From assembly GCA_963838285.1 (NCBI GenBank), contig CAWIQP010000008.1:88686-152685 (forward strand): a DNA stretch of 64,000 bases, in the 5' to 3' direction. The notes under the pieces are model-generated. The model was given only the letters and a program-made list of their open reading frames with translations. It had not been told where the DNA came from and ran no database searches. Below are positions 1 to 64,000 of the stretch, one piece after another. How positions within the stretch are numbered: position 1 is the stretch's first letter; each line of letters starts with the position of its first letter. The translations under genes and the position numbers were made by a program. This DNA comes from an uncultured Chloroflexia bacterium (GTDB lineage: Bacteria > Chloroflexota > Limnocylindria > Limnocylindrales > CSP1-4).

Positions 1-154
1 GCTGGTCGCCGATGGCCCCGGCCACTCGCGCCGCCACGAGGCGGTGCTGCAGCTGCCAGGCATCGCGATACAGGGTCCGGCCGAGCCACCAGGCGGCGAT
101 CGGCGCAGCCGCAGGAGAGGATCGGAGCGGTGAGTCGTGCATCGGAGCGTCCAT
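1..154 (-). CDS. lipB: lipoyl(octanoyl) transferase LipB, N-terminal fragment running off the window edge
   Basis: Minus-strand translation from the ATG at 152-154 gives MDAPMHDSPLRSSPAAAPIAAWWLGRTLYRDAWQLQHRLVAARVAGAIGDQ... The G-R-x-x-Y-x-x-AW-x-LQ-x-x-L-x-AR pattern is the usual LipB N-terminus. Only about 51 codons lie inside the window. Confidence 0.4.
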   Translation of the reverse strand, partial: MDAPMHDSPLRSSPAAAPIAAWWLGRTLYRDAWQLQHRLVAARVAGAIGDQ

Positions 155-218
155 CGCCGCCACGATAGCAAACGCGAACAGCCCCGCCTGCCGCGCGCGG
201 CCCCGGTTCCGCCCCCGC

Positions 219-2882
219 TCAATCCGCCGGAGCGTCCAGGACTTCGCGAACCTTGCGCGCCAGCCGCTCGGGAGTGAAGGGCTTCGGCAGGAACGCCGCG
301 CCGACATTCACGAGTCCGCCGGGCAGCACCGTCTCTTCCGCGTGCCCCGACACGAGCAACCTTCGCACCCCTGGCGCCACCGTCGCGAGCCGCTTGACGA
401 GCTCCGTGCCGCTCATGCCGGGCATGATCACGTCGCTTACCACGATGTCGATCTCGGATGCGACACGCCCGGCGATCTCGAGCGCTTCGACTCCGCCGGA
501 CGCCTCGATCACCGTATAGCCGTGCGCGCGCAGGCCCAGGACCGCCAGCCGCTTCACGACCGGGTCGTCCTCGACGACGAGGACCGTCTCGGTGCCTGTT
601 GGAGCGGGAGCGGCCGACGCGGCGGCCGGTCGCACGGCGGCCGGGCCCTCGACGCTGGGCAGCAGGATGCGGACCGTGGTCCCGCCCCCGAGCTCCGAGA
701 AAACGCGGATCTGGCCGCCGATCTTGCGCACAATGCCGAGGCACGTCGCCAACCCGAGCCCGGTTCCCTTGCCTCGTTCCTTTGTGGTGAAAAAGGGCTC
801 GAACAGGTGCGACTGGACCTCGTCGCTCATCCCGCAGCCCGTGTCGGTAACGGACAGTCTGGCGTGGGGGCCGGGCGTCGTCCCCGGGTGCGCGGCGGCA
901 TAGGCCGCCGTCACATCCTCCGTGGCCGTTTCGATGATCAGCCGGCCGCCATCCGGCATGGCGTCTCGGGCGTTGACGGTGAGGTTCAGGAGAAGCTGCT
1001 GGATCTGCCCCGGGTCCGCCTCGATCGTACCGATATCGGACTCGAGAACCGTCTCGACGGCGACGTCCTCGCCGAGCAGCGGCCGCAGCATCTTGAGCGA
1101 GTCGGCCACCAGGGCGCTCAGGTCCAGACGGATGGGGGCCACGATCTGCTTGCTGGCAAACGTGAGCAACTGGCGGGTGAGAGTCGCGGCGCGCTCGCCG
1201 GCGGCATGGATCTCGTCAAGGTCGGCTCGAATCGCGTGATCGGCCGGCAGCTCCTCCGCAAGATCGAGCCTGGCCATCTCGACGTAGCCGAGAATCGCCG
1301 TCAGCAGATTGTTGAAGTCGTGCGCGACGCCGCCCGCGAGGTTGCCGATCGCCTCCATCTTCTGCGACTGCAGGAGTTGCTCCTGGAGCGCGTGGCGCTC
1401 GGTGATGTCCTGGATCAGGCCGTCATACGCGACTAGAGAGCCCGACGGATCGAGGCGCGGCACCGCCGTGTTGCGGACCCAGCGGAGCGCGCCGTCCTTT
1501 CGGATGATGCGGTGCTCGATCGGTCCGGGGCGCTCACCGGCGAGGACGCGCCGCGACTGCTCCACGACGATCGCCCGATCGTCGGGCACGACCATCTCGA
1601 GCCAGAGTAGAGGGCTGCTCGACAGGTCTTCCGAGCTGTACCCGGTCACCGCCACGCAGCCGAGACCGTGAGTCGTGGACACTGCCCGACCGTCCACCAC
1701 GACGACACTGAAGACGTAGTCCGTCACCGTCTCGATGATGTGGCGGTAGCGCTCCTCGCTTTCGCGGAGGGCTTGATCGGCCAGCTTTCGATCCGTGATG
1801 TCCTCGGAGATGCCGAGCAGGTAGGCGGGCTTGCCGGCCTCGTCCAGGATCGGGATCTTCTTCGTGTGAATGACTCGACGGCCGAGGAGACCCGAGGTGT
1901 GCACCTCCTCCGGAATGTCGACGGCCTTGCCACTCCGCAGGACCTCTCGGTCGACGGCGGCGAAGGCATCGGCCTCTTCCTTCGGGCTGATGTCGTGGTC
2001 GCGCTTGCCCACCATCTCTGCTCGCGAGCGACCGAGCATCTGCTCCCCGGCCCGGTTGAAGCGCACGAAGCGGAGGTCGCGAGCGTCCTTGACGAAGATC
2101 ATGTGGGGGATGTTTTCGAAGACGGTGTCGAGGAATTGTTCGCTCTCGCGCAGCGCCTCTGCGGCGCGCTTCTGGTCGGTGATGTCCTCGTAGGTCCCCA
2201 GCAGGCCCGTGACGCGGCCGTCGGCTCCTCGGAGCGGGAGCTTGCTCGTCCGCAGCCAGCCCTGGCGGCCGCTCGATCGGAGCTGTGGCTCCTCGAAGTC
2301 GAGCTTAGGGATGCCCGTCCGCATGACCTCCCGATCGTCCGCCCGATAGAGCTCGGCCGTCGGTCGCCACGGCATGTCGAGATCGGTCAGGCCGACCAGC
2401 TCGCTCGGGTGGTCGAAACCCGCATCCTGCGCGAACGGCAGGTTGCAGCCGACGAAGACGGAGTTCGTGTCCTTCCAGAAAACTCGCTGAGGAATTGAGT
2501 CCAGCACGAACTGGAACATCTCCTCTGAGCGAAGACCACTCTCGTCGGCCTGCCAGCGTTCGGTGACATCGCGGAACGCCACGGCGTACCCGTCGCCCAG
2601 CTTCGTGGCACGCAGGTCGAACGAGCGCCACCGTCCGTCGCTCGCCGCGTACGTGACCGCGTCGCGCGCCAGGGATTGACCGGTTTCTACGAGCCGCGCG
2701 TGAGCCTGGAACATGCCGTCGTCGCGCGCACCGGGGAATAGCTCGAGGATCGACCGGCCGACCAGCTCCTCTCGTGCCCGACCGAACATCCGGCAGCCCG
2801 CGTCGTTGATCCAGTCCACCCGGAAGTCGTCTATCGCCCCGTTCCGGCGGACCGCCCCGAGGATCGCAAAGCCGTCGAGCAT
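219..2882 (-). CDS. hybrid sensor histidine kinase: about four PAS domains, HisKA, HATPase_c and a C-terminal REC receiver
   Basis: ORF 219..3098 (-). PAS-like segments carry DIT(D/E)RK boundaries, then HisKA (AHDFNNLLTAILGY), HATPase (DTGCGM...GTGLGL) and REC (VLVVEDD...VSDVIMPGMSG...KPF). The first approximately 70 codons are low-complexity. The in-frame ATG at 2880-2882 (MLDGFAILGAV...) opens the first PAS domain, so I take 2882 as the start; the ORF extends to 3098. Confidence 0.85.
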   Translation of the reverse strand: MLDGFAILGAVRRNGAIDDFRVDWINDAGCRMFGRAREELVGRSILELFPGARDDGMFQAHARLVETGQSLARDAVTYAASDGRWRSFDLRATKLGDGYAVAFRDVTERWQADESGLRSEEMFQFVLDSIPQRVFWKDTNSVFVGCNLPFAQDAGFDHPSELVGLTDLDMPWRPTAELYRADDREVMRTGIPKLDFEEPQLRSSGRQGWLRTSKLPLRGADGRVTGLLGTYEDITDQKRAAEALRESEQFLDTVFENIPHMIFVKDARDLRFVRFNRAGEQMLGRSRAEMVGKRDHDISPKEEADAFAAVDREVLRSGKAVDIPEEVHTSGLLGRRVIHTKKIPILDEAGKPAYLLGISEDITDRKLADQALRESEERYRHIIETVTDYVFSVVVVDGRAVSTTHGLGCVAVTGYSSEDLSSSPLLWLEMVVPDDRAIVVEQSRRVLAGERPGPIEHRIIRKDGALRWVRNTAVPRLDPSGSLVAYDGLIQDITERHALQEQLLQSQKMEAIGNLAGGVAHDFNNLLTAILGYVEMARLDLAEELPADHAIRADLDEIHAAGERAATLTRQLLTFASKQIVAPIRLDLSALVADSLKMLRPLLGEDVAVETVLESDIGTIEADPGQIQQLLLNLTVNARDAMPDGGRLIIETATEDVTAAYAAAHPGTTPGPHARLSVTDTGCGMSDEVQSHLFEPFFTTKERGKGTGLGLATCLGIVRKIGGQIRVFSELGGGTTVRILLPSVEGPAAVRPAAASAAPAPTGTETVLVVEDDPVVKRLAVLGLRAHGYTVIEASGGVEALEIAGRVASEIDIVVSDVIMPGMSGTELVKRLATVAPGVRRLLVSGHAEETVLPGGLVNVGAAFLPKPFTPERLARKVREVLDAPAD

Positions 2883-3267
2883 GCCCGCGAGGGCGGCCCC
2901 CAACAGCCCGCCAGATTGGGCCCGCGGTTCCGTCTTTTCGGCCCCAACCCGCTCACCCTCGAGGCGGGTGCGCTTCGGCGCTCCTGCCGGTTCTTGCGAC
3001 CGGCTCGCCTCCTCGGCGGCCCCGCGTGGACGCCCGGCGTCGCTCGCGGACGCACCGTCGTGCGGGCCATGTTTCGAGCGCAATTGACGAGCCGCCACGA
3101 ATCACCCTCCGACGGGACATGCCGTCTCCGCTTCAGGCTTCGGCCATGCAGGGCCCGCGCTTCAGCCCCGACCCGGCCCAACCGTCCGCGTGGGCCAATT
3201 GTGCACTCCGCCGAGGATATTGCCGAGTGCCCCGCCGGTCAGTATGGGAAGACCGCCGGCAAAGCGA

Positions 3268-3296
3268 CGGGGCCCCGAGCTGCGGCTGGGGCCCCG
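3268..3296 (-). terminator. candidate stem-loop terminator downstream of LCP gene 1
   Basis: Perfect 9-bp inverted repeat cggggcccc / ggggccccg around an 11-nt loop, about 50 nt past the LCP stop. The following U-tract is weak, so function is uncertain. Confidence 0.25.
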
Positions 3297-3344
3297 TTCA
3301 GAGATTCCTGTTCCTGTTCTTGCCGAGTGGCCAGCCGGCCGCGG

Positions 3345-4730
3345 CTACGGACAGGTATTGGCGGGCGCCGGCTTGCCGTACCAGGTGCTGTCCTTGCCGA
3401 AGAGCTGGACCGAAAGCGCCGCGACCTTGGCGTTGATCAGGCAACTCGCCGCGTTCACCGTACTGGTGCCGGTGATGGTGTAGGGCGGCCCCAGCACGAT
3501 CTGGCTGATGTTCCCGCTCGGGATGTCCTGGCCCTTCGCCACGTAGTCCGCCACCTGGTTCGACGGGAAGTCCGTGGTGACGCTGGATCCGAGCGTCGAG
3601 ATCAAGCCCGGGAGTGCCAGCAGCTCGCTCGGTTGCGCCATCTTGTGGAGCAGAGCGACCATCACCTGCTGCTGGCGCGAGGCCCGCTTCCAGTCGCTGT
3701 TGTCGGCGCCGTGGCGAGACCTGACGTAGGCCAGGGCATGTTTGCCGTCGAGGTGCTGCGGTCCGGCGGCCAGGTAGAAACCGTAGGGCGCGCCGTTGAG
3801 CCAGTCGTACGACGGATCGTCGATTACGCTCGGATTGACGACGTCGATCCCGCCGACCTTGTCGATCATCGCCACGAACCCGTCGAGGTCCATGACGGCG
3901 TAGTAGTTGATCGGGATTCCGACCAGGTAGCTGACTTCGTCGACCAGGGTCATGTACGGGCTGTTGGGCGACTTGATCCAGCCGTTGCGGACGTAGGTCG
4001 GCAGCGAGTTGATCTTCACCGAAGCCGAGTCCACGCCACCGAAGTAGAACGGGAAGCTGGCGCTGTCGCGCGGCACGCTGACCATCTGGACGGAGTTCGT
4101 CGACGGGTCGTAGCTGACCACCATGATCGAGTCGTAGAGGTGCTCGCTGCGAGACGGCGCGGCATCCACGCCGGTGAACAGGATGGTGACCCGGCCGCCT
4201 TCGGACGGCGCGGGAAGAGTTTCCTGGGGCGACACGGTCTGCCCGGGAGCCAGGCTCGCCGGGTCGATCAGGTCGGATCCGCTTACGTTGAACGCCTGCG
4301 AACCGGCCCCGGAAGTGACCGCCAGGAGGTAGCCCGCTCCACCGTGGCTGACCAGGATCACGACGACCAGCAAGGCGACGACGAGCCTGTCGAAGAGTCC
4401 GCTCTTCCTGCGACGGTCGCCGGACGCGGACGCGTGCACCACCGACGCGAGCCGCCAGATGCCGAACAGGAGCACGACCGCGACCGCCGCCAGGCTGAAG
4501 GACGGATCGGCGAAGCGCGCCGCGAACACCACGACGCCCTGACGAAGCTCGTAGCCCAGCAGCACGAGCACGAGCAGCGCGGGCACGAAGAAGAGCAGGG
4601 CGGCGCGGCGCTTGCCTGCGTACATCTGTCCGAGGCCGGGCCACAGGAACGAGAGCAGGGCCGCGAGAGAAGGCGACGGCCCTTGAGCCCTGGCGCTCGG
4701 CGTGTTCTTTTCCAAGATGATCCACTCCAT
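3345..4730 (-). CDS. LCP family (LytR-CpsA-Psr) cell-envelope phosphotransferase, paralog 1
   Basis: ORF 3345..4865. ATG at 4728-4730 (MEWIILEKN...), then an N-terminal TM helix (LAALLSFLWPGLGQMY...) and an LCP domain (VMVVSYDP...VSVPRDS...INSLP...VRSRH). It is paralogous to the genes at 19915 and 33442. Confidence 0.85.
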   Translation of the reverse strand: MEWIILEKNTPSARAQGPSPSLAALLSFLWPGLGQMYAGKRRAALLFFVPALLVLVLLGYELRQGVVVFAARFADPSFSLAAVAVVLLFGIWRLASVVHASASGDRRRKSGLFDRLVVALLVVVILVSHGGAGYLLAVTSGAGSQAFNVSGSDLIDPASLAPGQTVSPQETLPAPSEGGRVTILFTGVDAAPSRSEHLYDSIMVVSYDPSTNSVQMVSVPRDSASFPFYFGGVDSASVKINSLPTYVRNGWIKSPNSPYMTLVDEVSYLVGIPINYYAVMDLDGFVAMIDKVGGIDVVNPSVIDDPSYDWLNGAPYGFYLAAGPQHLDGKHALAYVRSRHGADNSDWKRASRQQQVMVALLHKMAQPSELLALPGLISTLGSSVTTDFPSNQVADYVAKGQDIPSGNISQIVLGPPYTITGTSTVNAASCLINAKVAALSVQLFGKDSTWYGKPAPANTCP

Positions 4731-5005
4731 CGGTGCGGGGGAAACGCGTCTGTGACGACCCCGCCGGGCCGGGCGTGATGGTCCTCTGCGGCCGCGCCGA
4801 CCGACCCCACCATATGCCCGATCCGATTTGGCCGCCCTGGGCCGGACCTGGAGCGCGCCGGGCACAGGACCGCAACCGCCCCGTCGGGCTCGAGAATCGG
4901 CCGCGAATCGCCACCCGCCGCCCCGGCAACGGAGATGCCAGAACTACGGCCGGGCGGGCCCAACTCGCTTCCGGCCCGGCCCAGCCCACGCCCGGGTGGC
5001 GCGGT

Positions 5006-5266
5006 CTACATCAGGCGGGCCACCCAGTCGCCGACCGTCGGCGGATGGATGTGGAACGCAGCCTCCTCGGCCATCTCCTCGGCCGACCGCTCGTCGGGCG
5101 CCGTGCCGCCTTCGATCTCGTTGCCCAGGCGGCTCATCACGGCCCAGTGCCACACCTGCCCGCCGAAGCGCTCGACGATCAGCTCGTGGCCGCCGACATG
5201 CGCTCCCAGCAGGTCCCGAACCGGATACCTCGGGTCCGGGGAAATGGAGTGCCAGTAGCCGATCAT
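5006..5266 (-). CDS. hypothetical small protein (86 aa)
   Basis: Balanced, non-shadow composition (MIGYWHSISPDPRYPVRDLLGAHVGGHELIVERFGGQVWHW...). It sits in the divergent region between LCP1 and the helicase gene, with GAGGAG immediately upstream. I recognise no family. Confidence 0.35.
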   Translation of the reverse strand: MIGYWHSISPDPRYPVRDLLGAHVGGHELIVERFGGQVWHWAVMSRLGNEIEGGTAPDERSAEEMAEEAAFHIHPPTVGDWVARLM

Positions 5267-5477
5267 CGGCTCATCTCCTCGCCGCTTGCGCGGCCCGATC
5301 TCACGACTCCAATATCCTCGCGGCGGACCGCCCGGACAAGAGCCGGGTTTCCCGAAAGTGCCCCGGCCACCGAGCTCCGGGCCGGCACGGTCTGCCGCCC
5401 ATAGGGAGGCCGACCGCCGGCGACACGCTAGGTGTCACTGAAGCGTGTGATGATTGTCCGCGATGGTAGGAGTGCGA

Positions 5478-8400
5478 GTGGCTGAGTCCGGCCGCGATTG
5501 GCTCACAGCCGAACAGCGCGCCGCGGTCGAGTGGGGCGATGGACCGCTCATGGTCCTCGCCGGCGCCGGCACGGGCAAGACGACGGTGGTCGTCGAGCGC
5601 GTCCGCTACCTGCTCGAGCAAGACCCGGGCCTCGCCCCCGAGAACGTCCTCGTGCTGACGTACAACGTCCGCGCTGCGGCCGAGTTGGGCCAGCGCCTGG
5701 AGCGCGCCCTCGGCGTCGAGCGGGCCGCGCGCCTGTGGGTCCACAACTTCCACAGTTTCGGCAACCGACTCCTGGCGGCGCACAGCGCGGAGCTCGGCCT
5801 CAGCGACGGCGCACACGTCCTCGACCCGATCGGCCAGCAGCTGCTCCTGTTCGAGCTGCGGCCCCAGATGGGCGGCTTCCTCTACCACGATCTTTCGCTC
5901 AACCCGGGTCCCGTCCTGCGGGGCTTCGTGTCGATGATCGGCCGGGCCAAGGACGAACTCGTCACCCCCGCCGAGTACGCCGCGTTCGCCGAGACGAGAA
6001 GGGTTGCGTTCGAGGCGCAGTTCGGCAGCTGGCAATCGGCGGCGGAGGAGATCGCTCGCCGCCGCGCCGAAAACGACCTCGCGCCGATCCGCGAGGTCCG
6101 ATCCGAGTTGCGGCGGTCGGCCGAAGCCGCCGAGAAGAGAGCGGATCGCGAGGCGAGACGAGGAGCCTCCGGCACCGGTAAGGCCGTCGGCTGGACCCAC
6201 CTGACCCCCGAGCGGCAGGAGGTGGCCTCCGCGCTCAAGGAGACCTACCTGCGCGACGCCGCCGCGTTCGACGTCCTGCGCCTCATCGAGGAGGCGCAGG
6301 TCTACGGCCTCTACCAGCGGACGCTCCACGAACGCGGCCTGGTGGACTTCGGCGAGCAGCAACTCCGTGCCATCGAGCTACTGCGCGACCGGCCGAATCT
6401 GCTTCTTCGCTACCAGCGCCAGTTCCGCCACGTCCTCGTCGACGAGTTCCAGGACGCGAACATGGCCCAGATCCTGCTTCTCGAGCTCGTGGGGCGCGGG
6501 CCCGACAAACCCGACAACGTCGTGGTGGTCGGCGACGACGACCAGTCGATCTACCGTTTCCGCGGCGCCAGCTACGCGGCCTTCCGGCAGTTCGAGGATC
6601 GCTTCTCCGAGCCCCCGGTCTGGGCGCCCGAGCGCGGGCGCGGGGAGGTCCGCCGCCTCCCGCTCCTGGAGAATCGTCGATCGAGCGCGAACATCCTGGC
6701 GGCGGCAAACGCCCTGATACGGCACAACGAATTCCGCCTCAAGGACGGCCTACCGCTCCGGCCGACCCGGGACGCGGGCGCGCCGGTCGAGCTCGTGTAC
6801 GCAAGGGACGAGGAGGACGAGGCGGACGTCGTCGTCGAGCGCCTGCGCTCCGCCTTCGAGGCCCTGCCGCCCCGCCTTCCGAACCACGACGGCACCGGCA
6901 GGCCGAAGCGCTGGAGCGACCTGGCCGTCCTATATCGGCGCCACCGGCATCGCGAGGCGATCGCCGAGCGACTGCGGCGAGCCGATATCCCGTACACGGT
7001 AGTCGGCGGCATGGGGCTGTTCGGGCAGCCCGAGATTCGCGACCTGGAGGCGGCGCTACGCGTCTGCGCCAACCCCGACGACTCGGTGGCCTTCACGCGG
7101 CTGCTGACGGCGGGACCGTGGCGGCTGGACGCGGCGGAGATCCTGCGGCTCACGCGCGACGCCGCCTGGGACGGCCGGCCGGTTTTCCAGGCCGCGGCAG
7201 CTTTCCGGAGAGCGGGCAAGCCGGCCGCGGACGCGAACGACCCGGGCGCGCTCGGCACACCCGCCGAACGAGTCCAGTCCGAGCCTTCCCGCGGCGAGCT
7301 GGCGCAGGCGGCCCTTCGCGCCAAGCTCAACCTTCTGTTCGCCTGCGTCGAGGATCTTGTCCCGCGCGGTCCCCGCGACGGTCCCTCGGCCATCCTGCTG
7401 GAGTACCTCGTCCGGACGAAGCTCCTCGCGGACCTTCTCGCCGTCGAGACGCCCGAGGCGCAGCGGACACTCCTGGCGGTGGCCCGGCTGATGCGCTTCA
7501 CGGCCGACTGGCAGCGCGAGCATCCTGAACGGAGCCTGCTCGACTTCGTGGCCTATCTCGACCTGTTCGAGGAAGCCGGAGGCGATCTCGATGCCGACCG
7601 CGCAACCGGCGTCGAGACCGACGGCGTGCAGCTCATGACGATCTATCAGGCAAAGGGTCTCGAGTACGAGGTCGTCGTGGTGCCGCGCCTGGTGGAGGGG
7701 CAGTTCCCCGACACTCGCGACGAGGACATCCTCATCCCTATCGAGCTCCTGCGCCAGCGCCCGCCCGAGGAATTCGCGATCGCCGAGGAGCGCCGCCTTT
7801 GCTTCGTGGCGATGACCAGGGCGCGCAGCCGGCTCCTGCTCACCGCCATAAATTCGCAGGCAGCGAAGGCGCGTCCCAGCCGGTTCGCCGGCGAGGTCGC
7901 CGAAGAAGGCGGCGTGGTCGTCGAGCGGCGCGAGGACTCGTCCGGGGCGGCGCTCGACGTCGCAGGAGAGGAAGGACGGTCCGCGACGGAAGTCGCCGTC
8001 GCCACGACCGCCTCGATCGAGCGCCTCATGCCCGTGCCCGAGGACTTCGAGCGGCGCTATGCCCTGCGGCGCCGGGCGGTCGAGTTGATAGGCGAACTCG
8101 AGGCGGCGGGCGGCGCCGATCCCGAGGCTGCCGCCGCCCTCACGGATGAGCTGCTGACGGTCGCCCGCGACGCCGCCGGACTCGCCGGCGAGGAACGTCG
8201 CGCCGGCCTCGACCCGGTCACGCTGCGCGTCGCGAGCCGCCACTCACCCGCCGGCTCGGCTTTGCTGGAGGTCGCCTCGCTGCCGCCGGCCTTCAGCCAC
8301 TCGCAGTTCCGCGCCTACAGCGAGTGCCCGCTCGCCTACGCCTTCGGTAACGTCTACCGCATCCCGACGCAAGAGCGGAAGGGCTTCTTCGAGTTCGGCA

Positions 8401-9074
8401 CCGCGATCCACGAGGCTTTCGAGACGTTCACGGTCGCCCGCCGCGAGGCTCGGGCTGCCGGCCTGGCCGACCCCGGCTTCGACGCCCTGGACGCCGGCTT
8501 CGCGAAGGCCTTCGAGCCTACGGCCTTCCCGGACGCGCAGGCGGCCGATCACTACCTCAGCCGATCCGGGCCCACCCTCCGGCGGTTCTACGAGCGCGAG
8601 CTCGCCTCGGCAAGCGAAGCGCTGCTCTTCGAGGCCCGCTTCCTTCTCGAGATCGAGACGCGAGACGGCAGCGAGCCGATCCGCGTGGTCGGCTACATCG
8701 ACCGCATCGATCGGCTGCCGGACGGATCGCTGGAGGTCACCGACTACAAGACCGGCAGGTCGAAGAGCCAGCGCGACGTGGACGAGGACGAGCAGCTGTC
8801 GATGTACGCGCTCGCCCTCCGCGAGGGCTGCATCGCCGATCCGGACACCGGCGAGCCGCTGCCGGCGCCGTCGCGCCTGACCCTCTACTTCGCCGAGTCG
8901 GACCTGGCGCTGTCGACGACCCGCACCGACGAGCAGCTCGACGCATTCCGCGCCCACGTCGTCGAGGTCGCCGGCCGTATACGCTCGGGCGACTTCGCCG
9001 CGACACCCGAATACCGCCGCTGCTCCTGGTGCGACTGGCGCCGCCTCTGCCCGAGTCGCTGGGGAGAGGCGTAG
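5478..9074 (+). CDS. UvrD/Rep-type SF1 helicase fused to a C-terminal PD-(D/E)XK nuclease with a Cas4/AddB-like four-cysteine Fe-S module
   Basis: ORF 5454..9074 (ORF start is TTG). A GTG at 5478 has AGGAG 5 nt upstream. Helicase motifs: Walker A GAGTGKT, VDEFQD, GDDDQSIYRFRGA, TIYQAKGLEYEVVVV and YVAMTRARSRL. Nuclease motifs: GYIDRID...EVTDYKTG and QLSMYALAL, with cysteines at ECPLAY and CSWCDWRRLC. Confidence 0.9.
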   Translation: MAESGRDWLTAEQRAAVEWGDGPLMVLAGAGTGKTTVVVERVRYLLEQDPGLAPENVLVLTYNVRAAAELGQRLERALGVERAARLWVHNFHSFGNRLLAAHSAELGLSDGAHVLDPIGQQLLLFELRPQMGGFLYHDLSLNPGPVLRGFVSMIGRAKDELVTPAEYAAFAETRRVAFEAQFGSWQSAAEEIARRRAENDLAPIREVRSELRRSAEAAEKRADREARRGASGTGKAVGWTHLTPERQEVASALKETYLRDAAAFDVLRLIEEAQVYGLYQRTLHERGLVDFGEQQLRAIELLRDRPNLLLRYQRQFRHVLVDEFQDANMAQILLLELVGRGPDKPDNVVVVGDDDQSIYRFRGASYAAFRQFEDRFSEPPVWAPERGRGEVRRLPLLENRRSSANILAAANALIRHNEFRLKDGLPLRPTRDAGAPVELVYARDEEDEADVVVERLRSAFEALPPRLPNHDGTGRPKRWSDLAVLYRRHRHREAIAERLRRADIPYTVVGGMGLFGQPEIRDLEAALRVCANPDDSVAFTRLLTAGPWRLDAAEILRLTRDAAWDGRPVFQAAAAFRRAGKPAADANDPGALGTPAERVQSEPSRGELAQAALRAKLNLLFACVEDLVPRGPRDGPSAILLEYLVRTKLLADLLAVETPEAQRTLLAVARLMRFTADWQREHPERSLLDFVAYLDLFEEAGGDLDADRATGVETDGVQLMTIYQAKGLEYEVVVVPRLVEGQFPDTRDEDILIPIELLRQRPPEEFAIAEERRLCFVAMTRARSRLLLTAINSQAAKARPSRFAGEVAEEGGVVVERREDSSGAALDVAGEEGRSATEVAVATTASIERLMPVPEDFERRYALRRRAVELIGELEAAGGADPEAAAALTDELLTVARDAAGLAGEERRAGLDPVTLRVASRHSPAGSALLEVASLPPAFSHSQFRAYSECPLAYAFGNVYRIPTQERKGFFEFGTAIHEAFETFTVARREARAAGLADPGFDALDAGFAKAFEPTAFPDAQAADHYLSRSGPTLRRFYERELASASEALLFEARFLLEIETRDGSEPIRVVGYIDRIDRLPDGSLEVTDYKTGRSKSQRDVDEDEQLSMYALALREGCIADPDTGEPLPAPSRLTLYFAESDLALSTTRTDEQLDAFRAHVVEVAGRIRSGDFAATPEYRRCSWCDWRRLCPSRWGEA

Positions 9075-9136
9075 GCCGTGGCGGTCTGCCGCCCGAGTGG
9101 CGGCCGTCCCGGAGACCCCGCAGCGATCGTCCCCGC

Positions 9137-9490
9137 TCAGCAGGTCACGTGGATCACGGCCGCGGTTTCGTCGAGGTCCGCGGACGAGAGCAGTGCGCAC
9201 GCCTCGGCCGTGCGCAGCAGCACCACTTCGATCCCCCGGCGGCCGGCCTCCTCGAACACCTCCGGCGCGACCGGCAGCAGGCCGTCGACTCCCGTCCCGA
9301 CGACGAGCCGGCGGCAGTGCCAGGGCAGCGGCTCGGCCGTCGTCAGCGGCGTGTGGCCGTACCGGTCGCGCTCGGGCTTCGATGCCTTCTTGCGACGGCG
9401 AGACACCTGGCCGCGCTCGACCAGGAGGTCGCGGTCGTACGTCCGGCCGTCGATCTCGACGAGACCGAACTCGACCAGGCGGGCCTTCAC
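9137..9490 (-). CDS. Mth938-like domain protein (DUF498 family)
   Basis: 117 aa, MKARLVEFGLVEIDGRTYDRDLLV...GIEVVLLRTAEA...AAVIHVTC. Size and pattern fit the Mth938-like fold family. It converges on the helicase gene. Confidence 0.65.
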   Translation of the reverse strand: MKARLVEFGLVEIDGRTYDRDLLVERGQVSRRRKKASKPERDRYGHTPLTTAEPLPWHCRRLVVGTGVDGLLPVAPEVFEEAGRRGIEVVLLRTAEACALLSSADLDETAAVIHVTC

Positions 9491-9509
9491 GATGCCGTCC
9501 GCAGGCCTG

Positions 9510-10400
9510 CTACGGCGTCAGCGAGTAGGTGCCCTGCGCCAGGACCTTGCCGCCGGCGTCGACTATCTGCAGCGTGTGAGTTCCCATCGAGATCGAACCG
9601 CTCGTGGCCAGGCTGCAGACGTCGCTCGTCGACAACGGGCTCGAGTTCGTCCAGGTGCCGTCGGTCTGCTGGACGAACCCCGCGGCGCCCACCGTGGTCG
9701 TGGCCTCGACGGAGCCGTCGAGCTTCAAGCTGATCTGGTCGGCGTAGGACAGCGAGGACGGCAGCGTCACGGCCTCCGTAACAGACTCGGAAGACGAGCA
9801 GCTGATGGTCGACGGCGAGAAGACGATGCTGCCCGACCTGGAACTCTGGCCCAGGTAGATCAGGGCGACGACGATGACGGCCAGAACGACGGCGCCGATG
9901 CCCAGCATCCTGGGCGTGATGTCTATTCCGCCCACGGTCGCGATTGGCTTGGCGGGCGCCGTGGGCGCGGAGGCGCCGGGATAGTAGGCCGCGGGTGCGC
10001 CTGGCGTGGGGATCGCGGGCGGAGCTTGCGTGGTCCACTGGGCCGGCGGTGCGGGCGGCGACGCGGACGGCGGGATCGACCAGGCAGGAGGCGCGAGCTG
10101 AGCCCCGTCCGCCGGGATCGACCAGGCCGGAGGCGCCGGCGGCGGGGCGGGCGGCTCGGCAGGCGCGGGCGGCGGCGCGGCAGGCGCGGGCGGCTCGGCA
10201 GGCGCGGGCGGCTCGGCAGGCGCGGGCGGCGGAGCGATTGCCGAAGCCTCCACTGCCGGGGCTATGGACGCAGGCGCCTCGACGACCGGAAGCGCCGCGA
10301 CGACGGCGGACAGGTCGGCGCCGCACCCGGCGCAGAACCGCTGCTCGGCCGCGATCCGCGGCGTGCCGCAGCTGGGGCAAAACCCGAATCCCGTCGTCAT
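9510..10400 (-). CDS. zinc-ribbon domain membrane protein with a Pro/Ala-rich repeat linker and a C-terminal extracytoplasmic domain
   Basis: ORF 9510..10601. ATG at 10398-10400 gives MTTGFGFCPSCGTPRIAAEQRFCAGCGADL (two CxxC pairs), then PAPAEPPAPAEPPAPAAPPPAPAEPP repeats, a TM helix (GIGAVVLAVIVVALIYL) and an outside domain of about 110 aa. Confidence 0.7.
   Translation of the reverse strand: MTTGFGFCPSCGTPRIAAEQRFCAGCGADLSAVVAALPVVEAPASIAPAVEASAIAPPPAPAEPPAPAEPPAPAAPPPAPAEPPAPPPAPPAWSIPADGAQLAPPAWSIPPSASPPAPPAQWTTQAPPAIPTPGAPAAYYPGASAPTAPAKPIATVGGIDITPRMLGIGAVVLAVIVVALIYLGQSSRSGSIVFSPSTISCSSSESVTEAVTLPSSLSYADQISLKLDGSVEATTTVGAAGFVQQTDGTWTNSSPLSTSDVCSLATSGSISMGTHTLQIVDAGGKVLAQGTYSLTP
10140..10245. 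repeat. tandem 21-bp coding repeat (ggctcggcaggcgcgggcggc, about 4-5 copies)
   Basis: Directly visible at 10147-10240. It encodes the PAPAEPP units of the zinc-ribbon protein. Confidence 0.8.
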
Positions 10401-10671
10401 GTCGAGTCTCCCGCACGATTCCAGACCCTCGGAAACGGCCGAAGTCCGATTGAGGCCGAGCGTCGCCGCCCGCCTTGTCGACCGCGGCCTGTCGGCCCGA
10501 GCCGGGGACAGCCTAGCCTCTCGCTTAGCGGGAAACCAGCCCTCGACCACGCGATCGGCGTGCTCGCCGTACTGGCGGTTCGCCGGATCCCCCGGCACCA
10601 TCCTTGCCGAGCCCTGCCATCGAGCCCTCCCCCGTCGCCACTCCCGGACGGCCGACCATGCGGCCTCTCGC

Positions 10672-13600
10672 TCAGCCGCCGGAAGTGGTGAAGTACCCGG
10701 TCAGATCGAAGATGGCCTGAGCTGTCGGTCCGTTGGACGGTGCGACGAAGGTGATCGAGAGGGTGCCGTTCGTGCCGAGCTGCACGGCGACGGCGTTGGC
10801 GCGGTCGTCACCGACGCGGGAAGTTCAGCGTCGAGCTCGTCGGGTTGTTGGTAGCCGATCGGACCGATGTAGCAGATAGCCGCTGCTCGTCTGGCCGGTC
10901 ACGGTCAGGTTGCCGGTTACGGCTGCCGCAGCCGAAGGGACGCTGCCAGGGCAAACGTCCGTGCGGCATGGTTGGTGAAGGGACCAGCCAGGCCGCCGGT
11001 ACCGAGCGGGTGTCGAGGACGCGGTTCGGGCGAAAGCGGGACGTAGAGCGGCCCCGCTGAATGTCCGGCGGTGAAGTAGCCGGTGACATCGAAGATCGCC
11101 TGAGCGGTAGGGCCGTTGGACGGTGCCACGAAGGTGATCGAGAGAGTGTTGCTTGACCCGAGCTGGACCGTCACCGCGTTGGCCCGGTCGTCACCGAGCG
11201 GGAAGTTGAGAGTCGAGCTCGTCGGGTTGTTGGTAGCTACCGGACCGATGTAGAGATAGCCGCTGCTCGTCTGGCCGGTCACGGTCAGGTTGCCGGTGAC
11301 TGCGGTTGCACCGGCGGGAACGCCTGCCACCGTGAACGTTCTGGCGGCATGGTTGGTGAAGGGACCCGACAGGCCGCCTGTACCCGAGCGGGTGTCGAGT
11401 GCTCTAGTCGGTGCGATCGCGTGATACGTGGCACCGCTCGTATCGGGCGTGAAGTAGCCCGTCACATCGAAGATCGCGTGAGCCGTGGGCCCGTTGCCAG
11501 GTGCGACGAAGGTGATCGCCAGGGTGCTCCCGGCTCCTAGCTGCACAGTCACCGCGTTGGCTCGATCATCACCTACCGGGAAGTTGAGAGTCGAACTGGT
11601 CGGGTTGTTGGCAGCGACAGGACCGATGTAGAGATAGCCGCTCGACGTCTGCCCGGTCACGGTCAGGTTGCCTGTGACCGCTGTGGCGTTCGAGGGGACT
11701 CCTGCCACCGTGAACGTTCTCGCGGCATGGTTGGTGAAGGGACCCGAGAGACCGCCCGTGCCGTTGCGGGTGTCTAGGGCTCGCGTCGGGCTGATGGCGT
11801 GGTATGTGGCACCTGAGACGACACCCTGGACGCCGGTGATGGTGAGCTTGGCCGTGCCGATAGCCGTTCCGTCGGTGCCGGTCACGGTGTGATCGCCGGC
11901 AACCGTGGAAGTGCAGGAGTTGGCCGTGCAGGTTCCGCCGGCGATGGTGAAGGTGGTCGCGGAGGTGACGTCGAACAGGTCGTTGCCATAGGCGTCGAAG
12001 CCTTCGGCCGTGAAGGCCTGGGCAATGCCGGGGTTCACCGTCGCAGTAGAGGGGCTGAGAACCAGATGATCGAGAGCACCAGCAACCGCGATGATGGGGC
12101 CGCTCGTGCCGGTCCGAGACGAGGTGTCGGTGGCGGTGACGGTGTAGGTAGTACCCGCGGTCGTGCCGGTGGTGAAGCTCACGGTCGCGAGACCGGCGGC
12201 ATTGGTTGTGCTCGTGCCGGTGGCGAAGGAGCCACCGGAGCCGCTCTTGGACCAGGTGACGACGAGGCCGGATGTAGAGACCGGGTTGCCGTACGTGTCG
12301 GTGAGCTGGGCGCCGATCGTGACGGCGGTGCCGGCGATCGGGCCGTAGCCGCTGGAGGTGACGAGGTACTTGGTGGCGGCACCGGCCGTGCCGGTAGCGC
12401 TGAAGGTTACAGGTGAGCCGGTGAGTCCGGCGCTCGTGGCGGTCAGGGTGTTGGAGCCCGCGGTCTGACCCAGAGTCCAGCTCCCGACAGTCGCGATACC
12501 CGACGAGTTGGTAGTGGTTGAGCCGCCGCTGAGGGAGCCGCCACCGGAGCCGATCGCGAAGGTGACGCTGACACCTGAGACGGCGTTGCCGTAGGCGTCC
12601 TTGACGATGACGCTAGGAGCGATGGAGACGGCTGTGCCGACGGTGGCCGACTGGCCGTTGCCGGCGTTGACCGCGATCTGGGTCGGCGTTCCGGCCGTGC
12701 CTGTGGCGGTGAAGGTTACAGGCGAGCCGGTGAGTCCGGTGCTCGTGGCGGTCAGGGTGTTGGAGCCCGCGGTCTGACCCAGAGTCCAGCTCCCGACAGT
12801 CGCGATGCCCGAGGAGTTGGTAGTGGTCGAGCCACCGCTGAGAGAGCCGCCACCGGAGCCGATCGCGAAGGTGACGGCGACACCTGAGACGGCGTTGCCG
12901 TAGGCGTCCTTGACGATGACGCTGGGAGCGATGGAGACGGCTGTGCCGACGGTGGCCGACTGGCCGTTGCCGGCGTTGACCGCGATCTGGGTCGGCGTTC
13001 CGGCCGTGCCTGTGGCGGTGAAGGTTACAGGCGAGCCGGTGAGTCCGGTGCTCGTGGCGGTCAGGGTGTTGGAGCCCGCGGTCTGACCCAGAGTCCAGCT
13101 CCCGACAGTCGCGATACCCGACGAGTTGGTAGTGGTTGAGCCGCCGCTGAGGGAGCCGCCACCGGAGCCGATCGCGAAGGTGACGCTGACACCTGAGACG
13201 GCGTTGCCGTTGGCGTCCTTGACGATGACGCTAGGAGCGATGGAGACCGCTGTGCCGACGGTGGCCGACTGGCCGTTGCCGGCGTTGACGGCGATCTGGG
13301 TAGCGGCACCGGCGACGGTGGTGATGGGGCCGCTCGTGCCGGTCCGCGACGAGGTGTCGGTGGCGGTGACGGTGTAGGTAGTACCGGCGGTCGTGCCGGT
13401 GGTGAAGCTCACGGTCGCGAGACCGGCGGCATTGGTTGTGCTCGTGCCGGTAGCGAATGAGCCACCGGAGCCTGTCTTGGACCAGGTGACGACGAGGCCG
13501 GATGTAGAGACCGGGTTGCCGTACGTGTCGGCGAGCTGGGCGCCGATCGTGACGGCGGTACCGGCGATCGGGCCGTAGCCGCTAGAGGTAACGAGGTACT

Positions 13601-16600
13601 TGGTTGAGGCACCGGGCGTGGCGGTAGCGCTGAAGGTCACAGGTGAGCCGGTGAGTCCGGCGCTCGTGGCGGTCAGGGTGTTGGAGCCTGCGGTCTGACC
13701 CAGAGTCCAGCTCCCGACCGTGGCGATGCCCGAGGAGTTGGTGGTGGTTGAGCCGCCGCTGAGGGAGCCGCCGCCGGAGCCGATAGCGAAGGTGACGGCG
13801 ACACCTGAGACGGCGTTGCCGTAGGCGTCCTTGACGATGACGCTGGGAGCGATGGAGACGGCTGTGCCGACGGTGGCCGACTGGCCGTTGCCGGCGTTGA
13901 TGGCGATCTGAGTCGGCGGACTCGTCGGCATGATCTGGGACGAGGCGACCGAGGCCGGGCCCGTGCCGGCCGCGTTGGTGGCCGTCACCGTGAATGTGTA
14001 GGCCTTGCCGTACGTGAGGTTCGAGACCGTGCAGCTGAGCGCGCCGCCTGTCGTGCAGGTCTTGCCGTCGGGCGAGCTAGTGACCGTGTAGCCCGTGATC
14101 GTCGAGCCGCCGTTGTCGGCCGGCGCGATCCAGGAGACCAGGGCCGAGAGGTAGCCGGGAGTCGTGGCGCTCACACCCGTCGGCTGACCGGGCACGGTGA
14201 TCACGCTGATCCCTGACTGGGCGCCCGTGATCGAGGAGGTGCCGGTATCGGTGGCCGTCACGGACTGGCTGCCGACCGTCTCGAGCGTGACGCTGAAAGT
14301 ACCCACTCCATGGCTCAGGGTCGCGTCGCCCGAGAGAGTCGCCAGTGGATCCGAGCTGGTCAGATGTACGGTCCCCGTGTATCCGGTGGCCGTGTTCCCG
14401 TATGCGTCGAGAGCGGTAACCGTCGCGTTGTGGGCGACTCCCGCCACGTCGGGGCTCGGCAGCCCGGACACGGTGAGCGTCGCGGCGGCGCCGGCATTGA
14501 CGACGATCGCGCTCTGAGCACCCGAGATCCCGGTATGGACGGTGTCCGTAGCCGTAACCGCCTGCGTGCCCGCGGTCCGCAGCACCAGTGCGGGGCAGAG
14601 CGTGGGCGAACCGCTGCCGCAGGAGTAAGTCGCGAACGTATGCACACCGGCGTCACCGGCCGTGAAGGCGTACGCGGCGGGAAGGGTCGCCTGGGCATCC
14701 GTCGAGGTGAAGGCGACCGTCCCCAGGTAACCCGAGTCGGTGTTGCCGTAGGGGTCCTGCGCCGTGACCGTCACCGAGTCCCACGCCCCCGCGACCGAGG
14801 GATTGGCGATGCCTGAAACGACCAGAGTGGTGGCCGGCGCGGGCGTGACGACAATTCCGCTCTGCGTTCCCGTGGTCAGTGAGTTGGCGGTATCCGTGGC
14901 CGTCACGGACTGAGTGCCGGCCGTTCGCAGCACGACCGCGGGTGGACCGAACGTGTGGGTGCCCGCATCGCCGGCGGTGAACGTGTAGCTGGCGGGGAGA
15001 GTCGACTTCGGATCGGTCGAGGTGAAGGCGATAGTGCCCCGATAGGCCGCGTCGGTCGCCCCGCCCTGGTTCTGCGCCGTGACCGTGACCGAGTCCGACG
15101 CCCCGGCGACGGATGGATTGGCGATGCCCGTCACGGCCAACGTCGGCGCCCACGTGACGGTCACGGCCGAGGACGTTGCCAGTGGCAAGGTGCCGTTGCT
15201 CAGGGCCACGGCCGCGGTGTAGGTCTGGGACGCCGCGGCGCTGGACGTCACCGTAGTGCTGCACGTCGTTCCGGACGTGCAGTCCTTCACGACGGACCCG
15301 CCGCTCAATATCGCCAGGGTGTAGACGCCGGGCCCAACGATCTGGCCGGCCGTCGCGGTCAGCGTGACCGGAGTCCCGACCGTCACGTTCGTCGCGCTCG
15401 CCCCGAGGCTCACCTGCCACCCCATGAACGCGGCGATGCCGTTCGGAGTGCCGAGGCCCGTGGGTCCGTCGTAGCCCATTACTGCGTTGCACAGGTAGTA
15501 GGTGCTGCTGCCACTGGCGCCGCAGCTGCCGTTGCTGCCGGCGGTGACGTCGTTGAGGTTGCCGGTGTGGGAGTACAGCAGGCCGGCCGGGTACGAGCCC
15601 GGATTGCCGGCGAGGGCGTACATCGAGGCGATGATCGGCGACGAGACGCTCGTGCCGCCGAACACGGACCAACCGCCCGCACTGGCATCGTAGACGGCGA
15701 CGCCGGTGTTCGGGTCGGCGACCGCGGAGACGTCCGCGACCGTCCGCCTGGCGCAGCCCGCATCCGTCTGCCACGCCGGCTTCGCGTCGTAGCCTGAGCA
15801 GCCGCTTCCCGCGCCCGACCAGGCAGCCTCGGTCCAACCGCGAGGATTGCTGGCACGCGCGAGCGACGTCCCCCCGACCGCGACGACGTACTGCGACGCC
15901 GCCGGGTATTCGACTCCATAGCCGTCGTCGCCGGTGCTGGCGACGATCGCGACGCCCGGGTGGTGGTAGTAGCTCGAGTCGTAGGTCAGATCGCTCGAGC
16001 TCTCGCCTCCGCCGTAGCTGTTCGAGACGGCGACGGCGCCCAGCGAGACGGCCGTATTGACGGCTGTTCCCAGGTTGGCCACCGTGGCCGAAGCTGGCCT
16101 CGACCAGCAGGATGTGGCAGGCCGGACAGATCGCCGACACCATGTCCAGATCGAGGTCGATCTCTTCTCCCCAGCCAGCGTCGACCGTCGGGAGTGGCGA
16201 ACTGGCGCCGGTCTGATTGACCTTGCGGAAGCAGCCGTTGGCGGTCGTGCAAGCCGGCAGCCCGAACTGGGTCCTATAGGTGCCAAGGTCGGACTCGGCG
16301 TTGGGCTGGTCGTTGGCGTCCACGATCCCGACGGTGAGAGTGCTCGTGGCGGATTGCAGGTTGTAGGCGCTCCGCAGATCGGCCGGGCCAAAGCCACTGG
16401 GCGCCGTCATCGGGGAGATCGCGTCCGCGGCACGAGCGGCGATGTCCGTCCTGATCAGCGACAGGCAGTGGAAGAAACCCGGGCCCGGGTCAGGGCAAAC
16501 CTCGCGGGTCGTAGCGGAGGACGGGGCATTCGGCGCGGCGGAAGACGCGGGTGCGGCAGCTCCCGCGGCCGGCGAGGCCGCGGACACCATCCCTGGCGCG

Positions 16601-16686
16601 AGCCCCAGCGATCCGACGGCCAGCAGGATCCCGCACAGGATCCTCACGGCGGGACTTGCACCGACCGAGACGAGTGGCTTCATCGG
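10672..16686 (-). CDS. giant secreted S53 (sedolisin/kumamolisin-type) peptidase with an Ig-like/FN3 repeat C-terminal extension; reading frame interrupted
   Basis: N-terminal ORF 14653..16773: signal peptide MKPLVSVGASPAVRILCGILLAVGSLGLAPGMVSAA, then S53 pro/catalytic hallmarks (FGPADLRSAYNL, TVGIVDANDQPNAESDLGTYRTQFGLP). Main ORF 10917..16397 holds the catalytic core (AVSNSYGGGE, GGTSVSSPIIASMYA, C-terminal GYDGPTGLGTPNG). Then three approximately 95-aa Ig-like units, an FN3-like unit, Big_1-like units (TQIAVNAGNGQSATVGTAVSIAPSVIVKDAYGNAVSG...), and three approximately 125-aa unassigned repeats. Frame changes fall at about 16090 (ASFG / ATVANL) and at least twice in the last repeat; the uninterrupted C-terminus ...DLTGYFTTSGG ends at TGA 10672-10674. 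Confidence 0.8.
10680..11800. repeat. three tandem approximately 375-bp repeats encoding an unassigned 125-aa module; third copy degenerate or frameshifted
   Basis: Copies 1 and 2 read ATYHAI(S/A)PTRALDTR(N/S)GTGGLSGPFTNHAARTFTVAGVP...NNPTSSTLNFP...FDVTGYF. Copy 3 aligns at DNA level across 10680-11050 but spans three reading frames. Confidence 0.7.
12100..13920. repeat. near-identical tandem coding repeats (about 303-bp A units x4 and about 290-bp B units x2) inside the giant peptidase gene
   Basis: Protein units A1-B1-A2-A3-A4-B2 are above 95% identical. The shadow ORFs 12163..12348 and 13393..13578 are duplicates about 1,230 bp apart. This region is prone to assembly collapse, so copy number is uncertain. 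Confidence 0.8.
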
Positions 16687-17033
16687 ATACCAGACTCCTT
16701 CACCGCGCGGCACCGCACGCTCATGTGGTCGAGCCCTCCCGACCCGGGTCCTGGGACTGCCCGGCGCCTCCACCGCGGCAGACTCTCAAGCACCGCTCGA
16801 TTCACCTGACAGGGGCGGGACGAAGAACGAGCCACGACTCGTCGGCTCCTCGTCCGCCGGTCGGGGGCTCTCCATCGCGCCAACCGTGGCGATCTTACGC
16901 CCGCCACAGGCCGGGCATCCCGGGTTCGGCGCCGCGGGACGAATCGTGGTGCGTGCCGGCACCTACAGAGCTCGCTCCGGCACCGGGGGAACCTGCCGCA
17001 CCCGCCTTGCACCGCTCGGCGTCGACTCCGCCG

Positions 17034-17954
17034 CTACGTCGCGGCCTCGCCCGCGTCCCCGGCGCCCGACGACCGGGAAACCATCAGAATGCCGAGGAAT
17101 GTCGTCCCGGCGCCGACGACGTCCAGCGCCGTCAGCGGTTCGCCGAGCAGGATCCAGGACGAGGCGAGTCCGACTACGGGGACGGCGAGGAAGCCCATCG
17201 TCGTCGCCAGCGGGCTGAGGGAACGCGAGATCGACTGGCTCAGCCAGAAGGCCAGCGCGGTGGCGAGCGGGCCGCTGTACAGCACGGCGACGACGGCGGT
17301 CGGCTCCCAGTGAATCTGGCGGCCCGGCTCGAGTACCAGCGCGGCGATGACGAGCGGCACGAGAGCCACCAGGAGCTGCCACGGCATGAGATCCAGGGGC
17401 GTCGCGCGCCACACGTGGCGGCGAATATGGATCGTCGTGACGGCCCACAGGACCGCGCTCACGAGGAGACCCGCGCTGCCGAGCAGCTGTCCGGAGGATC
17501 CCCAATCGATGGCCCCGGGGTTGAGCAGCACGACGATTCCCGCCATGCCGACGACCAGCCCGGCCACCTGCCGTCGCGCTCCACCGGCGCGCAACGCGGG
17601 AAGCTGGATGAGCGCCACCCAGAGCGGCATCGTGTAGACCAGGATCGACGACCGGCCGGCCGAGATCAGCGGCAGGGCGAAGTTCATCAGCACGATTCCG
17701 GCGGCCATCTGGCCTATGCCCACCGACAGCACCACCGGGACGTCCTGGCGGGAGGGAAGCCGGAGGCCGCGTCGAACCGCCAGAACGCCGACGATCACCG
17801 CCAGCCCCGTGGCGACTCGGAGAGTGCCGTAGGTGAAGGGCGGCAGGTCGCGCAAACCGATCTTCGCGACGGGCCAATGGACGCCCCAGACGAAGGCCAG
17901 GCAGATCAGGAGCAGGTACGGTCGTGCTCGCGCCCCGCCGATCCGCCGTCGCAT
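17034..17954 (-). CDS. DMT-superfamily (EamA-like) transporter
   Basis: ORF 17034..18047. ATG at 17952-17954 (MRRRIGGARARPYLLLICLAFVWG...). About 10 TM segments with two EamA-like halves. Confidence 0.8.
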   Translation of the reverse strand: MRRRIGGARARPYLLLICLAFVWGVHWPVAKIGLRDLPPFTYGTLRVATGLAVIVGVLAVRRGLRLPSRQDVPVVLSVGIGQMAAGIVLMNFALPLISAGRSSILVYTMPLWVALIQLPALRAGGARRQVAGLVVGMAGIVVLLNPGAIDWGSSGQLLGSAGLLVSAVLWAVTTIHIRRHVWRATPLDLMPWQLLVALVPLVIAALVLEPGRQIHWEPTAVVAVLYSGPLATALAFWLSQSISRSLSPLATTMGFLAVPVVGLASSWILLGEPLTALDVVGAGTTFLGILMVSRSSGAGDAGEAAT

Positions 17955-18206
17955 TCCGGACGTCGTCCGGCCCGCGGCGTCGCCGCCGACGCGGACGGCC
18001 GGTTCGGCGGGCCGTGCCGCATTCGTCGAAGCGACGTCGAAGTCCATTGAGGCGACCTGTCCTCCGTGCGGCCGATGCGCCAGCGGCCGGCCAACCCTTC
18101 CGGGGCCGGCGTGGGTGCGCGTTCGAGAAGCCTAAACGAGGATGGCGATCGCCGGGCGACCCACGGATGAAACCTCCCGAGCCGCCGGCCGTCCGGCCGG
18201 GCGAGG

Positions 18207-18917
18207 TCAGAACGAGACGGTCGACCCGGCACGGTGGCGTTCGCGCCGCCGACCCCGCCAGACGGTGACGCGGCCGCGGCCCTGCACCCGCCACACGCCG
18301 TCGCGACCCACCACGGCGGTATCCTCGTCGATCCCCACCACCAGCGCGCCGCTCGGAGCCGCAAGCACCAGCGGAGCCACGAGCGTCTCGGGGATAGCGT
18401 CGTAGTGAGGCACGATCACGAGACCGGGCACCAGGCCCAGTGAGTCCTGCCAGCCCACGGGCAATCCGAGGAACCGCCCGCCACCGGTCCGGAACTGCTG
18501 CCCGCCCAGGACCATCGCACCGGCCGAACAGCCCGCGATTACCGCCCCGCGGGCATGCGCCGCCAGCAGGGCGGCACCTGCCCCGCTGCCCTGGAGCACG
18601 CCGAGGAGGTGGCCCGGCTTCCCGCCGGAGAGGTACACGAAGTCGGCGTCCGAGATGGCCGCGACGGACGCCGCGTCGTCGGCCGACGCCCGGTCCCGGA
18701 TGAGGACCGGCACCGGCTCCGCCCCCAGCGCGGCGAAGTGCGCCTGGCCCATCGCGACCCAACGCATGAAGACGGCCTCGCCATCCGGCCATGAGGCCGC
18801 CGGGACTATGGCGACGCGCGGTCGGTCGCGGCCTGTGATCGCGAGCAGCGCCCGGTCCACCTCGTCCATGGCCGGTGTGAACTCTCCCGAGCCGACCAGC
18901 GCGATGACCCCGTTCAT
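18207..18917 (-). CDS. S51-family peptidase (peptidase E / cyanophycinase-like class I glutamine-amidotransferase fold)
   Basis: ORF 18207..19481 has a long junk N-terminus. ATG at 18915-18917 gives MNGVIALVGSGEFTPAMDEV...DFVYLSGGKPGHL...VIAGCSAGAMVLG...IVPHYD (237 aa). Confidence 0.7.
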   Translation of the reverse strand: MNGVIALVGSGEFTPAMDEVDRALLAITGRDRPRVAIVPAASWPDGEAVFMRWVAMGQAHFAALGAEPVPVLIRDRASADDAASVAAISDADFVYLSGGKPGHLLGVLQGSGAGAALLAAHARGAVIAGCSAGAMVLGGQQFRTGGGRFLGLPVGWQDSLGLVPGLVIVPHYDAIPETLVAPLVLAAPSGALVVGIDEDTAVVGRDGVWRVQGRGRVTVWRGRRRERHRAGSTVSF

Positions 18918-19131
18918 GGCTGCTGAGTCTACCGGAGCCGTGCCGCGGGGTCCGTCGGTGCGACCGGCGGATGCGCGGTCCGAGCCCTGGCCGCGGCGGC
19001 GGGCGCCCGGGGACAGACACCACCCGGGTCGCATCTCCGGCCGGCGGCTAGAATCGCCGATCTCAAGCCCGGCCACGGCGTTTGCGCGCCGGTCGGCCGC
19101 CGGCTCGACATGACTGGAGCGACGACCCCGG

Positions 19132-19560
19132 ATGAGCCTCGAGGATCTCGAGATCGAGTATGCCGCCGAGCTGCCGACAGCTGAGGAGTTCGAGCGCCTG
19201 TTCCGGTCGAGCGGCTGGACCGAGGCTTTCGAGGTGCCTTCCGATCGGGTGGCGGCGTCCCTTGCACACGCCTGGTACGCGGTCTGCGCCCGTCGCGGCG
19301 GCTCGGTCGTGGGCACCGGCCTCGTACTGTCCGACGGGGCTCTGCACGCGTTGATCGTGAACGTGATCGTGCTGCCCGAACTGCGCGGCAACGGCATCGG
19401 GACGGAGATCGTGAAGAGGCTGGTCGCCCGGTGCCGCGAAGCGGGCGTGCTCCAGGTCCAGCTCTTCAGCGCGCGGGGCAAGCGCGGCTTCTACGAACGA
19501 CTGGGTTTCGTCGCCCGCCCGGACGACGGCCCCGGGATGGAGCTCGGCGGGCTGCGCTAG
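19132..19560 (+). CDS. GNAT family N-acetyltransferase
   Basis: 142 aa with acetyl-CoA motif A (LPELRGNGIGTEIVKRLV) and GFYERLGF. Confidence 0.85.
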   Translation: MSLEDLEIEYAAELPTAEEFERLFRSSGWTEAFEVPSDRVAASLAHAWYAVCARRGGSVVGTGLVLSDGALHALIVNVIVLPELRGNGIGTEIVKRLVARCREAGVLQVQLFSARGKRGFYERLGFVARPDDGPGMELGGLR

Positions 19561-19856
19561 GGAATCCGGACGTCGTGCTGGGCGCGGGCCTGGGCGAGCT
19601 CCTCGGGGGTCAGGGTGGATTCGTCCACCTTCTCCACGATCGACCAGTGCCGTCCCACGGGACAGCGCTCGAAGCGGACGTTCCACAGGCGAACGGCCTT
19701 GAAGGACGCTCCGGGCACGAGAGTCGTCGTGAACAGGTGACCCGAGCGGCATCGGACGATCCGCTCGAACCCCCTACCGGGCCGCGCCCGCGCGGAGATC
19801 GCGACCGCGACGAAGACGATGGCGAGGACGACGATGGGCAGCAGAAGGGTCGACAT
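19557..19856 (-). CDS. hypothetical small membrane-anchored protein
   Basis: 99 aa with an N-terminal TM helix (LLLPIVVLAIVFVAVAI) and non-shadow composition. It overlaps the GNAT stop by 4 nt, convergently. Confidence 0.45.
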   Translation of the reverse strand: MSTLLLPIVVLAIVFVAVAISARARPGRGFERIVRCRSGHLFTTTLVPGASFKAVRLWNVRFERCPVGRHWSIVEKVDESTLTPEELAQARAQHDVRIP

Positions 19857-19914
19857 CGGGCGAGTATAGGTTCGCTCTCGCCAGTCTTCCCGGAACCCTG
19901 CCGGCGCCGCGCCG

Positions 19915-21522
19915 CTACGGGCAGGTATTCGCGGGAGCTGGTTTGCCGTACCAGAGACTGTCCTTACCGAACAACTGGACCGACAGCGCGGCTACCTTGT
20001 CGTTGAGCAGGCAGTTGGCCGCGTTGACGGTACTGATGCCAGTGATCGTGTACGGCGGCCCCAGGACGATCTGGGTGATGTTCGAGGACGGCACCTGCTG
20101 GCCGAGGGCCACGTAGTCCGCCACCTGATCCGCCGGGAAGTCGGTCGTGACGGCGGCGCCAAGCGTGGAGATGAGGCTCGGCAGCTTCAGGATCTGGCTC
20201 GGCTGCGACATCTTGTGGAGCAGGGCGACGAGCACGATCTGCTGGCGCGACGACCTCAGCCAGTCGCTCCCGCCTCCGTGGCGGCTCCGGACGAAGGCCA
20301 TCGCCGTACGACCGTCGAGATGATGAGGTCCGGCCGAGAGACTGAAGCCGTACGGGCTGCCGTCGAGCCAGTCGTAGGTCGGGTCGACGATGTCGGACGG
20401 GTTGACCACGTCGATCCCGCCGACCTTGTCGATCATCGTTTCGAAGCCGCCGATGTCCATCACGGCGTAGTAGTTGATCGGGATGCCGACGAGGTACTGG
20501 ACTTCTTTGATCAGCGTCGTGTATGGATCGTCGCCCGACTTGATCGCGCCGGACCGGACATACAGCGGCAGGGAGTTGATCTTGATCGACGGCTTGTCCA
20601 CGCCGCCGAAATAGAACGGGAAGCTGGCGCTGTCGCGGGGAACGCTGATCATCTGGATCGAGTTGGCCTGGGGGTTGAAGCTCACGACCATGATCGAGTC
20701 GTAGGCGTTGTAGCTCGTCCCGCTGCCTCGTCCGGTGAACAGGATGGTGACGCGGCCGTCGTTGACCACCGTCGCGAGAGGCTCCGCGGTGGCCGTTGGA
20801 CCGGCCGTCTGGCCGGGCGACGGGCTCGGCGCCGGCGTGGCCTGCACGATCAGGTCGCTGGTGTTGCTGGCCGGGTTGAAGACCTGCGTACCGGCGTCCG
20901 AGTAGGCCAGCAGGTAGTAGCCGCCGCCGAGGTGCGTCACAGCGATGATCGCGGCGAGCGCGACCAGAACAGCACTGTTGACCACGCGATGGGTAGAAGC
21001 CTTGTGCCCGACGAGGAAGGCCTGGACGACGGACGCGATCCGCCAGGCACCGAACAGGAGAATGATCGCCACGGTCACGAGGCCGACGCCCCGATCGGCG
21101 AAGAGTTGCGCGGCGAGGACGACGGGGCCGCGCCGGAGGGCATAGGCCAGCAGGAGCACGACGAACACGGAAGGCACCGCGAAGATCGCGGCCAGCCGGC
21201 GGTTGCGGAGGTACAGCTGCCCGAGACCCGGCCACAGGAACGAGAGGAAGGCGGCCAGGGCCGGCGACCATCCGCGGAACCTGGGAGCCGGGGAGTCCAA
21301 TTCCGTCGGAGTCGAGGAGCCGGCGTCCGACGGGCTCTGCAATTCCGCGTCCGAGCCGGCCGGCGAGTCGACCTCGGACTCGGCCGCCGAGTCGGCTTCC
21401 GACGGGGCCGACGATCCGCTTGCCCCCGGGGCCGGCGAGTCCGCGTCCAACGGGCCCCGCGGGTCCGCATCGGGCGCGGTCGGCAGCTCCCCGTCCTTCA
21501 TGTTCGGCCGGTCCTTGTCCAC
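19915..21522 (-). CDS. LCP family protein, paralog 2, with an acidic Ser/Asp-rich N-terminal tail
   Basis: 535 aa: DKDRPNMKDG..., low-complexity SxxD tail, TM (LAAFLSFLWPGLGQLYLRNRRLAAIF), LCP domain (ILFTG...VSVPRDSASFPFYFGG...INSLP...VRSRHG). Confidence 0.85.
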   Translation of the reverse strand: MDKDRPNMKDGELPTAPDADPRGPLDADSPAPGASGSSAPSEADSAAESEVDSPAGSDAELQSPSDAGSSTPTELDSPAPRFRGWSPALAAFLSFLWPGLGQLYLRNRRLAAIFAVPSVFVVLLLAYALRRGPVVLAAQLFADRGVGLVTVAIILLFGAWRIASVVQAFLVGHKASTHRVVNSAVLVALAAIIAVTHLGGGYYLLAYSDAGTQVFNPASNTSDLIVQATPAPSPSPGQTAGPTATAEPLATVVNDGRVTILFTGRGSGTSYNAYDSIMVVSFNPQANSIQMISVPRDSASFPFYFGGVDKPSIKINSLPLYVRSGAIKSGDDPYTTLIKEVQYLVGIPINYYAVMDIGGFETMIDKVGGIDVVNPSDIVDPTYDWLDGSPYGFSLSAGPHHLDGRTAMAFVRSRHGGGSDWLRSSRQQIVLVALLHKMSQPSQILKLPSLISTLGAAVTTDFPADQVADYVALGQQVPSSNITQIVLGPPYTITGISTVNAANCLLNDKVAALSVQLFGKDSLWYGKPAPANTCP

Positions 21523-21659
21523 GGCGATCGACTCCCATTCGCGAGGCGAAGACGCAATTCGATGGCGACGACGGCGGCAATCGGACCTCCCCCTCCGGCG
21601 GTTTCGCGCCGCGCGATCGTTCCCTTAACACTAGCCTACTCAGGAGCACGGAGGAGCGT

Positions 21660-22686
21660 CATGAAGGCCGTCGTATACGACCGACCCGGGCAGTTCGAGG
21701 TCCGTGATCTTCCCGACCCGGAGCCCGGGCCGCGCGATGTTCTGCTCCGCGTCCTGATGACCGGCGTCTGCGGCACGGAGCTGCATCTGCACGCGGGCGA
21801 ATTCGGACCCAGGTATCCGCTCGTCCCCGGGCACGAGATCGTCGGCGAGGTGATCGAACTCGGCCCGGAAGCGACTCAGTTGCGGCTCGGCCAGCGGGTC
21901 GTCCTCGACAACACCACGTCCTGCGGCGCGTGCGTCGAATGCCGCCGCGCGCGGCCTGCGTTCTGCCGGCATCTGATCGCCCAGGGCGTCACCGCGCCGG
22001 GCGGCTTTGCCGAGCGCCTCGTCGCCGCCGAGGACCGCTGCTTCCCCGTCGACGACCTGCCCGTCGAGACCGCCGTCTTCGCGGAACCTACCGCCTGCGT
22101 CGTGCACGGTCTCGACGTTCTCGGCCTGAAGCCGGTCGCCGACGTCCTGCTGTTCGGAGCCGGTCCGACCGGGCTGTTGCTGACGCAGCTGCTTGCGCGC
22201 TCCTGCGCCGGCAGCCTCACGGTGGCCGAGGTCGTGCAGACCCGGCTCGATCTCGCGGCCGCCCGCGGCGCCGACCACGCGATCCTGGTCGACCGCGGGG
22301 ATCCCGCCGCGACGCAGCGCCGCCTCCGCGAGATAGCCCCGGACGGCTTCGACGTGGTGATCGACGCGACCGGCACTCTCGGCGTCCTGGAGGGGGCGAT
22401 CGCGCTGACCCGAACCGGCGGAACGATCTTCGCCTACGGGATGACCCCCGAAGCCGCCCGCTGGCAGGTCCCGTCATACGAGATCTTCCGGCGCGAGCTC
22501 ACGATCAAGGGTTCCTTCGCCCAGCAGTTTTCGTTCGACAGGGCGCTCGAGGCCCTGCGGACCGGGCGGATCGACACCACGGGCATGGTCACCCACCGAT
22601 TCGGGCTCGAGCGGTACGGCGAGGCGCTCGCGGCCATCGCCGATGGCAGCTGCATCAAGGCCGTGGTCACGCCGCAGCCGGCCTGA
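21660..22686 (+). CDS. zinc-dependent medium-chain alcohol dehydrogenase (threonine/sorbitol dehydrogenase-like)
   Basis: ATG at 21660 with GGAGGAG upstream. MKAVVYDRPGQFEVRDLPDP..., GVCGTELH, GHEIVGEV, a structural-Zn Cys cluster (CGACVECRRARPAFC) and Rossmann LFGAGPTGLL. Confidence 0.9.
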
Positions 22687-22702
22687 TCGGGAGCCAAGGC
22701 CG

Positions 22703-24079
22703 TCACAGCGGCGCGAACCGCGCGGTGAAGTGGCGCAGCTGCGGCGGCTGCTCCGCGATTCGGAACCCGCGCAGGGCGTCCGCCCTTTCGGCGACCCAGC
22801 GGATCACCTCGATCGCGTAGTCGATGTGGCTCTGCGTGTAGGTCCGGCGCGGGATCGCGAGCCGGACGAGATCCATCGAGGCGGGCGTCTCGCTGCCGTC
22901 CGGATGCAGCCCGAACATGACCGTCCCGATCTCGCAGCCGCGTATGCCGCCTTCTCGGTACAGGGCCGCGGCCAGCGCCTGGCCGGGGTACTGGAGCGGC
23001 GGTATCTGCGGCAGCAACGCCCGCGCGTCGATGTAGACGGCGTGGCCGCCTATCGGCCGGACGACGGGGATGCCGGACTTCACCAGGCTCTCGCCCAGGT
23101 ACTCGGTGGAACGGATGCGGTAGCGCAGGTAGTCCTCATCCACCACCTCTCGCAGACCCTGCGCGATCGCCTCGAGGTCCCGGCCGGCCAGGCCGCCGTA
23201 GGTGATGAAGCCCTCGGTCAGGATCAGCAGGTTGCGGCACTGCTCGGCCAGCCGGTCGTCGTTCATGGCCAGCCAGCCGCCGATGTTCGCCAGGCCGTCC
23301 TTCTTGGCGCTCATCGTCATGCCGTCGGCCAGCGACGCGATCTCGCGAACGATGTCGGGGATGCTTCGATCGGCATAGCCCGGCTCCCGGGACTTGATGA
23401 ACCAGGCGTTCTCGGCGAAGCGGCAGGCGTCCAGGAAGAGCGGAATGCCGTGGCGGTCGCACACGGCGCGCACGCCGCGCAGGTTCTCGAGAGACACCGG
23501 CTGGCCGCCGCCCGAGTTGTTGGTGATGGTGACGAACACGACCGGCACGCGCCCCGGCCCGGCCGCGGCGATGCGTGCCTCGAGCGCATCCAGGTCCATG
23601 TTCCCCTTGAAGGGATGGATGGTCGCCGGCACCAGGCCCTCCGCGATCACGAGGTCCACGGCCTCCGCGCCGGTGACCTCCACGTTGGCCCGAGTGGTGT
23701 CGAAATGGGTGTTGTTCGGGATGACCTTGTCGGGGCCGCCGAGAACGTGGAACAGGATCTTCTCGGCGGCGCGGCCCTGGTGCGTGGGGATGATGTGCCG
23801 GAATGGGAACAGAGTGCGCACCGACTCCTGGAACACGTAGAACGACGGCGATCCGGCGTAGCTCTCGTCGCCGTGCTGGATGGCAGCCCACTGGTCCCGG
23901 CTCATCGCGCCTGTGCCCGAGTCGGTGAGCAGATCGATCAGTACGTCGTCGGCGTGGAGGTTGAACAGATTCCAGCCGGCGGCTTCGAGGGCTCGCTCTC
24001 GCTCGGCCACCGTCGACATGCGGATGGGCTCTACTGAGTGGATCCGAAACGGCTCGAATATCGTCTTCCAGCGGTCCAT
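22703..24079 (-). CDS. beta-eliminating lyase, tryptophanase / tyrosine phenol-lyase family (segments closer to TPL)
   Basis: ORF 22703..24559. ATG at 24077-24079 gives MDRWKTIFEPFRIHSVEPIRM..., colinear with E. coli TnaA and Citrobacter TPL (PEPFRI..., IDLLTDSGTGAMS, IPTHQGRAAE, PLP-lysine context MSAKKDGLANIGG, GGLAGRDLEAIAQGLREV, PRRTYTQSHIDY). 459 aa. Confidence 0.9.
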   Translation of the reverse strand: MDRWKTIFEPFRIHSVEPIRMSTVAERERALEAAGWNLFNLHADDVLIDLLTDSGTGAMSRDQWAAIQHGDESYAGSPSFYVFQESVRTLFPFRHIIPTHQGRAAEKILFHVLGGPDKVIPNNTHFDTTRANVEVTGAEAVDLVIAEGLVPATIHPFKGNMDLDALEARIAAAGPGRVPVVFVTITNNSGGGQPVSLENLRGVRAVCDRHGIPLFLDACRFAENAWFIKSREPGYADRSIPDIVREIASLADGMTMSAKKDGLANIGGWLAMNDDRLAEQCRNLLILTEGFITYGGLAGRDLEAIAQGLREVVDEDYLRYRIRSTEYLGESLVKSGIPVVRPIGGHAVYIDARALLPQIPPLQYPGQALAAALYREGGIRGCEIGTVMFGLHPDGSETPASMDLVRLAIPRRTYTQSHIDYAIEVIRWVAERADALRGFRIAEQPPQLRHFTARFAPL

Positions 24080-24350
24080 CGGCCAAGGATAGATCGCCCC
24101 GCACAAGGCGGGGCGCGCGTGTCCGGGCGCGCGGAGCACCGACGCCGCCGCCGGGCGCGGGGGCAGCGAAGGTACCCGGGCGAGGCCCCCGGAACGGCGG
24201 ATTCTGCGGGACGAGAGCGAGCGTAGACTGAGTCCGGGCACGTGGTGGGCGTTTGCCCGTATCCAGCCGTTGCCCCTCAGGCGGAGTACCGATGGAGGAA
24301 CTGCCGGGCAGCGCGTATGGCGCGGCCCGCCCGCCGACGGGATCGACTCG

Positions 24351-27300
24351 ATGAGCGACCGCAGCGGGGAGACGGCCGGCGACCTGAAGCTCCGGGCCTG
24401 GAACATGGTGCCGGTGGTCGTGGCCGACACGGCCGGCCGCGTGCTCACGTTGACGCCGGCCGCAATGTCCATGTTCGGATGGGACCGGGAAGAGGACCTG
24501 GTCGGCCATCCGGTCACGGACTTCGTGGCCCCCGAGGACAGGGACCGGGCCGTCTCCAAGATAGGCCGACTTGTTGCGGGCGAGGCGGTTGGCCCGGCTC
24601 AATACTTCGGGCTCCGGAAGGATGGGGCCGCCATCGCGATAGAGGTGAGCGGCGAACTACTGCGCGGCGCCGACGGGTCCGCGAGCGGCCTCTCGCTCCT
24701 GATCCGCGAGATGGCCGAGGGGCAGCGCGCGGAGTCGGACCTGATCCAGGAGCGATCGCTGCTGGAAGCGCTGATGGAGAACACGCCGGACCACGTCTAT
24801 TTCAAGGATGCCGACTGCCGCTTCATCATGATCAGCAGGGCCCACGCCAGGGCCTTCGGACTTGCCGATCCCGCTCAGGCCGTTGGCAAGACGGACTTCG
24901 ATTTCTTCACCGAAGAGCACGCCCGGCTGGCCTACGAGAACGAACTCGAGATCATGAGAACCGGGCTTCCCATGGTCGACTTCGAGGAGAAGGAGACACA
25001 TCTCGACGGCCGGGAGACGTGGGTCTCCACGACCAAGCTGGTTCGCACCGACAAGCGCGGGAAGACGCTCGGCACTCTCGGCATCTCGCGGGACATCACC
25101 AGGCGCAAGCAGGACGAGGTTGCCCTGCGCGAGAGCGAGGAGAAGTACCGGACCCTGGTCGAGAAGGCGAACGAGGCCATCTACATCGTCCAGGACGGCG
25201 CATTCGTCTTCGCCAATCGGAGGCTGTCCGACCTGGTGGGCATGCCGGCCGAAGCTCTGCTCGGCAGGCCTTTCCTCGACTTCATCTGCCCCGAGGACAG
25301 GGATCTCGTCCGCGCCAACTACGCGAAGCGGATGGACGGAGAAGAGGTCACCGAAGCCTACGACTTCAGGATGATCGGAGCCGGAGGGGCGACTCTGTGG
25401 GTCTTCCTGTCGGTCGCGAGGATTCAGTGGAACGGCAGGCCGGCGACACTGAACCTTCTCAGCGACATCACCGCGCGCAAGCAGGCGGAGGAGAGGCTCG
25501 CCCAGACCAACCGCGCCCTCGAGGAGGCTACGGCCCGCGCCGAGTCGGCCAACAAGGCCAAGAGCGAATTCCTGGCCAACATGAGCCACGAGATTCGGAC
25601 CCCGATGAACGGCGTGATCGGCATGACCGAGCTGCTTCTCGACACCAGACTCAGCCACGAGCAGCGGCGCTACGCGGAGACGGTGCGCGCCAGCGGCGAG
25701 GCCCTTCTCGGGCTCCTCAACGACATCCTCGACTTCTCCAAGATCGAGGCGGGCAAGCTCGAGCTGGAGACGATCGACTTCGACGTGCGCGCTCTGCTCG
25801 ACGACTTCGCCGCCCTGCTGGCGCGGCGCGCCCAGGACAAGGGGCTCGAGTTCATCTGCGCCGCCGCGCCCGACGTTCCGGCCAACCTCAGCGGCGACCC
25901 GGGCCGCCTGCGCCAGATTCTCCTGAACCTGGCCGGCAACGCGGTCAAGTTCACCCACAGCGGCGAGATCGTGGTGAGAGCGACCGTCGTGTCGGAGTCC
26001 GAGACCGAGGTCGTCCTGCGGTTCTCGGTGAAGGACACCGGCATCGGCATCGCGCCCGACAAGCAGGCGCTCATGTTCCAGAAGTTCACGCAAGCGGACG
26101 CCTCGACAACCCGCCAGTACGGCGGCACCGGTCTCGGGCTGGCCATCTCGAAGCAGCTGGCCGAACTCATGGGCGGCGAGATCGGTCTCGTGAGCGAGGA
26201 GGGGCTCGGTTCGGAGTTCTGGTTCACCGCGCGCTTCGGCAAGCAGGCCGGTCTGGAACGCAACGTCCCGCCGCCGGCCCAGATACACGGGGTCCACATC
26301 CTCGTCGTTGACGACAACCCCACCAATCGCGAGATCCTGGCAGCCCAGCTCAACGCCTGGGGCATGCGGTCCGAGGTGGTCGCCGACGGCCCCTCGGCGC
26401 TCCTGGCCCTCGCGCACGCCAGGGATGCAGGAGATCCTTTCGCGGCGGCGATCCTCGACATGCAGATGCCGGGCATGGACGGAGCGGGCCTCGCCCGGGC
26501 CATCAAGGCCGACGAAACCCTGGCCGGCACCCGCCTGGTGATGATGACTTCGATCGGGCAATCGGGGCGACGCGCGGCAGATGGAGGAGATCGGGTTCTC
26601 CGCCTACCTGGTCAAGCCCGCGCGGCAGTCGGACCTGTTCGACTGCCTGGCCGTCGTGCTGGCCGGCGAAGCCGTTTCCAGGCCGGCACAACCCATAGTC
26701 ACGCGCCACGCGATCCGCGAGATGCGCCGGCAATCGCGTCGCATCCTGCTGGCCGAGGACAACATCACCAACCGCAGGTGGCCCTCGGCATCCTCAAGAA
26801 GTTCGGTCTGCACGCGGATGCCGTATCCAACGGTGCCGAGGCCGTCGCCGCCCTCGAGTCGATCCCGTACGACCTGGTCCTGATGGACGTTCAGATGCCC
26901 ACCATGGACGGCCTCGAGGCGACGATTCACATACGCGACCCGCGGTCGGCCGTCCGGAATCACGACGTACCGATCGTCGCCATGACCGCCCACGCCATGC
27001 AGGGCGACCGTGAGAGGTGCCTCAGAGTCGGAATGAACGACTACGTCAGCAAGCCGGTCTCGCCGGCGGCCCTGGCGGAGGCACTGGATAGATGGCTGCC
27101 CCGCGACGACGCCCCGAGACCGCCGGAGGCGTCCGCCGAGGCCGGTGCGTCGGCCTCCGCGACAGCGGAACCGTCGGCGGCAGACTACTCCGAAAGGTCC
27201 GTGTTCGACCGGACGGGCCTGCTGTCCCGCTTGATGGACGACGAAGACCTGGCGCGCACGGTGGTCGAAGGATTCCTGGAGGACATCCCCAGGCAGGCCG

Positions 27301-27554
27301 CGGCGCTCCGCGGTCATCTGGATGCCGGCGACGCCGAAGGGGCGACGCGCCAGGCTCACACGATCAAGGGCGCATCGGCCAACGTCGGCGGCGAGGCGGT
27401 GCGCGCGGCGGCCCTCGAGATCGAGAAGGCCGCCCGGGCCGGCGATCTCGCCGCGGCCGCGTCGCATCTCCCCGACCTCGAGACGCGCCTGGTCCGACTC
27501 ACCACGGCGATGCGGGCTTTCGTCGGCGAGGGCGGGCCGGAGGCGGCCTCGTGA
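24351..27554 (+). CDS. hybrid sensor histidine kinase: three to four PAS, HisKA, HATPase_c, two REC domains and a C-terminal Hpt
   Basis: ORF 24270..27554 (TTG start); first in-frame ATG is 24351. HisKA ([19 protein letters not shown]), HATPase (DTGIGIAPD...[10 protein letters not shown]), REC1 ([14 protein letters not shown]...DMQMPGMDG), REC2 ([13 protein letters not shown]...KPV) and Hpt ([14 protein letters not shown]). The stretch 26570-26770 is out of frame: the correct frame is ORF 26581..26883 ([13 protein letters not shown]...[12 protein letters not shown]), so two compensating frameshifts. Confidence 0.85.
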
Positions 27555-27570
27555 CGCGGCGGCCGCTCCC

Positions 27571-28494
27571 TTGAAGATCCTCATCGCCGACGACGACGTC
27601 ACCTCGCGCCTGGTCCTGGCCGGAGTGCTGAAGAAGCACGGCAACGAGGTCGCTGTCGCGGTCGACGGCGACGAGGCCTGGGAAGCCATGCAGCAACCGG
27701 ACGCACCGAGGCTGGTCATCCTCGACTGGGTCATGCCCGGGCTCGCCGGCGTGGACGTCTGCCGCCGCGCCCGGACCATCCAGTCCGATCAGCCGCCCTA
27801 CATCATCCTTCTGACCTCTCGGGGTGAGAAGACGGACATCGTGACCGGGCTCGAGGCCGGTGCCGACGACTACCTGGCGAAGCCCTTCGACCCCGGCGAG
27901 CTTCTGGCCCGGGTGGAGGTGGGCCGGCGCATGATCGACCTGCAGGCGAGACTGATCGAGGCCCGGGACGCGCTCGCCCACGAGGCCATGCACGACCCCC
28001 TGACCGGCGTTCTCAATCGCCGCGCGTTCGCCAGCGTCCTGTCGCGCGAACTCTTACGGAAGAAGCGACACCACAACCCGCTGGCCGTCGGGATCTGCGA
28101 CGTCGACAACTTCAAGCAGATCAACGACACGATGGGCCACCAGGCCGGAGACGAGGTACTGTGCGGTCTCGTCCGTCTGATCGAGCGCAACCTGCGCGGC
28201 CACGACGTCCTGGGCCGCCATGGCGGGGATGAGTTCGTGGTGCTCACCGAGCACGCCGCGGAGGACGACGCCGCCGTCCCGTACGAGCGGCTGCGAGCCG
28301 CGGTCGCGGACACTCCAATATCGACGGGCGCCGGAGACGTCCGCATCACGGTCAGCATCGGCGTGAGGATCGGGGCCGAAGGCGAGGACGAGGCGGAGCT
28401 ACTGGCGGCCGCGGACCGGGCCCTGTACCAGGCCAAGAGCGGTGGGCGCAATCGCGTCCAGATCGCTCGCGGTCCGAGCCAACCCGGCACGTAG
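27571..28494 (+). CDS. response regulator with a GGDEF diguanylate cyclase output (PleD/WspR-like)
   Basis: TTG at 27571 (LKILIADDD...). REC with phospho-Asp context (LVILDWVMPG). GGDEF domain with an intact active site (RHGGDEFVVL) and an I-site-like RxxD. Confidence 0.85.
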   Translation: MKILIADDDVTSRLVLAGVLKKHGNEVAVAVDGDEAWEAMQQPDAPRLVILDWVMPGLAGVDVCRRARTIQSDQPPYIILLTSRGEKTDIVTGLEAGADDYLAKPFDPGELLARVEVGRRMIDLQARLIEARDALAHEAMHDPLTGVLNRRAFASVLSRELLRKKRHHNPLAVGICDVDNFKQINDTMGHQAGDEVLCGLVRLIERNLRGHDVLGRHGGDEFVVLTEHAAEDDAAVPYERLRAAVADTPISTGAGDVRITVSIGVRIGAEGEDEAELLAAADRALYQAKSGGRNRVQIARGPSQPGT

Positions 28495-28713
28495 ACGGCC
28501 GCCGCGCGCGGGGCTCCCGGGCGCGTCGACGTATCGGTGCTCGGCCCTATCCGGCCGGACCCGCCGGGCGGGCCGGTCGGCAAGACGGCACGCCTCGTGT
28601 CATTCCGTGGGCCGCCCAGCGATCCATCCCGTGGAAGCGGCCGCCATCCACGTATCCTCGGCTACCCGAGCGTCCCGTCTCCGGGCACTGCCGGTTGGGA
28701 GCAGAGGAACTAG

Positions 28714-29637
28714 ATGGCAGCCGAGTACAACGCAACCGTAGTAGGTCGGGACGAGATCGCGCCCGGATTGATCAGCATCCGCGTCGCACCCGACAATCTC
28801 CCGTTCGAGTTCGAGCCGGGCCAGTACGTGGTGCTGGGGCTGAAGGCCAGCGAACCGCGGGTCTCAGAGGCAGACGCGGCGAGCGTGATGGAGGGAGAGG
28901 CGCCCGCCGGCACGCCGGAGGGCCAGTCGGGCGTAGCCGCGCAGGCTGCTGCCGCGGCACGAGCCGCGGCCAATTCGGATCGGATGATCCGCCGCGCCTA
29001 CTGCATAGCGTCGGACAGCCGCGCCGCCGAGCGTCTCGAGTTCTTCGTCACGCTGATCCTGAGTGGCGAGCTGACGCCGCGTCTGTTCAACCTCAAGGTC
29101 GGAGACCGGCTCTTCGTCGGCCCCAGAGCGGAGGGCGTCTTCACCCTCGACCCGGCGTCGACGAAGCACGTCCTCATGATCGCGACCGGGACCGGCCTGG
29201 CGCCGTACATGTCGATGATCCGCAACGAACTTGTGCTGCGGGTCGACGGGCGCGTCGGACTCCGAGCGATATGGCAGCGCAACGGACCGCGCCACTTCGC
29301 ACTGGTCCACGGAGCGCGCTACTCGTGGGATCTGGGCTACCGGACCGAGCTCACCGGTCTCTCCCGCAGCTGCAACAACTTCCACTACCTGCCGTCGATC
29401 ACCCGGCCCGACGAGGACGCCACCTGGAGCGGCCGGAGCGGCTACGTTCAGGACGTCATCGCCTCAGGCGTGGTCGAGCGTGAATCCGGTCTTGCTCTCA
29501 CGCCGGACAACTTCGACATCCTGCTTTGCGGCAACCCGGGCATGATCGAGACGGTGATCGGCTGGGCGGAGGCACGCGGCTTCACCCGGGACGACGGCCG
29601 CAACGCCGGCACACTCCACGTCGAGAAGTACTGGTAG
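28714..29637 (+). CDS. ferredoxin-NADP reductase family oxidoreductase (FAD/NAD-binding)
   Basis: RBS GGGAGCAGAGGAA upstream. GQYVVLGL...RAYCIASD (RxYS FAD motif) and NAD motif MIATGTGLAPYMSM. A low-complexity insert lies between the two FAD-binding strands. Confidence 0.75.
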   Translation: MAAEYNATVVGRDEIAPGLISIRVAPDNLPFEFEPGQYVVLGLKASEPRVSEADAASVMEGEAPAGTPEGQSGVAAQAAAAARAAANSDRMIRRAYCIASDSRAAERLEFFVTLILSGELTPRLFNLKVGDRLFVGPRAEGVFTLDPASTKHVLMIATGTGLAPYMSMIRNELVLRVDGRVGLRAIWQRNGPRHFALVHGARYSWDLGYRTELTGLSRSCNNFHYLPSITRPDEDATWSGRSGYVQDVIASGVVERESGLALTPDNFDILLCGNPGMIETVIGWAEARGFTRDDGRNAGTLHVEKYW

Positions 29638-29744
29638 CCCGGCCGCGCCCGGCGGTCGGGCCGCTCGGCCGCGGCGCGAGTCCGGCCGCGCCCGGCGACG
29701 GGGGGCGGCTCGGCCCAACAGGCCGAACAGGCCGCTCGACCGGG

Positions 29745-30224
29745 TCAGACCTCGCGCCAGATCCGGTACGGGCGGCTCACCAGATTGGCGTTGTAGTAGC
29801 GGGCGTCGCCCGTCACTTCCTCGCCGATCCAGTCCGGCAGTACGACGGCGGTCTCATCCGAGGGAAGCTCGACCTCGGCGACGACCAGGCCGTCGTTCTC
29901 GCCGCCGAAGACGTCGATCTCCCACACCAGTCCGCCGGAGGGAACGCGATATCGGGTCTTCTCGATCACAGGCCGGAGAGCCAGCCCATCGAGCAGCTCC
30001 TCCGCCTCCCCGACCGGGATCTCGTACTCGAATTCGGCCCGGCTGGTCCCGCTGGCCGAGGTGCGGCCTTTGACGTTCAGGAAGGCTCTCGTCCCGGCCA
30101 CCCGGACACGAACCGTCCGCTCGGGATCGACGGACAGGTAGCCCTGCCTCATGCGAATTCCCGGCAGGCCGGCAACGGCCGAGAGGTCGCGGACCAGGTA
30201 CTTGCGCTCGATTTCGACGCCCAA
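29745..30224 (-). CDS. CYTH-domain protein (CyaB/thiamine-triphosphatase-like triphosphate tunnel enzyme)
   Basis: 159 aa starting MGVEIERKYLV (the EIERKF signature), size typical of CYTH. Confidence 0.8.
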   Translation of the reverse strand: MGVEIERKYLVRDLSAVAGLPGIRMRQGYLSVDPERTVRVRVAGTRAFLNVKGRTSASGTSRAEFEYEIPVGEAEELLDGLALRPVIEKTRYRVPSGGLVWEIDVFGGENDGLVVAEVELPSDETAVVLPDWIGEEVTGDARYYNANLVSRPYRIWREV

Positions 30225-30318
30225 CGTCAGGCTCCTCGCGGCACCGGCCCACCCGGCATCGTCGTCCAGATCGAATTCCGCTCGCGGCCCGCCGGCGCTG
30301 CGGCCGCACGCGCATGAC

Positions 30319-31854
30319 TCAGGCGGAGACGGCGCTCCGGTGAGCGTGTCGCGCGGGACGCGCGGCCGGTTCCGCGTGTGGGTGGATCATCAGCGTCCGG
30401 TCGGCACGTGGGGCCGAGGTCGCGTACAGGTCGCAGAAGAGGTCGACGAGTTCCGGGTCGAACTGCACGTGAGCGAAGCGGCGCAGTTCGGCCACCGCGG
30501 CGTCGTGGCCGACGGCCGAGCGATAGGGCCGGTCGCGAACCATCGCGTCGTACGCGTCGGCGATGGCGACAATCCGCGCACCGAGTGGAATGTCGGCACC
30601 GCGCAAGCCGTAGGGATAGCCGCGGCCCGAGTAGTGCTCGTGGTGGTGGAGGATGATGGCCCGGGCGTCCCCTACCGCCGCCACGCGCTCGAGGATGGCG
30701 TCGCCGGCGCGAGGGTGCTGGACCACGCTCAGCCATTCGTCCGCGTCCAGGGGTCCCGGCTTCTCCAGGATGTACTCGGGCACGGCGAGCTTGCCAACGT
30801 CGTGCAGCAGAGCGGCGACGCGGATGCGCTCGATCTCGGCGTTGGGGAGGCCGAGCTCGACCGCCATCCGGACCGCGATGGCGGCGATGAGCGAGGAGGG
30901 CCGCCCGCTGTAGTGGGCACGCGGGGCGAGCACGGCCGCGAGGGCGGCTTCGGCTGCATGACGGGCCTGGTCACCCACCTCGGTCGCTCGCCGCCTTCCT
31001 TCGGGCGAGATCGGGGCGCGGGGAATGCGCGCCGCGTCGTCGTCGGTCTCGGCGAACACGTAGGTCTGGTTGCGGCCCAGCGACTTGGCGGCGTACATCG
31101 CCGCGTCGGCGTCGCGAAGAAGCTGGTCGACGCGGAGATGCTGCCCGCTCCCGCCGGCAATACCGATCGATACCGACACGCTGAACGCCTCACCTTGAGG
31201 GCCCTCGAACCGCTTGCGCAGGATCAGCTGGCGCACCTTCTCGGCGACGCCGGCGGCTTCCTCGATCCTTGTCTCCGGCAGGACCAGCACGAACTCCTCG
31301 CCGCCGTAGCGGCCGACGAAGTCCGATCCCCGGGTGTGCTCTCGGAAGACGCCCGCGACCTCGTGCAGCACCGCGTCGCCGGCCTCGTGGCCGTACGTGT
31401 CGTTGATCTCCTTGAAGTGGTCGAGATCGATGAAGGCGATGGTCAGCGGCCGATCGTGGCGGGTGGCCCGTTCGACTTCGGTGAAGAGTTGGGCGAGTAG
31501 CGTCGGTCGATTGGCCACCTGGGTCAGGCGATCTGTCGTCGCCTCCTCCCGGGCCACCCGCAGCGCCTCGGAGACGTCCTCGAGGCGGCGCGCGATCGGG
31601 ACGAGCGGCCCGAAGCGCCGGAAGGCGGGCGACGGAGCGGGGGCACCCTGCGCTATCGCCGCCGTCGCGGCGTCGAGTGTCTTCAGGGCGCTGCGAAGCG
31701 CGATCTCCACGCAGGCGATGCCGATGAGTGCGCCGGCGGCCAGCAGGAGCAGCGCTCCGCCGGCGAGAACATCCCCTCTCGAGAATGCCACCGTCCCGAC
31801 CGAAGCGGCCGCGGCCGCCGGAAGCAGCACCATGAATCCCCGCCATCCCGACAT
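30319..31854 (-). CDS. membrane-anchored GGDEF plus HD-GYP protein (c-di-GMP synthesis and hydrolysis domains)
   Basis: 511 aa: two TM helices, GGDEF (RYGGEEFVLVL), HD-GYP (LLHDVGK...HHHEHYSGRGYPYGL). Confidence 0.85.
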   Translation of the reverse strand: MSGWRGFMVLLPAAAAASVGTVAFSRGDVLAGGALLLLAAGALIGIACVEIALRSALKTLDAATAAIAQGAPAPSPAFRRFGPLVPIARRLEDVSEALRVAREEATTDRLTQVANRPTLLAQLFTEVERATRHDRPLTIAFIDLDHFKEINDTYGHEAGDAVLHEVAGVFREHTRGSDFVGRYGGEEFVLVLPETRIEEAAGVAEKVRQLILRKRFEGPQGEAFSVSVSIGIAGGSGQHLRVDQLLRDADAAMYAAKSLGRNQTYVFAETDDDAARIPRAPISPEGRRRATEVGDQARHAAEAALAAVLAPRAHYSGRPSSLIAAIAVRMAVELGLPNAEIERIRVAALLHDVGKLAVPEYILEKPGPLDADEWLSVVQHPRAGDAILERVAAVGDARAIILHHHEHYSGRGYPYGLRGADIPLGARIVAIADAYDAMVRDRPYRSAVGHDAAVAELRRFAHVQFDPELVDLFCDLYATSAPRADRTLMIHPHAEPAARPARHAHRSAVSA

Positions 31855-32015
31855 GCCCCGAGGGTACGGCCTGCGGAGTCGCCAAGCACCCTCCGAAGGT
31901 ACCGCTCCCGTTCACCTGATAGAACCAGGTGAACCGGCCGGCGATGGGGGTCGCCTCGTGACCGGCCGCTGCCTCCACCGCCCGTTCGGATCGGGCGTCG
32001 GAAGGAGCCTGCCGC

Positions 32016-32270
32016 TCACCCCCCGAGGATCGCTCGCGCCAGGGTCTCGAGAGCGTCGGTGCCGACGGTATTTGAGCAGCTGATCAGTATCAAGGAGAGC
32101 GGGTAGACGAAGACATCCAGCCCCGCGTCGGGGACGTAGTAGGCCTGGTCGCCCAGACCCGGCACCTGGGTGGAGCCCTGCATGGCCGCCGCGTTTGCCT
32201 GGGCGGCGGCCGCGTCGTAATCAACGAAACCTTCGGCGGACTTGAGAAGGAACGCTCCGGCGGCTGGCAC
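32016..32270 (-). CDS. possible small hypothetical protein (84 aa), weak
   Basis: Only the C-terminal half has non-shadow composition (GDQAYYVPDAGLDVFVYPLSLILISCSNTVGTDALETLARAILGG). No family recognised. Confidence 0.2.
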   Translation of the reverse strand: MPAAGAFLLKSAEGFVDYDAAAAQANAAAMQGSTQVPGLGDQAYYVPDAGLDVFVYPLSLILISCSNTVGTDALETLARAILGG

Positions 32271-32415
32271 CGGTCCGGGAACGCCCCTGCAGGCGCGCCG
32301 CCTATACTCACCGCTGCCGGCGCCCTAGCCGGTACGGGTCGAGCCGGCCGAGGATCGCAGTCGAAAGCCCTTGGTGGGTCGATCCCAGAACGGGCGCATG
32401 TCGGAGGCTGATCGG

Positions 32416-33282
32416 ATGCGTGCGGGACGACTCCTGGGTGCGACGGCATCGTTCTTGCTGGTGGTGAGCGCCTGCTCGACGGGCGGCTCGTCGCTTCAGG
32501 GTTCCGGCGCGGGTTCGTCGACGTCCGCCTCGAGCCGGCCGGGGGGCGCGCAGGCGACGCTCTCCTTCGTCGGGATGGCAAGCCTGGCGGGCGGTCTCTC
32601 TCGTACCGTGGTCCGATGCCAGTACCCGTCCACGTCGGGAGACGACATCACCGTCAGCGGATACACGCCCGATGGGAGCGTCTCGGTCTACTTGACGGTC
32701 TCGACGAACGAGGTGGGCATCCGCCTGGTCGAGATGTCCGGATCGACCGTGTTCGAGCGCGACTTCGACGGCTCGGGCGTCACCGGCTTCGACGCGGCCC
32801 GCGGGGCGACGATCTCGGGAGCGCTCACGGAGTCGACGCCCGCCGGGACCCCGGCAGGTTCGATAGGTGAGCTCACGTCTTTGTCGGGCTCGATCGACTG
32901 CGCCGGCCAGCAGCGCGGCACGGCTTCGATCCAGCTCAGCGGGACGCTGCCCGAGGGATCGGTCGACGGCCAGATCGAATCAGCGCGGGTCGAATGCGAC
33001 AAGCAGTACGCGGGCGTGTCCATCGACATTACGGGCCTGGTGTCCGTCGGCGGCTCCCACGTCCTCGCGACCATGACGATCGACGACGGGCAGTTCACCC
33101 TCTTCCTGGGAACGAGCCCGAACTTCTACGATCTGACCGCCAACGGACCGGGTACGGGCACGATCGCCGGCTCGGACACCGGCACGGTGAACGGCGACGC
33201 GACCGGGGCCGGCAGCGGTGGCGGCGCCTCGCAGAAGGTCCACGCCACCGGATCGGCGACCTGCGGCAGCACGATCTCGTAG
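32416..33282 (+). CDS. hypothetical lipoprotein
   Basis: ATG at 32416 (MRAGRLLGATASFLLVVSACSTGG, lipobox LVVSAC), then a Gly/Ser/Thr-rich extracytoplasmic domain of about 290 aa. Confidence 0.6.
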   Translation: MRAGRLLGATASFLLVVSACSTGGSSLQGSGAGSSTSASSRPGGAQATLSFVGMASLAGGLSRTVVRCQYPSTSGDDITVSGYTPDGSVSVYLTVSTNEVGIRLVEMSGSTVFERDFDGSGVTGFDAARGATISGALTESTPAGTPAGSIGELTSLSGSIDCAGQQRGTASIQLSGTLPEGSVDGQIESARVECDKQYAGVSIDITGLVSVGGSHVLATMTIDDGQFTLFLGTSPNFYDLTANGPGTGTIAGSDTGTVNGDATGAGSGGGASQKVHATGSATCGSTIS

Positions 33283-33441
33283 GTCGAACGGGGAGTCCGA
33301 CGTCGCCCGAGGCGCACATGGGGCCGACATGGCACCCTATCGCCAGACGTGGCCCCGAGATCGCGAAGGATCATTGCGGCTTACTCGTCTCAACGTCTGG
33401 CGAGGCCAGGCTTGCGGAGGATTCCGGTACTTGCCTGGTAA

Positions 33442-35081
33442 ATGGAGTCGATCGTGAGTGACAAGGACCAGCCAAACACGAAGGGCGGATACGGGCCAGC
33501 CGCGTCGGCGGCCGCATCGAAGCCGTCGAAGGCGGACTCGCGGGGGTCGTTGGACGCGGAATCGCCCGAGTCTCCGGCCGCCGACCCTTCGACGCCCCCG
33601 GACGCCGACGTGACGACCTCGTCGGAGTCCGACCCTTCGACCTCGTCGGAGTCCGACCCTTCGACCTCGTCGGAGTCCGACTCGCCCGACCTGCCCGACA
33701 CGAACTCCAACGCCCCGGAGCGTCCCGGCCGGTCGCCGTCACTGGCGGCTTTCCTGTCATTCGTTTGGCCGGGCCTCGGGCAGCTGTATCTCCGCAACCG
33801 CCGGTTGGCGGCGGTCTTCGCGGTTCCTTCCCTCGTGGTGGTGGCGCTGCTGGCCTACGCCCTGCGGCGCGGTCCCGTGGTTCTGGCGGCGCAGCTTTTC
33901 GCCGAGCGGGGCGTCGGCCTGCTCACGGTGGCGATCATCATCCTGTTCGGGGCATGGCGTATCGCCTCGGTCGTTCTCGCGTTCCTCGGCGGGAACCGCA
34001 ACTCTCACAGAGTCGTGAACCGTGCGGTCCTGGGGGCGCTGGCGGCGATCATCGTCGTGATCCATCTCGGCGGCGGCTACTACCTGCTGGCCTATTCGGA
34101 TGCCGGGACTCAGGTCTTCAACCCCACCGACACCCATCTGATCGTCCAGGCCACGCAGGCGCCGAGCCTCGCTCCGGGTCAGACCCCTGGGCCTGCGGGC
34201 ACACCCGAGCCACTCGCGACCGTCGCCGGCGACGGTCGGGTGACCATCCTGTTCACCGGGACGAGCAGCGGGGCGAGTTCCAACCTCTACGACTCGATCA
34301 TGGTCGTCAGCTACGACCCTCAGGCCAACTCAATTCAGATGGTCAGCGTGCCCCGCGACAGCGCCAGCTTCCCCTTCTACTTCGGCGGCGTGGATGACCA
34401 CGTCTGTACAAGATCAACGCGCTGCCGACGTACGTCCGCAGCGGACGCATCAAGTCTCCGGACGATCCATACACGACGCTGATCAAAGAGGTCCAGTACC
34501 TCGTCGGCATCCCGATCAACTACTACGCCGTGATGGACATCGGCGGCTTCGAAACGATGATCGACAAGGTCGGCGGGATCGACGTGGTCAACCCCTACCC
34601 GATCGACGACCCGTCGTACGACTGGCTAGACGGCAGCCCGTACGGCTTCAGTCTCTCGGCCGGACCTCACCATCTCGACGGTCGTACCGCGATGGCCTTC
34701 GTGCGGAGCCGCCACGGCGTCGGGGATAGCGACTGGAAGCGGGCGTCGCGTCAGCAGCTGGTGCTCGTCGCCCTGCTGCACAAGATGGCTCGGCCGAGCG
34801 AGATCCTGAAGCTGCCGAGCCTCATCTCCACGCTGGGCGCGAGCGTCACGACCGACTTCCCGGCGGACAAGGTGGCGGACTTCGTGGCCCTCGGCCAGGA
34901 TGTCCCCTCCTCGAACTTCAGCCAGGTCGTCCTGGGGCCGCCCTACACCGTCACTGGCGTCAGCACCGTCAACGCGGCCAACTGCCTGCTCAACGACAAG
35001 GTCGCCGCGCTCTCGGTCCAGCTGTTCGGTACGGACAGTCTCTGGTCCGGCAAGCCCGCGCCCGCGAACACCTGTCCGTAG
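33442..35081 (+). CDS. LCP family protein, paralog 3 (close duplicate of paralog 2); frameshifted
   Basis: ORFs 33442..34482 and 34530..35081 are colinear with paralog 2 (same DKDQPN... start, SESDPSTS tail, TM, LCP motifs). There is a single-base frame change in gatgaccacgtctgtacaagatc (about 34400): downstream reading ...KINALPTYVRSGRIKSPDDPYTTLIKEVQYLVGIP is in the +1 frame. Confidence 0.75.
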
Positions 35082-35225
35082 GGAGACACGGGCAGCCGTA
35101 GCCACACCCACGTCGACTGGCCGAGGCTCGGAGGCCCGGGCTCGGGGCGTGTCGAGGAGGAGCTCACCATCGCGTCTGCGCCGGCGAGCGGCCACACGTC
35201 GCCGCCGACCGGGACCGGTCGCCGA

Positions 35226-36284
35226 TCACGTGGCCGGTGCGGTCACCTTGTTCGCCGGGTCGTTCACGTTCGTGATATCGAAGGAGATCTCGTACGGCTT
35301 ACCGCCGTCGCTCTCCTGGGCCACGACGTCCATGCTGATCGGGTAGCCGCCGGCTTTGGCCAGCCAGAGGTCGGCCGACCAGGTGTCGTACTGGCCGCCT
35401 TCGACCTCCTCGTCCAGAGCCTGGTCCGACCGATAGTGGTCGGTGCTCACGCCGTCCTTAGTCTCCGAACCGACCAGGGTGTAGTGCGAGGCCAGGTGCG
35501 GGTCCACGTACGACTCGACCAGGTGAGCCGGCGAGAGGAAGTCGAGTTCGTAGGGGTCGTCGAGCGGTCTCTCACTGAACTTACCGGTCCCGCCCTGGTC
35601 GACGTACATGGAGCTGCCGACCTTGATGATGTGGAGACCGGGGCAGGTAATGTCGGCGTCGAAGACCGACTCGAAGTTCGCGGTGGGGCCCGCCTGCTGG
35701 TTCGCGATGGTGCCCTTGACCGTATACGGGGCGCCGCCGCAGGAAGCGCTGGGGGCGAGCTGCGAGAGCGCGTAGGCAAAGTCGGCGCCCGGTGTGTTGG
35801 GGTCGGCGGCCGCGCCAACCAAGGTCATGCTGAACTTGTAGCTGGTGGCCTGCCTCAGGGAGTTCACCGCGACGAACATTCCGGTGCTGGGCTGAGGTGT
35901 GAGCAGCCCGCATTCGAGGCCCCCGCCGCAGGATCCCTGGTCGTTGTCGTCGCCGCTCGACCCTGAGCTCGCCGTAGCAGTCGCGCTGGACGTGGGGGTC
36001 GGGCTCTCGCTCGAGGTGACCGTCGGGCTCTCGCTCGCCATCTCGGTCGCCGTCGGGGCAATCGAGGCGGGCACTACGGTCAAGCCGCTCGGGCTCGGCG
36101 ACGGTAGGGGTGGCGGCGTGGGCGTGGGCGTGGCGGCGGAGGACGAACAGGCCGCGAGCGCGAGGGCCAGGAGCAGGACCGCCAGCGCAAGGGAAGCCAT
36201 CTGCGATCTACGCCGTCGGCCGGACCCGGGAGTCCCGCTGCGAAGCCCGACAACGCCACGACCGGTTCGAGAACGGGTCGCCAT
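35226..36284 (-). CDS. hypothetical lipoprotein with a Pro/Thr/Ser-rich linker
   Basis: ORF 35226..36479. Likely start MATRSRTGRG...RRRRSQMASLALAVLLLALALAACSSS (lipobox LAAC); an alternative ATG is at 36200. A Cys-containing globular domain follows. Confidence 0.6.
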   Translation of the reverse strand: MATRSRTGRGVVGLRSGTPGSGRRRRSQMASLALAVLLLALALAACSSSAATPTPTPPPLPSPSPSGLTVVPASIAPTATEMASESPTVTSSESPTPTSSATATASSGSSGDDNDQGSCGGGLECGLLTPQPSTGMFVAVNSLRQATSYKFSMTLVGAAADPNTPGADFAYALSQLAPSASCGGAPYTVKGTIANQQAGPTANFESVFDADITCPGLHIIKVGSSMYVDQGGTGKFSERPLDDPYELDFLSPAHLVESYVDPHLASHYTLVGSETKDGVSTDHYRSDQALDEEVEGGQYDTWSADLWLAKAGGYPISMDVVAQESDGGKPYEISFDITNVNDPANKVTAPAT

Positions 36285-36454
36285 GTGCGGCTCCCTCTGG
36301 CGCCTCGCGGAGGCGCCGGCCCTGTCCCGGGCCGGGGTGCCCCGACCCCTGAGAAGAGCAAGTGTAGCGAGGCGCACGTCGCCGATGGCGTCAAGTCGCG
36401 TGGTTGGCGCGAGTAGACTTTGCAGGTTGATCCGCCAGTGCCGGAGACGGGCCC

Positions 36455-37540
36455 TTGAAGCGGTACCCACAAAAGGCAACGACCATCGGCGACCTCGCGG
36501 CCGCCCTCGGCCTGTCGCCGGCTGCAGTCTCGGTGGCGCTCCGCGGCAAGCCCGGAGTCTCCAGCGCGACCAGGGCCCGCGTCATCGAGGCGTCGGCCAA
36601 GATGGGCTACCAGCTCGCGTCCACGGCCTCCAGACGCCGCCGCGATCCCATGACCGTGACGCTGGTGATTCGGGCGCTCCCCGAACAGCCGGCCACTAAC
36701 GTCTTCTACGGCCCGATTCTCTCCGGCATCGAGCAGCGGTGCCGCGGACTCGATGTCCGTTTGGTCTTCGCCATCATGCCGGTAGACGAGCGCAATCACC
36801 CTCTCGAAGTTCCGCGGTCGGTGACCGACCATCCCACCGATGGGTTGATTTTGGTCGGCGCCGACATCGGCACTCGGTGGGCGTCGTTGCTCCGCGTCGG
36901 CGCGGTTCCCACGGTGCTCGTGGACGGGTATGCCGAGGACGAGGGGCTCGACTCGGTCGATATCGACAACGCCTCCGGCGCTCGCACTGCGGTGCGCTAC
37001 CTGATCGGCCGCGGGCATAGCGAGATCGCGATCGTCGGTACCGCGCCCAACGCATTCCCCAGCGTCCGTGAGCGTCGAGTCGCATACGAGCAGGTGATGA
37101 GCGAGGCTCGCCTGACGCCGCACTATGTGGACGTCCCCTACTACGATCACGAACGCGCCGCGGAGGCGGCCGTCCAGTACGTCCTCGCCCACCCGGAGGT
37201 GACGGCCCTCTTCTGCGCCAACGACCTGACCGCGATCACATTCCTGCAAGGTGCTCGCGTGGCCGGGATATCGGTCCCCGACCAGGTTTCGGTAGTCGGC
37301 TTCGACGACATCGACCTGGCCAGCATCATCCTTCCGGGGCTCACCACGATGGCGGTGGACAAACCTGGCATGGGCCGCCTTGCCGTCACGCTCCTGCTGC
37401 ACCAGCTCGAGTTCGGGAAGATCGCCGGGTGCACCACCCTGGTCAAGCCGACGCTGGTCGAGAGGGCGACGGTCCGCACGATCGCACGAGAGGCGCCGGA
37501 GGTGAGCACGGCGCCTGTCTCCGAATCGGCATCCGCATAG
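36455..37540 (+). CDS. LacI family transcriptional regulator
   Basis: N-terminal HTH (TIGDLAAALGLSPAAVSVALRG...ATRARVIEASAKMGYQ) plus a periplasmic-binding-protein-like sugar-binding domain. Confidence 0.85.
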   Translation: MKRYPQKATTIGDLAAALGLSPAAVSVALRGKPGVSSATRARVIEASAKMGYQLASTASRRRRDPMTVTLVIRALPEQPATNVFYGPILSGIEQRCRGLDVRLVFAIMPVDERNHPLEVPRSVTDHPTDGLILVGADIGTRWASLLRVGAVPTVLVDGYAEDEGLDSVDIDNASGARTAVRYLIGRGHSEIAIVGTAPNAFPSVRERRVAYEQVMSEARLTPHYVDVPYYDHERAAEAAVQYVLAHPEVTALFCANDLTAITFLQGARVAGISVPDQVSVVGFDDIDLASIILPGLTTMAVDKPGMGRLAVTLLLHQLEFGKIAGCTTLVKPTLVERATVRTIAREAPEVSTAPVSESASA

Positions 37541-37668
37541 GCTTCGCGCGCCGTCTCCCCTGCCGCCTTCGCGATCTGCTCCCCGACCTCCTCCCGACCC
37601 CCATCGATGTCCCCGAGCGGACAGGACCGTCGCCGGGCTGACCATCGATCCTGGCCCTCGGGACGAAC

Positions 37669-39600
37669 GTGCTATTACGTATGGGCGGCCGTCGGTACTA
37701 CCGTCGTCTCGTGATTGCGGACGAGGAGCTGGCACTTGCAAGGGCGGCCCTTCGCTCAGCCGACGCCCTCTCCGACCCCCTCTTCGCGACCTCGCTGGTA
37801 GGCTCGCAGCGGCGCCGTTTCGGCTTCGACGTGGATACCGCCGCGCTCCTCGTCTCGTGGTCCGAGCGACACACCGGCGGCGTGGAGCGCCGCTACCCGT
37901 GGCCGATCACCACCCGCCATGTTTGGGAGTGGCCCGCGTACGTCGGCCCGCGGGAAGGTTGGCGTCCCTGGCGCCCCCGCGACGAAACCACGCTCGACGA
38001 CGAGGACCGGAGAGCCTTCGAGGACAGATTCCTGGTCCCGTTGATCCTCTCCGAAACGGTCGAGTTCCTCGCGGCCACCGGGGAGAAGGCGGGCCGTGTC
38101 GGCGACCTCGCGCGCCACCTGCTCGAGCCGGCCCGCAGCAAGGTCCGCCGTGACGCTTCCGCGCATACACGCGAGGCCCACGCCTGGGGCGACACCTGGG
38201 CGCTGTGGTGCTTTGCCCGTCGCCCGCACATGCTGCGTCTCGTCTACCCCTTCGCCCTCGCCATCGCCGACGCCTACGCCGAGGCGACCTGGCGCAACGG
38301 AGGTCATGAGGTTCTGGGAACCCGCTACCCGTTCCACGGCGAGCCTCTCGTCTCGGCCTCGGCGCAGCTCGCCTCGGGCCTTGCCGCCCTTGGATACCAC
38401 CCGCAGCTGGTCGCTGCACTCACGACTTACGTCGCCGCCCACCAGGATGTTCGCGGTGGCTGGGGCGATGCCGACGGCCGGCCGGATCTGCTCACCACTT
38501 TGGTTGCGGCTGAACTCCTCGCCGGCCTCGATCCCGACTACGACCCCGCACCAACGGCCGCCTTCCTGGCGCGTCGCCAGCGTCGGGACGGCTGGTGGAC
38601 GGCCTACGGGCCCGAAACGGCCTGGCTGACCACGGAGGTCGAAGCCTGGCTGGAGAGAGTGGACCTTCCCTTCTCAGCCCGGTTCCGCTGGCCGCAGCTG
38701 GCATTGGCCCAGCGCGACAGACGCACTCACTTGCCGCTCTACGGCTACTACGAGGACCTGGCAGCGCTTTGCAACGCGCTGCCGGGGCTGTCCGCGTCGA
38801 ACGTCGAACTCGCCTTCCTGGACCTGGTCGGCTTCCGCGAGGTCAACAACCGCCTCGGGATGGCCGCCGGCGACGAGGTCCTTGTCGCCTTCGCCGCGGC
38901 GCTCGCCGCAATACCCGAGGCGATGGCCGTTCGCGACGGCGGCGACGAGTTCCTCGTGCTGGGAGCCCCGGGCGGAAGCGGCCTTGCGAGAAGACTGGAC
39001 GACTTCCGCCAGAGCTGGCCGGCGGTCTACCACGCCCAGTTCGGGGTCGACGCGCCTCCGGTCGCCCCACGCGTCCTTGTCGCCCAGACCGAGGGCCGTC
39101 ATCTCGTATGGCTCCGAGACGAGCTTGGACGGCGGGTCGGCGAGCTCAAGGACCGAGTGCGCGATGTCGGAGCTGAGGGCGTACAGGTCGACCTTGGGAT
39201 GCAGTGGCCGGGGACCGCGCCGACTGCTTCTGAAGGGACGGGCGCGCAGACCGCGACTTTGGCGGCTCTGGCCGGCGGCCCGAAGCCTGCTCGCTACGTC
39301 GAAGGGGCCGACCTGGTTCCGCTGCAGACGCATCCGATCGAAGGCGCCGAGGTGCAGAAGGTCGTCGTTGTCGGCGGTCGAGCCTACTTCGGCAGCGGGG
39401 CCAACCATCGGGAGCTGATACGGGGCGCCGGGCTGGAGGCGTCCGCCGTGGAGGCGACGGGGATCGCCTACTTCTCACGGAGTCGGTCGACGTCCGGCGC
39501 CGTGGCCTCGAAGACGGAAGACGGTGTTGACCGGACGGCGCAACCGGGCGCGGGCCTTGCCGAGGCGTCGCGCCCCACGGGTCGCGGGCGATCGCCCTGA
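37669..39600 (+). CDS. GGDEF-domain protein with an N-terminal alpha/alpha-toroid (prenyltransferase / squalene-cyclase-repeat-like) region and an unassigned C-terminal region
   Basis: 643 aa. Central GGDEF with intact motifs (LDLVGFREVNNRLGMAAGDEVL...RDGGDEFLVLG). Upstream are repeats of the type VRGGWGDADGRPDLLTTLVAAELLAGL and RRDGWWTAYGPETAWLTTEVEAWL. The last approximately 170 aa are unassigned. Confidence 0.75.
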   Translation: MLLRMGGRRYYRRLVIADEELALARAALRSADALSDPLFATSLVGSQRRRFGFDVDTAALLVSWSERHTGGVERRYPWPITTRHVWEWPAYVGPREGWRPWRPRDETTLDDEDRRAFEDRFLVPLILSETVEFLAATGEKAGRVGDLARHLLEPARSKVRRDASAHTREAHAWGDTWALWCFARRPHMLRLVYPFALAIADAYAEATWRNGGHEVLGTRYPFHGEPLVSASAQLASGLAALGYHPQLVAALTTYVAAHQDVRGGWGDADGRPDLLTTLVAAELLAGLDPDYDPAPTAAFLARRQRRDGWWTAYGPETAWLTTEVEAWLERVDLPFSARFRWPQLALAQRDRRTHLPLYGYYEDLAALCNALPGLSASNVELAFLDLVGFREVNNRLGMAAGDEVLVAFAAALAAIPEAMAVRDGGDEFLVLGAPGGSGLARRLDDFRQSWPAVYHAQFGVDAPPVAPRVLVAQTEGRHLVWLRDELGRRVGELKDRVRDVGAEGVQVDLGMQWPGTAPTASEGTGAQTATLAALAGGPKPARYVEGADLVPLQTHPIEGAEVQKVVVVGGRAYFGSGANHRELIRGAGLEASAVEATGIAYFSRSRSTSGAVASKTEDGVDRTAQPGAGLAEASRPTGRGRSP

Positions 39601-39719
39601 CGATGCCGGCCGTGGTGGCGCCATAGCCCGCTCGGTCGTCCTTCTCCAATCCAACCGGGGTTGTCCACGAGCCGCGCGACCACTTCATCTGAGCGTCCGA
39701 GAAACCAAGTGGGGAGGTT

Positions 39720-40964
39720 TTGCACATGCCGGTCGTCAGAGCAGGTCCAAACCAATACCTGTTGGTTGGCCACCGAGGGAGGCTGCAGAACCGGGGCTCG
39801 GCCGTGCAGGCCATCTTGCTCCCCGGCGCCATCTATGTGCTCGTGCCGGCGACGAAGCAGGAGGCCGCCTTCGAGTTCACGCAGGAAACCAGGGATGGCA
39901 TTCCGTTGCGCTTCAAGGGAATCGTCATCTATCGCATCACCGACCCTGCGGCGGCGGCCCGGCTGTTCGACTTCAGCGCCGGAGTTGGTCTGACGCAGAT
40001 CAGCGCACTCCTGACGCACGTGTGCCTGGGAGAACTGCGCCACGCCGTCTCCCACATGACCATGGTCGAATGCATCGAGCAGCGCAAGACCACGCTGAGT
40101 GGAGTCGTCGAAACCGCTTTGCGCTCGACCATTCACAACGAGGACGGTCAGGCGAACGACTGGGGGATAAGCGTCGAGGTCGCCCAGGTGGCGCAGGTGT
40201 TCATCGTGGACGCCCAGCTGCGCCAGCAACTGGAAGCCGAGGTCCGCAACGAGATCAAGCTCAAGAGCGACCAGTCGAACATCCTGGCTCAGCAGGAGAC
40301 TCGACTGGCGGAGATGGAATCCGCGGGGCGAGTCGAAGAGAAGCAGCTGGCAAACGACAGGGAGAGCTTGCGGCGCAAGGAAGAGATGGAGCTGGCTCAG
40401 CTGGCTCGCCAACGGCGTATGCAGGCAGAGAACCTGGCAACCGAACGCCAGGCCCTCCAGCTCGAACAGGAGAAGTTCCACGCCCAATTGGACGTGGAAC
40501 AGGATCGGGTGAATACGGAAACGCCGGTTCGACTGCTCAGAATCGCGAAGGAGAGCGGAGTCCTTCGCGAGGAACTGGAGCTTCGGAAGCTGCAGAACCA
40601 GGCCAAGGCGTTCGAAGTGGAGGGCGAACTGCAGCTAACTCGTGCCCAGCAGGAGCTTCGTCGCGAGATGCTGCCGCTGGAGCAGGCACCGCGGATCGTG
40701 GAATCGGCCTCGCAGGTGCTGCGTGGCACGAACCTGTCCATCTACGGAGAGAACAGCCAACTCCTCGGTCAACTCGCTCCCATCTTCGAATACCTGACGC
40801 GCGCAGTTCAGCAGGCGACACAGGGCAGTACCCAGCGGGCACCGGAACCTGACGAGTCTCCCGTCGCGGCGGCGCCCACTTCCTCTGAGGGCCCGGGAGA
40901 AGTCGCCGGCGTTCGCGCCGGACGCAGGCTGCAGACACCGCGCGAAACCGACCGGCCGAAATAG
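39720..40964 (+). CDS. SPFH/band-7 family protein (flotillin-like) with a long coiled-coil
   Basis: 414 aa: SPFH core (IPLRFKGIVIYRITDPAAAARLF...), then heptad-rich EAEVRNEIKLKSDQSN...ELELRKLQNQAKAFEVEGELQL. Confidence 0.8.
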   Translation: MHMPVVRAGPNQYLLVGHRGRLQNRGSAVQAILLPGAIYVLVPATKQEAAFEFTQETRDGIPLRFKGIVIYRITDPAAAARLFDFSAGVGLTQISALLTHVCLGELRHAVSHMTMVECIEQRKTTLSGVVETALRSTIHNEDGQANDWGISVEVAQVAQVFIVDAQLRQQLEAEVRNEIKLKSDQSNILAQQETRLAEMESAGRVEEKQLANDRESLRRKEEMELAQLARQRRMQAENLATERQALQLEQEKFHAQLDVEQDRVNTETPVRLLRIAKESGVLREELELRKLQNQAKAFEVEGELQLTRAQQELRREMLPLEQAPRIVESASQVLRGTNLSIYGENSQLLGQLAPIFEYLTRAVQQATQGSTQRAPEPDESPVAAAPTSSEGPGEVAGVRAGRRLQTPRETDRPK

Positions 40965-41220
40965 AGCTGCGGTCGCTGTCGAGATCTGCCTCCACGGCCG
41001 CGACACATCCGCGCTCCAGGGGCTGGCAAGGTCTTGACTCCACTGGCACAATCTTTCCGTGCTCGGCAATCCGAGATCGGGGACCCTCTTCGCCGGCTTC
41101 GCGGGCCATCGCCGCGCGAGCCAGGCAGGCCGGCGGTGACAGCCACCCGATGGTCTCGGCCGAGGCTCGACTATCGCCACCGCCGCGTGGCAGGCAGAGC
41201 AAGCCAGCAGGTGACGCAAG

Positions 41221-42300
41221 ATGAAGATTCTGGTTGTTGGTGACTCTTACTGCCCGTGGCGCGCGCTCGGACCGGCGATCGATAGCCTCGCCGTGGACCA
41301 CGAGGTCACCAAGTTCGACGTCGTGGACGAGCCGGCATGGCGCCCGACCACACCGTCGGAGCAGAAAGTGCGGGAGTACCTCGGCAGCCCTCGCCAGGTC
41401 ATCGAGAGACTCGACGGCCACGAGGTCCTGATCGTCCAGGGGGCGCCGGTGACCGACGCCGTGATGGACGCGTCCCCGGCGTTGAAGCTCGTGTGCGTCG
41501 CCCGCGGCGGTCCCGTCAACGTGGACATCGCCGCGGCCACGGAGCGCGGCATCGCCGTCGTCACGACGCCCGGCAAGAACGCTCAGGCCGTGGCGGAGCT
41601 GACGATCGCCTTCATGGTGATGCTGGCCAGGCGGCTGCCCGAGGTGGTCCGGTTCCTCGAGGGCGGGGGCGAACTGGCCCGCGACAACTACGAGGGCGCC
41701 AAGTGGATGGGCCACGACCTAGATGGCCACGTCCTCGGTCTCATCGGCTACGGGCAGATCGGTCATCGCGTGGCACGCATCGCCAGGGCGATCGGCATGC
41801 ATGTGATCGTCTCGGACCCGTACGTTCCGGCTGCCCGGATCGAGGCGGATGGGGCGGAGCCGGTCGACCTGGACACGCTGCTGGCTACCGCCGACTACGT
41901 CTCGATCCACGCCCGCGCAACAGCGGACAACAAGGGCATGATCGGGCGGGCCCAGATAGCGCTGATGAAGAAGGGCGCCTGCCTGATCAACACTGCTCGC
42001 GACACGCTCGTAGATGAAGATGCGGTCTACGACGCTCTCCGTTCCGGCCACCTCGCCGGCGGCGGCTTCGACGTCGTCCGCATCCCCGACCTCTCGATTC
42101 CGCCGGAGCTGGGCCGGCGCCACCGCCTCTACGACGCCCCGAACGTAGTCATCGCCACTCACGTCGGCGGCGCCACGTTCGAGACGATGGGCCACGGCGG
42201 GGAGATGGCCGCAGCCGAGATCGGCCGGCTGGCCGCCGGCGAGCCGTTCGTCAACCTGGCCAATCCGGCCGCGCTCGAGAAGGTGGGAAACCATGCCTGA
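41221..42300 (+). CDS. D-isomer-specific 2-hydroxyacid dehydrogenase (phosphoglycerate / 4-phosphoerythronate dehydrogenase-like)
   Basis: AGGTGA RBS. Rossmann GLIGYGQIGHRVARIA, plus catalytic R/E/H-type residues in ...NTARDTLVDEDAV...ATHVGGAT. The stop overlaps the FGGY kinase start. Confidence 0.85.
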   Translation: MKILVVGDSYCPWRALGPAIDSLAVDHEVTKFDVVDEPAWRPTTPSEQKVREYLGSPRQVIERLDGHEVLIVQGAPVTDAVMDASPALKLVCVARGGPVNVDIAAATERGIAVVTTPGKNAQAVAELTIAFMVMLARRLPEVVRFLEGGGELARDNYEGAKWMGHDLDGHVLGLIGYGQIGHRVARIARAIGMHVIVSDPYVPAARIEADGAEPVDLDTLLATADYVSIHARATADNKGMIGRAQIALMKKGACLINTARDTLVDEDAVYDALRSGHLAGGGFDVVRIPDLSIPPELGRRHRLYDAPNVVIATHVGGATFETMGHGGEMAAAEIGRLAAGEPFVNLANPAALEKVGNHA

Positions 42301-43855
42301 TGCGCACGTCATGGCGATCGACCTGGGAACCGGGAGCTGCCGCGCCCTCATCTTCGACCAAGATGGTCACCAGGTGGCGATGGCCCAGCGCGAGTGGTCG
42401 CACCCGCCTCTCGCGGGAGCGCCCGGCTCGCAGCAGTTCGAGACCGCCCGCAACTGGCCGCTGATCTGCGAGTGCATCCACGAAGCCCTCGCGATGAGCG
42501 GCCTGCCCGCCGACGCGATCAAGGGTGTTTCGAGCACGGCCATGCGCGAGGGCATGGTCCTCTACGACGCGTCCGGAGCCGAGATCTGGGCGTGTCCAAA
42601 TGTCGACTCGCGTGCCGGTGACGAAGCGACTCAGCTGATTGCCGCGGGGGACGCGCGGAGGATCTACGACACCGGCGGCGACTGGGTCTCTATCACCTCC
42701 CCTGCCCGCTTCCTCTGGATCAAGAACCACCAACCGGACGTCTTCGCCCGCATCGCCCACATGGGCATGCTCAGCGACTGGGTTCTCACCAGGCTGTCGG
42801 GCAAGTTCGCCACCGATCCCTCGATCGGCGCAAGCTCAGGCCTGTTCGATCTGGCGAAGGCCGACTGGTCGCCCGAGCTGATCCGCCTGATCGGCCTCGA
42901 GCCCGGGATCTTTCCGGAGGTTCGCCAGCCGGGCACGGTCCTGGGCGATGTGACGGGCAAGGCCGCCGCAGAGACGGGCCTGGCCGCCGGAACGCCGGTC
43001 GTGGTCGGCGGCGCCGACACTCAGCTGGGTCTGCTGGGGATCGGCCGGACCACGCCGAACGCGTTCACGCTCGTGGGCGGCAGCTTCTGGCAGAGCACAG
43101 TCGTCGTGGATAGGCCGCTCATCGATCCGGAGGCGCGGCTCCGCTCCCTCTGCCACGTCATGCCGGGGCAGTGGATGGTCGAGGGCATCGGCTTCTACTG
43201 CGGCCTGACGATGCGCTGGTTCCGCGACGCCTTCTGCGACCTGGAGAAGGCCCGGGCCGCCGAGCGCGGAGTGGATCCGTTCATGGTCATGGAAGAGGAA
43301 GCGGCCACGGTCCCACCGGGATCGAATGGCGTGCTGCCCATCTTCGGCAACATCATGGATGCCAAGCGCTGGGTGCAGGCGTCGCCCTCGTTCGTTCAGT
43401 TCGACATCGACAATCCCGGCACCTCGGGCCGCAAGGAGTGCGTTCGGGCCATCGAGGAGAGTGCCGCCTACGTCGCCCTGGGGCACCTGCGGATCATCGA
43501 GAGCCTGACGGGCTACAGGTTCGAGGAGATCGTGTTCACCGGCGGTGGGGCCAAGGGACACCTCTGGCCGCAGGTTATCGCCGACGTGCTGGGCGTCTCC
43601 GTCAAGGTCCCCGAGGTCAAGCAATCCACCGCCCTGGGCGCCGCGCTGTGCGCCGGCCTGGGCGCGGGCATCTACGGCGATCTGGCAGCCACTGCCGCCG
43701 AGGTCGTCCGTTTCGAGCGGACGTTCGAGCCCGACGCGGCCGCCCACGCCGCCTACCTCACTCTTTTCGACCTGTGGCACGCCGTCTACGGCCGTTTCCT
43801 CGAGATGGGCGACGCCGGCCTGCTGCGCCCGCTCTGGAAGCCCGCCGGAGCCTGA
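42293..43855 (+). CDS. FGGY-family carbohydrate kinase (LsrK / xylulokinase / L-erythrulose-kinase-like)
   Basis: 520 aa: [16 protein letters not shown] (FGGY N-terminal phosphate-1 motif), C-terminal [20 protein letters not shown]. Confidence 0.9.
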
Positions 43856-43929
43856 CCCACACGAACTCAGTACAGCCCACCGATCAGTTCGCCATCCCCA
43901 CCCAGGGACCGGGCAGAAAGAGGAGCGAG

Positions 43930-44825
43930 ATGCCGGAAGCCGACAACGCCGAAGAGAAGAGCTACTACGAAGACGTTCCGCAGCGAAACAGCGCCTTCTT
44001 CCTCAAGGGCGCCGGGGCATACGACTGGGGCATGCAGAACCGCCTGGCCCGGGTCTTCAACCCGGAGAGCGGCAAGACGGTCATGCTGGCCGTCACTACG
44101 GTTACTTCATGGGCCCGACGTCGGGCCTCGAGCGGATCGACGTCAACATCGTGCCGCTCGTCCCCTACACCGACGCCCTCTTCTGCACACGCGGCATCCT
44201 GCGGACAGTCGTACCCGCGGCGACCCGTACGCCGAACGTCCTTCGCGCAAGCGGCGGTCCCTCGATCCTCAAGGAGCTGTCGAACGAGCAGATCGCCATG
44301 GACATGGAGGATGCCGTCCGGCTGAACAGCTGCGGGGTCGGCGTCCAGGTCTTCGTCGGTGGTGAGTTCGAGACCCAGTCCATCCACAACATGACCCGCC
44401 TGGTGGACGCCGGGCTCCGGGTAGGACTGCCCGTCCTGGGCGTCACCGCCGTCGGCAAGGACATGGTCCGCGACGCCAAGTACTTCCGCCTCGCGACCCG
44501 CATCTGCGCCGAGCTGGGCGCCCAGATGGTCAAGACCTACTACGTGCCCGACGGTTTCGAGACCGTCACGGCGTCGTGCCCGGTGCCGATCGTCATGGCC
44601 GGCGGCAAGAAGCTGCCCGAGATCGAGGCCCTGACGATGGCCTATCGGGCCGTCCAGGAAGGCGCCGCCGGAGTCGACATGGGCCGCAACATGTTCCAGA
44701 GCGAGTCGCCCGTAGCCATGATCCAGGCCGTCCGCAAGGTGGTGCACGAGGCCATGAAGCCCGAGCACGCGCTGGAGCTGTTCAAGACGCTCACGTCCGA
44801 GTCCAAGCAGCCCGTCGGCGCGTAG
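43930..44825 (+). CDS. class I aldolase of the DhnA/LsrF (DeoC-fold) family; one frameshift
   Basis: ATG at 43930 ([35 protein letters not shown]...GKTVMLAV). It continues in ORF 43545..44825 as [12 protein letters not shown]...KTYY...MAGGKK (Schiff-base lysine region). One base is missing in gtcactacggttac near 44096. Confidence 0.75.
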
Positions 44826-44834
44826 GCACCCGCG

Positions 44835-45566
44835 ATGGCGACGACAGCGCACCTGCCGTTTCTCGACGGCAGGGCTCGCCTGACCATCGGGATCAACACC
44901 GCCGACCTGGGGCACCTTGCCGACGAGGTCCGCGTCCTCGAGGACGCCCGGGCCGAGATCGTCCACGTCGACGTCATGGACGGCGTCTTCTGCCCGGCGA
45001 CCACCGTCGGGCCGCCCTTCATCAAGGCGATCAGGACGCCGCTTCTCAAGGACGCCCACCTTATGATCGTCGACCCGATCGAGAAGGTGGCCGACTACGT
45101 CGCGGCGGGCGCCGACATCGTCACCTTCCAGGTCGAGTCCACTCGCCATTCCTATCGGGGCCTGCAGGTCCTCGGCAAGGCCGAGAACGCCAACGACCCG
45201 GCCCGCGGGATCGTCCGGGGAGTGGCGCTCAACCCGGGGACGCCCGTATCGGCGGTGGAGCCGCTGCTCGACGAGATCGGGAGTACGTGCTCATCCTGGC
45301 CGTCAATCCCGGCTGGGGCGGCCAGAAGTTCATCGAGTCCACCGAACGCCGCATGGCCGAAGCGGAAGGTTCTATCAAGCGCTCCGGCCGGCAGATCATG
45401 CTCGGCGCCGACGGCGGCGTGACGAAGGACAACATCGCCAGAGTCGCCGGCCATGGGGCCGAACCTCATCGTCACCGGCAGCGCCGTCTTCGACGGCAAG
45501 ACTCCGGCCGACAACGCCCGTTTCATGCTCGACGCGGTCCGGGGCATCGCGGTGGCGACGACGTAG
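44835..45566 (+). CDS. ribulose-phosphate 3-epimerase family protein; two compensating frameshifts
   Basis: N-terminal part (IVHVDVMDGVFCP, ...ALNPGTPV) in ORF 44835..45422. Middle (EYVLILAVNPGWGGQKFIESTERRMAEA...IMLGADGGV) lies in the frame of ORF 44576..45631. The C-terminus (GPNLIVTGSAVFDGKTPADNARFMLDAVRGIAVATT*) returns to the first frame, with stop at 45564-45566. Confidence 0.75.
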
Positions 45567-45643
45567 GCCAACGCCGCTCCGGAATCGAAAGGACGGGGTC
45601 GCGACGCCGGTCGGGCCCCGTCCTTTTGTAGTTGCCGGAGCCG

Positions 45644-46414
45644 TCAGAGCTCGGCGTTCACGATGAAGCCGCCGTCGACGAGGAGCGTCGCGCAGGTCAC
45701 GTACGTCGCGTCGTCCGAGAGGAGATAGGTGATCGCGCCGGCCATCTCCTCGGGCTCTCCGGGCCGGTGGATCGCGATCCGGTCGATGTAGTACTTCCAG
45801 ACCTCGGGGGCAGCGTCGAACATCGGCGCGCTCATGTTGGTCTTGATCCAGCCCGGCTCGACGGCGTTGACGCGGATGCCGTGCTCGCCGAGGTTGCATC
45901 CGAGCGCCTTGGCCAGCATGGAGATCGCGCCCTTGGTCCCGCAGTAGGCGGTCTGGTACGGGGCGCCGACGTGAGCGGAGATGGAGCTGGTGCAGCAGAT
46001 CGCGCCGCCGTGGCCCTCCTTGATCATCTGCTTGGCACCTTCCGTGACCACGACCCAGGTGCCGCGGACGTTGGTCTCCATGAGGTTGTTGAAGTCTTCG
46101 AGGCTCGTCTCGTCCCACTTCATGAACGGGTTGATGGCCGCGTTGGAGACCACGTAGTCGAGCCGGCCGCCCTTCTCGGCGACCTCGTGGACCATCCGAA
46201 TGACCTGTTCGGGGTCGCGCATGTCGGCCACGACCGGGAAGCCCTCCCCGCCCGCCTCCTTGATGCGGCGAAGTGTCTCGGTGGGATCGCCGGTCGGCCG
46301 CTGATTGACGCCGACCAGCGCCCCTTCGGCGGCCAGTCGCACTGCCGTCGCCTGTCCGATTCCATTCGTGGCCCCCGTCACGAGCGCCACCTTGCCGACG
46401 AATCGCTTCTCCAT
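45644..46414 (-). CDS. SDR family oxidoreductase (candidate polyol/ketose dehydrogenase)
   Basis: ATG at 46412-46414 with GGAGGA upstream. TGATNGIG Rossmann motif, NAAI, catalytic YxxxK (YCGTKGA). Confidence 0.9.
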   Translation of the reverse strand: MEKRFVGKVALVTGATNGIGQATAVRLAAEGALVGVNQRPTGDPTETLRRIKEAGGEGFPVVADMRDPEQVIRMVHEVAEKGGRLDYVVSNAAINPFMKWDETSLEDFNNLMETNVRGTWVVVTEGAKQMIKEGHGGAICCTSSISAHVGAPYQTAYCGTKGAISMLAKALGCNLGEHGIRVNAVEPGWIKTNMSAPMFDAAPEVWKYYIDRIAIHRPGEPEEMAGAITYLLSDDATYVTCATLLVDGGFIVNAEL

Positions 46415-46478
46415 TGGAACTCCTCCGAGTGGTCCTGCCGTGAGTGCCATGGTCGATGCCGCTATCGGGACGCCGGAA

Positions 46479-47237
46479 TCAGTGCATGCCGCGGCCGCCC
46501 GCGACGATCAACAACTCGCCGGTGATGAAAGCCGCCTCGTCCGAGGCGAGGAATACGGCCGACGACGCGACGTCGTCGGGAGTGCCCCAGCGCTTGAGGG
46601 CGGTTTCCTCGAGGATCCTCTGCTGCACCTCCGGGTCGATCTCCTCGACCATGTCCGTCCTGATCCAGCCCGGGCAGATGGCGTTGATCCTGACCTGGGG
46701 TCCGAGGGCGAGGGCCATCGCCTTGGTCAGGCCGTTCATGCCCGCCTTCGAGACGACGTACTCCGTGAAGCGCATCGCCGACGGGTGGTATAGGCCGGAG
46801 TTCGACGACATGTTGATGATCGAGCCGGACCCCTGGCGGATCATCACCGGCGCGACTTCCTTGGAGCACAGGTAGGCGCCCTTGAGGTTGACGTCGATGG
46901 TGACGTCCCAGTCGTCCTCGGTCGTCTCGAGGACGCCCTTGGCGACCATCACGCCGGCGTTGTTGACCAGGATGTCCACGCGGCCAAACCGTTCGAGCGT
47001 CCGCTCGACCAGGCGCCGGACGTCCGCGCTCCGCGACACGTCCGCTTGCACGTCGATCGCGGTTCCGCCCGCCGCTTCTATCCCGGCGACGACGGCGGCC
47101 GCGTTCTTCGACCCGGCGGTGTAGTTGACGACGACGGCCGCACCCTCGACCGCGAACCGCTCCGCGACCGCGCGGCCGATGCCTCTTGACGCACCGGTGA
47201 CTATCGCGACTTTGCCCGCCAAGCGCCCTTCGGCCAT
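46479..47237 (-). CDS. SDR family oxidoreductase (second paralog)
   Basis: ATG at 47235-47237. TGASRGIG, NNAG, catalytic YVVSKAG. Confidence 0.9.
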   Translation of the reverse strand: MAEGRLAGKVAIVTGASRGIGRAVAERFAVEGAAVVVNYTAGSKNAAAVVAGIEAAGGTAIDVQADVSRSADVRRLVERTLERFGRVDILVNNAGVMVAKGVLETTEDDWDVTIDVNLKGAYLCSKEVAPVMIRQGSGSIINMSSNSGLYHPSAMRFTEYVVSKAGMNGLTKAMALALGPQVRINAICPGWIRTDMVEEIDPEVQQRILEETALKRWGTPDDVASSAVFLASDEAAFITGELLIVAGGRGMH

Positions 47238-47404
47238 GGCCGTCTCCTTCCAAATCGCCCTGTTCGAAATCGAACGTGACCAGAACCCGGCCCCGGCCAT
47301 CGCGGGCTCCTCTCGCCGGACACTCCGCGAGCGGCGGCAGACGCCGGGCCGGCCGAAGCGGCAACTGGAGGATGCCCTCCGGCCGAGCCCCGCTGCCCGG
47401 GTAT

Positions 47405-47911
47405 CTACTTGGCCGGAGGGTACTGGCGGACCGGTGTCAGCTCGATCGCGTGACCGCTGCCCGACTCCGCGACGAAGTGGGCGTCTTTGGCCGTGTCGAG
47501 GTAGTAGAACTCGATCGTCTCGCCGATGCGGCCGCCCATCGACATCTCATACCCAGCGTCGCCGAAGCGCTTCTTGAACGCATCGGACTCTTCCTGGCTG
47601 TGACTCATCAGGGCAATGTGCTGTACGCCCTCGCCGTATCTGGCCAGGTGTTCCTTGTAGATCGAGTCGCCTTCCAGCGGCTGGATCAGTTCGAAGATGA
47701 GGCCCGGCTGGACTTCGCATTCCGCGCCGATCATCGAGTAGTCCGCCGGCTTGCCGTGCAGGTGCTGGTGGTGGAGCTTCGGCGGCACGTGCTCGTAGAC
47801 GTTCCAGGGGCCCCACCCGAACATCTCGTGATAGGTCTTCATCGCCGCGTCGATGTCCTTGACGACGACCGCGATCTGGCTGATCCGGTACGGCTTCTCG
47901 GGCGGGTTCAT
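47405..47911 (-). CDS. VOC family protein (glyoxalase / bleomycin-resistance / dioxygenase fold)
   Basis: ORF 47405..48202. ATG at 47909-47911 with GGAGGA upstream gives MNPPEKPYRISQIAVVVKDIDAAMKTYHEMFGWGPW...GVQHIAL (169 aa). Confidence 0.7.
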   Translation of the reverse strand: MNPPEKPYRISQIAVVVKDIDAAMKTYHEMFGWGPWNVYEHVPPKLHHQHLHGKPADYSMIGAECEVQPGLIFELIQPLEGDSIYKEHLARYGEGVQHIALMSHSQEESDAFKKRFGDAGYEMSMGGRIGETIEFYYLDTAKDAHFVAESGSGHAIELTPVRQYPPAK

Positions 47912-48174
47912 GGTCTCCTCCAGGTCATCGGTTCCAGGGGCCGGACCGCGCACCGTTGCGGCGACCTCGCCTTCCAGCGCAAAGGCCGACGTTGCGCCAT
48001 CGATCGGAAAGATTGTGCCACCAGGGTCAAGGTCATGCCATACTGGGATGCGTCGCGATACGGTGCCGGCCGAACGGGTAATCTGCAACTCGAAACGCAT
48101 GCCGGCTCGAGTGGCCAGGTGGCAGGCCGATGGGACCGCCGCCGACCGGGCCCGGGCCCGATTGGATGGGAGAC

Positions 48175-49143
48175 ATGGCGACAGGGCAGTCTTCACGGGC
48201 AACGCCGGCGGCCGGCGGCCGCGTCACAGATCTGCTCGTCGAGGTCGCCCGGCGCTTCTACCTTGTCGGTGAGACCCAGGTCGAGATCGCCCGCGATCTC
48301 GGGCTCGATCCGTCGACGGTCTCGAGGTACCTGAAGCGCGCTCGAGACGAGGGAGTCGTCCGAGTCGAGATCCGGCCGCCTCTCCGCCGGAACGTAGACC
48401 TGGGCCGGCAACTCGCCGACGCCTTTCACCTGTCCCGCGTGGTCGTCGCCTCGACCGAAGAGGAGGGCGATCTCTCGTGCCTGGCGGATGTGGCGGCAGA
48501 CTACGTCGGAACTCTTCTCCGCAACGGCATGAGGGTCGGCCTCGGCTGGGGATCCACGCTCTCGGCCACGGTCGGATGCATGGAACCGGGCGCCGTATCC
48601 GACCTGATCATCACGCAGCTGGCGGGCGGCTTGAGCGATCCCGTTCCGGGCATTCAGGGCCACGAGCTGGCCCGCCACCTGGCCAGCCTCTACCCAGGGA
48701 GCCTGGTCCACTACCTGCACGCTCCGTCGATCGTGGACTCGCCGGCCATCAAGGAGGCGATGCTCAGCGATTCCTCCGTCCAGGCCGCCCTGGCGCTGGC
48801 AACTCAGAGCGAATTGGCCCTGGTCGGGATCGGCGAAATAGGCCCGGAGGCGACGCTCCTGCGGTCGTCTCAGGTGACCCGAGGCGACCTTGAGCTGCTG
48901 CTGGCTGACGGGGTCGTGGGCAGCATGAACGGGCGCTTCTTCGGCCGCGACGGCAGGCCCGCCGGCCACCTCGACGAGCGCACCATCGCCATCGAGTGGG
49001 CCCAGCTGGCGGCGATCCCGACCGTCGTCGCCATTGCCGGCGGTCGGACGAAGGCCGATGCGATCCTCGGCGCCCTCCGCTCCGGTTGCGTCGACATCCT
49101 GATCACCGACGAGGCAACCGCGACGGCCCTGGCAGAGCGCTAG
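48175..49143 (+). CDS. SorC/DeoR-type sugar-binding transcriptional regulator (EryD/LsrR-like)
   Basis: GGGAGA RBS then the ATG at 48175. N-terminal HTH (LLVEVARRFYLVGETQVEIARDLGLDPSTVSRYLKRA), C-terminal sugar-phosphate-binding domain (GLGWGSTL...VGIGEIGPEA...). Confidence 0.85.
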   Translation: MATGQSSRATPAAGGRVTDLLVEVARRFYLVGETQVEIARDLGLDPSTVSRYLKRARDEGVVRVEIRPPLRRNVDLGRQLADAFHLSRVVVASTEEEGDLSCLADVAADYVGTLLRNGMRVGLGWGSTLSATVGCMEPGAVSDLIITQLAGGLSDPVPGIQGHELARHLASLYPGSLVHYLHAPSIVDSPAIKEAMLSDSSVQAALALATQSELALVGIGEIGPEATLLRSSQVTRGDLELLLADGVVGSMNGRFFGRDGRPAGHLDERTIAIEWAQLAAIPTVVAIAGGRTKADAILGALRSGCVDILITDEATATALAER

Positions 49144-49429
49144 CAGAGCGCGCGGAGCCGCCGCCCGACGCCCCTCGGCAGAGCCCGTAGCGGCCCGCCC
49201 GACGCCCCTCGGACCGCTGGCGGGCACACTTCACGCAGTTACGTGCGACGCCATGCAACATCTTGACGCGGGCACGACCAACTCCCTATGCTCTATCCGT
49301 TGTCCGACTAGTCCTGGATTCCCACGGAGGTCCGGAGACGGAGTCCACCCGAGCCGGATGGAGCTTCGATGCGTGCCCGGGCCGCAGGTCCGAGGCGGCG
49401 CTCTCGCGAAGGAAGAGGAGCTCTGGGCG

Positions 49430-50590
49430 ATGACGCTTACTCCTGGCCGTCCCGCCGTCATCGAGACCGCGACCGCACGGGTGCTGGGCATGTATGGCGG
49501 GGCGATCGGCCGCCGGCGCGAGGAACTGATCACGCCGGCGCTCGTGCTCGACGTCGATGCGGCGCAACGGAACATCGATCGCATGGCGGCACGGATAGCG
49601 CAGCTGCCGGCCGGCATCAGGCCGCATATCAAGGTTCACAAGAGTCCGGAGCTCAGCCGGCGCCAGATGGCCGCCGGGGCGCTCGGGCTGTGCACCGCTA
49701 CCGTCTGGGAAGCCATGGTCATGTTCGAAGCCGGCATCGACGACCTCTTCGTCGCCAACACGATCGCCGGACCGGACAAGATCCGCGCCATCGCCGAACT
49801 AGCCCGCGAGGCCAGCATCCGAGTGGCCGTCGACGACGCCGCGAATGCGGACGCCCTGTCCGCGGCAGCCGGAGCGGCCGGTTCGACCCTCGGCGTGATG
49901 ATCGAAGTCGATACCGGCATGGATCGTGCCGGAGTGGACGACGGGGACGCCGCCCTGGCCCTGGCGCGGCATCTCATGGACCTGCCCAACCTCCGGCTCG
50001 ACGGGATCACGGGCTACGAGGGTCACTGTTCCCTGACGCCGGAGCGAGATCTCCGGCTGGAGAAGCAGCGCGCGGCCATGGCGCTATTCACGGGCGTCGC
50101 CGACAGGCTGATCGCGGCCGGCATCCCCGTGAAGGTCCTCTCGGCCGGCGGAACTGGTACGTGGGAATGGACGGCTTCCCATCCAAGGCTGACGGAAGTC
50201 CAGGCCGGTACCTATGCGGTCATGGACATGTTCCACGGCCACATGTCGCCGGGGTTCGAGCACTCGCTGACTGTCCAGGCCACGGTCATCAGCAAGCCGC
50301 ATGGGCACGTGATCGTCGACGCCGGCAACAAGTCGATGGGCGCGGGCGGGCTCGCCACGATCGTCGGCTATCCGTACGAGTCGTTCCGCTTCGACGAGGA
50401 GCACGGCATCTTCAATGCCCCGGACGACGCGCCCCTCAAGGTCGGCGACTCGGTCGCCCTGGTGCCGGGCTACTCCCCGGGCACGGTCAACTGGTACGAC
50501 GCCTATCACGTCGTCAAGGACGACCTGGTCGTGGACATCTGGCCCGTCGTACCGCGCGGACCGGGCCACAACGGGCTGCTGGCCAGCTGA
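49430..50590 (+). CDS. PLP-dependent enzyme of the alanine-racemase-fold DSD1 / D-threonine aldolase family
   Basis: ORF 49253..50590. ATG at 49430 gives MTLTPGRPAVIE...PALVLDVDAAQRNIDRMA...IRPHIKVHKSPELSR (PLP lysine in KVHK)...GYEGH...C-terminal beta-domain. Confidence 0.85.
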   Translation: MTLTPGRPAVIETATARVLGMYGGAIGRRREELITPALVLDVDAAQRNIDRMAARIAQLPAGIRPHIKVHKSPELSRRQMAAGALGLCTATVWEAMVMFEAGIDDLFVANTIAGPDKIRAIAELAREASIRVAVDDAANADALSAAAGAAGSTLGVMIEVDTGMDRAGVDDGDAALALARHLMDLPNLRLDGITGYEGHCSLTPERDLRLEKQRAAMALFTGVADRLIAAGIPVKVLSAGGTGTWEWTASHPRLTEVQAGTYAVMDMFHGHMSPGFEHSLTVQATVISKPHGHVIVDAGNKSMGAGGLATIVGYPYESFRFDEEHGIFNAPDDAPLKVGDSVALVPGYSPGTVNWYDAYHVVKDDLVVDIWPVVPRGPGHNGLLAS

Positions 50591-50665
50591 CTCGGAAGGC
50601 ACCGGCGACCAGCTATCCGCCACTTGCCCCAGGCCGGGACACCGAACCAGGAGGCGAAGTCAGAA

Positions 50666-51627
50666 ATGGCAACCAATGCGGCAGCCCCGAAGGTAAGCCT
50701 GGCGGAGTTCGACCGCATCTTCGAGTCGGTCAAGAACTGGGGGAAATGGGCTCGGACGACCAGCTCGGAACCCTGAACTACATCACCCGCGACAAGGTTC
50801 GTCAGGCGGCGGGCCTGGTCAAGTCGGGCCGGCAGGTCTCAATGGAGATCCCCATCAACAAGGCGGCCGGCCCGGACAATCCCAACCAGGCTTTCCACTA
50901 TCTCACCCAGGGGCACGACATCGACATCGGCTCGAGCGGACTCACTTTCGCGCTCGACTTCCTGGGAATGGCGTGCCACGGCGACTGCCACACCCACATC
51001 GACGCGCTCTGCCATATCGCCTACAAAGGCCTCACCTACAACGGCAAGCCCGCCAACGAGGTCATCACCTCGAAGGGCGCGACCACGCTGGACATCACCA
51101 GCTACGCGAACGGCCTGGTCGGCCGCGGCGTACTCCTGGATATCCCGCGCCTGCGAGGCGTCAAGTGGCTCGAGCCCGGCGAGGCCGTCCGGCGCGACGA
51201 ACTCGAAGCGTGCGAGAAGAGCATCGGCCTCACGCTGGGCGAAGGCGACATCCTGGTATTCCGAACAGGCCACCACCGCCGCCGGCCTCGAGCTCGGCGC
51301 GTGGAGCAACGATCCGCCGCCGGCCGGCGAAGGCAAGGCCGGCCTTCACGTCGACACGATCCCCTGGATGCACGAGCGCAGGATCGCCGCCTTCCTTCCC
51401 GATGGCGACGGCGAAGCGGTGCCCAGCGTGGTCGAGGGAATGATCTATCCGATCCACCCGCTGCAGATAACAGCGATGGGCATGCTCGCCTCGGACAGCC
51501 TCCAGTTCGAGGACCTGGCCCGCGCCTGCGAGGAAGAGGGCCGATGGGAGTTCATGGTCGTGGGTCTGCCACTCCGCCTCCCCGGCGGCACGGGCTCTCC
51601 CTGGAATCCGATAGCGATCTTCTGATG
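50666..51627 (+). CDS. cyclase-family protein (kynurenine-formamidase / isatin-hydrolase-like metal hydrolase); two frameshifts
   Basis: Start MATNAAAPKVSLAEFDRIFESVKNWGKW; G-homopolymer loss near 50745; middle in the ORF 49369..51690 frame (SDDQLGTLNYITRDKV...HGDCHTHIDALCHIAYKG: the H-x-D / H metal motif); C-terminus in ORF 51368..51625 (MHERRIAAF...). Confidence 0.7.
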
Positions 51628-51779
51628 GAGGCGCCGTGGGGGTCCAACTCGAAGCGAGGGAGGAGGACGCCTAACGCGAGCGAGGTCTGACCTCCGGGGT
51701 TGCGGCGACGGTCCGTCCGGAGACCTACGTTGAGGTCGACCCAGGTCGACTCGGGTAGAAAGGCAGGAGAGAGGTCCAA

Positions 51780-53345
51780 ATGGCACAAGCATTGCCAGCT
51801 GTGTCGGTAGCCGAAACCAACCTAAAGGCAGGCGCCCTGAAGCTGCCATCCCATCTTCATGCAGAGCCTGACGATGGTCGCGCCGGGCATCGCCGCGGTG
51901 TTCTACACGCCCGTCGTCGTCAGCCAGGCCGGGCTCGCCGCGCCGCTGGCGTATCCAATCGCGGGCATCATCGTCCTCCTCACCGCCATCGTTCTCGCGC
52001 GGACTGGCGCGGGCAGTACCGTCCGCGGGCGGCTACTACACCTACGTTGCCAAGGGCATCCACCCGCGTGCCGGGTTCATCGTTCTCCTGGCTGAACATC
52101 ATCTACGCCCCGCTCGTGCTGGGCGCCGTGACCGTCTTCGGCGGCTATGTGATCTCCAGCTCGCTCAGCTGGACCGGTTTCTTCCAGGACTGGTTCCCGC
52201 TCCTGTTCGGTCTGGTCGCGGTCACGGTGGTGGCCTTCATCCAGTACCTGGGAGTCCAGCTGTCAGGCAAGACCCTGGTCGTCCTCGGCGGCATTGAGCT
52301 GATCGTCGTCTTCATCCTCGGCCTGTGGGGCCTCGCCAGCCCCGGACCGGGCGGTTTGAACCTCAAGCCGTTCGATCCGGGCAACGCGGTCAGCGCCTCC
52401 GGCCTTTTCCTGGCCGCCGTGTTCGCCATCCAGGCGTTCACCGGATGGGAAGGCGCCGCTCCGATGGCCGAGGAGACCGAGAACCCGCGCCGGAACGTTC
52501 CGCGCGCGCTCATCGGCTCGGTGATCCTCTTGGGCATCTTCATCATCGTCGTCCAGTGGGGCGTGATGGTCGGCTGGGGCACGGACAACCTCAAGACCAT
52601 TGCCAGTTCCACGGTGCTGCCGGGCATCGCGCTCGCGCAGAGGTTCTGGGGTGGTGCCTGGGGCATCCTCCTGCTGATGCTCTGCTCCTCCGTGGTGGCC
52701 GTGTCCATCGCCTGCGCCAACGTCGGCACCCGGATGTGGTACCGCATGGGCGTGGACGGCGCGTTCCCCAAGTGGTTCGCCAAGGTCGACTCGACCCGCA
52801 AGACCCCGATCAACGCGATCATCGCCCAGTGGGTCCTGGCCATCGCGACCGTTCTCGGCCTGACGCTCCTCGCCTATGTGGCCAGCCCGGCTCCGACGGG
52901 CGGCTCGGTCAACATGACCCTGGCCTACCAGAACCAGTACTACTTCGACGGCTACCTCATCGGCTACGTCGTCCTGGCGATCTACACGCTGGGCAACGTC
53001 GCGGCCTTCATGCTGTACTGGAACCAGCGCCGCTCCGAGTTCAACTGGATCCTGCACGGGCTCTTCCCGCTGCTTTCCACCCTCGGCATGATCGCCGTCC
53101 TGCTGTTCTCGCTGAACATCATCGGCGGCGATCCGCTGACGTTCCAGCCGGGCAGCGCCAGCCTGCCGCCGGCGCCGTTCAACATCGCCGTCGTGTTCGT
53201 CGCGGTCTGGATCGTCGTGGCCTGCGCACTCGTCGTGTACATGCGATTGGCCGGCCACGAGGACTGGATCGCCAAGGCGGCGGAGGCTGCTTCCGAGCGG
53301 CCCGCGACGCCGGAGGAGATCGCCGAGGCAGCCAGCAAGTGGTAA
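51780..53345 (+). CDS. APC-superfamily amino-acid permease; about three frameshifts in the first 300 bp
   Basis: 12-TM profile in ORF 51780..53345 from SWLNIIYAPLVLGAVTVFGG onward. The N-terminus is spread across frames (ORF 51859..52095 MQSLTMVAPGIAAVFYTPVVVSQAGLAAPLAYPIAGIIVLLTAIVLAR; a third frame gives PSAGGYYTYVAKGIHPRAGFIV). Confidence 0.75.
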   Translation: MAQALPAVSVAETNLKAGALKLPSHLHAEPDDGRAGHRRGVLHARRRQPGRARRAAGVSNRGHHRPPHRHRSRADWRGQYRPRAATTPTLPRASTRVPGSSFSWLNIIYAPLVLGAVTVFGGYVISSSLSWTGFFQDWFPLLFGLVAVTVVAFIQYLGVQLSGKTLVVLGGIELIVVFILGLWGLASPGPGGLNLKPFDPGNAVSASGLFLAAVFAIQAFTGWEGAAPMAEETENPRRNVPRALIGSVILLGIFIIVVQWGVMVGWGTDNLKTIASSTVLPGIALAQRFWGGAWGILLLMLCSSVVAVSIACANVGTRMWYRMGVDGAFPKWFAKVDSTRKTPINAIIAQWVLAIATVLGLTLLAYVASPAPTGGSVNMTLAYQNQYYFDGYLIGYVVLAIYTLGNVAAFMLYWNQRRSEFNWILHGLFPLLSTLGMIAVLLFSLNIIGGDPLTFQPGSASLPPAPFNIAVVFVAVWIVVACALVVYMRLAGHEDWIAKAAEAASERPATPEEIAEAASKW

Positions 53346-53463
53346 TCGCCTCGTCAAGTCCGGTCTAGCAATTCGAACGAGCGGCGCCGACCGAGAGGAC
53401 GGCGCCGCTCCTCTTCCCGGGCATCGAAGGCTGCCCGCCCGGAAGGTCTCCTGGAGGTGCGCA

Positions 53464-54583
53464 ATGCCTGAGCTATTCGGCAGTTCCTACTCTCGGTCGG
53501 ATCTCCTTCGCCACGTCGGTAGGCTCGAGCAGGTGGCCGGCGTCCGGCTGGTCACTCTCGGCGACAGCATCGGTCGTGGCGTCAGGGTGCTCGAGTTCCG
53601 GACGGGCTCGGGCTTCTCGTTCGATATCGTGGTGGATCGCTGCTTCGACATCGGCCGGTGCGAGATGGACGGCCGGCCGCTCAACTGGCAGGGCAACCCC
53701 GGCATCACCGGGCCGTGGTACTACGAGAACGACGAATGGGGCTGGTTCCGCTCCTGGGGCGGCGGGATGGTCGTGACCTGCGGCCTGGATCACACGCTGG
53801 GCCTCCGGCGAGGACGACGCCAGCGACTACCACCAGCCCCACATCTTCAAGACGGTCCACTACTCGCTCCACGGCCGAGTCGGCGGTCTGCCGGCCCGGC
53901 TCGTCGGCTACGGCGAGCGCTGGGACGGCGACGAGTGCGTCCTCTGGGCCGAGGGCGAAGTGCTCCAGTCGGCGATCTTCGGCGAGCATCTGCTGTTGCG
54001 ACGCCGAGTCGAGGCTCGCGTCGGCGAGGCTCACTTCACGATCCACGACGAGGTCGAGAACGTCGGGCACAACCGCACCTCGCACATGCTCCTGTATCAC
54101 TGCAACGCCGGCTTCCCGGTGATGGACGAGGGGTCGCGACTGCTGGTCCCATCACTCAAGACGACCACCGACTACGACGTGACGCCCGAATTGATGGCGA
54201 GCTACCGCACGCTCACCGGACCCATCAAGGACTACAGCGAGAAGTGCTTCGAGCACGAGCTGGTGGCCGAGAAGGACGGCAAGGTGCCGGTCGCCATCGT
54301 GAACCGGAAGCTCGGCTTGGGCGTCTACCAGGTCTTCCGCATCGACCAGCTGCCGCATCACACGGTCTGGCGGATGATGGGCGAGGACAGCTACGCCATG
54401 GCCATGGAGCCCGGCACCAATCGCGACGCGGGCCGCTGGGACGCCAAGCAGCGCGGCGAACTCCAGCACATGGAGCCCGGCGACGTCCGGCGCTACGACC
54501 TGGAGATCGGCGCCCTGGTGGGCGATACGGCGATCGATGGCTTCGCGGCCCGAGTCGAGAAGCTCGTGCCGGATCCGAAGTAG
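53464..54583 (+). CDS. DUF4432-family protein (aldose-1-epimerase-like fold, commonly in sugar catabolic loci); one frameshift
   Basis: N-terminus in ORF 53464..54927 up to ...VVTCGLDHTLG. Frame change near 53815 (homopolymer). It continues through EDDASDYHQPHIFKTVHYSLHGRVGGLPARLVGYGERWDGDECVLWAEGEV into ORF 53960..54583. Confidence 0.6.
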
Positions 54584-54707
54584 GCGGCGGCCGGTCCAAC
54601 GGCTCCGACCAGACGGCGGTCTGTTCGGCCGCGGCGGAGACGCCTAGATTTGCCCGGCTGAGCGAGCGTTCGGAACCGCCCGAGAGCGCTCCGTCTGGAG
54701 TTCCAGG

Positions 54708-55034
54708 GTGTCGTACGGGTTTCTCCACCGCTGGACCGAATCGGCGAGATCGTCGGTCGTGCGGCCGAGCCGGCCGTTCCGGCGCGTCGTCGGGCGCGCC
54801 GAGATCGAGCCCGGCTGGCTGGTGGCGGACGTCAACGGACAGGGCGTGGGAAAGGTGCGGGGCCGAGAGGGCGACTTCATCGCCGTCTCGCGTGGCCTGG
54901 GCCGCTCCCCGCTCTACGTTCCACTGACCGCGATCGCGGAGGTCAGGGACGGCACGATCCGGCTGAACCTCAGCGCGAGCTCGATGGGCGATCGGCGCTG
55001 GTCGGAAAAGCCTCGGAGCGCCGGCCGGCAGTAG
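54708..55034 (+). CDS. DUF2171 / PRC-barrel-like small protein
   Basis: 108 aa: ...GWLVADVNGQGVGKVRGREGDFIAVSRGLGRSPLYVPLTAIAEVRDGTIRLNLSAS. The true start is probably an internal GTG. Confidence 0.45.
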   Translation: MSYGFLHRWTESARSSVVRPSRPFRRVVGRAEIEPGWLVADVNGQGVGKVRGREGDFIAVSRGLGRSPLYVPLTAIAEVRDGTIRLNLSASSMGDRRWSEKPRSAGRQ

Positions 55035-55114
55035 CGGTGGCGCGGGACCGAGGACGTCATGCCGCGCGAACGCCGAGTCGGGTCGCCGATGCCGGCCGGG
55101 TCGTTTGGCTGCCG

Positions 55115-55897
55115 TCAGCCGGCCGCGGAATCCTCCGCCGTGAGCGTGCGACTGGCAATGCTTCCCGCGTGGGCTATCCGGGCGAATTCGGCCGGGTCGA
55201 GCGCGCTCCGCCCGACGAACAGGCCGTTCACCCCGGGTTGGACCAGGATGCCCCCGGCAATGTCCGCGCTCACGCTGCCGCCGTAGATCACCGGCACCTC
55301 GGCCCCGCGCCCGACGTTCTCCCGCAACCAGGTGTGGATCGCGCCGTGGACCTCGCCGACCCACCCGGGTTCCGCGGGCGCCGACCCGACGCCGATCGCC
55401 CAGACGGGCTCGTACGCCAGCACGAGACGGCTCGCGTCGGCGGACGCCAGCAGCTCCAGCTGGCGGCGGACGCGGGTAATGACCCCGGCCAGGGGCTCCC
55501 GCTGCCGGTTGGCCGACGCACACTATCGCCGTCATGCCCCAACGCTGGATCGCGGAGACCTGGGCCGGGACTCGCTCGTCGGACGCGCCCTGCATCGCAC
55601 CGCCGCTGCGCAGATGGCCGACCTCGACGTACGTGCAGCCAAGATCGGCCAGCATCGGGGCGGACACGTCCCCCGTGTGAGCGCCCGAGTCCTCCGGGGT
55701 CCACGTCCTGCGCTCCCCACGCGACCCGGCTCCCCGCGGAGCCCCTGGGCGACCGCCCAGATCGCCGTGAATGGCGGAAGCACGAAGAGATCACAATCCA
55801 CGACGTCGTCCACCAGGGGCCGCGGCGCCCAGCAGATATCGCGAGGCCTCACTCGAGGTGAATTTTTAGTCCAGCTCGTGCCAATGAGCATGCACAT
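55115..55897 (-). CDS. triosephosphate-isomerase paralog (TIM-like; candidate tetrulose-phosphate isomerase, LerI/EryH-like); multiple frameshifts
   Basis: N-terminus M(C)MLIGTSWTKNS...VLPPFTAIWAVAQGL (ORF 55532..55897); middle GAHTGDVSAPMLADLGCTYVEVGHLRSGG...IVCVG (frame of ORF 54225..55667); C-terminus LVLAYEPVWAIGVG...VIYGGSV...GLFVGRSAL (ORF 55115..55423). At least three indels at about 55690, 55670 and 55510. Confidence 0.75.
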
Positions 55898-55905
55898 GCC
55901 GCCGC

Positions 55906-56538
55906 CTATTCCCGAGCCGTCGGACTGCCGCGGAGGGCGGCCGCCATCGCCTCGACGATGATGGCGAACGAAGTCGCTCCGGGATCAGCCGAGCCGCGGC
56001 TAAGCTCGCCGAGCTTGCTGGCCCGCCCGACCGTGGCGATCATGCCGGCGGTCGAGTCCGCTCCCCTGCGCGCGGCCGCCGCGGCCGCATCGATTCCCAC
56101 CAAGAGATCGTCGCCTCGGACCTCGGAGGCACGCAGCGATTCGACCAGCGGGTGAAGCGCGTCGAGGACGGTCTTGTCGCCGGGTTTGGCCTTTCCGCGC
56201 TCGGCGATTCCGGCTTCGGCTGCCTCGGCACAGGCGCGAAGCTGGCCCACCGTCACCGGCGGGGCCGGGGCCAACGCCGCGATCTTCAGCAGACCCGTCA
56301 TGTAGATCGGACCGATGGCACCGCCGACGGAGCCGATGCCGAGGGCGACCTGTCGGATCAGATCCGGCCCGGAGGCGTCGGGGGACGCCGTCAGCTTCTG
56401 CCGGACGCTTCGCGCGGCGATCGCCATCGTCATCCCGTGGTCGCCGTCGCCGGCCCTTGCGTCGAGGACGCCGAGTTCGTCTCGGGCTGCCTCCAACGCG
56501 TCGGCGGCGGCAAGGATGCAGCTTCGTAGCTCGCTCAT
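55906..56538 (-). CDS. dhaL: dihydroxyacetone-kinase ADP-binding subunit DhaL-like
   Basis: ATG at 56536-56538 overlaps the dhaK stop (ATGA). MSELRSCILAAADALEAARDELGVLDARAGDGDHGMTM (DGDHG motif), about 210 aa. Confidence 0.85.
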   Translation of the reverse strand: MSELRSCILAAADALEAARDELGVLDARAGDGDHGMTMAIAARSVRQKLTASPDASGPDLIRQVALGIGSVGGAIGPIYMTGLLKIAALAPAPPVTVGQLRACAEAAEAGIAERGKAKPGDKTVLDALHPLVESLRASEVRGDDLLVGIDAAAAAARRGADSTAGMIATVGRASKLGELSRGSADPGATSFAIIVEAMAAALRGSPTARE

Positions 56539-57557
56539 CGGGCGTACCCGACAGCTCGGGCCGTGGCGTCGAGCAGCTCGCGCAGCTCCGCGTCGAGGTC
56601 CATCACGGTCACGGACGCTCCGGTCATCTCGAGCGAGGTGATGAACTCTCCGACGTGACTCCGCGTGACGGTGTTGCCCGCCGCCTCGAGCGCCTTGCGC
56701 GCACCCCGATAGAGGATGTACTGGTCCAGGTGAGCCGTGGCGCCAAGGCCGTTCACCATGAGCGCGAACTCGTGCCCGGACGGCGAGTCCATGTCCGAGA
56801 GGATGACGTCCACGAGCGACGCCGCGATCTCGTCGGCGGTCACCAGGGGCCCGCGGCGCATGCCCGGCTCGCCGTGAACCCCCATCCCGATCTCCATCAT
56901 GTCCGCGGGGATCTCGAAGGTGGGCCTGCCCGAGCCGGGGACCTCGCACGGAGAGAGCGCAACGCCCATGCTGCGAGTGGCCGCGTTCGCCTTCCGGGCA
57001 ACCCGGTCTACCTCGTCGAGTGTGGCGCCGCGTTCGGCCATCGCGCCGATGCACTTGAACACGTAGATGTCGCCCGCGGTGCCGCGCCGCTTCTCAGCCT
57101 CTGCCCGCGGGGAGGAGGCGACGTCGTCCATCACCCGGACCTCGCGGACGTCGATGCCCTCGGCTTCGGCGAGTTCCCTGGCAAGGCCGAAGTTGAGCAC
57201 GTCGCCGCTGTAGTTCCCGTAGCTCATGACCACGCCACGGCCCGTGTCAGCGGCCCGGATCGCATCGAGGCATACGTCGGGGGGCGGCGAGGCGAAGACG
57301 TTGCCGCACGCGGCCGCGTCGGCGAACCCGACTCCGACGTACCCCGCGAACGCGGGCTCGTGGCCGGAGCCGCCGCCCACGACGAACCCCACCTTCGGTC
57401 CGGCGGGAGTGCGCCGCGCAACGACGCGCGGCGCGGCCAGGCGCACCAGGTCCGCGTTGGCCGCGACGAAGCCTTCGAGCATCTCGTCGACCGCGTCGAA
57501 CGGGTCGTTGATGATCTTCTTGAGAACCCCGCGGGAGACCTCCGGCTGCTGTGGCAT
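56535..57557 (-). CDS. dhaK: dihydroxyacetone-kinase substrate-binding subunit DhaK-like (candidate D-erythrulose / DHA kinase)
   Basis: AGGAGGA then ATG at 57555-57557. ...GFVVGGGSGHEPAFAGYVG...VVMSYGNYSGDVLNFG...HGEPG. Canonical DhaK motifs. Confidence 0.9.
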   Translation of the reverse strand: MPQQPEVSRGVLKKIINDPFDAVDEMLEGFVAANADLVRLAAPRVVARRTPAGPKVGFVVGGGSGHEPAFAGYVGVGFADAAACGNVFASPPPDVCLDAIRAADTGRGVVMSYGNYSGDVLNFGLARELAEAEGIDVREVRVMDDVASSPRAEAEKRRGTAGDIYVFKCIGAMAERGATLDEVDRVARKANAATRSMGVALSPCEVPGSGRPTFEIPADMMEIGMGVHGEPGMRRGPLVTADEIAASLVDVILSDMDSPSGHEFALMVNGLGATAHLDQYILYRGARKALEAAGNTVTRSHVGEFITSLEMTGASVTVMDLDAELRELLDATARAVGYAR

Positions 57558-57604
57558 CTCCATCCTCCTGGTCGAGCGCCCCGACCGCGGGCGCCTGCTG
57601 CCGG

Positions 57605-58075
57605 TCAGACTCGGCCTGAGTCGGGCGTGCGTTCGCCGGCCGTGATCTTATTCACCTTGCGCTCGGATTCCCCGCCGGAGAACTCGGAGGCGAGCCAGAT
57701 GCGCACCAGCGACTTCGCGAGCTCGGGCCCGACGACGCGCGCGCCCATGGTCATGATCTGGGTGTTGTTCGACTTCCGCGACCGCTCGGCCGAATAGGGG
57801 TCGTGCACCTGGGCGGCCCGGATCGGGCACCTTGTTGGCCGTGATTGCCATGCCGATCCCGGTGCCGCAGATGAGGACCCCCTATCGTGCTCGCCGCGAG
57901 CGATGGCGTGGGCGACCTCGTAGCCGATGTCCGGGTAGTCGACGCTGTCGAGCGAGTAGCAGCCGTAGTCCTTGACCTCGATCTCCTCATCGTGCAGCAG
58001 CTCGATCACCGTTTGCTTGAGTGCGAAGCCCGCCTCGTCGCATCCGATGGCAATCTCACGGTACTTGGAAGTCAC
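57605..58075 (-). CDS. RpiB/LacA/LacB-family sugar-phosphate isomerase (candidate D-erythrulose-4-P / ribose-5-P isomerase, DerI/EryI-like); two compensating frameshifts
   Basis: GTG at 58073-58075 with AGGTG 5 nt upstream gives VTSKYREIAIGCDEAGFALKQ...DYPDIGYEVAHAIARGEHDRG. Then G-homopolymer loss; (V)LICGTGIGMAITANKVP in the frame of ORF 57648..57851; back in frame for IRAAQVHDPYSAERSRKSNNTQIMTMGARVVG...RKVNKI. Confidence 0.8.
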   Translation of the reverse strand: MTSKYREIAIGCDEAGFALKQTVIELLHDEEIEVKDYGCYSLDSVDYPDIGYEVAHAIARGEHDRGSSSAAPGSAWQSRPTRCPIRAAQVHDPYSAERSRKSNNTQIMTMGARVVGPELAKSLVRIWLASEFSGGESERKVNKITAGERTPDSGRV

Positions 58076-58184
58076 GCTCGCACCTGCGCGAGTTGGTCCT
58101 CGAGATCGTCGCCCGTCAGGGTCCGGCCATCGACGGCCGGCGTCGATTGCGCTGCCTCCATTCTCTCTCTTCTCCTCGTCGGCC

Positions 58185-59753
58185 ATGGAAATGTCGCCGC
58201 CCGCCCGACCTGCGGTCCGAGGTCGATCTGCTACCGTTCCCGGTCGTGGAGCAGCGCAGCCGACCTCGTCGGGCAGACGACCGACCCCCTTCGGGCCGGA
58301 AGCCGGGGTAGCCACGGTCGCGGACGCGGCCGCCTCGGGCCCGACCGCTGAGCTCGATCTGTCGGCGCTCGCCTCGGCGCTCGCGACGTCCGACCCCTCC
58401 GGCCGTCGTCATCCGATCGGGCTGCGTCGGATCCTGATCGGCGACGACGCGCTGACATCCCTGCCGGGCGTCGTGGCCGAGCTGAAGCAGGTCGGGCCGG
58501 TCGTGATGCTGACCGACCCTACCCCCATGAACAGGCGCGGCGAGGACCTCAAGCCTGCCGTCCTGCGACTCCTGGCCGGCACGTTTCCGTGCCGGTGGGA
58601 GATCGTTCGGGGCAGCGCGGCCCAGCTGCACGCGGAAGAGGGTTCCATCGCCGAGGCTCAGACCCTGGTGGCCGGAGCCGGCTGCGTCGTCGTCGTCGGC
58701 TCGGGCACCATCACCGACATCGGCAAGGAGGCCACCCGGCGCGCGGGCGGCATCCCGCTCGTCGCCGTCCAGACGGCGGTTTCCGTCAACGCCTTCTCCG
58801 ACGACATGGCAGTCCTCCTCATCGACGGGGTGAAGCGAACCGTGCCGTCGCGCTGGCCGGATGCCCTCGTGGTCGATCTGTCGGTCATCGCGGATGCGCC
58901 TGTCGAGATGAACAGGGCCGGGTTCGGCGAGCTGGCCTCGATGTATACCGCGCCCGCGGACTGGTACCTCGCCGGCGCGGCCGGCATGGACGACGGCTGG
59001 CTCGGGGCCCCGGTGGAGCTGGCACGCCGGGAGGCCGAGGCACTGCTGGCGGCGGCCGTGCGGATCCACGACCGGGAGCGCGACGCCCTGGCGCTGCTGG
59101 TCCGGGCCATGACGATGAGCGGGATCGCGCTCGGAATCGCGGGCAAGACGGCCCCCCTGTCGGGGAGCGAGCATCTCATAAGCCACATGCTCGACATGGA
59201 CGCGGCGGCGACTGGCCGGGAGGCGGCCTTCCACGGCGCGCAGGTCGGCGTTGGGTCGATCCTGATGGCGATCGTCTGGCGCGAGACACTCGCCCGCTGG
59301 TACGCGGGCGGGTTCGAGATCGGACGACTGTATCCGTCCGCGACCGATCTGGAACCGCAGGTTCGGGCGGCATTCTCGCGCCTGGATCCGTCGGGCCGGG
59401 CCGCGGACGAATGCTGGCGCGACTACTCGCGTAAGCTGGATCGCTGGCACGCGGCGAGACCGCGATTCGAAGCTTTCGTGCGCGATTGGCCGAGGCACAG
59501 GGCGGCGCTCGGATCGCTGGTCGCGGATCCGGCCACGCTCGCCGCGGCCATCGAGCGATCCGGTGCGCCGGCGCGCTTCTCGCAGCTTCGACCGGCGGTT
59601 TCCCCGGACGTCGCCCGCTGGGCTCTCCGCCACTGCCACCTCATGCGCGACCGGTTCACGGTCATGGACCTGCGCTTCTTCGCGGGAAGCTGGGGCGACG
59701 AGGACGTCGAGTCGGCGCTGGGTGTCGCGGCCGGGTTGGGGGCCGGCCTGTGA
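58185..59753 (+). CDS. iron-containing alcohol dehydrogenase superfamily protein, glycerol-1-phosphate dehydrogenase (EgsA/AraM)-like
   Basis: ORF 57972..59753; start uncertain (ATG 58185, or internal starts up to about 58330). Conserved core from IGLRRILIGDDAL...VVVGSGTITDIGKEA (nucleotide loop)...D...H...H metal ligands (SEHLISHMLD...FHGAQVG). Confidence 0.7.
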   Translation: MEMSPPARPAVRGRSATVPGRGAAQPTSSGRRPTPFGPEAGVATVADAAASGPTAELDLSALASALATSDPSGRRHPIGLRRILIGDDALTSLPGVVAELKQVGPVVMLTDPTPMNRRGEDLKPAVLRLLAGTFPCRWEIVRGSAAQLHAEEGSIAEAQTLVAGAGCVVVVGSGTITDIGKEATRRAGGIPLVAVQTAVSVNAFSDDMAVLLIDGVKRTVPSRWPDALVVDLSVIADAPVEMNRAGFGELASMYTAPADWYLAGAAGMDDGWLGAPVELARREAEALLAAAVRIHDRERDALALLVRAMTMSGIALGIAGKTAPLSGSEHLISHMLDMDAAATGREAAFHGAQVGVGSILMAIVWRETLARWYAGGFEIGRLYPSATDLEPQVRAAFSRLDPSGRAADECWRDYSRKLDRWHAARPRFEAFVRDWPRHRAALGSLVADPATLAAAIERSGAPARFSQLRPAVSPDVARWALRHCHLMRDRFTVMDLRFFAGSWGDEDVESALGVAAGLGAGL

Positions 59754-60622
59754 GCGACCGCAAGACGGCCCGAGGGTCCGCGGGCGACTCGGAACGAGGG
59801 CACAATTCGATCGGGTCGCCCCTCCGGCCGGACCGGCTCTACGACGGCTACGTCATCGATCTGGACGGGACGGTCTACCTGGGCAACGCGCTGCTGCCCG
59901 GTGCGCGCCAGACGATCGAGCAGCTGCGCCGGGCCGGGCGCCGCCTGGTCTTCCTCACCAACAAGCCCCTCGAGCGCTCCTCCGACTACGCCGCCAAGCT
60001 GACTCGCCTGGGGCTCCCGACAACGCCAGCGGAGATCGTCTCCTCTACCGACGCGCTGCTGCGCTACCTCGGCGAGAGAGCGGCCGGAGCGCGGATCTTC
60101 CCCGTGGCCGAGCCGCTGCTGTGGGAGCTCCTGGCGGAGGCCGGGTTCGAGACGACGGACCGGCCCGAGCGCGTGGACGTCGTGGTTGCGTCGTTCGACC
60201 GAACCTTCGACTACGCGAAGCTGAAGATCGCCTTCGACGCCATTCGGGCGGGGGCGCGTCTCGTCGCGACGAATCCGGACGCGTTCTGCCCTACTCCCGA
60301 CGGCGGGCTGCCCGACTGCGCGGCAATGCTGGGAGCGATCGAGGGCTGCACCGGGGTGCGAGCCGAGGCGATAGTGGGCAAGCCCTCGCCGCACATGGCG
60401 GCGACGCTGCTGGAGCGTCTGCACGTCGACGCGGCGGAGACGTTGCTCGTGGGCGACCGCCTCGCGACGGACGTGCGGATGGCCGCCGAGGCAGGGATGG
60501 CGAGCGCGCTGGTACTCACGGGAGCCACGCGCGGCAGCGACCTGGCGGCCTCGCCGATCCGGCCGGACTACGTGCTTGAGGAGATCGGCGACCTCCTGCC
60601 GAGGCCCAAGCCATTGCGGTAG
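59750..60622 (+). CDS. HAD-IIA family hydrolase (NagD-like sugar-phosphate phosphatase)
   Basis: GTG at 59750 overlaps the upstream stop. YVIDLDGTVY (DxDGT), FLTNKP, ...VGDRLATDV (motif IV). Confidence 0.8.
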   Translation: MSDRKTARGSAGDSERGHNSIGSPLRPDRLYDGYVIDLDGTVYLGNALLPGARQTIEQLRRAGRRLVFLTNKPLERSSDYAAKLTRLGLPTTPAEIVSSTDALLRYLGERAAGARIFPVAEPLLWELLAEAGFETTDRPERVDVVVASFDRTFDYAKLKIAFDAIRAGARLVATNPDAFCPTPDGGLPDCAAMLGAIEGCTGVRAEAIVGKPSPHMAATLLERLHVDAAETLLVGDRLATDVRMAAEAGMASALVLTGATRGSDLAASPIRPDYVLEEIGDLLPRPKPLR

Positions 60623-60695
60623 CGGTGGCCTTCACCTTTCCCGCCGCGGGAGATACGAGGCCATCGGTCGGCCTCAGGCAATTGCCTGCGGGGCG

Positions 60696-60941
60696 TCAGG
60701 TCCCGGGCGAGTTCGCGGACCGGTCTCCCCGGACGCGTCCGAGCAGAAAGCCCAGCGCGATGCCGAGTCCGAACACGGCGGCCGCGGTCGCGAGCTCGCG
60801 ACGCCAGGTGAGTCCGAAGCGGGCCGTCAGCCGCAGATACCAGAGCGGGGGGTCGGCGTAGTAGACCTGGTCGACTCCGAACTCGGCCGCGAGCTTCGCC
60901 TTCTCCTCGGCGTGGCGGTCGTGACGGTGAAAGAGCTTCAC
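60696..60941 (-). CDS. hypothetical small membrane protein
   Basis: GTG start at 60939-60941 with AGGAGA 7 nt upstream. 81 aa with a C-terminal TM helix (AAAVFGLGIALGFLLG). Confidence 0.5.
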   Translation of the reverse strand: MKLFHRHDRHAEEKAKLAAEFGVDQVYYADPPLWYLRLTARFGLTWRRELATAAAVFGLGIALGFLLGRVRGDRSANSPGT

Positions 60942-61078
60942 GGCTACGTCTCCTGATTGCCCACGCCGTTGCGGCAGGGTCCGATCGGAGGTCTATCTAG
61001 CCGGGGCTCGTCATAGATCGATCATGCCACACCTGATAGATGCTTGATCCCCGCGGGGACCCACCGACTGCGCGCGGA

Positions 61079-61792
61079 CTACCCGGCCGGGTTTGGTTTC
61101 AGGCTGCAGAGCAATGTGCCCGTTCCGACCGCAGTGCGGGTGCCGTCCGTCGCCGTGACGACTACCGTCTGGTCGGTCGTCTGGTAGACGCCGTAGCCGT
61201 CGACGCAGTTCTCCAGGCCGTTCCAGGCGAAGTTCCCGGACCCATCGGCAGGTGTGGTGGTGCCGTAGATGTAGCCGCCCCACGCGTAGGACCAGCTGAT
61301 CGTGATGGGACCGGCGCTGAAGCCAGACCCGCTCACATACGTCGGCAGCCAGTTGTTGTAGCCGAGTGCCGGGCCACTGGAGAACGTCACCGTGGGGCCG
61401 CCCGTGATGGCGACCGCCGTCGGTGAGCTCGTTGCGGTCCAGGACTGCCAGACCGCGGTCGCAGTGTATGTGTAGGTGCCGTTGGACAGCCCGTTGTCGG
61501 TGCAGGTGAGGACCGAGGTCGGCGCGGCCTGGGTCGGGCAGTCGCCGGCGGGGTTCCCGCCGCTTCGCTGCACGTAGTACAGGACGGAGCCCGACCCCGG
61601 TGGCGTGACCGCGGTCCACGCGAGGTTCGCCGTTCCGGCGCCCGCGCTGCCGCTGAGTGCTGGAGCGGCGAGCGTTCCGACCGCGCCACTGCCGCTACCG
61701 ACACCGGTCGCCGTCCAGTGAGCAGTGGCGCCGCCGACCATGACCAGCGCCAACGTCAGGCCGCCCAGCATCGACAGCCACGCGTTCTTCAC
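61079..61792 (-). CDS. secreted protein with a SipW-cognate-type (TasA/camelysin-like) signal peptide, FN3-like body
   Basis: ORF 61079..61882. Likely GTG start at 61792 (VKNAWLSMLGGLTLALVMVGGATAHWTATG; compare the TasA signal ...GGGTWAAF). Gly/Thr/Ser-rich beta-type domain with two Cys. Confidence 0.55.
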   Translation of the reverse strand: MKNAWLSMLGGLTLALVMVGGATAHWTATGVGSGSGAVGTLAAPALSGSAGAGTANLAWTAVTPPGSGSVLYYVQRSGGNPAGDCPTQAAPTSVLTCTDNGLSNGTYTYTATAVWQSWTATSSPTAVAITGGPTVTFSSGPALGYNNWLPTYVSGSGFSAGPITISWSYAWGGYIYGTTTPADGSGNFAWNGLENCVDGYGVYQTTDQTVVVTATDGTRTAVGTGTLLCSLKPNPAG

Positions 61793-61830
61793 GAACGGCG
61801 GCGTGCGCTTCGCGGAAACGGCCGCCGCGT

Positions 61831-62463
61831 TCACGAATGGGCACTTCCGCTGTATGTGAGGGCGAAGCTCTTGTTCTTGCACACGTCCTGGTTCACGCCG
61901 GGCAGGTTGAGGAGCGTGATCTGCGGCGCGCCCGGTGCGCGCGTGAGTGCCACGCTGCCTTTCGCCGGGATGGTTACCGGGTTAGCGGCCGATACGTTCG
62001 ACTGCGTGAGCCGAACGTTGCTCGCGGTGGTGCAGCCCGGTGGAGTACTGTCCGCCGCAATCGCGACGGTCAGGCTCGTCACGACAACCGGCACGCCGTT
62101 CGGGTTCGTGAGGGTTAGCCGAATGGGCGTCGAAACACCGAGCATCAGGTTGCCCACCCCGCCCGCGATGGTGAAGGCCGAGCCGCCGACCTGAGCCACG
62201 TCGCCTCCGCTGCCGGCCACTGTGGGCGATGGCGTCGCCTGGACCAGCACGCCCTGGACGATCTGAGTGCCGGCGGCGGTAGGCACGGCCGGCGACGCCG
62301 GCGTGACCGACGGCGTGCCCTGCGGGACAGCCTTGGGTTCCCCGAGCAGCAGGCCGATCGAGAGCCCGCCGAGCGTGAACGGAAGCAGAAGCAGGAGAGG
62401 GAGCAGCAGGGCGCGGCGCCTCCTGTCCTTGTTGCGGTCTCTGCCGTTGGGCTCGCCCATCAC
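61831..62463 (-). CDS. secreted protein, second member of the TasA-like trio
   Basis: 210 aa: N-terminal RRRALLLPLLLLLPFTLGGLSIGLLLGEP, body related to the third member (…TSLTVAIAADSTPPGCTTASNVRLTQ..., C-terminal NQDVCKNKSFALTYSGS). Confidence 0.5.
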   Translation of the reverse strand: MMGEPNGRDRNKDRRRRALLLPLLLLLPFTLGGLSIGLLLGEPKAVPQGTPSVTPASPAVPTAAGTQIVQGVLVQATPSPTVAGSGGDVAQVGGSAFTIAGGVGNLMLGVSTPIRLTLTNPNGVPVVVTSLTVAIAADSTPPGCTTASNVRLTQSNVSAANPVTIPAKGSVALTRAPGAPQITLLNLPGVNQDVCKNKSFALTYSGSAHS

Positions 62464-62493
62464 CTGCGTGACATCCTCTCGAGCTTCCCCCGA

Positions 62494-63027
62494 CTAACTG
62501 CCTGTAGGGCGACCCTGTTCAGGGCCGCCCTCATCGGCAGTCGGGGTTACGGGACCGAATAGGCGAGGTTGACCGTCGCGCCCTTGCAGGCATCCTGGTT
62601 CGACGCCTTGTCGTTGAACTTGATCTGCGGGCCGCTCCAGGCTTCCCACGCCGGTCCCGGCCAGGATCTCGGCGTTCACGGTTGCCTGCGTCGGCGAGAG
62701 CGTGAAGTCGGTGGGGTCGCAGGTTCCAGAAGGTGCCCCGGCCGCTTTGGTGACCGAGACGATGCTGACGGTCACGGTAGAGATATAGACCGGGCCGGCG
62801 TTCCCGTTGTCGAAGTCGCCGCTGAGCGTCTGGGCGTTGCCACCCGGGTACATCGGGCTGAGCGCGGGGCGGTCTCGTGGACGACGACGTTGACTACCGT
62901 TACCGGCGCTGGCGGTTCCAGTGCCGGACCCGCTCGCCGTCCAGAACGCATAGGCGACCCCGCTGGCAGCGACAACCGCCAGCAGACCGATCGCCAGCGG
63001 AAGGAGCAGCCGCTTCTTCATCCTCAT
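62494..63027 (-). CDS. secreted protein with a SipW-cognate-type signal peptide (TasA-like), first gene of the trio; frameshifted
   Basis: AAAGGGGAGAAG RBS then MRMKKRLLLPLAIGLLAVVAASGVAYAFWTASG. The body (GDFDNGNAGPVYISTVTVSIVSVTKAAGAPSGTCDPTDFTL) parallels gene 2. The C-terminus is probably in another frame (AWEAWSGPQIKFNDKASNQDACKGATVNLAYSVP*, TAA at 62547-62549), and there is a short out-of-frame stretch near 62870-62895. Confidence 0.55.
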   Translation of the reverse strand: MRMKKRLLLPLAIGLLAVVAASGVAYAFWTASGSGTGTASAGNGSQRRRPRDRPALSPMYPGGNAQTLSGDFDNGNAGPVYISTVTVSIVSVTKAAGAPSGTCDPTDFTLSPTQATVNAEILAGTGVGSLERPADQVQRQGVEPGCLQGRDGQPRLFGPVTPTADEGGPEQGRPTGS

Positions 63028-63323
63028 GTTCGTCTTCTCCCCTTTGTGATGAACCCGGGCTCATGAGAGCCCGGATCGCCATGAGATCGATGTCCCACCG
63101 ATTGCCGGGGCCGGGAACCCCAGCGTGGCGGGACTGGGAGAAAGGGACGGCGCGGTGCTCATGATCGCCAGGTCGTTGACCCTTGCTACCCGATAGGCCG
63201 TATCAGACCGCCGGATGCATGAGGCCACAACGTGACCTCGGGATATGCGCCGCCGGTACCTTGGTCACATGAGAGGCACAACTTGTCAGGACCGTCACGG
63301 GCGGTCTCTCCCCGGCGCGAGTC

Positions 63324-63846
63324 TCAGCCTCCCAGAGCGAACCGCTCCGCGACCGTCCACGACCCCTCCTCCTCGCTACCGACCATCAGCCAGACTTGGT
63401 CGACCGAGGATCGAATCGGGAGACCCGGCGTGACCTCCGCCTCGGCGACGGCGATCTCCTCGAGCGTGGCACCGGCGGCGATCGAGAGATGCGGGATCAC
63501 CTCGCGAAAAGACCCTCCGTAAGGCGGGTAGTCTGGGAACTCCCGCACGATGATTCTCGGTCAGGGTGCGAAAGGGTCCGTCTGGCGACGGCGCAAGATA
63601 CAGGACTTGGTTGCCAAAGCGGCGAGGTCCCACGAGCGAGAAGGCGAACGGCTCCGCCCCGCCCACCAGGGTTCGCAGGCGAGAAACCGCGCCGGCGTCG
63701 ACGGTCTCCGGCGGCGCAAATGGATAGACCAGGGTGATGTGTGCGGGAATGCCCCAGCGCGCACTCCGGTCCAGCTGCCAGCGCCACGAGCCGACGAGTT
63801 GCTCCGCCGCAGGGACCGGGACGATCAACGCGCTCAAGGTTGGCAT
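63324..63846 (-). CDS. 2H phosphoesterase superfamily protein (LigT / 2'-5' RNA ligase-like); one frameshift
   Basis: ORF 63376..63846 (MPTLSALIVPVPAAE...GIPAHITLVYPF: first H-x-T motif) continues after an A-homopolymer frame change near 63540 into ORF 63324..63548 (...REFPDYPPYGGSFREVIPHLSIA: second H-x-S motif). Confidence 0.6.
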
Positions 63847-64000
63847 GTCGTCCGAATCTCGGCGAGCTCAATCACTTTGTCAATTGCCGGCGGCGGCGGC
63901 TCGAAGAGGTCCCAGGAGCAGCGAGCACCGGCGGTCGAGCAAGTCCCCCCACCCGCCACGACGCCGCGATGGCACCGGCGATTCTCGTGCGGCCGGTGGA

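Follow-up and report, generated by a model that had tools for sequence, protein, structure and literature searches.

A DAK-family kinase and isomerase gene cluster in a soil Chloroflexota bacterium: a candidate erythrulose module with frameshifted isomerase genes

The tetritol pathway of M. smegmatis comprises EltD, the DAK-family kinase LerK, the TIM-family isomerase LerI and the RpiB-family isomerases DerI1 and DerI2 (Huang et al. 2015 JACS, as used in PMC10733421), and EltD, LerK, LerI and DerI together convert erythritol and L-threitol to erythrose-4-phosphate (E4P) in E. coli (PMC10733421). In Brucella, EryH (TpiA2; PDB 11ef) is described as an L-erythrulose-1-phosphate isomerase and EryI, a member of the RpiB family, as a D-erythrulose-4-phosphate isomerase (Barbier et al. 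2014). DAK genes accompany eryH and eryI homologs in genomes without eryA and eryB, according to PMC5992420, which cites Barbier 2014 on this point. DerK homologs from Brucella consist of two subunits (bioRxiv 10.1101/2023.10.19.563124).

The 64,000-nucleotide stretch of DNA analysed here (the window), from a soil Chloroflexota bacterium, encodes a cluster of four minus-strand genes that combines a DAK-family kinase with two isomerase paralogs:

57605..58075, minus strand: RpiB-like gene, GTG start at 58075, TGA stop at 57607-57605
56535..57563, minus strand: DhaK gene, ATG at 57563, TGA stop at 56537-56535, 342 aa, intact
55906..56538, minus strand: DhaL gene, ATG at 56538-56536, TAG stop at 55908-55906, 210 aa, intact
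55115..55897, minus strand: TIM-like gene, ATG at 55897, TGA stop at 55117-55115

The RpiB-like and DhaK genes are separated by 41 nt, or by 47 nt if the second Met of DhaK, located 6 nt downstream of an AGGAGG, is the start codon; the DhaK stop and the DhaL start overlap (ATGA), and the TIM-like gene follows DhaL after 8 nt. The coordinates, the overlap and the gaps confirm the four tightly packed genes of the earlier note, whose gene families were borne out by NCBIfam and PDB matches (DAK for the kinase subunits, TIM and RpiB/LacAB for the isomerases). In at least 11 related genome loci (L001, L003-L006, L008-L010, L013, L014 and L075) these four genes likewise stand side by side and intact, in the order RpiB-DhaK-DhaL-TIM or DhaK-DhaL-TIM-RpiB, and the set was also found in five independent contigs (L081-L085) retrieved via the TIM paralog alone, with Dak1 and Dak2 split or fused. 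This recurrence, in Chloroflexota (Limnocylindria) MAGs and other soil bacteria, argues that the arrangement is no chance juxtaposition.

The surrounding island contains additional genes:

41221-42300, plus strand: 2-hydroxyacid dehydrogenase, part of a conserved co-located block (41221..45631)
42293-43855, plus strand: LsrK ortholog (NCBIfam, 617 bits, cut-off 528; PDB 5ya0, 493 bits)
43930-44825, plus strand: LsrF ortholog (NCBIfam, 491 bits, cut-off 297; PDB 3gkf, 407 bits), 1-nt deletion at 44095
44835 to about 45631, plus strand: Rpe-like, LsrE-like gene, frameshifts at 45278 and 45448
45644-46450 and 46479-47300, minus strand: two SDR dehydrogenases (Pfam), candidate polyol/ketose oxidoreductases
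47405-47911, minus strand: VOC/glyoxalase-family protein (Pfam)
48130..49143, plus strand: SorC-type regulator with a sugar-binding domain (PF04198, 208 bits), candidate regulator of the island

The indels of the LsrF and Rpe-like genes were placed relative to the related locus L008, and the LsrF protein is about 68% identical to PDB 3gkf as read from the alignment. Both SDRs match only generic NCBIfam SDR families, with 188 bits to the GolD/DthD family (cut-off 286), and NCBIfam identified no specific tetritol dehydrogenase or transporter in the island. In NCBIfam the SorC-type regulator matches DeoR and LsrR weakly, and homologs adjoin the kinase/isomerase genes in L001, L005, L014, L015, L075 and L081-L085; the SDR and VOC genes likewise adjoin the cluster in relatives. 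The block at 41221..45631 co-occurs with the DhaK cluster in 11/11 long Chloroflexota loci, the kinase being accompanied most constantly by the LsrF-like and Rpe-like genes (11/11), and homologs of LsrK, LsrF and LsrE lie beside DAK-TIM-RpiB in every long locus of the clade to which the TIM paralog of the window belongs and in no alphaproteobacterial EryH-type locus. The notion of a compact module consequently had to be given up, since the four genes always sit inside this larger island and since, in three relatives (L007, L011 and L015), the island retains DhaK-DhaL but TIM and RpiB genes are absent within 8 kb.

DhaK, the Dak1-domain subunit of the split kinase, matches the DAK family in NCBIfam with E = 1e-131, scores 440 bits against NF011049 and 371.6 bits against TIGR02363 (cut-off 406), and is matched by L. 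lactis DhaK (PDB 3ct4) at 254 bits. It carries GGGSGHEP, NYSGDVLNF and GMGVHGEPG motifs, thereby retaining the GHEP of ordinary DhaK where LerK has GHYP. Its nearest relatives are encoded by Chloroflexota MAGs (64-77% identity), and it is 47% identical to M. smegmatis LerK over the first 133 aa of the latter; all comparisons with LerK, LerI and DerI1 cover their first ~125-130 residues (partial sequences, Supplementary Data 3 of PMC10733421). DhaL, the nucleotide-binding Dak2 subunit, contains the GDGDHG motif and scores 142 bits against NF011049 and 133.4 bits against TIGR02365 (cut-off 138.3). HPr-like sequences are absent from the window and from 166 loci, as are PTS Pfam families from four annotated neighbourhoods, and single-chain fusions of the kinase are found in this setting too, so that the kinase may be ATP-dependent.

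The TIM paralog of the window scores 191 bits and its orthologs 232 bits against the TpiA equivalog NF000722 (cut-off 293), and two intact orthologs lie narrowly above the cut-off of the older TIM family TIGR00419 (131.3 and 136.7 versus 130.6). Its nearest homolog, P0097, is 69% identical in a frameshift-aware alignment. The signature of the family is GTSxKMN, GAHTGD and DGLFVGR: among 120 members, GTSxKM[NH], in which Asn10 is replaced by Ser, is present in 90 of 105 scorable N-termini with Gly/Ala variants in 13 more, DGLF[VI]GR replaces DGxLVGGASL in 111, and GNWKM occurs in none. GTSWKMN is shared with Brucella LerI/EryH (PDB 11ef), Ochrobactrum and other alphaproteobacterial EryH-like proteins and M. 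smegmatis LerI, and LFIGR with full-length alphaproteobacterial and Brucella EryH-type proteins. The divergence at the N-terminus that the earlier note had pointed out is therefore real (AGNWKMN versus IGTSxKMN), but the string quoted for it, LIGTSWTKNS, runs into the first frameshift. The family falls outside the clade of the sampled canonical TIMs (NJ bootstrap 92-94). It is also no ortholog of LerI/EryH and forms a separate clade (identity 32-45% with the EryH clade, 37-42% with the N-terminus of LerI). As its mean identity to canonical TIMs is 39.5%, EryH and LerI are no closer, and the substitutions are possibly convergent or serve a different substrate. The top PDB sequence match is Thermus TIM (198 bits, versus 153 bits for LerI).

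The reconstructed RpiB-like protein scores 190 bits against NF004051 and 157 bits against the generic RpiB family TIGR01120 (cut-off 138.65), and 161 bits against the DerI equivalog NF051858, under its cut-off of 240. It keeps the catalytic Cys (CGTGIG) but, unlike E. coli and C. thermocellum RpiB, has His10 replaced by Glu and His99 and His134 by Ser. EryI-like proteins also replace all three residues, and M. smegmatis DerI1 replaces His10 and His99 within the first 126 residues compared. His99 of RpiB is the residue for furanose ring opening, a step that is unnecessary for an acyclic tetrose-4-phosphate. Since both paralogs carry active-site substitutions of characterised LerI/EryH and DerI1/EryI, the view that they are not housekeeping enzymes stands.

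Judged from these sequence comparisons, there is an even chance that the four genes form a LerK/LerI/DerI-type module that phosphorylates and isomerises a tetrulose (erythrulose). DhaK/DhaL would phosphorylate a free ketose with a CH2OH group beside the carbonyl, most likely L-erythrulose, yielding L-erythrulose-1-phosphate. The TIM paralog would then shift the carbonyl to give D-erythrulose-4-phosphate by the normal TIM enediol mechanism, acting on a substrate equivalent to DHAP plus one extra CH2OH, and a DerI-type last step would produce erythrose-4-phosphate. The erythrulose could derive from a tetritol or related compound oxidised by the neighbouring SDRs, with expression possibly under the SorC-type regulator. 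Of this scheme, we infer the substrate, the position of phosphorylation, the use of ATP and the connection with the SDRs. The route proposed previously, from D-erythrulose via DerK, is replaced by one from L-erythrulose, as a TIM-type LerI is required only if the kinase yields L-erythrulose-1-phosphate. Recognition of the gene set as an erythrulose pattern agrees with the published clustering of a DAK kinase with both isomerases in erythrulose catabolism (PMC10733421; PMC5992420). Several features count against the erythrulose route: the TIM paralog is no closer to EryH and LerI than to canonical TIMs, no specific tetritol dehydrogenase or transporter was identified, the RpiB-like protein misses the DerI cut-off and passes the generic one, the kinase has GHEP rather than GHYP, the constant LsrF-like and Rpe-like partners have no role in the published route, L007, L011 and L015 have no isomerase gene within 8 kb of DhaK-DhaL, and the isomerase genes of the window are untranslatable as they stand.

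Some of these features would fit triose salvage. Dihydroxyacetone or glyceraldehyde set free by the LsrF-type class-I aldolase/thiolase or another aldolase would then be the substrate of DhaKL, the TIM paralog would interconvert DHAP and GAP, and the RpiB-like and Rpe-like proteins would rearrange pentose or hexose phosphates, as in a fructolysis- or allose-like set for another sugar. E. coli LsrF produces DHAP, and the E. coli allose pair consists of RpiB and an Rpe-family epimerase. All canonical DHA-binding motifs are present in DhaK, whose best solved relatives are DHA kinases, DhaKL has LsrF-like and Rpe-like neighbours in all 11 long Chloroflexota loci, and three loci contain it without TIM or RpiB; the TIGR00419 and TIGR01120 scores point the same way. 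We nevertheless consider this function unlikely: nearly all scorable members of the 120-member TIM family have lost the catalytic Asn10 and the loop-8 GG that grips the phosphate, the three His residues are replaced in the RpiB-like protein, the changes in both isomerases recur in enzymes with established activity on tetrulose phosphates, and a second TIM dedicated to plain DHAP/GAP would be redundant.

The LsrK and LsrF orthologs, both above their curated equivalog cut-offs, and the LsrE-like Rpe gene raise the further idea that DPD (autoinducer-2), or a diketo or ketol compound resembling it, is processed by an Lsr-type pathway. In that case LsrK would phosphorylate the substrate, the TIM paralog would replace the absent LsrG in the carbonyl shift from P-DPD to P-HPD, LsrF would cleave the product to DHAP and acetyl-CoA, and DhaKL and the RpiB-like protein would act on related ketols. 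From their structures, P-DPD and P-HPD appear to be acetyl analogues of erythrulose-4-phosphate and erythrulose-1-phosphate, so that the LsrG and LerI reactions would be formally equivalent. The co-location throughout the long loci of the TIM clade is consistent with such a pathway, as is the absence of LsrG homologs from the window and 166 loci and of the ABM Pfam family from the annotated loci. It appears decidedly improbable, as the Lsr transporter is absent, DPD processing offers no obvious substrate for an aldose-ketose isomerase of the RpiB type and the missing isomerase could instead be the VOC protein. Furthermore, only 2 of 29 metagenome LsrF-like/Rpe-like loci of at least 10 kb contain DhaK and most also lack LsrK, which indicates that the LsrF family is tied neither to the kinase-isomerase trio nor necessarily to AI-2.

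The several indels noted earlier in the isomerase genes were confirmed. The TIM-like gene has ~7 frame changes (near 55860, 55835, 55738, 55695, 55612, 55593 and 55508), all within its first 400 nt, whereas the two frameshifts of the RpiB-like gene, near 57879 and 57824, compensate each other. We lean slightly towards a locally poor consensus of the long-read type. Frameshifts also affect well-conserved neighbours, namely LsrF (97% aa identity to L008), Rpe, a permease, DUF4432, a cyclase and a surface protein, which indicates that the assembly is noisy in general, and the RpiB shift near 57879 falls in a G5 run. Moreover, the deviant TIM residues adjoin frameshift sites and the last 130 codons are clean, family-like and free of extra in-frame stops, a pattern more likely for bad consensus than for evenly spread decay. 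That both genes are true pseudogenes, with the erythrulose-type route being lost and only DhaKL functional in this strain, falls a little short of an even chance. The nine frameshifts are concentrated in the 1.25 kb of TIM and RpiB, versus none in the 1.66 kb of DhaK and DhaL and roughly nine candidates in the remaining 61 kb or so of the window; at this background rate, a Poisson estimate for seven in 0.78 kb gives p < 1e-6. The window TIM departs from its family at 9 of 73 conserved columns, including the KMN, SERRR and CVGE motifs (median 1, maximum 5 among 120 members). In addition, the cluster is 68-70% identical to L006/L008, compared with 83-86% for the flanking block, and lies at a different place, and both isomerases have been lost naturally in the three relatives lacking them. 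If the decay is real, the kinase alone would work in this strain.

The M. smegmatis pathway resembles the cluster of the window in its grouping of the same three enzyme families, the GTSWKMN of the TIM member, the lack of His10 and His99 in the RpiB member and the pathway logic from ketotetrose via 1-phosphate and 4-phosphate ketose to erythrose-4-phosphate. It differs in its single-chain GHYP kinase (split DhaK/DhaL with GHEP in the window), in a LerI of another clade (37-42% identity, partial LerI) and in EltD, as the window has SDRs and no adjacent Zn-dependent EltD-type dehydrogenase; the cluster of the window, moreover, is embedded in the island with LsrK, LsrF and LsrE homologs. In Brucella, a TIM paralog with GTSWKMN and DGLFIGR likewise adjoins an RpiB paralog that has other residues at positions 10 and 99 in place of His, and the alphaproteobacterial loci L024, L072 and L076 place a DAK kinase beside EryH/EryI-type isomerases. 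Unlike in the window, the Brucella isomerases are fed by EryA (erythritol kinase), EryB (dehydrogenase) and EryC (racemase) and no DAK, and EryH (32-45% identity) has GAWTGE and IGENG where the window TIM family has GAHTGD and IG[EVA]G. The erythritol cluster of Yarrowia lipolytica, compared by gene content, contains the dehydrogenase EYD1, the DAK-family erythrulose kinase EYK1, the TIM-like YALI0F01584g and the RpiB-like YALI0F01628g/EYI1 (PMC5992420), but is eukaryotic and its kinase is a single chain. The DhaK-DhaL-DhaM PTS kinases of E. coli and Lactococcus share two subunits encoded by overlapping genes, the catalytic His/Asp/His of DhaK and the GDGDHG of DhaL, and provide the best solved-structure matches, whereas the window has no DhaM or HPr nearby, its subunits fall under the DhaK/DhaL equivalog cut-offs and score better against the fused NF011049, and its kinase is linked to two sugar-phosphate isomerases. 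Compared with the enterobacterial Lsr genes (LsrK, LsrF, LsrG, LsrE and LsrR), the island shares LsrK and LsrF, which score over the curated cut-offs, an LsrE-like member of the Rpe family and a regulator of the SorC family; it lacks LsrACDB and LsrG and adds the DAK kinase, the TIM and RpiB paralogs, SDRs, a 2-hydroxyacid dehydrogenase, a VOC protein and a PLP enzyme. With two of four genes frameshifted in a cluster of known type, the locus would represent a known pathway in damaged form and not a system of a new kind.

The window (G+C content about 69%) contains a minus-strand cluster of four genes, which encode an RpiB-like protein, the kinase subunits DhaK and DhaL, and a paralog of triose-phosphate isomerase (TIM). 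All four family assignments were upheld by NCBIfam and PDB sequence searches, and the coordinates in an earlier note, made from the sequence alone, were right for every gene:

58075 (GTG) to 57607-57605 (TGA), minus strand: RpiB/LacAB-family gene
57563 or 57557 (ATG) to 56537-56535 (TGA), minus strand: DhaK, 342 aa
56538 (ATG), minus strand: DhaL, 210 aa, overlapping the DhaK stop (ATGA)
55897 (ATG) to 55117-55115 (TGA), minus strand: TIM-family gene, starting 8 nt past the DhaL stop

The nearest relatives of DhaK are encoded in MAGs titled Chloroflexota, mostly 'Candidatus Limnocylindria/Limnocylindrales' (64-77% identity); next come fused DAK proteins from Alphaproteobacteria (~55% identity). 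Among the homologous loci collected from MAGs and metagenome contigs (L001-L166), adjacent and intact genes occur in the order RpiB-DhaK-DhaL-TIM in L001, L003, L004, L006, L008 and L009, and in the order DhaK-DhaL-TIM-RpiB in L005, L010, L013, L014 and L075. Contigs retrieved only via homologs of the TIM paralog (L081-L085) likewise contain split or fused Dak1/Dak2 domains with TIM and RpiB genes adjoining. In L007, L011 and L015 (8001 to ~9640), DhaK-DhaL lies inside the same wider gene island and no gene for either isomerase occurs within 8 kb, so the two isomerase genes are dispensable or have been lost in some lineages. A 6.5-kb block of the window (41021-47559) shares 86% DNA identity with L008 and 83% with L006, whereas the four-gene cluster shares only 70% and 68%, respectively, and lies on the other side of this block and in the opposite orientation compared with both loci; the best DhaK match (77%) is that of L002. 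This suggests that the cluster was relocated, or replaced by a copy from a different lineage. No second copy was found upstream of 41021, its site in L006 and L008, or elsewhere in the window.

The cluster in the window is damaged. The four-gene cluster of the earlier note was confirmed, and so were the indels that the note had reported in its TIM-like and RpiB-like members, which were placed by frameshift-aware alignment to intact homologs. The TIM gene contains seven frame changes in its first 400 nt (near 55860, 55835, 55738, 55695, 55612, 55593 and 55508) and the RpiB gene two compensating ones (near 57879, in a G5 run, and 57824), and neither gene is translatable as assembled. Compared with L008, an LsrF gene also lacks 1 nt (44095), and an Rpe-like gene has gained 2 nt at 45278 and 1 nt at 45448. 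Further apparent frame changes, detected with a codon-position HMM and from ORF overlaps, affect an unidentified gene (26561/26773), a cyclase (51262), a permease (~52050), a DUF4432 gene (53805) and a large surface protein. Frame changes in these other genes show the assembly to be noisy and fit an indel-prone one of the long-read type. Programmed frameshifting was rejected, as the shifts are of mixed sign, scattered, and also present in unrelated genes. The seven shifts in the 0.78 kb of the TIM gene are nonetheless far above a background of ~0.15-0.6 per kb, while DhaK and DhaL have none in 1.66 kb. The reconstructed TIM protein departs from its family at 9 of 73 conserved columns (median 1 and maximum 5 among 120 members); seven of these nine columns directly adjoin frameshifts, and the final 130 codons are clean. 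We consider a locally bad consensus to have slightly better than even odds. Real decay of the TIM-like and RpiB-like genes, a loss that the relatives without both isomerases show to occur in nature, falls just short of an even chance.

A DAK-family kinase combined with a TIM-family and an RpiB-family isomerase is a published pattern (PMC10733421; PMC5992420). In M. smegmatis, LerK produces L-erythrulose-1-phosphate, which LerI converts to D-erythrulose-4-phosphate and DerI further to D-erythrose-4-phosphate (E4P); with EltD and the LerK, LerI and DerI genes, an E. coli tktAB mutant makes E4P from erythritol or L-threitol, and pKIID rescues a tktAB mutant on L-erythrulose (PMC10733421). The Yarrowia erythritol cluster contains EYK1 (a DAK) together with TIM-like and RpiB-like genes (PMC5992420), and a passage of the same article, citing Barbier 2014, places DAK genes with eryH/eryI homologs in genomes without eryA and eryB. 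Based on the gene set, its conservation and the signatures of both isomerases, we give even odds to the cluster encoding a LerK/LerI/DerI-like erythrulose route. Starting from L-erythrulose, the kinase would form the 1-phosphate, the TIM paralog is proposed to turn this L-erythrulose-1-phosphate into D-erythrulose-4-phosphate, and the RpiB-like protein would yield E4P. The earlier note had proposed a route from D-erythrulose to E4P with DerK as the entry kinase. Its erythrulose-type kinase/isomerase scheme is retained here, but not DerK, because a TIM-type step is required for the 1-phosphate only, which implies a start from L-erythrulose and makes LerK/LerI/DerI-like the better naming.

The kinase genes are uninterrupted and encode the motifs GGGSGHEP, NYSGDVLNF and GVHGEPG in DhaK and GDGDHG in DhaL. 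Together with Dak1 and Dak2 and the substrate-binding His/Asp/His, these place the enzyme in the DAK family, and the Pfam Dak1 and Dak2 domains were also found on the orthologs. For both subunits, NF011049, the model of the fused 'dihydroxyacetone kinase family protein', is a closer fit than the equivalogs of the PTS-type enzyme, and their scores lie below the cut-offs for PTS-dependent DhaKLM (371.6 vs 406 for TIGR02363; 133.4 vs 138.3 for TIGR02365). No HPr-like sequence was detected in the window or the 166 loci and no PTS Pfam family in the annotated neighbourhoods of L081-L085, so the kinase likely uses ATP, although a phosphoryl donor may be encoded elsewhere in the genome. A fused single-chain kinase occupies the same position in L083 and L084. 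There is no curated model for LerK or DerK. The first 133 residues of DhaK are 47% identical to the N-terminus of M. smegmatis LerK; LerK has GHYP, whereas the window's DhaK keeps GHEP. As the DerK homologs in Brucella are two-subunit enzymes (modelling preprint, bioRxiv 10.1101/2023.10.19.563124), a split kinase is compatible with an erythrulose kinase. The enzyme is a candidate for this function.

The TIM paralog belongs to a large family. Searching with the ortholog in L003 returned 7,356 matches at E <= 1e-20 among 8,000 candidates scored, the best 120 of which are 58-100% identical to the query and, in public records, nearly all labelled 'triosephosphate isomerase' (one is labelled 'L-erythrulose 1-phosphate isomerase'). 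PF00121 is present in all 120. The canonical catalytic Lys, His95 and Glu165 are kept, with H94 and E161 invariant and K10 at least 90% conserved; the window copy has the codons in a broken frame. An N-terminal signature G[TAS][SG]xKM[NH] defines the family (GTSxKM[NH] in 90 of 105 scorable N-termini), and GNWKM occurs in none of the 120 members, GAHTGD in 107 and DGLF[VI]GR in 111. By comparison, canonical TIMs (Thermus, M. tuberculosis, Thermotoga, Rhodococcus 9quu and PDB 4y8f) have AGNWKM[NH] and DG[GA]LVGGASL, so that in the paralog Ser takes the place of the catalytic Asn10, and loop 8, which binds the phosphate, has its second Gly replaced (GG to GR). The divergent N-terminus described in the earlier note does differ from the canonical one, reading IGTSxKMN in intact relatives, but the quoted LIGTSWTKNS crosses the first frameshift.

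The same two changes are found in characterised TIM-type tetrulose-phosphate isomerases. Brucella EryH/LerI (PDB 11ef; reached through the Ochrobactrum ortholog in L069) has GTSWKMN and DGLFIGRSAW, and the N-terminus of M. smegmatis LerI, translated from Supplementary Data 3 of PMC10733421, has GTSWKMN. The Asn-to-Ser change is hence present in both characterised L-erythrulose-1-phosphate isomerases and the loop-8 change in the one with a full-length sequence. The TIM-paralog family carries this LerI/EryH active-site signature (GTSWKMN, with LFIGRSA in loop 8), which we derived here from few characterised sequences rather than from a published definition. Aligning the paralog with LerI and EryH, a check proposed in the earlier note, revealed a common active-site signature, but the paralog is not their ortholog and falls in another clade. 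An NJ tree separated the TIM paralogs, the EryH group and canonical TIMs with bootstrap values of 94, 100 and 92; with three clades and no outgroup, a sister relation of the paralog to EryH/LerI is not readable from it. Mean identities are 37.7% between paralog and EryH group, 39.5% between paralog and canonical TIMs, and 36.5% between EryH group and canonical TIMs. Over its N-terminal part, LerI is 56% identical to EryH and only 37-42% identical to the TIM-paralog family. The best solved sequence match of the paralog is Thermus TIM (198 bits), ahead of LerI (153 bits). Its scores fall below the cut-off of the housekeeping TpiA model NF000722 (232, 216 and 191 bits vs 293), and those for TIGR00419 (cut-off 130.6) are marginally above it for intact orthologs (131.3 and 136.7) and below it for the window copy (121.9). 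The AlphaFold (AF2) model of the nearest intact paralog has a TIM fold (pLDDT 90), and all its top Foldseek matches in the PDB are ordinary TIMs, a result that is uninformative on specificity.

The RpiB-like protein was aligned with E. coli 1nn4, C. thermocellum 3he8, trypanosomatid 6fxs, alphaproteobacterial EryI-like proteins and the N-terminus of M. smegmatis DerI1. The catalytic Cys (CGTG) is retained in all aligned proteins. In true RpiBs, positions 9-10 are D-H, positions 99-101 HND and positions 132-134 G-R-H; the corresponding residues are D-E or D-D, SNN or SND, and G-x-S in the window protein and in the orthologs closest to it. In the window protein, His10 is replaced by Glu, His99 by Ser and Arg133-His134 by Glu-Ser. 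DerI1, over its N-terminus, has D-D and SNN, and the EryI-like proteins have D-S, SNN, and R-S or H-S. Where the genes stand in the second order (L005, L010, L013, L014 and L075), the orthologs keep His10 and show the other two changes. In the structures of RpiB from E. coli and M. tuberculosis, His99 is the residue that opens the furanose ring, while the phosphate is held by His10, Arg133 and His134. With an acyclic tetrose-4-phosphate as substrate, neither the ring opening nor this His10/Arg133/His134 arrangement would be required. The combination of an RpiB/LacAB fold, the catalytic Cys and replaced His10 and His99, a DerI/EryI-type signature worked out here from the aligned sequences, is thus present in the window protein. 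This residue pattern is the strongest single argument for a putative DerI/EryI-like action over that of a pentose-phosphate isomerase. The comparison with DerI and EryI suggested in the earlier note was divided in its outcome: the His replacements are common to these proteins, but the repaired window protein passes the generic RpiB model TIGR01120 (157 bits vs 138.65) and scores below the DerI equivalog NF051858 (161 bits, and 151-155 for orthologs, vs 240), a model whose name (EryPhIsonDerIRhiz) implies that it was built on rhizobial sequences. Ordinary TIM and RpiB activities, working in a triose salvage that serves an LsrF-type enzyme, would offer another explanation for the cluster, which is unlikely in view of the active-site replacements in these proteins.

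The cluster belongs to a conserved island. In the window, this island also includes a SorC-type regulator, a VOC protein, two SDRs and the following genes:

41221-42300: 2-hydroxyacid dehydrogenase
within 42293-45631, plus strand: FGGY kinase, LsrK ortholog (617 bits vs LsrK cut-off of 528; 493 bits to PDB 5ya0)
within 42293-45631, plus strand: aldolase-fold LsrF ortholog (491 bits vs cut-off of 297)
within 42293-45631, plus strand: Rpe-family LsrE-like gene, after LsrF
49453-54583, plus strand: D-serine-dehydratase-like PLP enzyme, cyclase-family hydrolase, APC amino-acid permease and DUF4432 protein

The LsrF ortholog matches E. coli LsrF with 407 bits and ~68% identity as read off the printed alignment. 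The gene run at 49453-54583, which is kept with the island in several relatives, hints at an amino compound instead of a plain sugar or polyol as the island substrate. Just upstream of the RpiB-like gene and divergent from it, 58374-60622 (plus strand) encodes an Fe-ADH_2 protein and, after it, a HAD-IIA phosphatase; the former resembles NAD(P)-dependent glycerol-1-phosphate dehydrogenase, with a score (145 bits) far under the cut-off of 413. This pair is reminiscent of Bacillus AraM/AraL and was seen beside the cluster in no other locus.

In all 11 long Chloroflexota loci, DhaK is accompanied by LsrF-like and Rpe-like genes; these two are missing from every alphaproteobacterial DAK or EryH locus. 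No homolog of LsrG was found in the window or the 166 loci, and no LsrACDB transporter beside the LsrK, LsrF and LsrE-like genes of the window. From the LsrF side, only two of 29 metagenomic loci of at least 10 kb contain DhaK and three LsrK, and most contain neither, so the idea of a universal LsrF-DAK unit was dropped and the LsrF family is broader than the island. Soil, peat and sediment metagenomes commonly encode LsrF-like proteins 67-79% identical to that of the window (L087-L166), their genes usually paired with an Rpe-like gene and without LsrK, LsrG or DAK. In L090 (10001-13861) and L098 (10001-13873), the LsrF/Rpe-like pair is followed by an ORF of ~700 aa, a putative aldolase/short-chain-dehydrogenase fusion judging from its N-terminal sequence. 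Our literature search found no paper linking LsrF or LsrK with dihydroxyacetone kinase or erythrulose.

This setting raises the prospect that the TIM paralog stands in for the missing LsrG in a pathway of the Lsr type. P-DPD and P-HPD are acetyl analogues of erythrulose-4-phosphate and erythrulose-1-phosphate, and the chemistry is therefore the same; attractive as the idea is, with co-location and the absence of LsrG as its support, we regard such a pathway as improbable. Besides soil Chloroflexota, MAGs under the labels Aeromicrobium (Actinomycetota) and Dormibacterales carry the TIM subfamily with GTSxKMN, GAHTGD and LFVGR; in every case its gene is co-located with those of a DAK kinase, a DerI-like RpiB and close LsrK/LsrF/LsrE homologs, and in no case with LsrG or an Lsr transporter. 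We likewise give a slim chance to an undescribed pathway in which Lsr-type enzymes and LerI/DerI-type isomerases work on one family of ketol phosphates and the TIM paralog represents an uncharacterised third subfamily. The substrates would be CH2OP-CHOH-CO-R and CH2OP-CO-CHOH-R, with CH2OH (tetruloses) or acetyl (DPD/AI-2-like) as R. In place of LsrG, the pathway would use the non-orthologous TIM paralog, and the Rpe-like enzyme would possibly be a tetrulose-4-phosphate 3-epimerase.

Elsewhere in the window, 10917-16773 (minus strand) encodes a secreted surface protein of >1,800 aa rich in Thr, Ser, Gly and Ala, with many near-identical tandem repeats of ~90-100 aa that appear Ig-like by eye and an N-terminal part that appears protease-like by eye; a frameshift near 16.0-16.4 kb is indicated by ORFs that overlap. 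This repetitive gene, not rRNA, is the source of the odd composition at 10-17 kb, and it accounts for the strong GC skew at 10-14 kb. Across the entire window, no Rfam family matched at the gathering threshold.

Should the module function as proposed, Chloroflexota and further abundant, uncultured lineages from soil would also possess the route from erythrulose to E4P, which to date is known in Mycolicibacterium, has been found in Yarrowia and is predicted for some proteobacteria; a second, sequence-distinct family of tetrulose-phosphate isomerases would exist as well. Such isomerases are wanted for synthetic formaldehyde-assimilation cycles, and better LerI and DerI variants have been called for (PMC10733421). 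Public records name these genes triose-phosphate isomerase and RpiB, and NCBIfam cut-offs would make their neighbours an AI-2 kinase and an LsrF thiolase, labels that would mislead metabolic reconstructions of these MAGs. The value of this particular window is limited because two of its four genes are unreadable as assembled. Of greater interest are the compound degraded by the island as a whole and the action of the TIM subfamily, which may be on tetrulose phosphates, DPD-like ketol phosphates, or both; among all features, only the constant association with LsrK and LsrF homologs in the absence of LsrG could open up something new. The cluster itself is a known type of system and not categorically new, set apart from its described counterparts by its split kinase, its distinct TIM subfamily and its Lsr-like setting.

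Follow-up and report, generated by a model that had tools for sequence, protein, structure and literature searches.

The window, by which we mean the whole 64,000-nt stretch of DNA analysed, carries at 61079-63027 three consecutive open reading frames on the minus strand (g1, g2 and g3; Table 1), as the original prediction had stated. The spacing of 30-50 nt given there needs correction: g1 ends with a TAA codon (62549-62547) and is separated from g2 by ~84 nt, and the GTG start codon of g3 (61834) shares the letters GTGA with the stop codon of g2, a 4-nt overlap; orthologous loci have the same layout. An export or anchor segment is present at the N-terminus of g1, g2 and g3 alike, and the proposed operon of secreted proteins is supported as one transcription unit whose products are secreted or placed at the cell surface. 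The suggested actinobacterial origin is incorrect for this window, the source of which is most likely a member of the Chloroflexota (Limnocylindria-like). Rfam and promoter/terminator scans of the three-gene locus returned no matches.

Table 1. Features of the three-gene locus, in window coordinates.
Feature	Position	Strand	Description or basis
g1	62547..63027	-	159 aa after correcting three 1-nt indels; predicted major small subunit
g1 N-terminal tag, A25-Y-A / F-W-T-A-S-G-S-G-T-G37	62917..62955	-	predicted signal-peptidase site and conserved mature N-terminus
Three single-base indels breaking the g1 frame	62640..62900		~62900 (+1), ~62869 (-1), ~62640 (+1), relative to L007
g2	61831..62463	-	210 aa; predicted anchor paralog of g1
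g3	61079..61834	-	251 aa; tagged FN3 and second Ig-like beta-sandwich
g3 N-terminal tag, A36-T-A / H-W-T-A-T-G-V-G-S-G-S-G50	61685..61729	-	sequence reading of g3 and orthologs

As deposited, the g1 ORF is out of frame and runs on to 62494 (P0037, 177 aa). Comparison with L007, a proxy contig 98.95% identical to the window over 11.4 kb and extending 9.4 kb past the window end, shows that the same kind of 1-nt indel also breaks the window genes encoding RpiB, triose-phosphate isomerase (at least 8 indels) and a 2H-phosphoesterase; these three genes and g1 are all intact in L007. Because L007 lacks the g1 indels and the housekeeping genes of the window are broken likewise, the three g1 indels, which are located in short homopolymer contexts, are almost certainly assembly errors. 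The frame problems noticed in this gene (gene 3 of the original prediction) do exist in the deposited letters, but as an artefact of assembly and not as biology. Three frameshifts might otherwise be taken as the mark of a decaying locus, with g1 a pseudogene in the window organism and the cassette non-functional; this is very improbable, given the equivalent indels elsewhere in the window and their homopolymer contexts, the intact state of g2 and g3, and the 93% identity that g1 otherwise retains to its intact ortholog P0035. A true g1 pseudogene was rejected on the indels shared with housekeeping genes and on the intact copy in L007.

The g1 protein begins with a Sec-type signal (residues 1-27) that ends in A-Y-A; FWTASGSGTG, the conserved N-terminus of the mature protein, comes next. 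Its body is modelled as a 7-strand beta-sandwich with two invariant cysteines and the C-terminal NQDACKGATVNLAYS (AF2 model, pLDDT 84), and residues 27-35, within the tag, are disordered in this monomer model (pLDDT <50). Across 40 diverse homologs (alignment A1), A25, A27 and W29 are conserved at 90% or more and G33, G35 and G37 are invariant; the g1 family shows a near-invariant (Y/F)WTxxGxGxG after A-Y-A. The aromatic motifs that had been reported in at least two of the genes are present, AASGVAYAFWT in g1 and VGGATAHWTAT in g3 (gene 1 of the original prediction), and belong to a tag common to both proteins, (Y/F/H)W(T/S)xxGxGxG, placed directly after an A-x-A site. Of 83 g1 homologs, 79 carry the tag, as do 50 of the 63 g3-like partners, a level of conservation far above chance. 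In g1, conservation reaches out to position +10 past the cleavage site, with glycines at i, i+2 and i+4; since a bare peptidase site would need no such extent, this pattern indicates that the tag functions within the mature protein. A type IV pilin-like signal was considered and rejected, as the motif comes after the hydrophobic segment and not before it.

In the third protein, g3, a Sec-type signal ending in A-T-A is combined with the tag HWTATGVGSGSG and with a body of FN3 beta-sandwich fold, made up of an FN3 domain and another beta-sandwich that is Ig-like. Its counterparts at other loci range from 253 to 2252 aa and carry FN3/Ig repeats. In some g3 orthologs (P0020-P0025), the tag is replaced, on the same body, by a canonical SipW-type SLA(L/V/R)FTS that passes TIGR04088. 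These orthologs lie on short contigs, one (L089) downstream of a truncated TasA-like N-terminal fragment and the others alone; since a single ortholog is found near such a fragment and the contigs are short, these contexts hint, weakly, that the type of tag on g3 matches the partner fibre.

The remaining protein, g2, consists of an Arg-rich N-terminus, a transmembrane (TM) helix (~62341-62412), a Pro/Ala/Ser/Thr linker and a g1-like beta-sandwich (~61834-62178); the aromatic tag is absent, and an N-terminal membrane anchor is found instead. The paralogy that had been proposed for g2 and g1 (genes 2 and 3 of the original prediction) is borne out by BLASTP (E = 4e-5, 32% identity over 94 aa spanning PxGC...NQDxCK...YS) and by profile-profile comparison (98.8% probability, E = 5e-17). 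Nine g2 homologs from Actinomycetota end in a C-terminal LPxTG/LAxTG motif, a hydrophobic stretch and an Arg tail, termini that mark some g2 homologs as predicted sortase substrates. The cassette thereby resembles the sortase-assembled pili of Gram-positive bacteria, as a surface assembly that would be attached to the cell wall in Actinomycetota; unlike those systems, it includes no sortase gene, and g1 has neither a pilin-motif lysine nor an E-box architecture. No LPxTG motif occurs in the window translations of g1, g2 and g3, and none of the conserved neighbour clusters is a sortase. Sortase appears to serve only for anchoring of the base subunit, in some lineages, and a sortase pilus was rejected for the window proteins, which lack LPxTG.

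Species-representative genomes contain at least 408 loci with the cassette, and the family is matched at E <= 1e-3 by 3234 cluster representatives (clusters at 50% identity); no g1 homolog was found in the plasmid collection. Among 74 non-redundant loci that extend far enough downstream, a g2-type gene is present in 47, a minor g1 paralog (g1') in 38 and a g3-like gene in 63, the last being the set in which tagged g3-like partners were counted above. The order g1-g2-(g1')-g3-like is kept across Chloroflexota and Actinomycetota, with no further conserved neighbour gene at the cassette loci. The cassette is uncharacterised, and no curated Pfam or NCBIfam model covers it.

Donor-strand fibres of the TasA superfamily are a recently recognised principle of matrix construction, common to bacteria and archaea; to our knowledge, they have been characterised only in Bacillota and archaea. 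The TasA-like bodies originally proposed for the locus hold in part: remote TasA/camelysin signals are found for g1, and by paralogy for g2, but the body of g3 is FN3 and Ig-like. The Pfam model PF12389 (Peptidase_M73; gathering score 22.5 bits) matches none of the window proteins g1, g2 and g3 at E <= 1. The g1 of the orthologous locus L001 scores 20.4 bits (E = 5e-4), below the cut-off, sub-threshold matches are found in 23 of 40 g1 family members at E <= 0.1 (best 1.3e-5), and a precomputed PF12389 match exists for a few relatives (P0038, P0047, P0049 and P0083). Profile comparison by hhalign aligns g1 (A1) with a TasA-family alignment (A4) at 89.7% (E = 1.9e-6) over the signal and the N-terminal ~60 columns only, pairing the g1 tag (AYAYWT) with SLALFTS of TasA-family signals. 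The g1' family aligns with A4 over 137 columns, the whole domain (85.8%, E = 5.3e-6), including PGD, NxN/NxG, one cysteine and a C-terminal QGA strand, and g1' aligns with g1 at 99.6%; g2 against A4 is not significant. When the g1 model was compared by Foldseek with 350,542 PDB chains, the TasA fibre 8aur_A ranked first (E = 4e-3, probability 1.00, TM 0.42), followed lower in the ranking by other donor-strand pilins (CfaB, the PapG pilin domain, cannulae); a sequence-profile search of the PDB with the g1 alignment yielded nothing meaningful. Taken at their sub-threshold strength (hhalign 86-90%, PF12389, TM 0.42), these signals suggest that g1 and g2 are probably remote members of the TasA superfamily. 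A camelysin-type protease was rejected, the metal-binding motif being absent and histidines very few.

Several fibre systems offer points of comparison. In TasA, the donor strand comprises residues 28-38, right after the SipW cleavage site, and TapA has the same N-terminus (PMC9674648). The cassette is similar to the Bacillus subtilis TasA/TapA/SipW system (PDB 8AUR) in having a secreted beta-sandwich subunit that bears a conserved segment immediately past the cleavage site, in an accessory protein (TapA or g3) that has the N-terminal segment of the subunit, and in the PGD...NxG motifs and C-terminal QGA strand that align in g1'. It differs in the length of the mature subunit (~130 aa in g1 vs. 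~230 aa), in the tag ((Y/F)WTxxGxGxG vs. AFNDIKS, with g1 failing TIGR04088), in the two invariant cysteines of g1, and in a fibre that is predicted from genes; in contrast to the tapA-sipW-tasA operon, it lacks sipW and adds a membrane- or sortase-anchored paralog.

A matching organisation is seen in the haloarchaeal Tafi loci (Tat-fimbriae, or Tat-dependent bundling pili), in which the proposed anchor combines a TM helix with a jelly-roll and a tip protein is also encoded (PMC12337348). A small pilin (TafA/E), a TM-plus-pilin-like anchor (TafF) and a multi-domain tip (TafC) have their counterparts in the cassette (PMC12337348, PMC11821415), and the architecture of g1, g2 and g3 corresponds to a Tafi/Abp-type locus organisation, a comparison made with the description in PMC12337348 and not by sequence. 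Tafi belongs to the TasA superfamily, as the cassette probably does; Tafi is archaeal, mostly Tat-dependent and equipped with a dedicated peptidase (TafD/TafG) and a regulator, whereas the cassette is of Sec type and conserves neither. The AbpA/AbpB bundling pili belong to Thermoproteota, differ in subunit size and operon, and have a solved structure, which the cassette does not; AbpA, too, does without a dedicated peptidase (PMC9245690).

The original prediction likened the signals to the class cognate to SipW, which the signal models do not bear out: TIGR04088 and TIGR04089 (cut-offs 19 and 60 bits, respectively) match neither the intact g1 ortholog P0035 nor the window g2 and g3 at E <= 10, positive controls pass TIGR04088 (P0021, 19.5 bits; P0331, 20.7 bits; P0388, 20.4 bits), and the cleavage sites are of the ordinary A-x-A type (AYA / F in g1, ATA / H in g3). 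As had been noted, no SipW-like gene lies in the window, where tblastn covered 63 kb downstream of g1; the flank beyond the window, where one had been thought possible, contains none in the 9.4 kb upstream of g1 as read in L007 (a 99%-identical proxy). SipW is likewise absent within 10 kb at all of the ~64 Actinomycetota loci and at most Chloroflexota loci. It occurs within ~3 kb solely in L001/L009, L003-5 and L019, from three related Chloroflexota lineages, in a canonical tasA-sipW operon ~2 kb from the cassette, past a divergent PilZ gene. This operon contains a TasA-family gene (PF12389, 42 bits) and SipW (TIGR02228, 90 bits; cut-off 51.85); the nearby SipW is part of this canonical tasA operon, which is distinct from the cassette and has its own substrates. 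When all 80 loci were searched for signal peptidases with a relaxed HMM and with the catalytic motif xxSMxP, only the six known Limnocylindria-type loci were recovered, the remaining motif matches being unrelated proteins. A dedicated SipW-type peptidase encoded outside the window, with the tag marking its substrates and maturation proceeding only through it, would account for the proximity of the tasA-sipW operon in those six loci, for the pairing of AYAYWT with SLALFTS and for the g3 orthologs with genuine TIGR04088 signals; it is nevertheless unlikely, in view of the unmatched signal models, the flanks free of SipW, the placement of SipW in another operon where it is found, and A-x-A sites that suit the general signal peptidase.

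We propose, with middling confidence, that the locus is a self-contained cassette for a donor-strand fibre at the cell surface, built from miniature, very divergent TasA-superfamily subunits and comprising a major subunit, an anchor and a tip. With no dedicated peptidase in the cassette, the signal would be removed by the housekeeping enzyme, signal peptidase I, or by a SipW whose gene lies elsewhere. The tagged N-terminal strand of each g1 subunit would be inserted into the beta-sandwich of its neighbour, and g1 would in this way polymerise into a thin fibre, like TasA, AbpA and Tafi. Because g2 could accept a strand but could not donate one, it would form the cell-proximal anchor, and g3 may plug onto the fibre by the same tag, as an initiator or tip adaptor, in the manner of TapA for TasA. 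Fibre formation by the g1 family is a prediction from the genes and the monomer model. Besides the sub-threshold strength of the homology to TasA, two features speak against it: the monomer is modelled as a complete-looking 7-strand sandwich with no open groove evident and a disordered tag, and the putative donor segment is Gly/Ser-rich and not hydrophobic. A rival reading is a non-filamentous surface complex without polymerisation, in which g2 ties one or a few copies of g1, together with g3, to the membrane or wall, the whole acting as an adhesin or as a structural module of the envelope, and the tag serves as a recognition or retention motif. We regard this as rather unlikely, as it leaves unexplained the co-conservation of a free subunit, a tag-less anchored paralog and variable tagged partners, the beta-strand-like glycine periodicity of the tag, and the fibre form of TasA as the best Foldseek neighbour.

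Building on the donor-strand fibre, a more far-reaching version can be offered tentatively: a new 'plug-and-socket' pilus system, present in monoderm Actinomycetota and Chloroflexota and independent of chaperone and peptidase, in which a miniature TasA-like subunit would polymerise through a Gly-x-Gly-x-Gly donor strand at its N-terminus. A tag-less paralog would attach the fibre to the membrane or, with the help of sortase, to the wall; the 12-residue tag could mount any cargo, from 250 to >2000 aa of FN3/Ig domains; and exchange for a TasA-type tag might re-target such cargo to a canonical TasA fibre.

If fibres are built, they would be a major surface structure that has so far gone unrecognised in abundant environmental monoderms, reveal the minimal size of a TasA-type subunit and provide a simple modular tag for the display of adhesins; if they are not, the cassette is still a widespread, unannotated surface-protein module with a clear, testable hypothesis. 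Carriers comprise hundreds of species of Actinomycetota and Chloroflexota from soil, peat and freshwater, and cultured representatives include Nocardioides, Arthrobacter, Paeniglutamicibacter and Agrococcus.

The three consecutive minus-strand genes predicted at 61079-63027 were confirmed by ORF calling; we number them g1-g3 along transcription, whereas the original prediction counted in plus-strand order, so that its gene 3 is g1 here. The N-terminus of g1, a small secreted subunit, is MRMKKRLLLPLAIGLLAVVAASGVAYA, followed across the predicted signal-peptidase site by FWTASGSGTG; that of g3, an FN3 protein with the same N-terminal tag, runs ...LALVMVGGATA before the site and HWTATGVGSGSG after it. 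The C-terminal domain of g2, the membrane-anchored protein between them, closes with NQDVCKNKSFALTYSGSAHS. The spacing of 30 to about 50 nt originally given for these genes arose because a frameshifted ORF and an internal ATG were used; orthologous loci are laid out as in the window, with an ~87-nt gap and then a 4-nt overlap. Downstream of g3, after ~140 nt, comes an 81-aa ORF (60696-60941, minus strand) whose product has a hydrophobic segment at the C-terminus; it is kept in L007 (11466-11711), a 99%-identical contig used as proxy for sequence beyond the window end, and elsewhere falls outside the cassette. A phage-integrase fragment in L007 (6887-7309), which by this proxy falls beyond the window end, is ~2 kb upstream of g1. 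L006 is the next closest relative that extends downstream (g3 87% identical); there, similarity to the window stops directly after g3, at an unannotated 152-aa ORF (2152-2610).

Coordinates of the cassette genes, example indel sites and comparison features
Feature	Sequence	Position	Strand	Remarks
g1	window	start ATG 63027	-	good Shine-Dalgarno in front: AAGGGGAG
g2	window	62463 (GTG) or 62460 (ATG) to 61831	-	Arg-rich N-terminus, one hydrophobic helix, Pro/Ala/Ser/Thr linker, C-terminal domain
g3	window	start GTG 61834	-	251 aa; g2 stop overlapped as GTGA
Example indel sites	window vs L007	63552, 58279, 57877, 57823, 55866-55504, 55129, 54922, 53804
LPxTG/LAxTG g2 homologs	L060; L037; L039; L043	10556-11224; 10500-11159; 10604-11272; 10532-11176		and five more loci
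PilZ-like gene plus TasA-family/SipW operon	L001; L003; L019	10791-14047; 10822-14079; 8243-10358

As deposited (database protein P0037), the window g1 ORF has 177 aa and stays open to 62494; the conserved continuation (...VTVVNVVVHET...) and end (...WSGPQIKFNDKASNQDACKGATVNLAYSVP, then the stop) sit in the other two frames, and the gene really ends with TAA at 62549-62547. Alignment of window 64000-52551 with L007 gave 98.95% identity and 19 gap openings in 11.4 kb. Three of these gaps, at ~62900, ~62869 and ~62640 in short homopolymer contexts, are the g1 frameshifts; the rest break a 2H phosphoesterase (2'-5' RNA ligase-like), RpiB and triose-phosphate isomerase (at least 8 times). All genes broken in the window are called intact in L007, with Pfam domains, and its g1 (P0035, 159 aa) is 93% identical to the reconstructed window g1. 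The 'contig_N' names and the titles of the Microflora Danica MAGs hint at long-read assembly, and the 19 small indels look like uncorrected long-read assembly error, distorting any ORF-based reading of window 52551-64000. The frame problems flagged earlier in g1 are present, as three indels, but the significance attached to them is not supported; judged from the alignment with L007, they are almost certainly errors.

The window locus is an ordinary member of a widespread, uncharacterised cassette without curated annotation. Across 80 loci with 10-kb flanks, annotated by iterated HMMs, the recurring order is g1, g2, often g1' (a third small paralog of g1), and a g3-like protein. Among 74 non-redundant loci that extend far enough downstream, g2 is present in 47, g1' in 38 and either in 61; a g3-like gene occurs in 63, with a tag detected in 50 of these, and its product ranges from 253 to 2252 aa (median 627). 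When all ORFs in the annotated loci were clustered all-against-all, no further conserved neighbour emerged, and none of g1, g1', g2 and g3 is covered by a Pfam or NCBIfam model. Flanks in the window lineage (2H phosphoesterase, HAD hydrolase, Fe-ADH, RpiB, Dak, TIM) are unlike those of SipW-adjacent relatives, and the cassette lies in a variable region, its flanks differing among close relatives.

Homologs of g1 number more than 457, and only 34 of g3 were found in a 5.8-billion-protein set. Representatives of 50%-identity clusters gave 3234 matches to g1 at E <= 1e-3, 1263 of them at E <= 1e-10, and 185,579 species-representative genomes contained 408 confirmed matching stretches. The closest genome locus (88% identity) is from 'Chloroflexi bacterium fen_1019', and further close loci are from uncultured Chloroflexia and Candidatus Limnocylindrales MAGs; the window therefore most likely derives from Chloroflexota, and the earlier actinobacterial label is not borne out. 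The family is nonetheless abundant in Actinomycetota, with carriers including Solirubrobacterales, Nocardioides, Arthrobacter, Paeniglutamicibacter and Microbacteriaceae. The sole title outside these two phyla among the best 80 is a Sphingomonas paucimobilis MAG (L075, CALRVO020000014.1), whose g1 locus is probably a binning contaminant.

A Pfam search with the TasA-family model PF12389 gave no match among window ORFs, and a g1 ortholog scored 20.4 bits (cut-off 22.5); at E <= 0.1, 23 of 40 g1-family members match (best E = 1.3e-5). Profile-profile comparison used A4, a bona fide TasA-family alignment from homologs of a PF12389-positive neighbour gene in locus L001. The g1 profile matches A4 (89.7% probability, E = 1.9e-6) across the signal, the tag region (AYAYWT vs SLALFTS) and the PGD motif. 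The g1' family, clearly homologous to g1 (99.6%, E = 1e-24), matches A4 (85.8%, E = 5.3e-6); the 137 aligned columns cover the mature domain from end to end and contain PGD, NxN/NxG, a Cys and, at the C-terminus, CQGAtftV vs yQGAtttTFTF. The suspected paralogy of the g1 and g2 bodies held up (98.8%, E = 5e-17, profile-profile). In the AF2 model of g1 (mean pLDDT 84, core >90) seven strands form a beta-sandwich and the tag is disordered; for this model, Foldseek ranked the TasA fibre 8aur_A first among 350,542 PDB chains (E = 4e-3, probability 1.00, TM 0.42), with CfaB, PapD/PapG and cannulae further down. We consider that g1, g1' and g2 probably form a miniature, highly divergent branch of the TasA superfamily. 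Of the three bodies proposed to be TasA-like, those of g1 and g2 are probably so, at the level of remote homology only, whereas that of g3, which joins an FN3 domain to a second Ig-like sandwich, is not.

In 40 diverse g1 proteins, conservation reaches at least 90% at A25, A27 and W29, and G33, G35 and G37 are invariant, as are the PG of PGD, two Cys and a C-terminal NQD.C...V.L. The tag, [A]x[A] and then, past the cleavage site, (Y/F/H)(W/F)(T/S)xxGxGxG, occurs in 79 of 83 g1 homologs, is also present in g1' and g3-like partners and never in g2; it is common to the abundant small subunit and highly variable FN3/Ig-repeat proteins. With its A-x-A at -3 and -1, the cleavage site is of the ordinary signal peptidase I kind. 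Conservation reaches past it to about residue 10 of the mature protein, every second position being Gly, which points to a function there; in an extended strand such Gly would leave one face bare of side chains, as packing into a tight groove would need. In the g3 orthologs P0020-P0025 (bodies ~47% identical), a canonical TasA-type SLA(L/V/R)FTS signal replaces the tag and the sequences converge with tagged g3 again at GTLAA; the N-terminal module is therefore exchangeable. These g3 orthologs (P0020-P0025; L088, 353-1078; L089, 566-1474) keep the FN3 + Ig body, and their signal (SSLALFTS) is of the TIGR04088 SipW type and stands where g3 has its AYWT-GxGxG tag; immediately upstream in L089 sits a truncated 58-aa fragment (RRDRRRRRGLPALL...) resembling a TasA N-terminus.

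The three proteins had been proposed as SipW cognates. TIGR04088 and TIGR04089 gave no match to g1 (P0035), g2 or g3 at E <= 10, while same-lineage controls pass the 19-bit TIGR04088 cut-off. SipW is absent from the 63 kb searched inside the window, as noted originally, and from 9.4 kb beyond its end (L007 proxy); within 10 kb, relaxed HMM and motif searches included, it was found at no Actinomycetota locus and is absent at most other Chloroflexota loci. Judged by the refuting conditions that came with it, the proposal fails for the window locus, although a SipW may be encoded elsewhere in the genome. SipW can be close to the cassette: downstream of it in the relatives L001/L009, L003-5 and L019 come a divergent PilZ-like gene, possibly a c-di-GMP receptor, and then a second operon encoding a TasA-family protein (PF12389, 42 bits), a SipW-type peptidase (TIGR02228 90 bits, NF046067 87 bits) and a 231-aa secreted protein. 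That SipW belongs to the canonical operon, which has its own TIGR04088-type substrates; two fibre-type systems are therefore neighbours in three related Chloroflexota lineages, an arrangement resembling a biofilm-matrix island.

In TasA, residues 28-38, which come right behind the SipW cleavage site, form the donor strand, and TapA mimics this segment to nucleate fibres (PMC9674648); in Tafi loci, TafF is an anchor combining a TM helix and a jelly-roll, and TafC is the tip protein (PMC12337348). Together with these precedents, the tag-less anchored g2, the common tag and the exchangeable module fit a donor-strand fibre, in which g1 would polymerise, g2 would serve as both terminal acceptor and anchor, and g3, bearing the tag, would be the initiator or tip. 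We infer these assembly steps, and class the cassette as a variant of TasA-superfamily fibre loci, with fibre formation so far proposed by analogy only; some carriers are cultured.

As a paralog of g1, g2 has acquired an anchor and lost the tag; in the window this anchor consists of an N-terminal TM helix and a long linker. At nine loci in Actinomycetota, Arthrobacter and Paeniglutamicibacter among them, the C-terminus of the g2 homolog instead carries LPxTG/LAxTG, a hydrophobic stretch and an Arg (RRRR) tail; because these motifs are sortase sorting signals, the anchor subunit would there be wall-linked rather than membrane-anchored. Unusually Arg-rich n-regions (DRRRRALLL; RRxRRRRRGLLALL) occur in g2 (~62412-62463) and in the lineage's neighbouring canonical TasA-family proteins (A4 consensus). 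They are reminiscent of twin-arginine signals, and since a switch between Sec and Tat occurs in Tafi pilins, this likeness is relevant.
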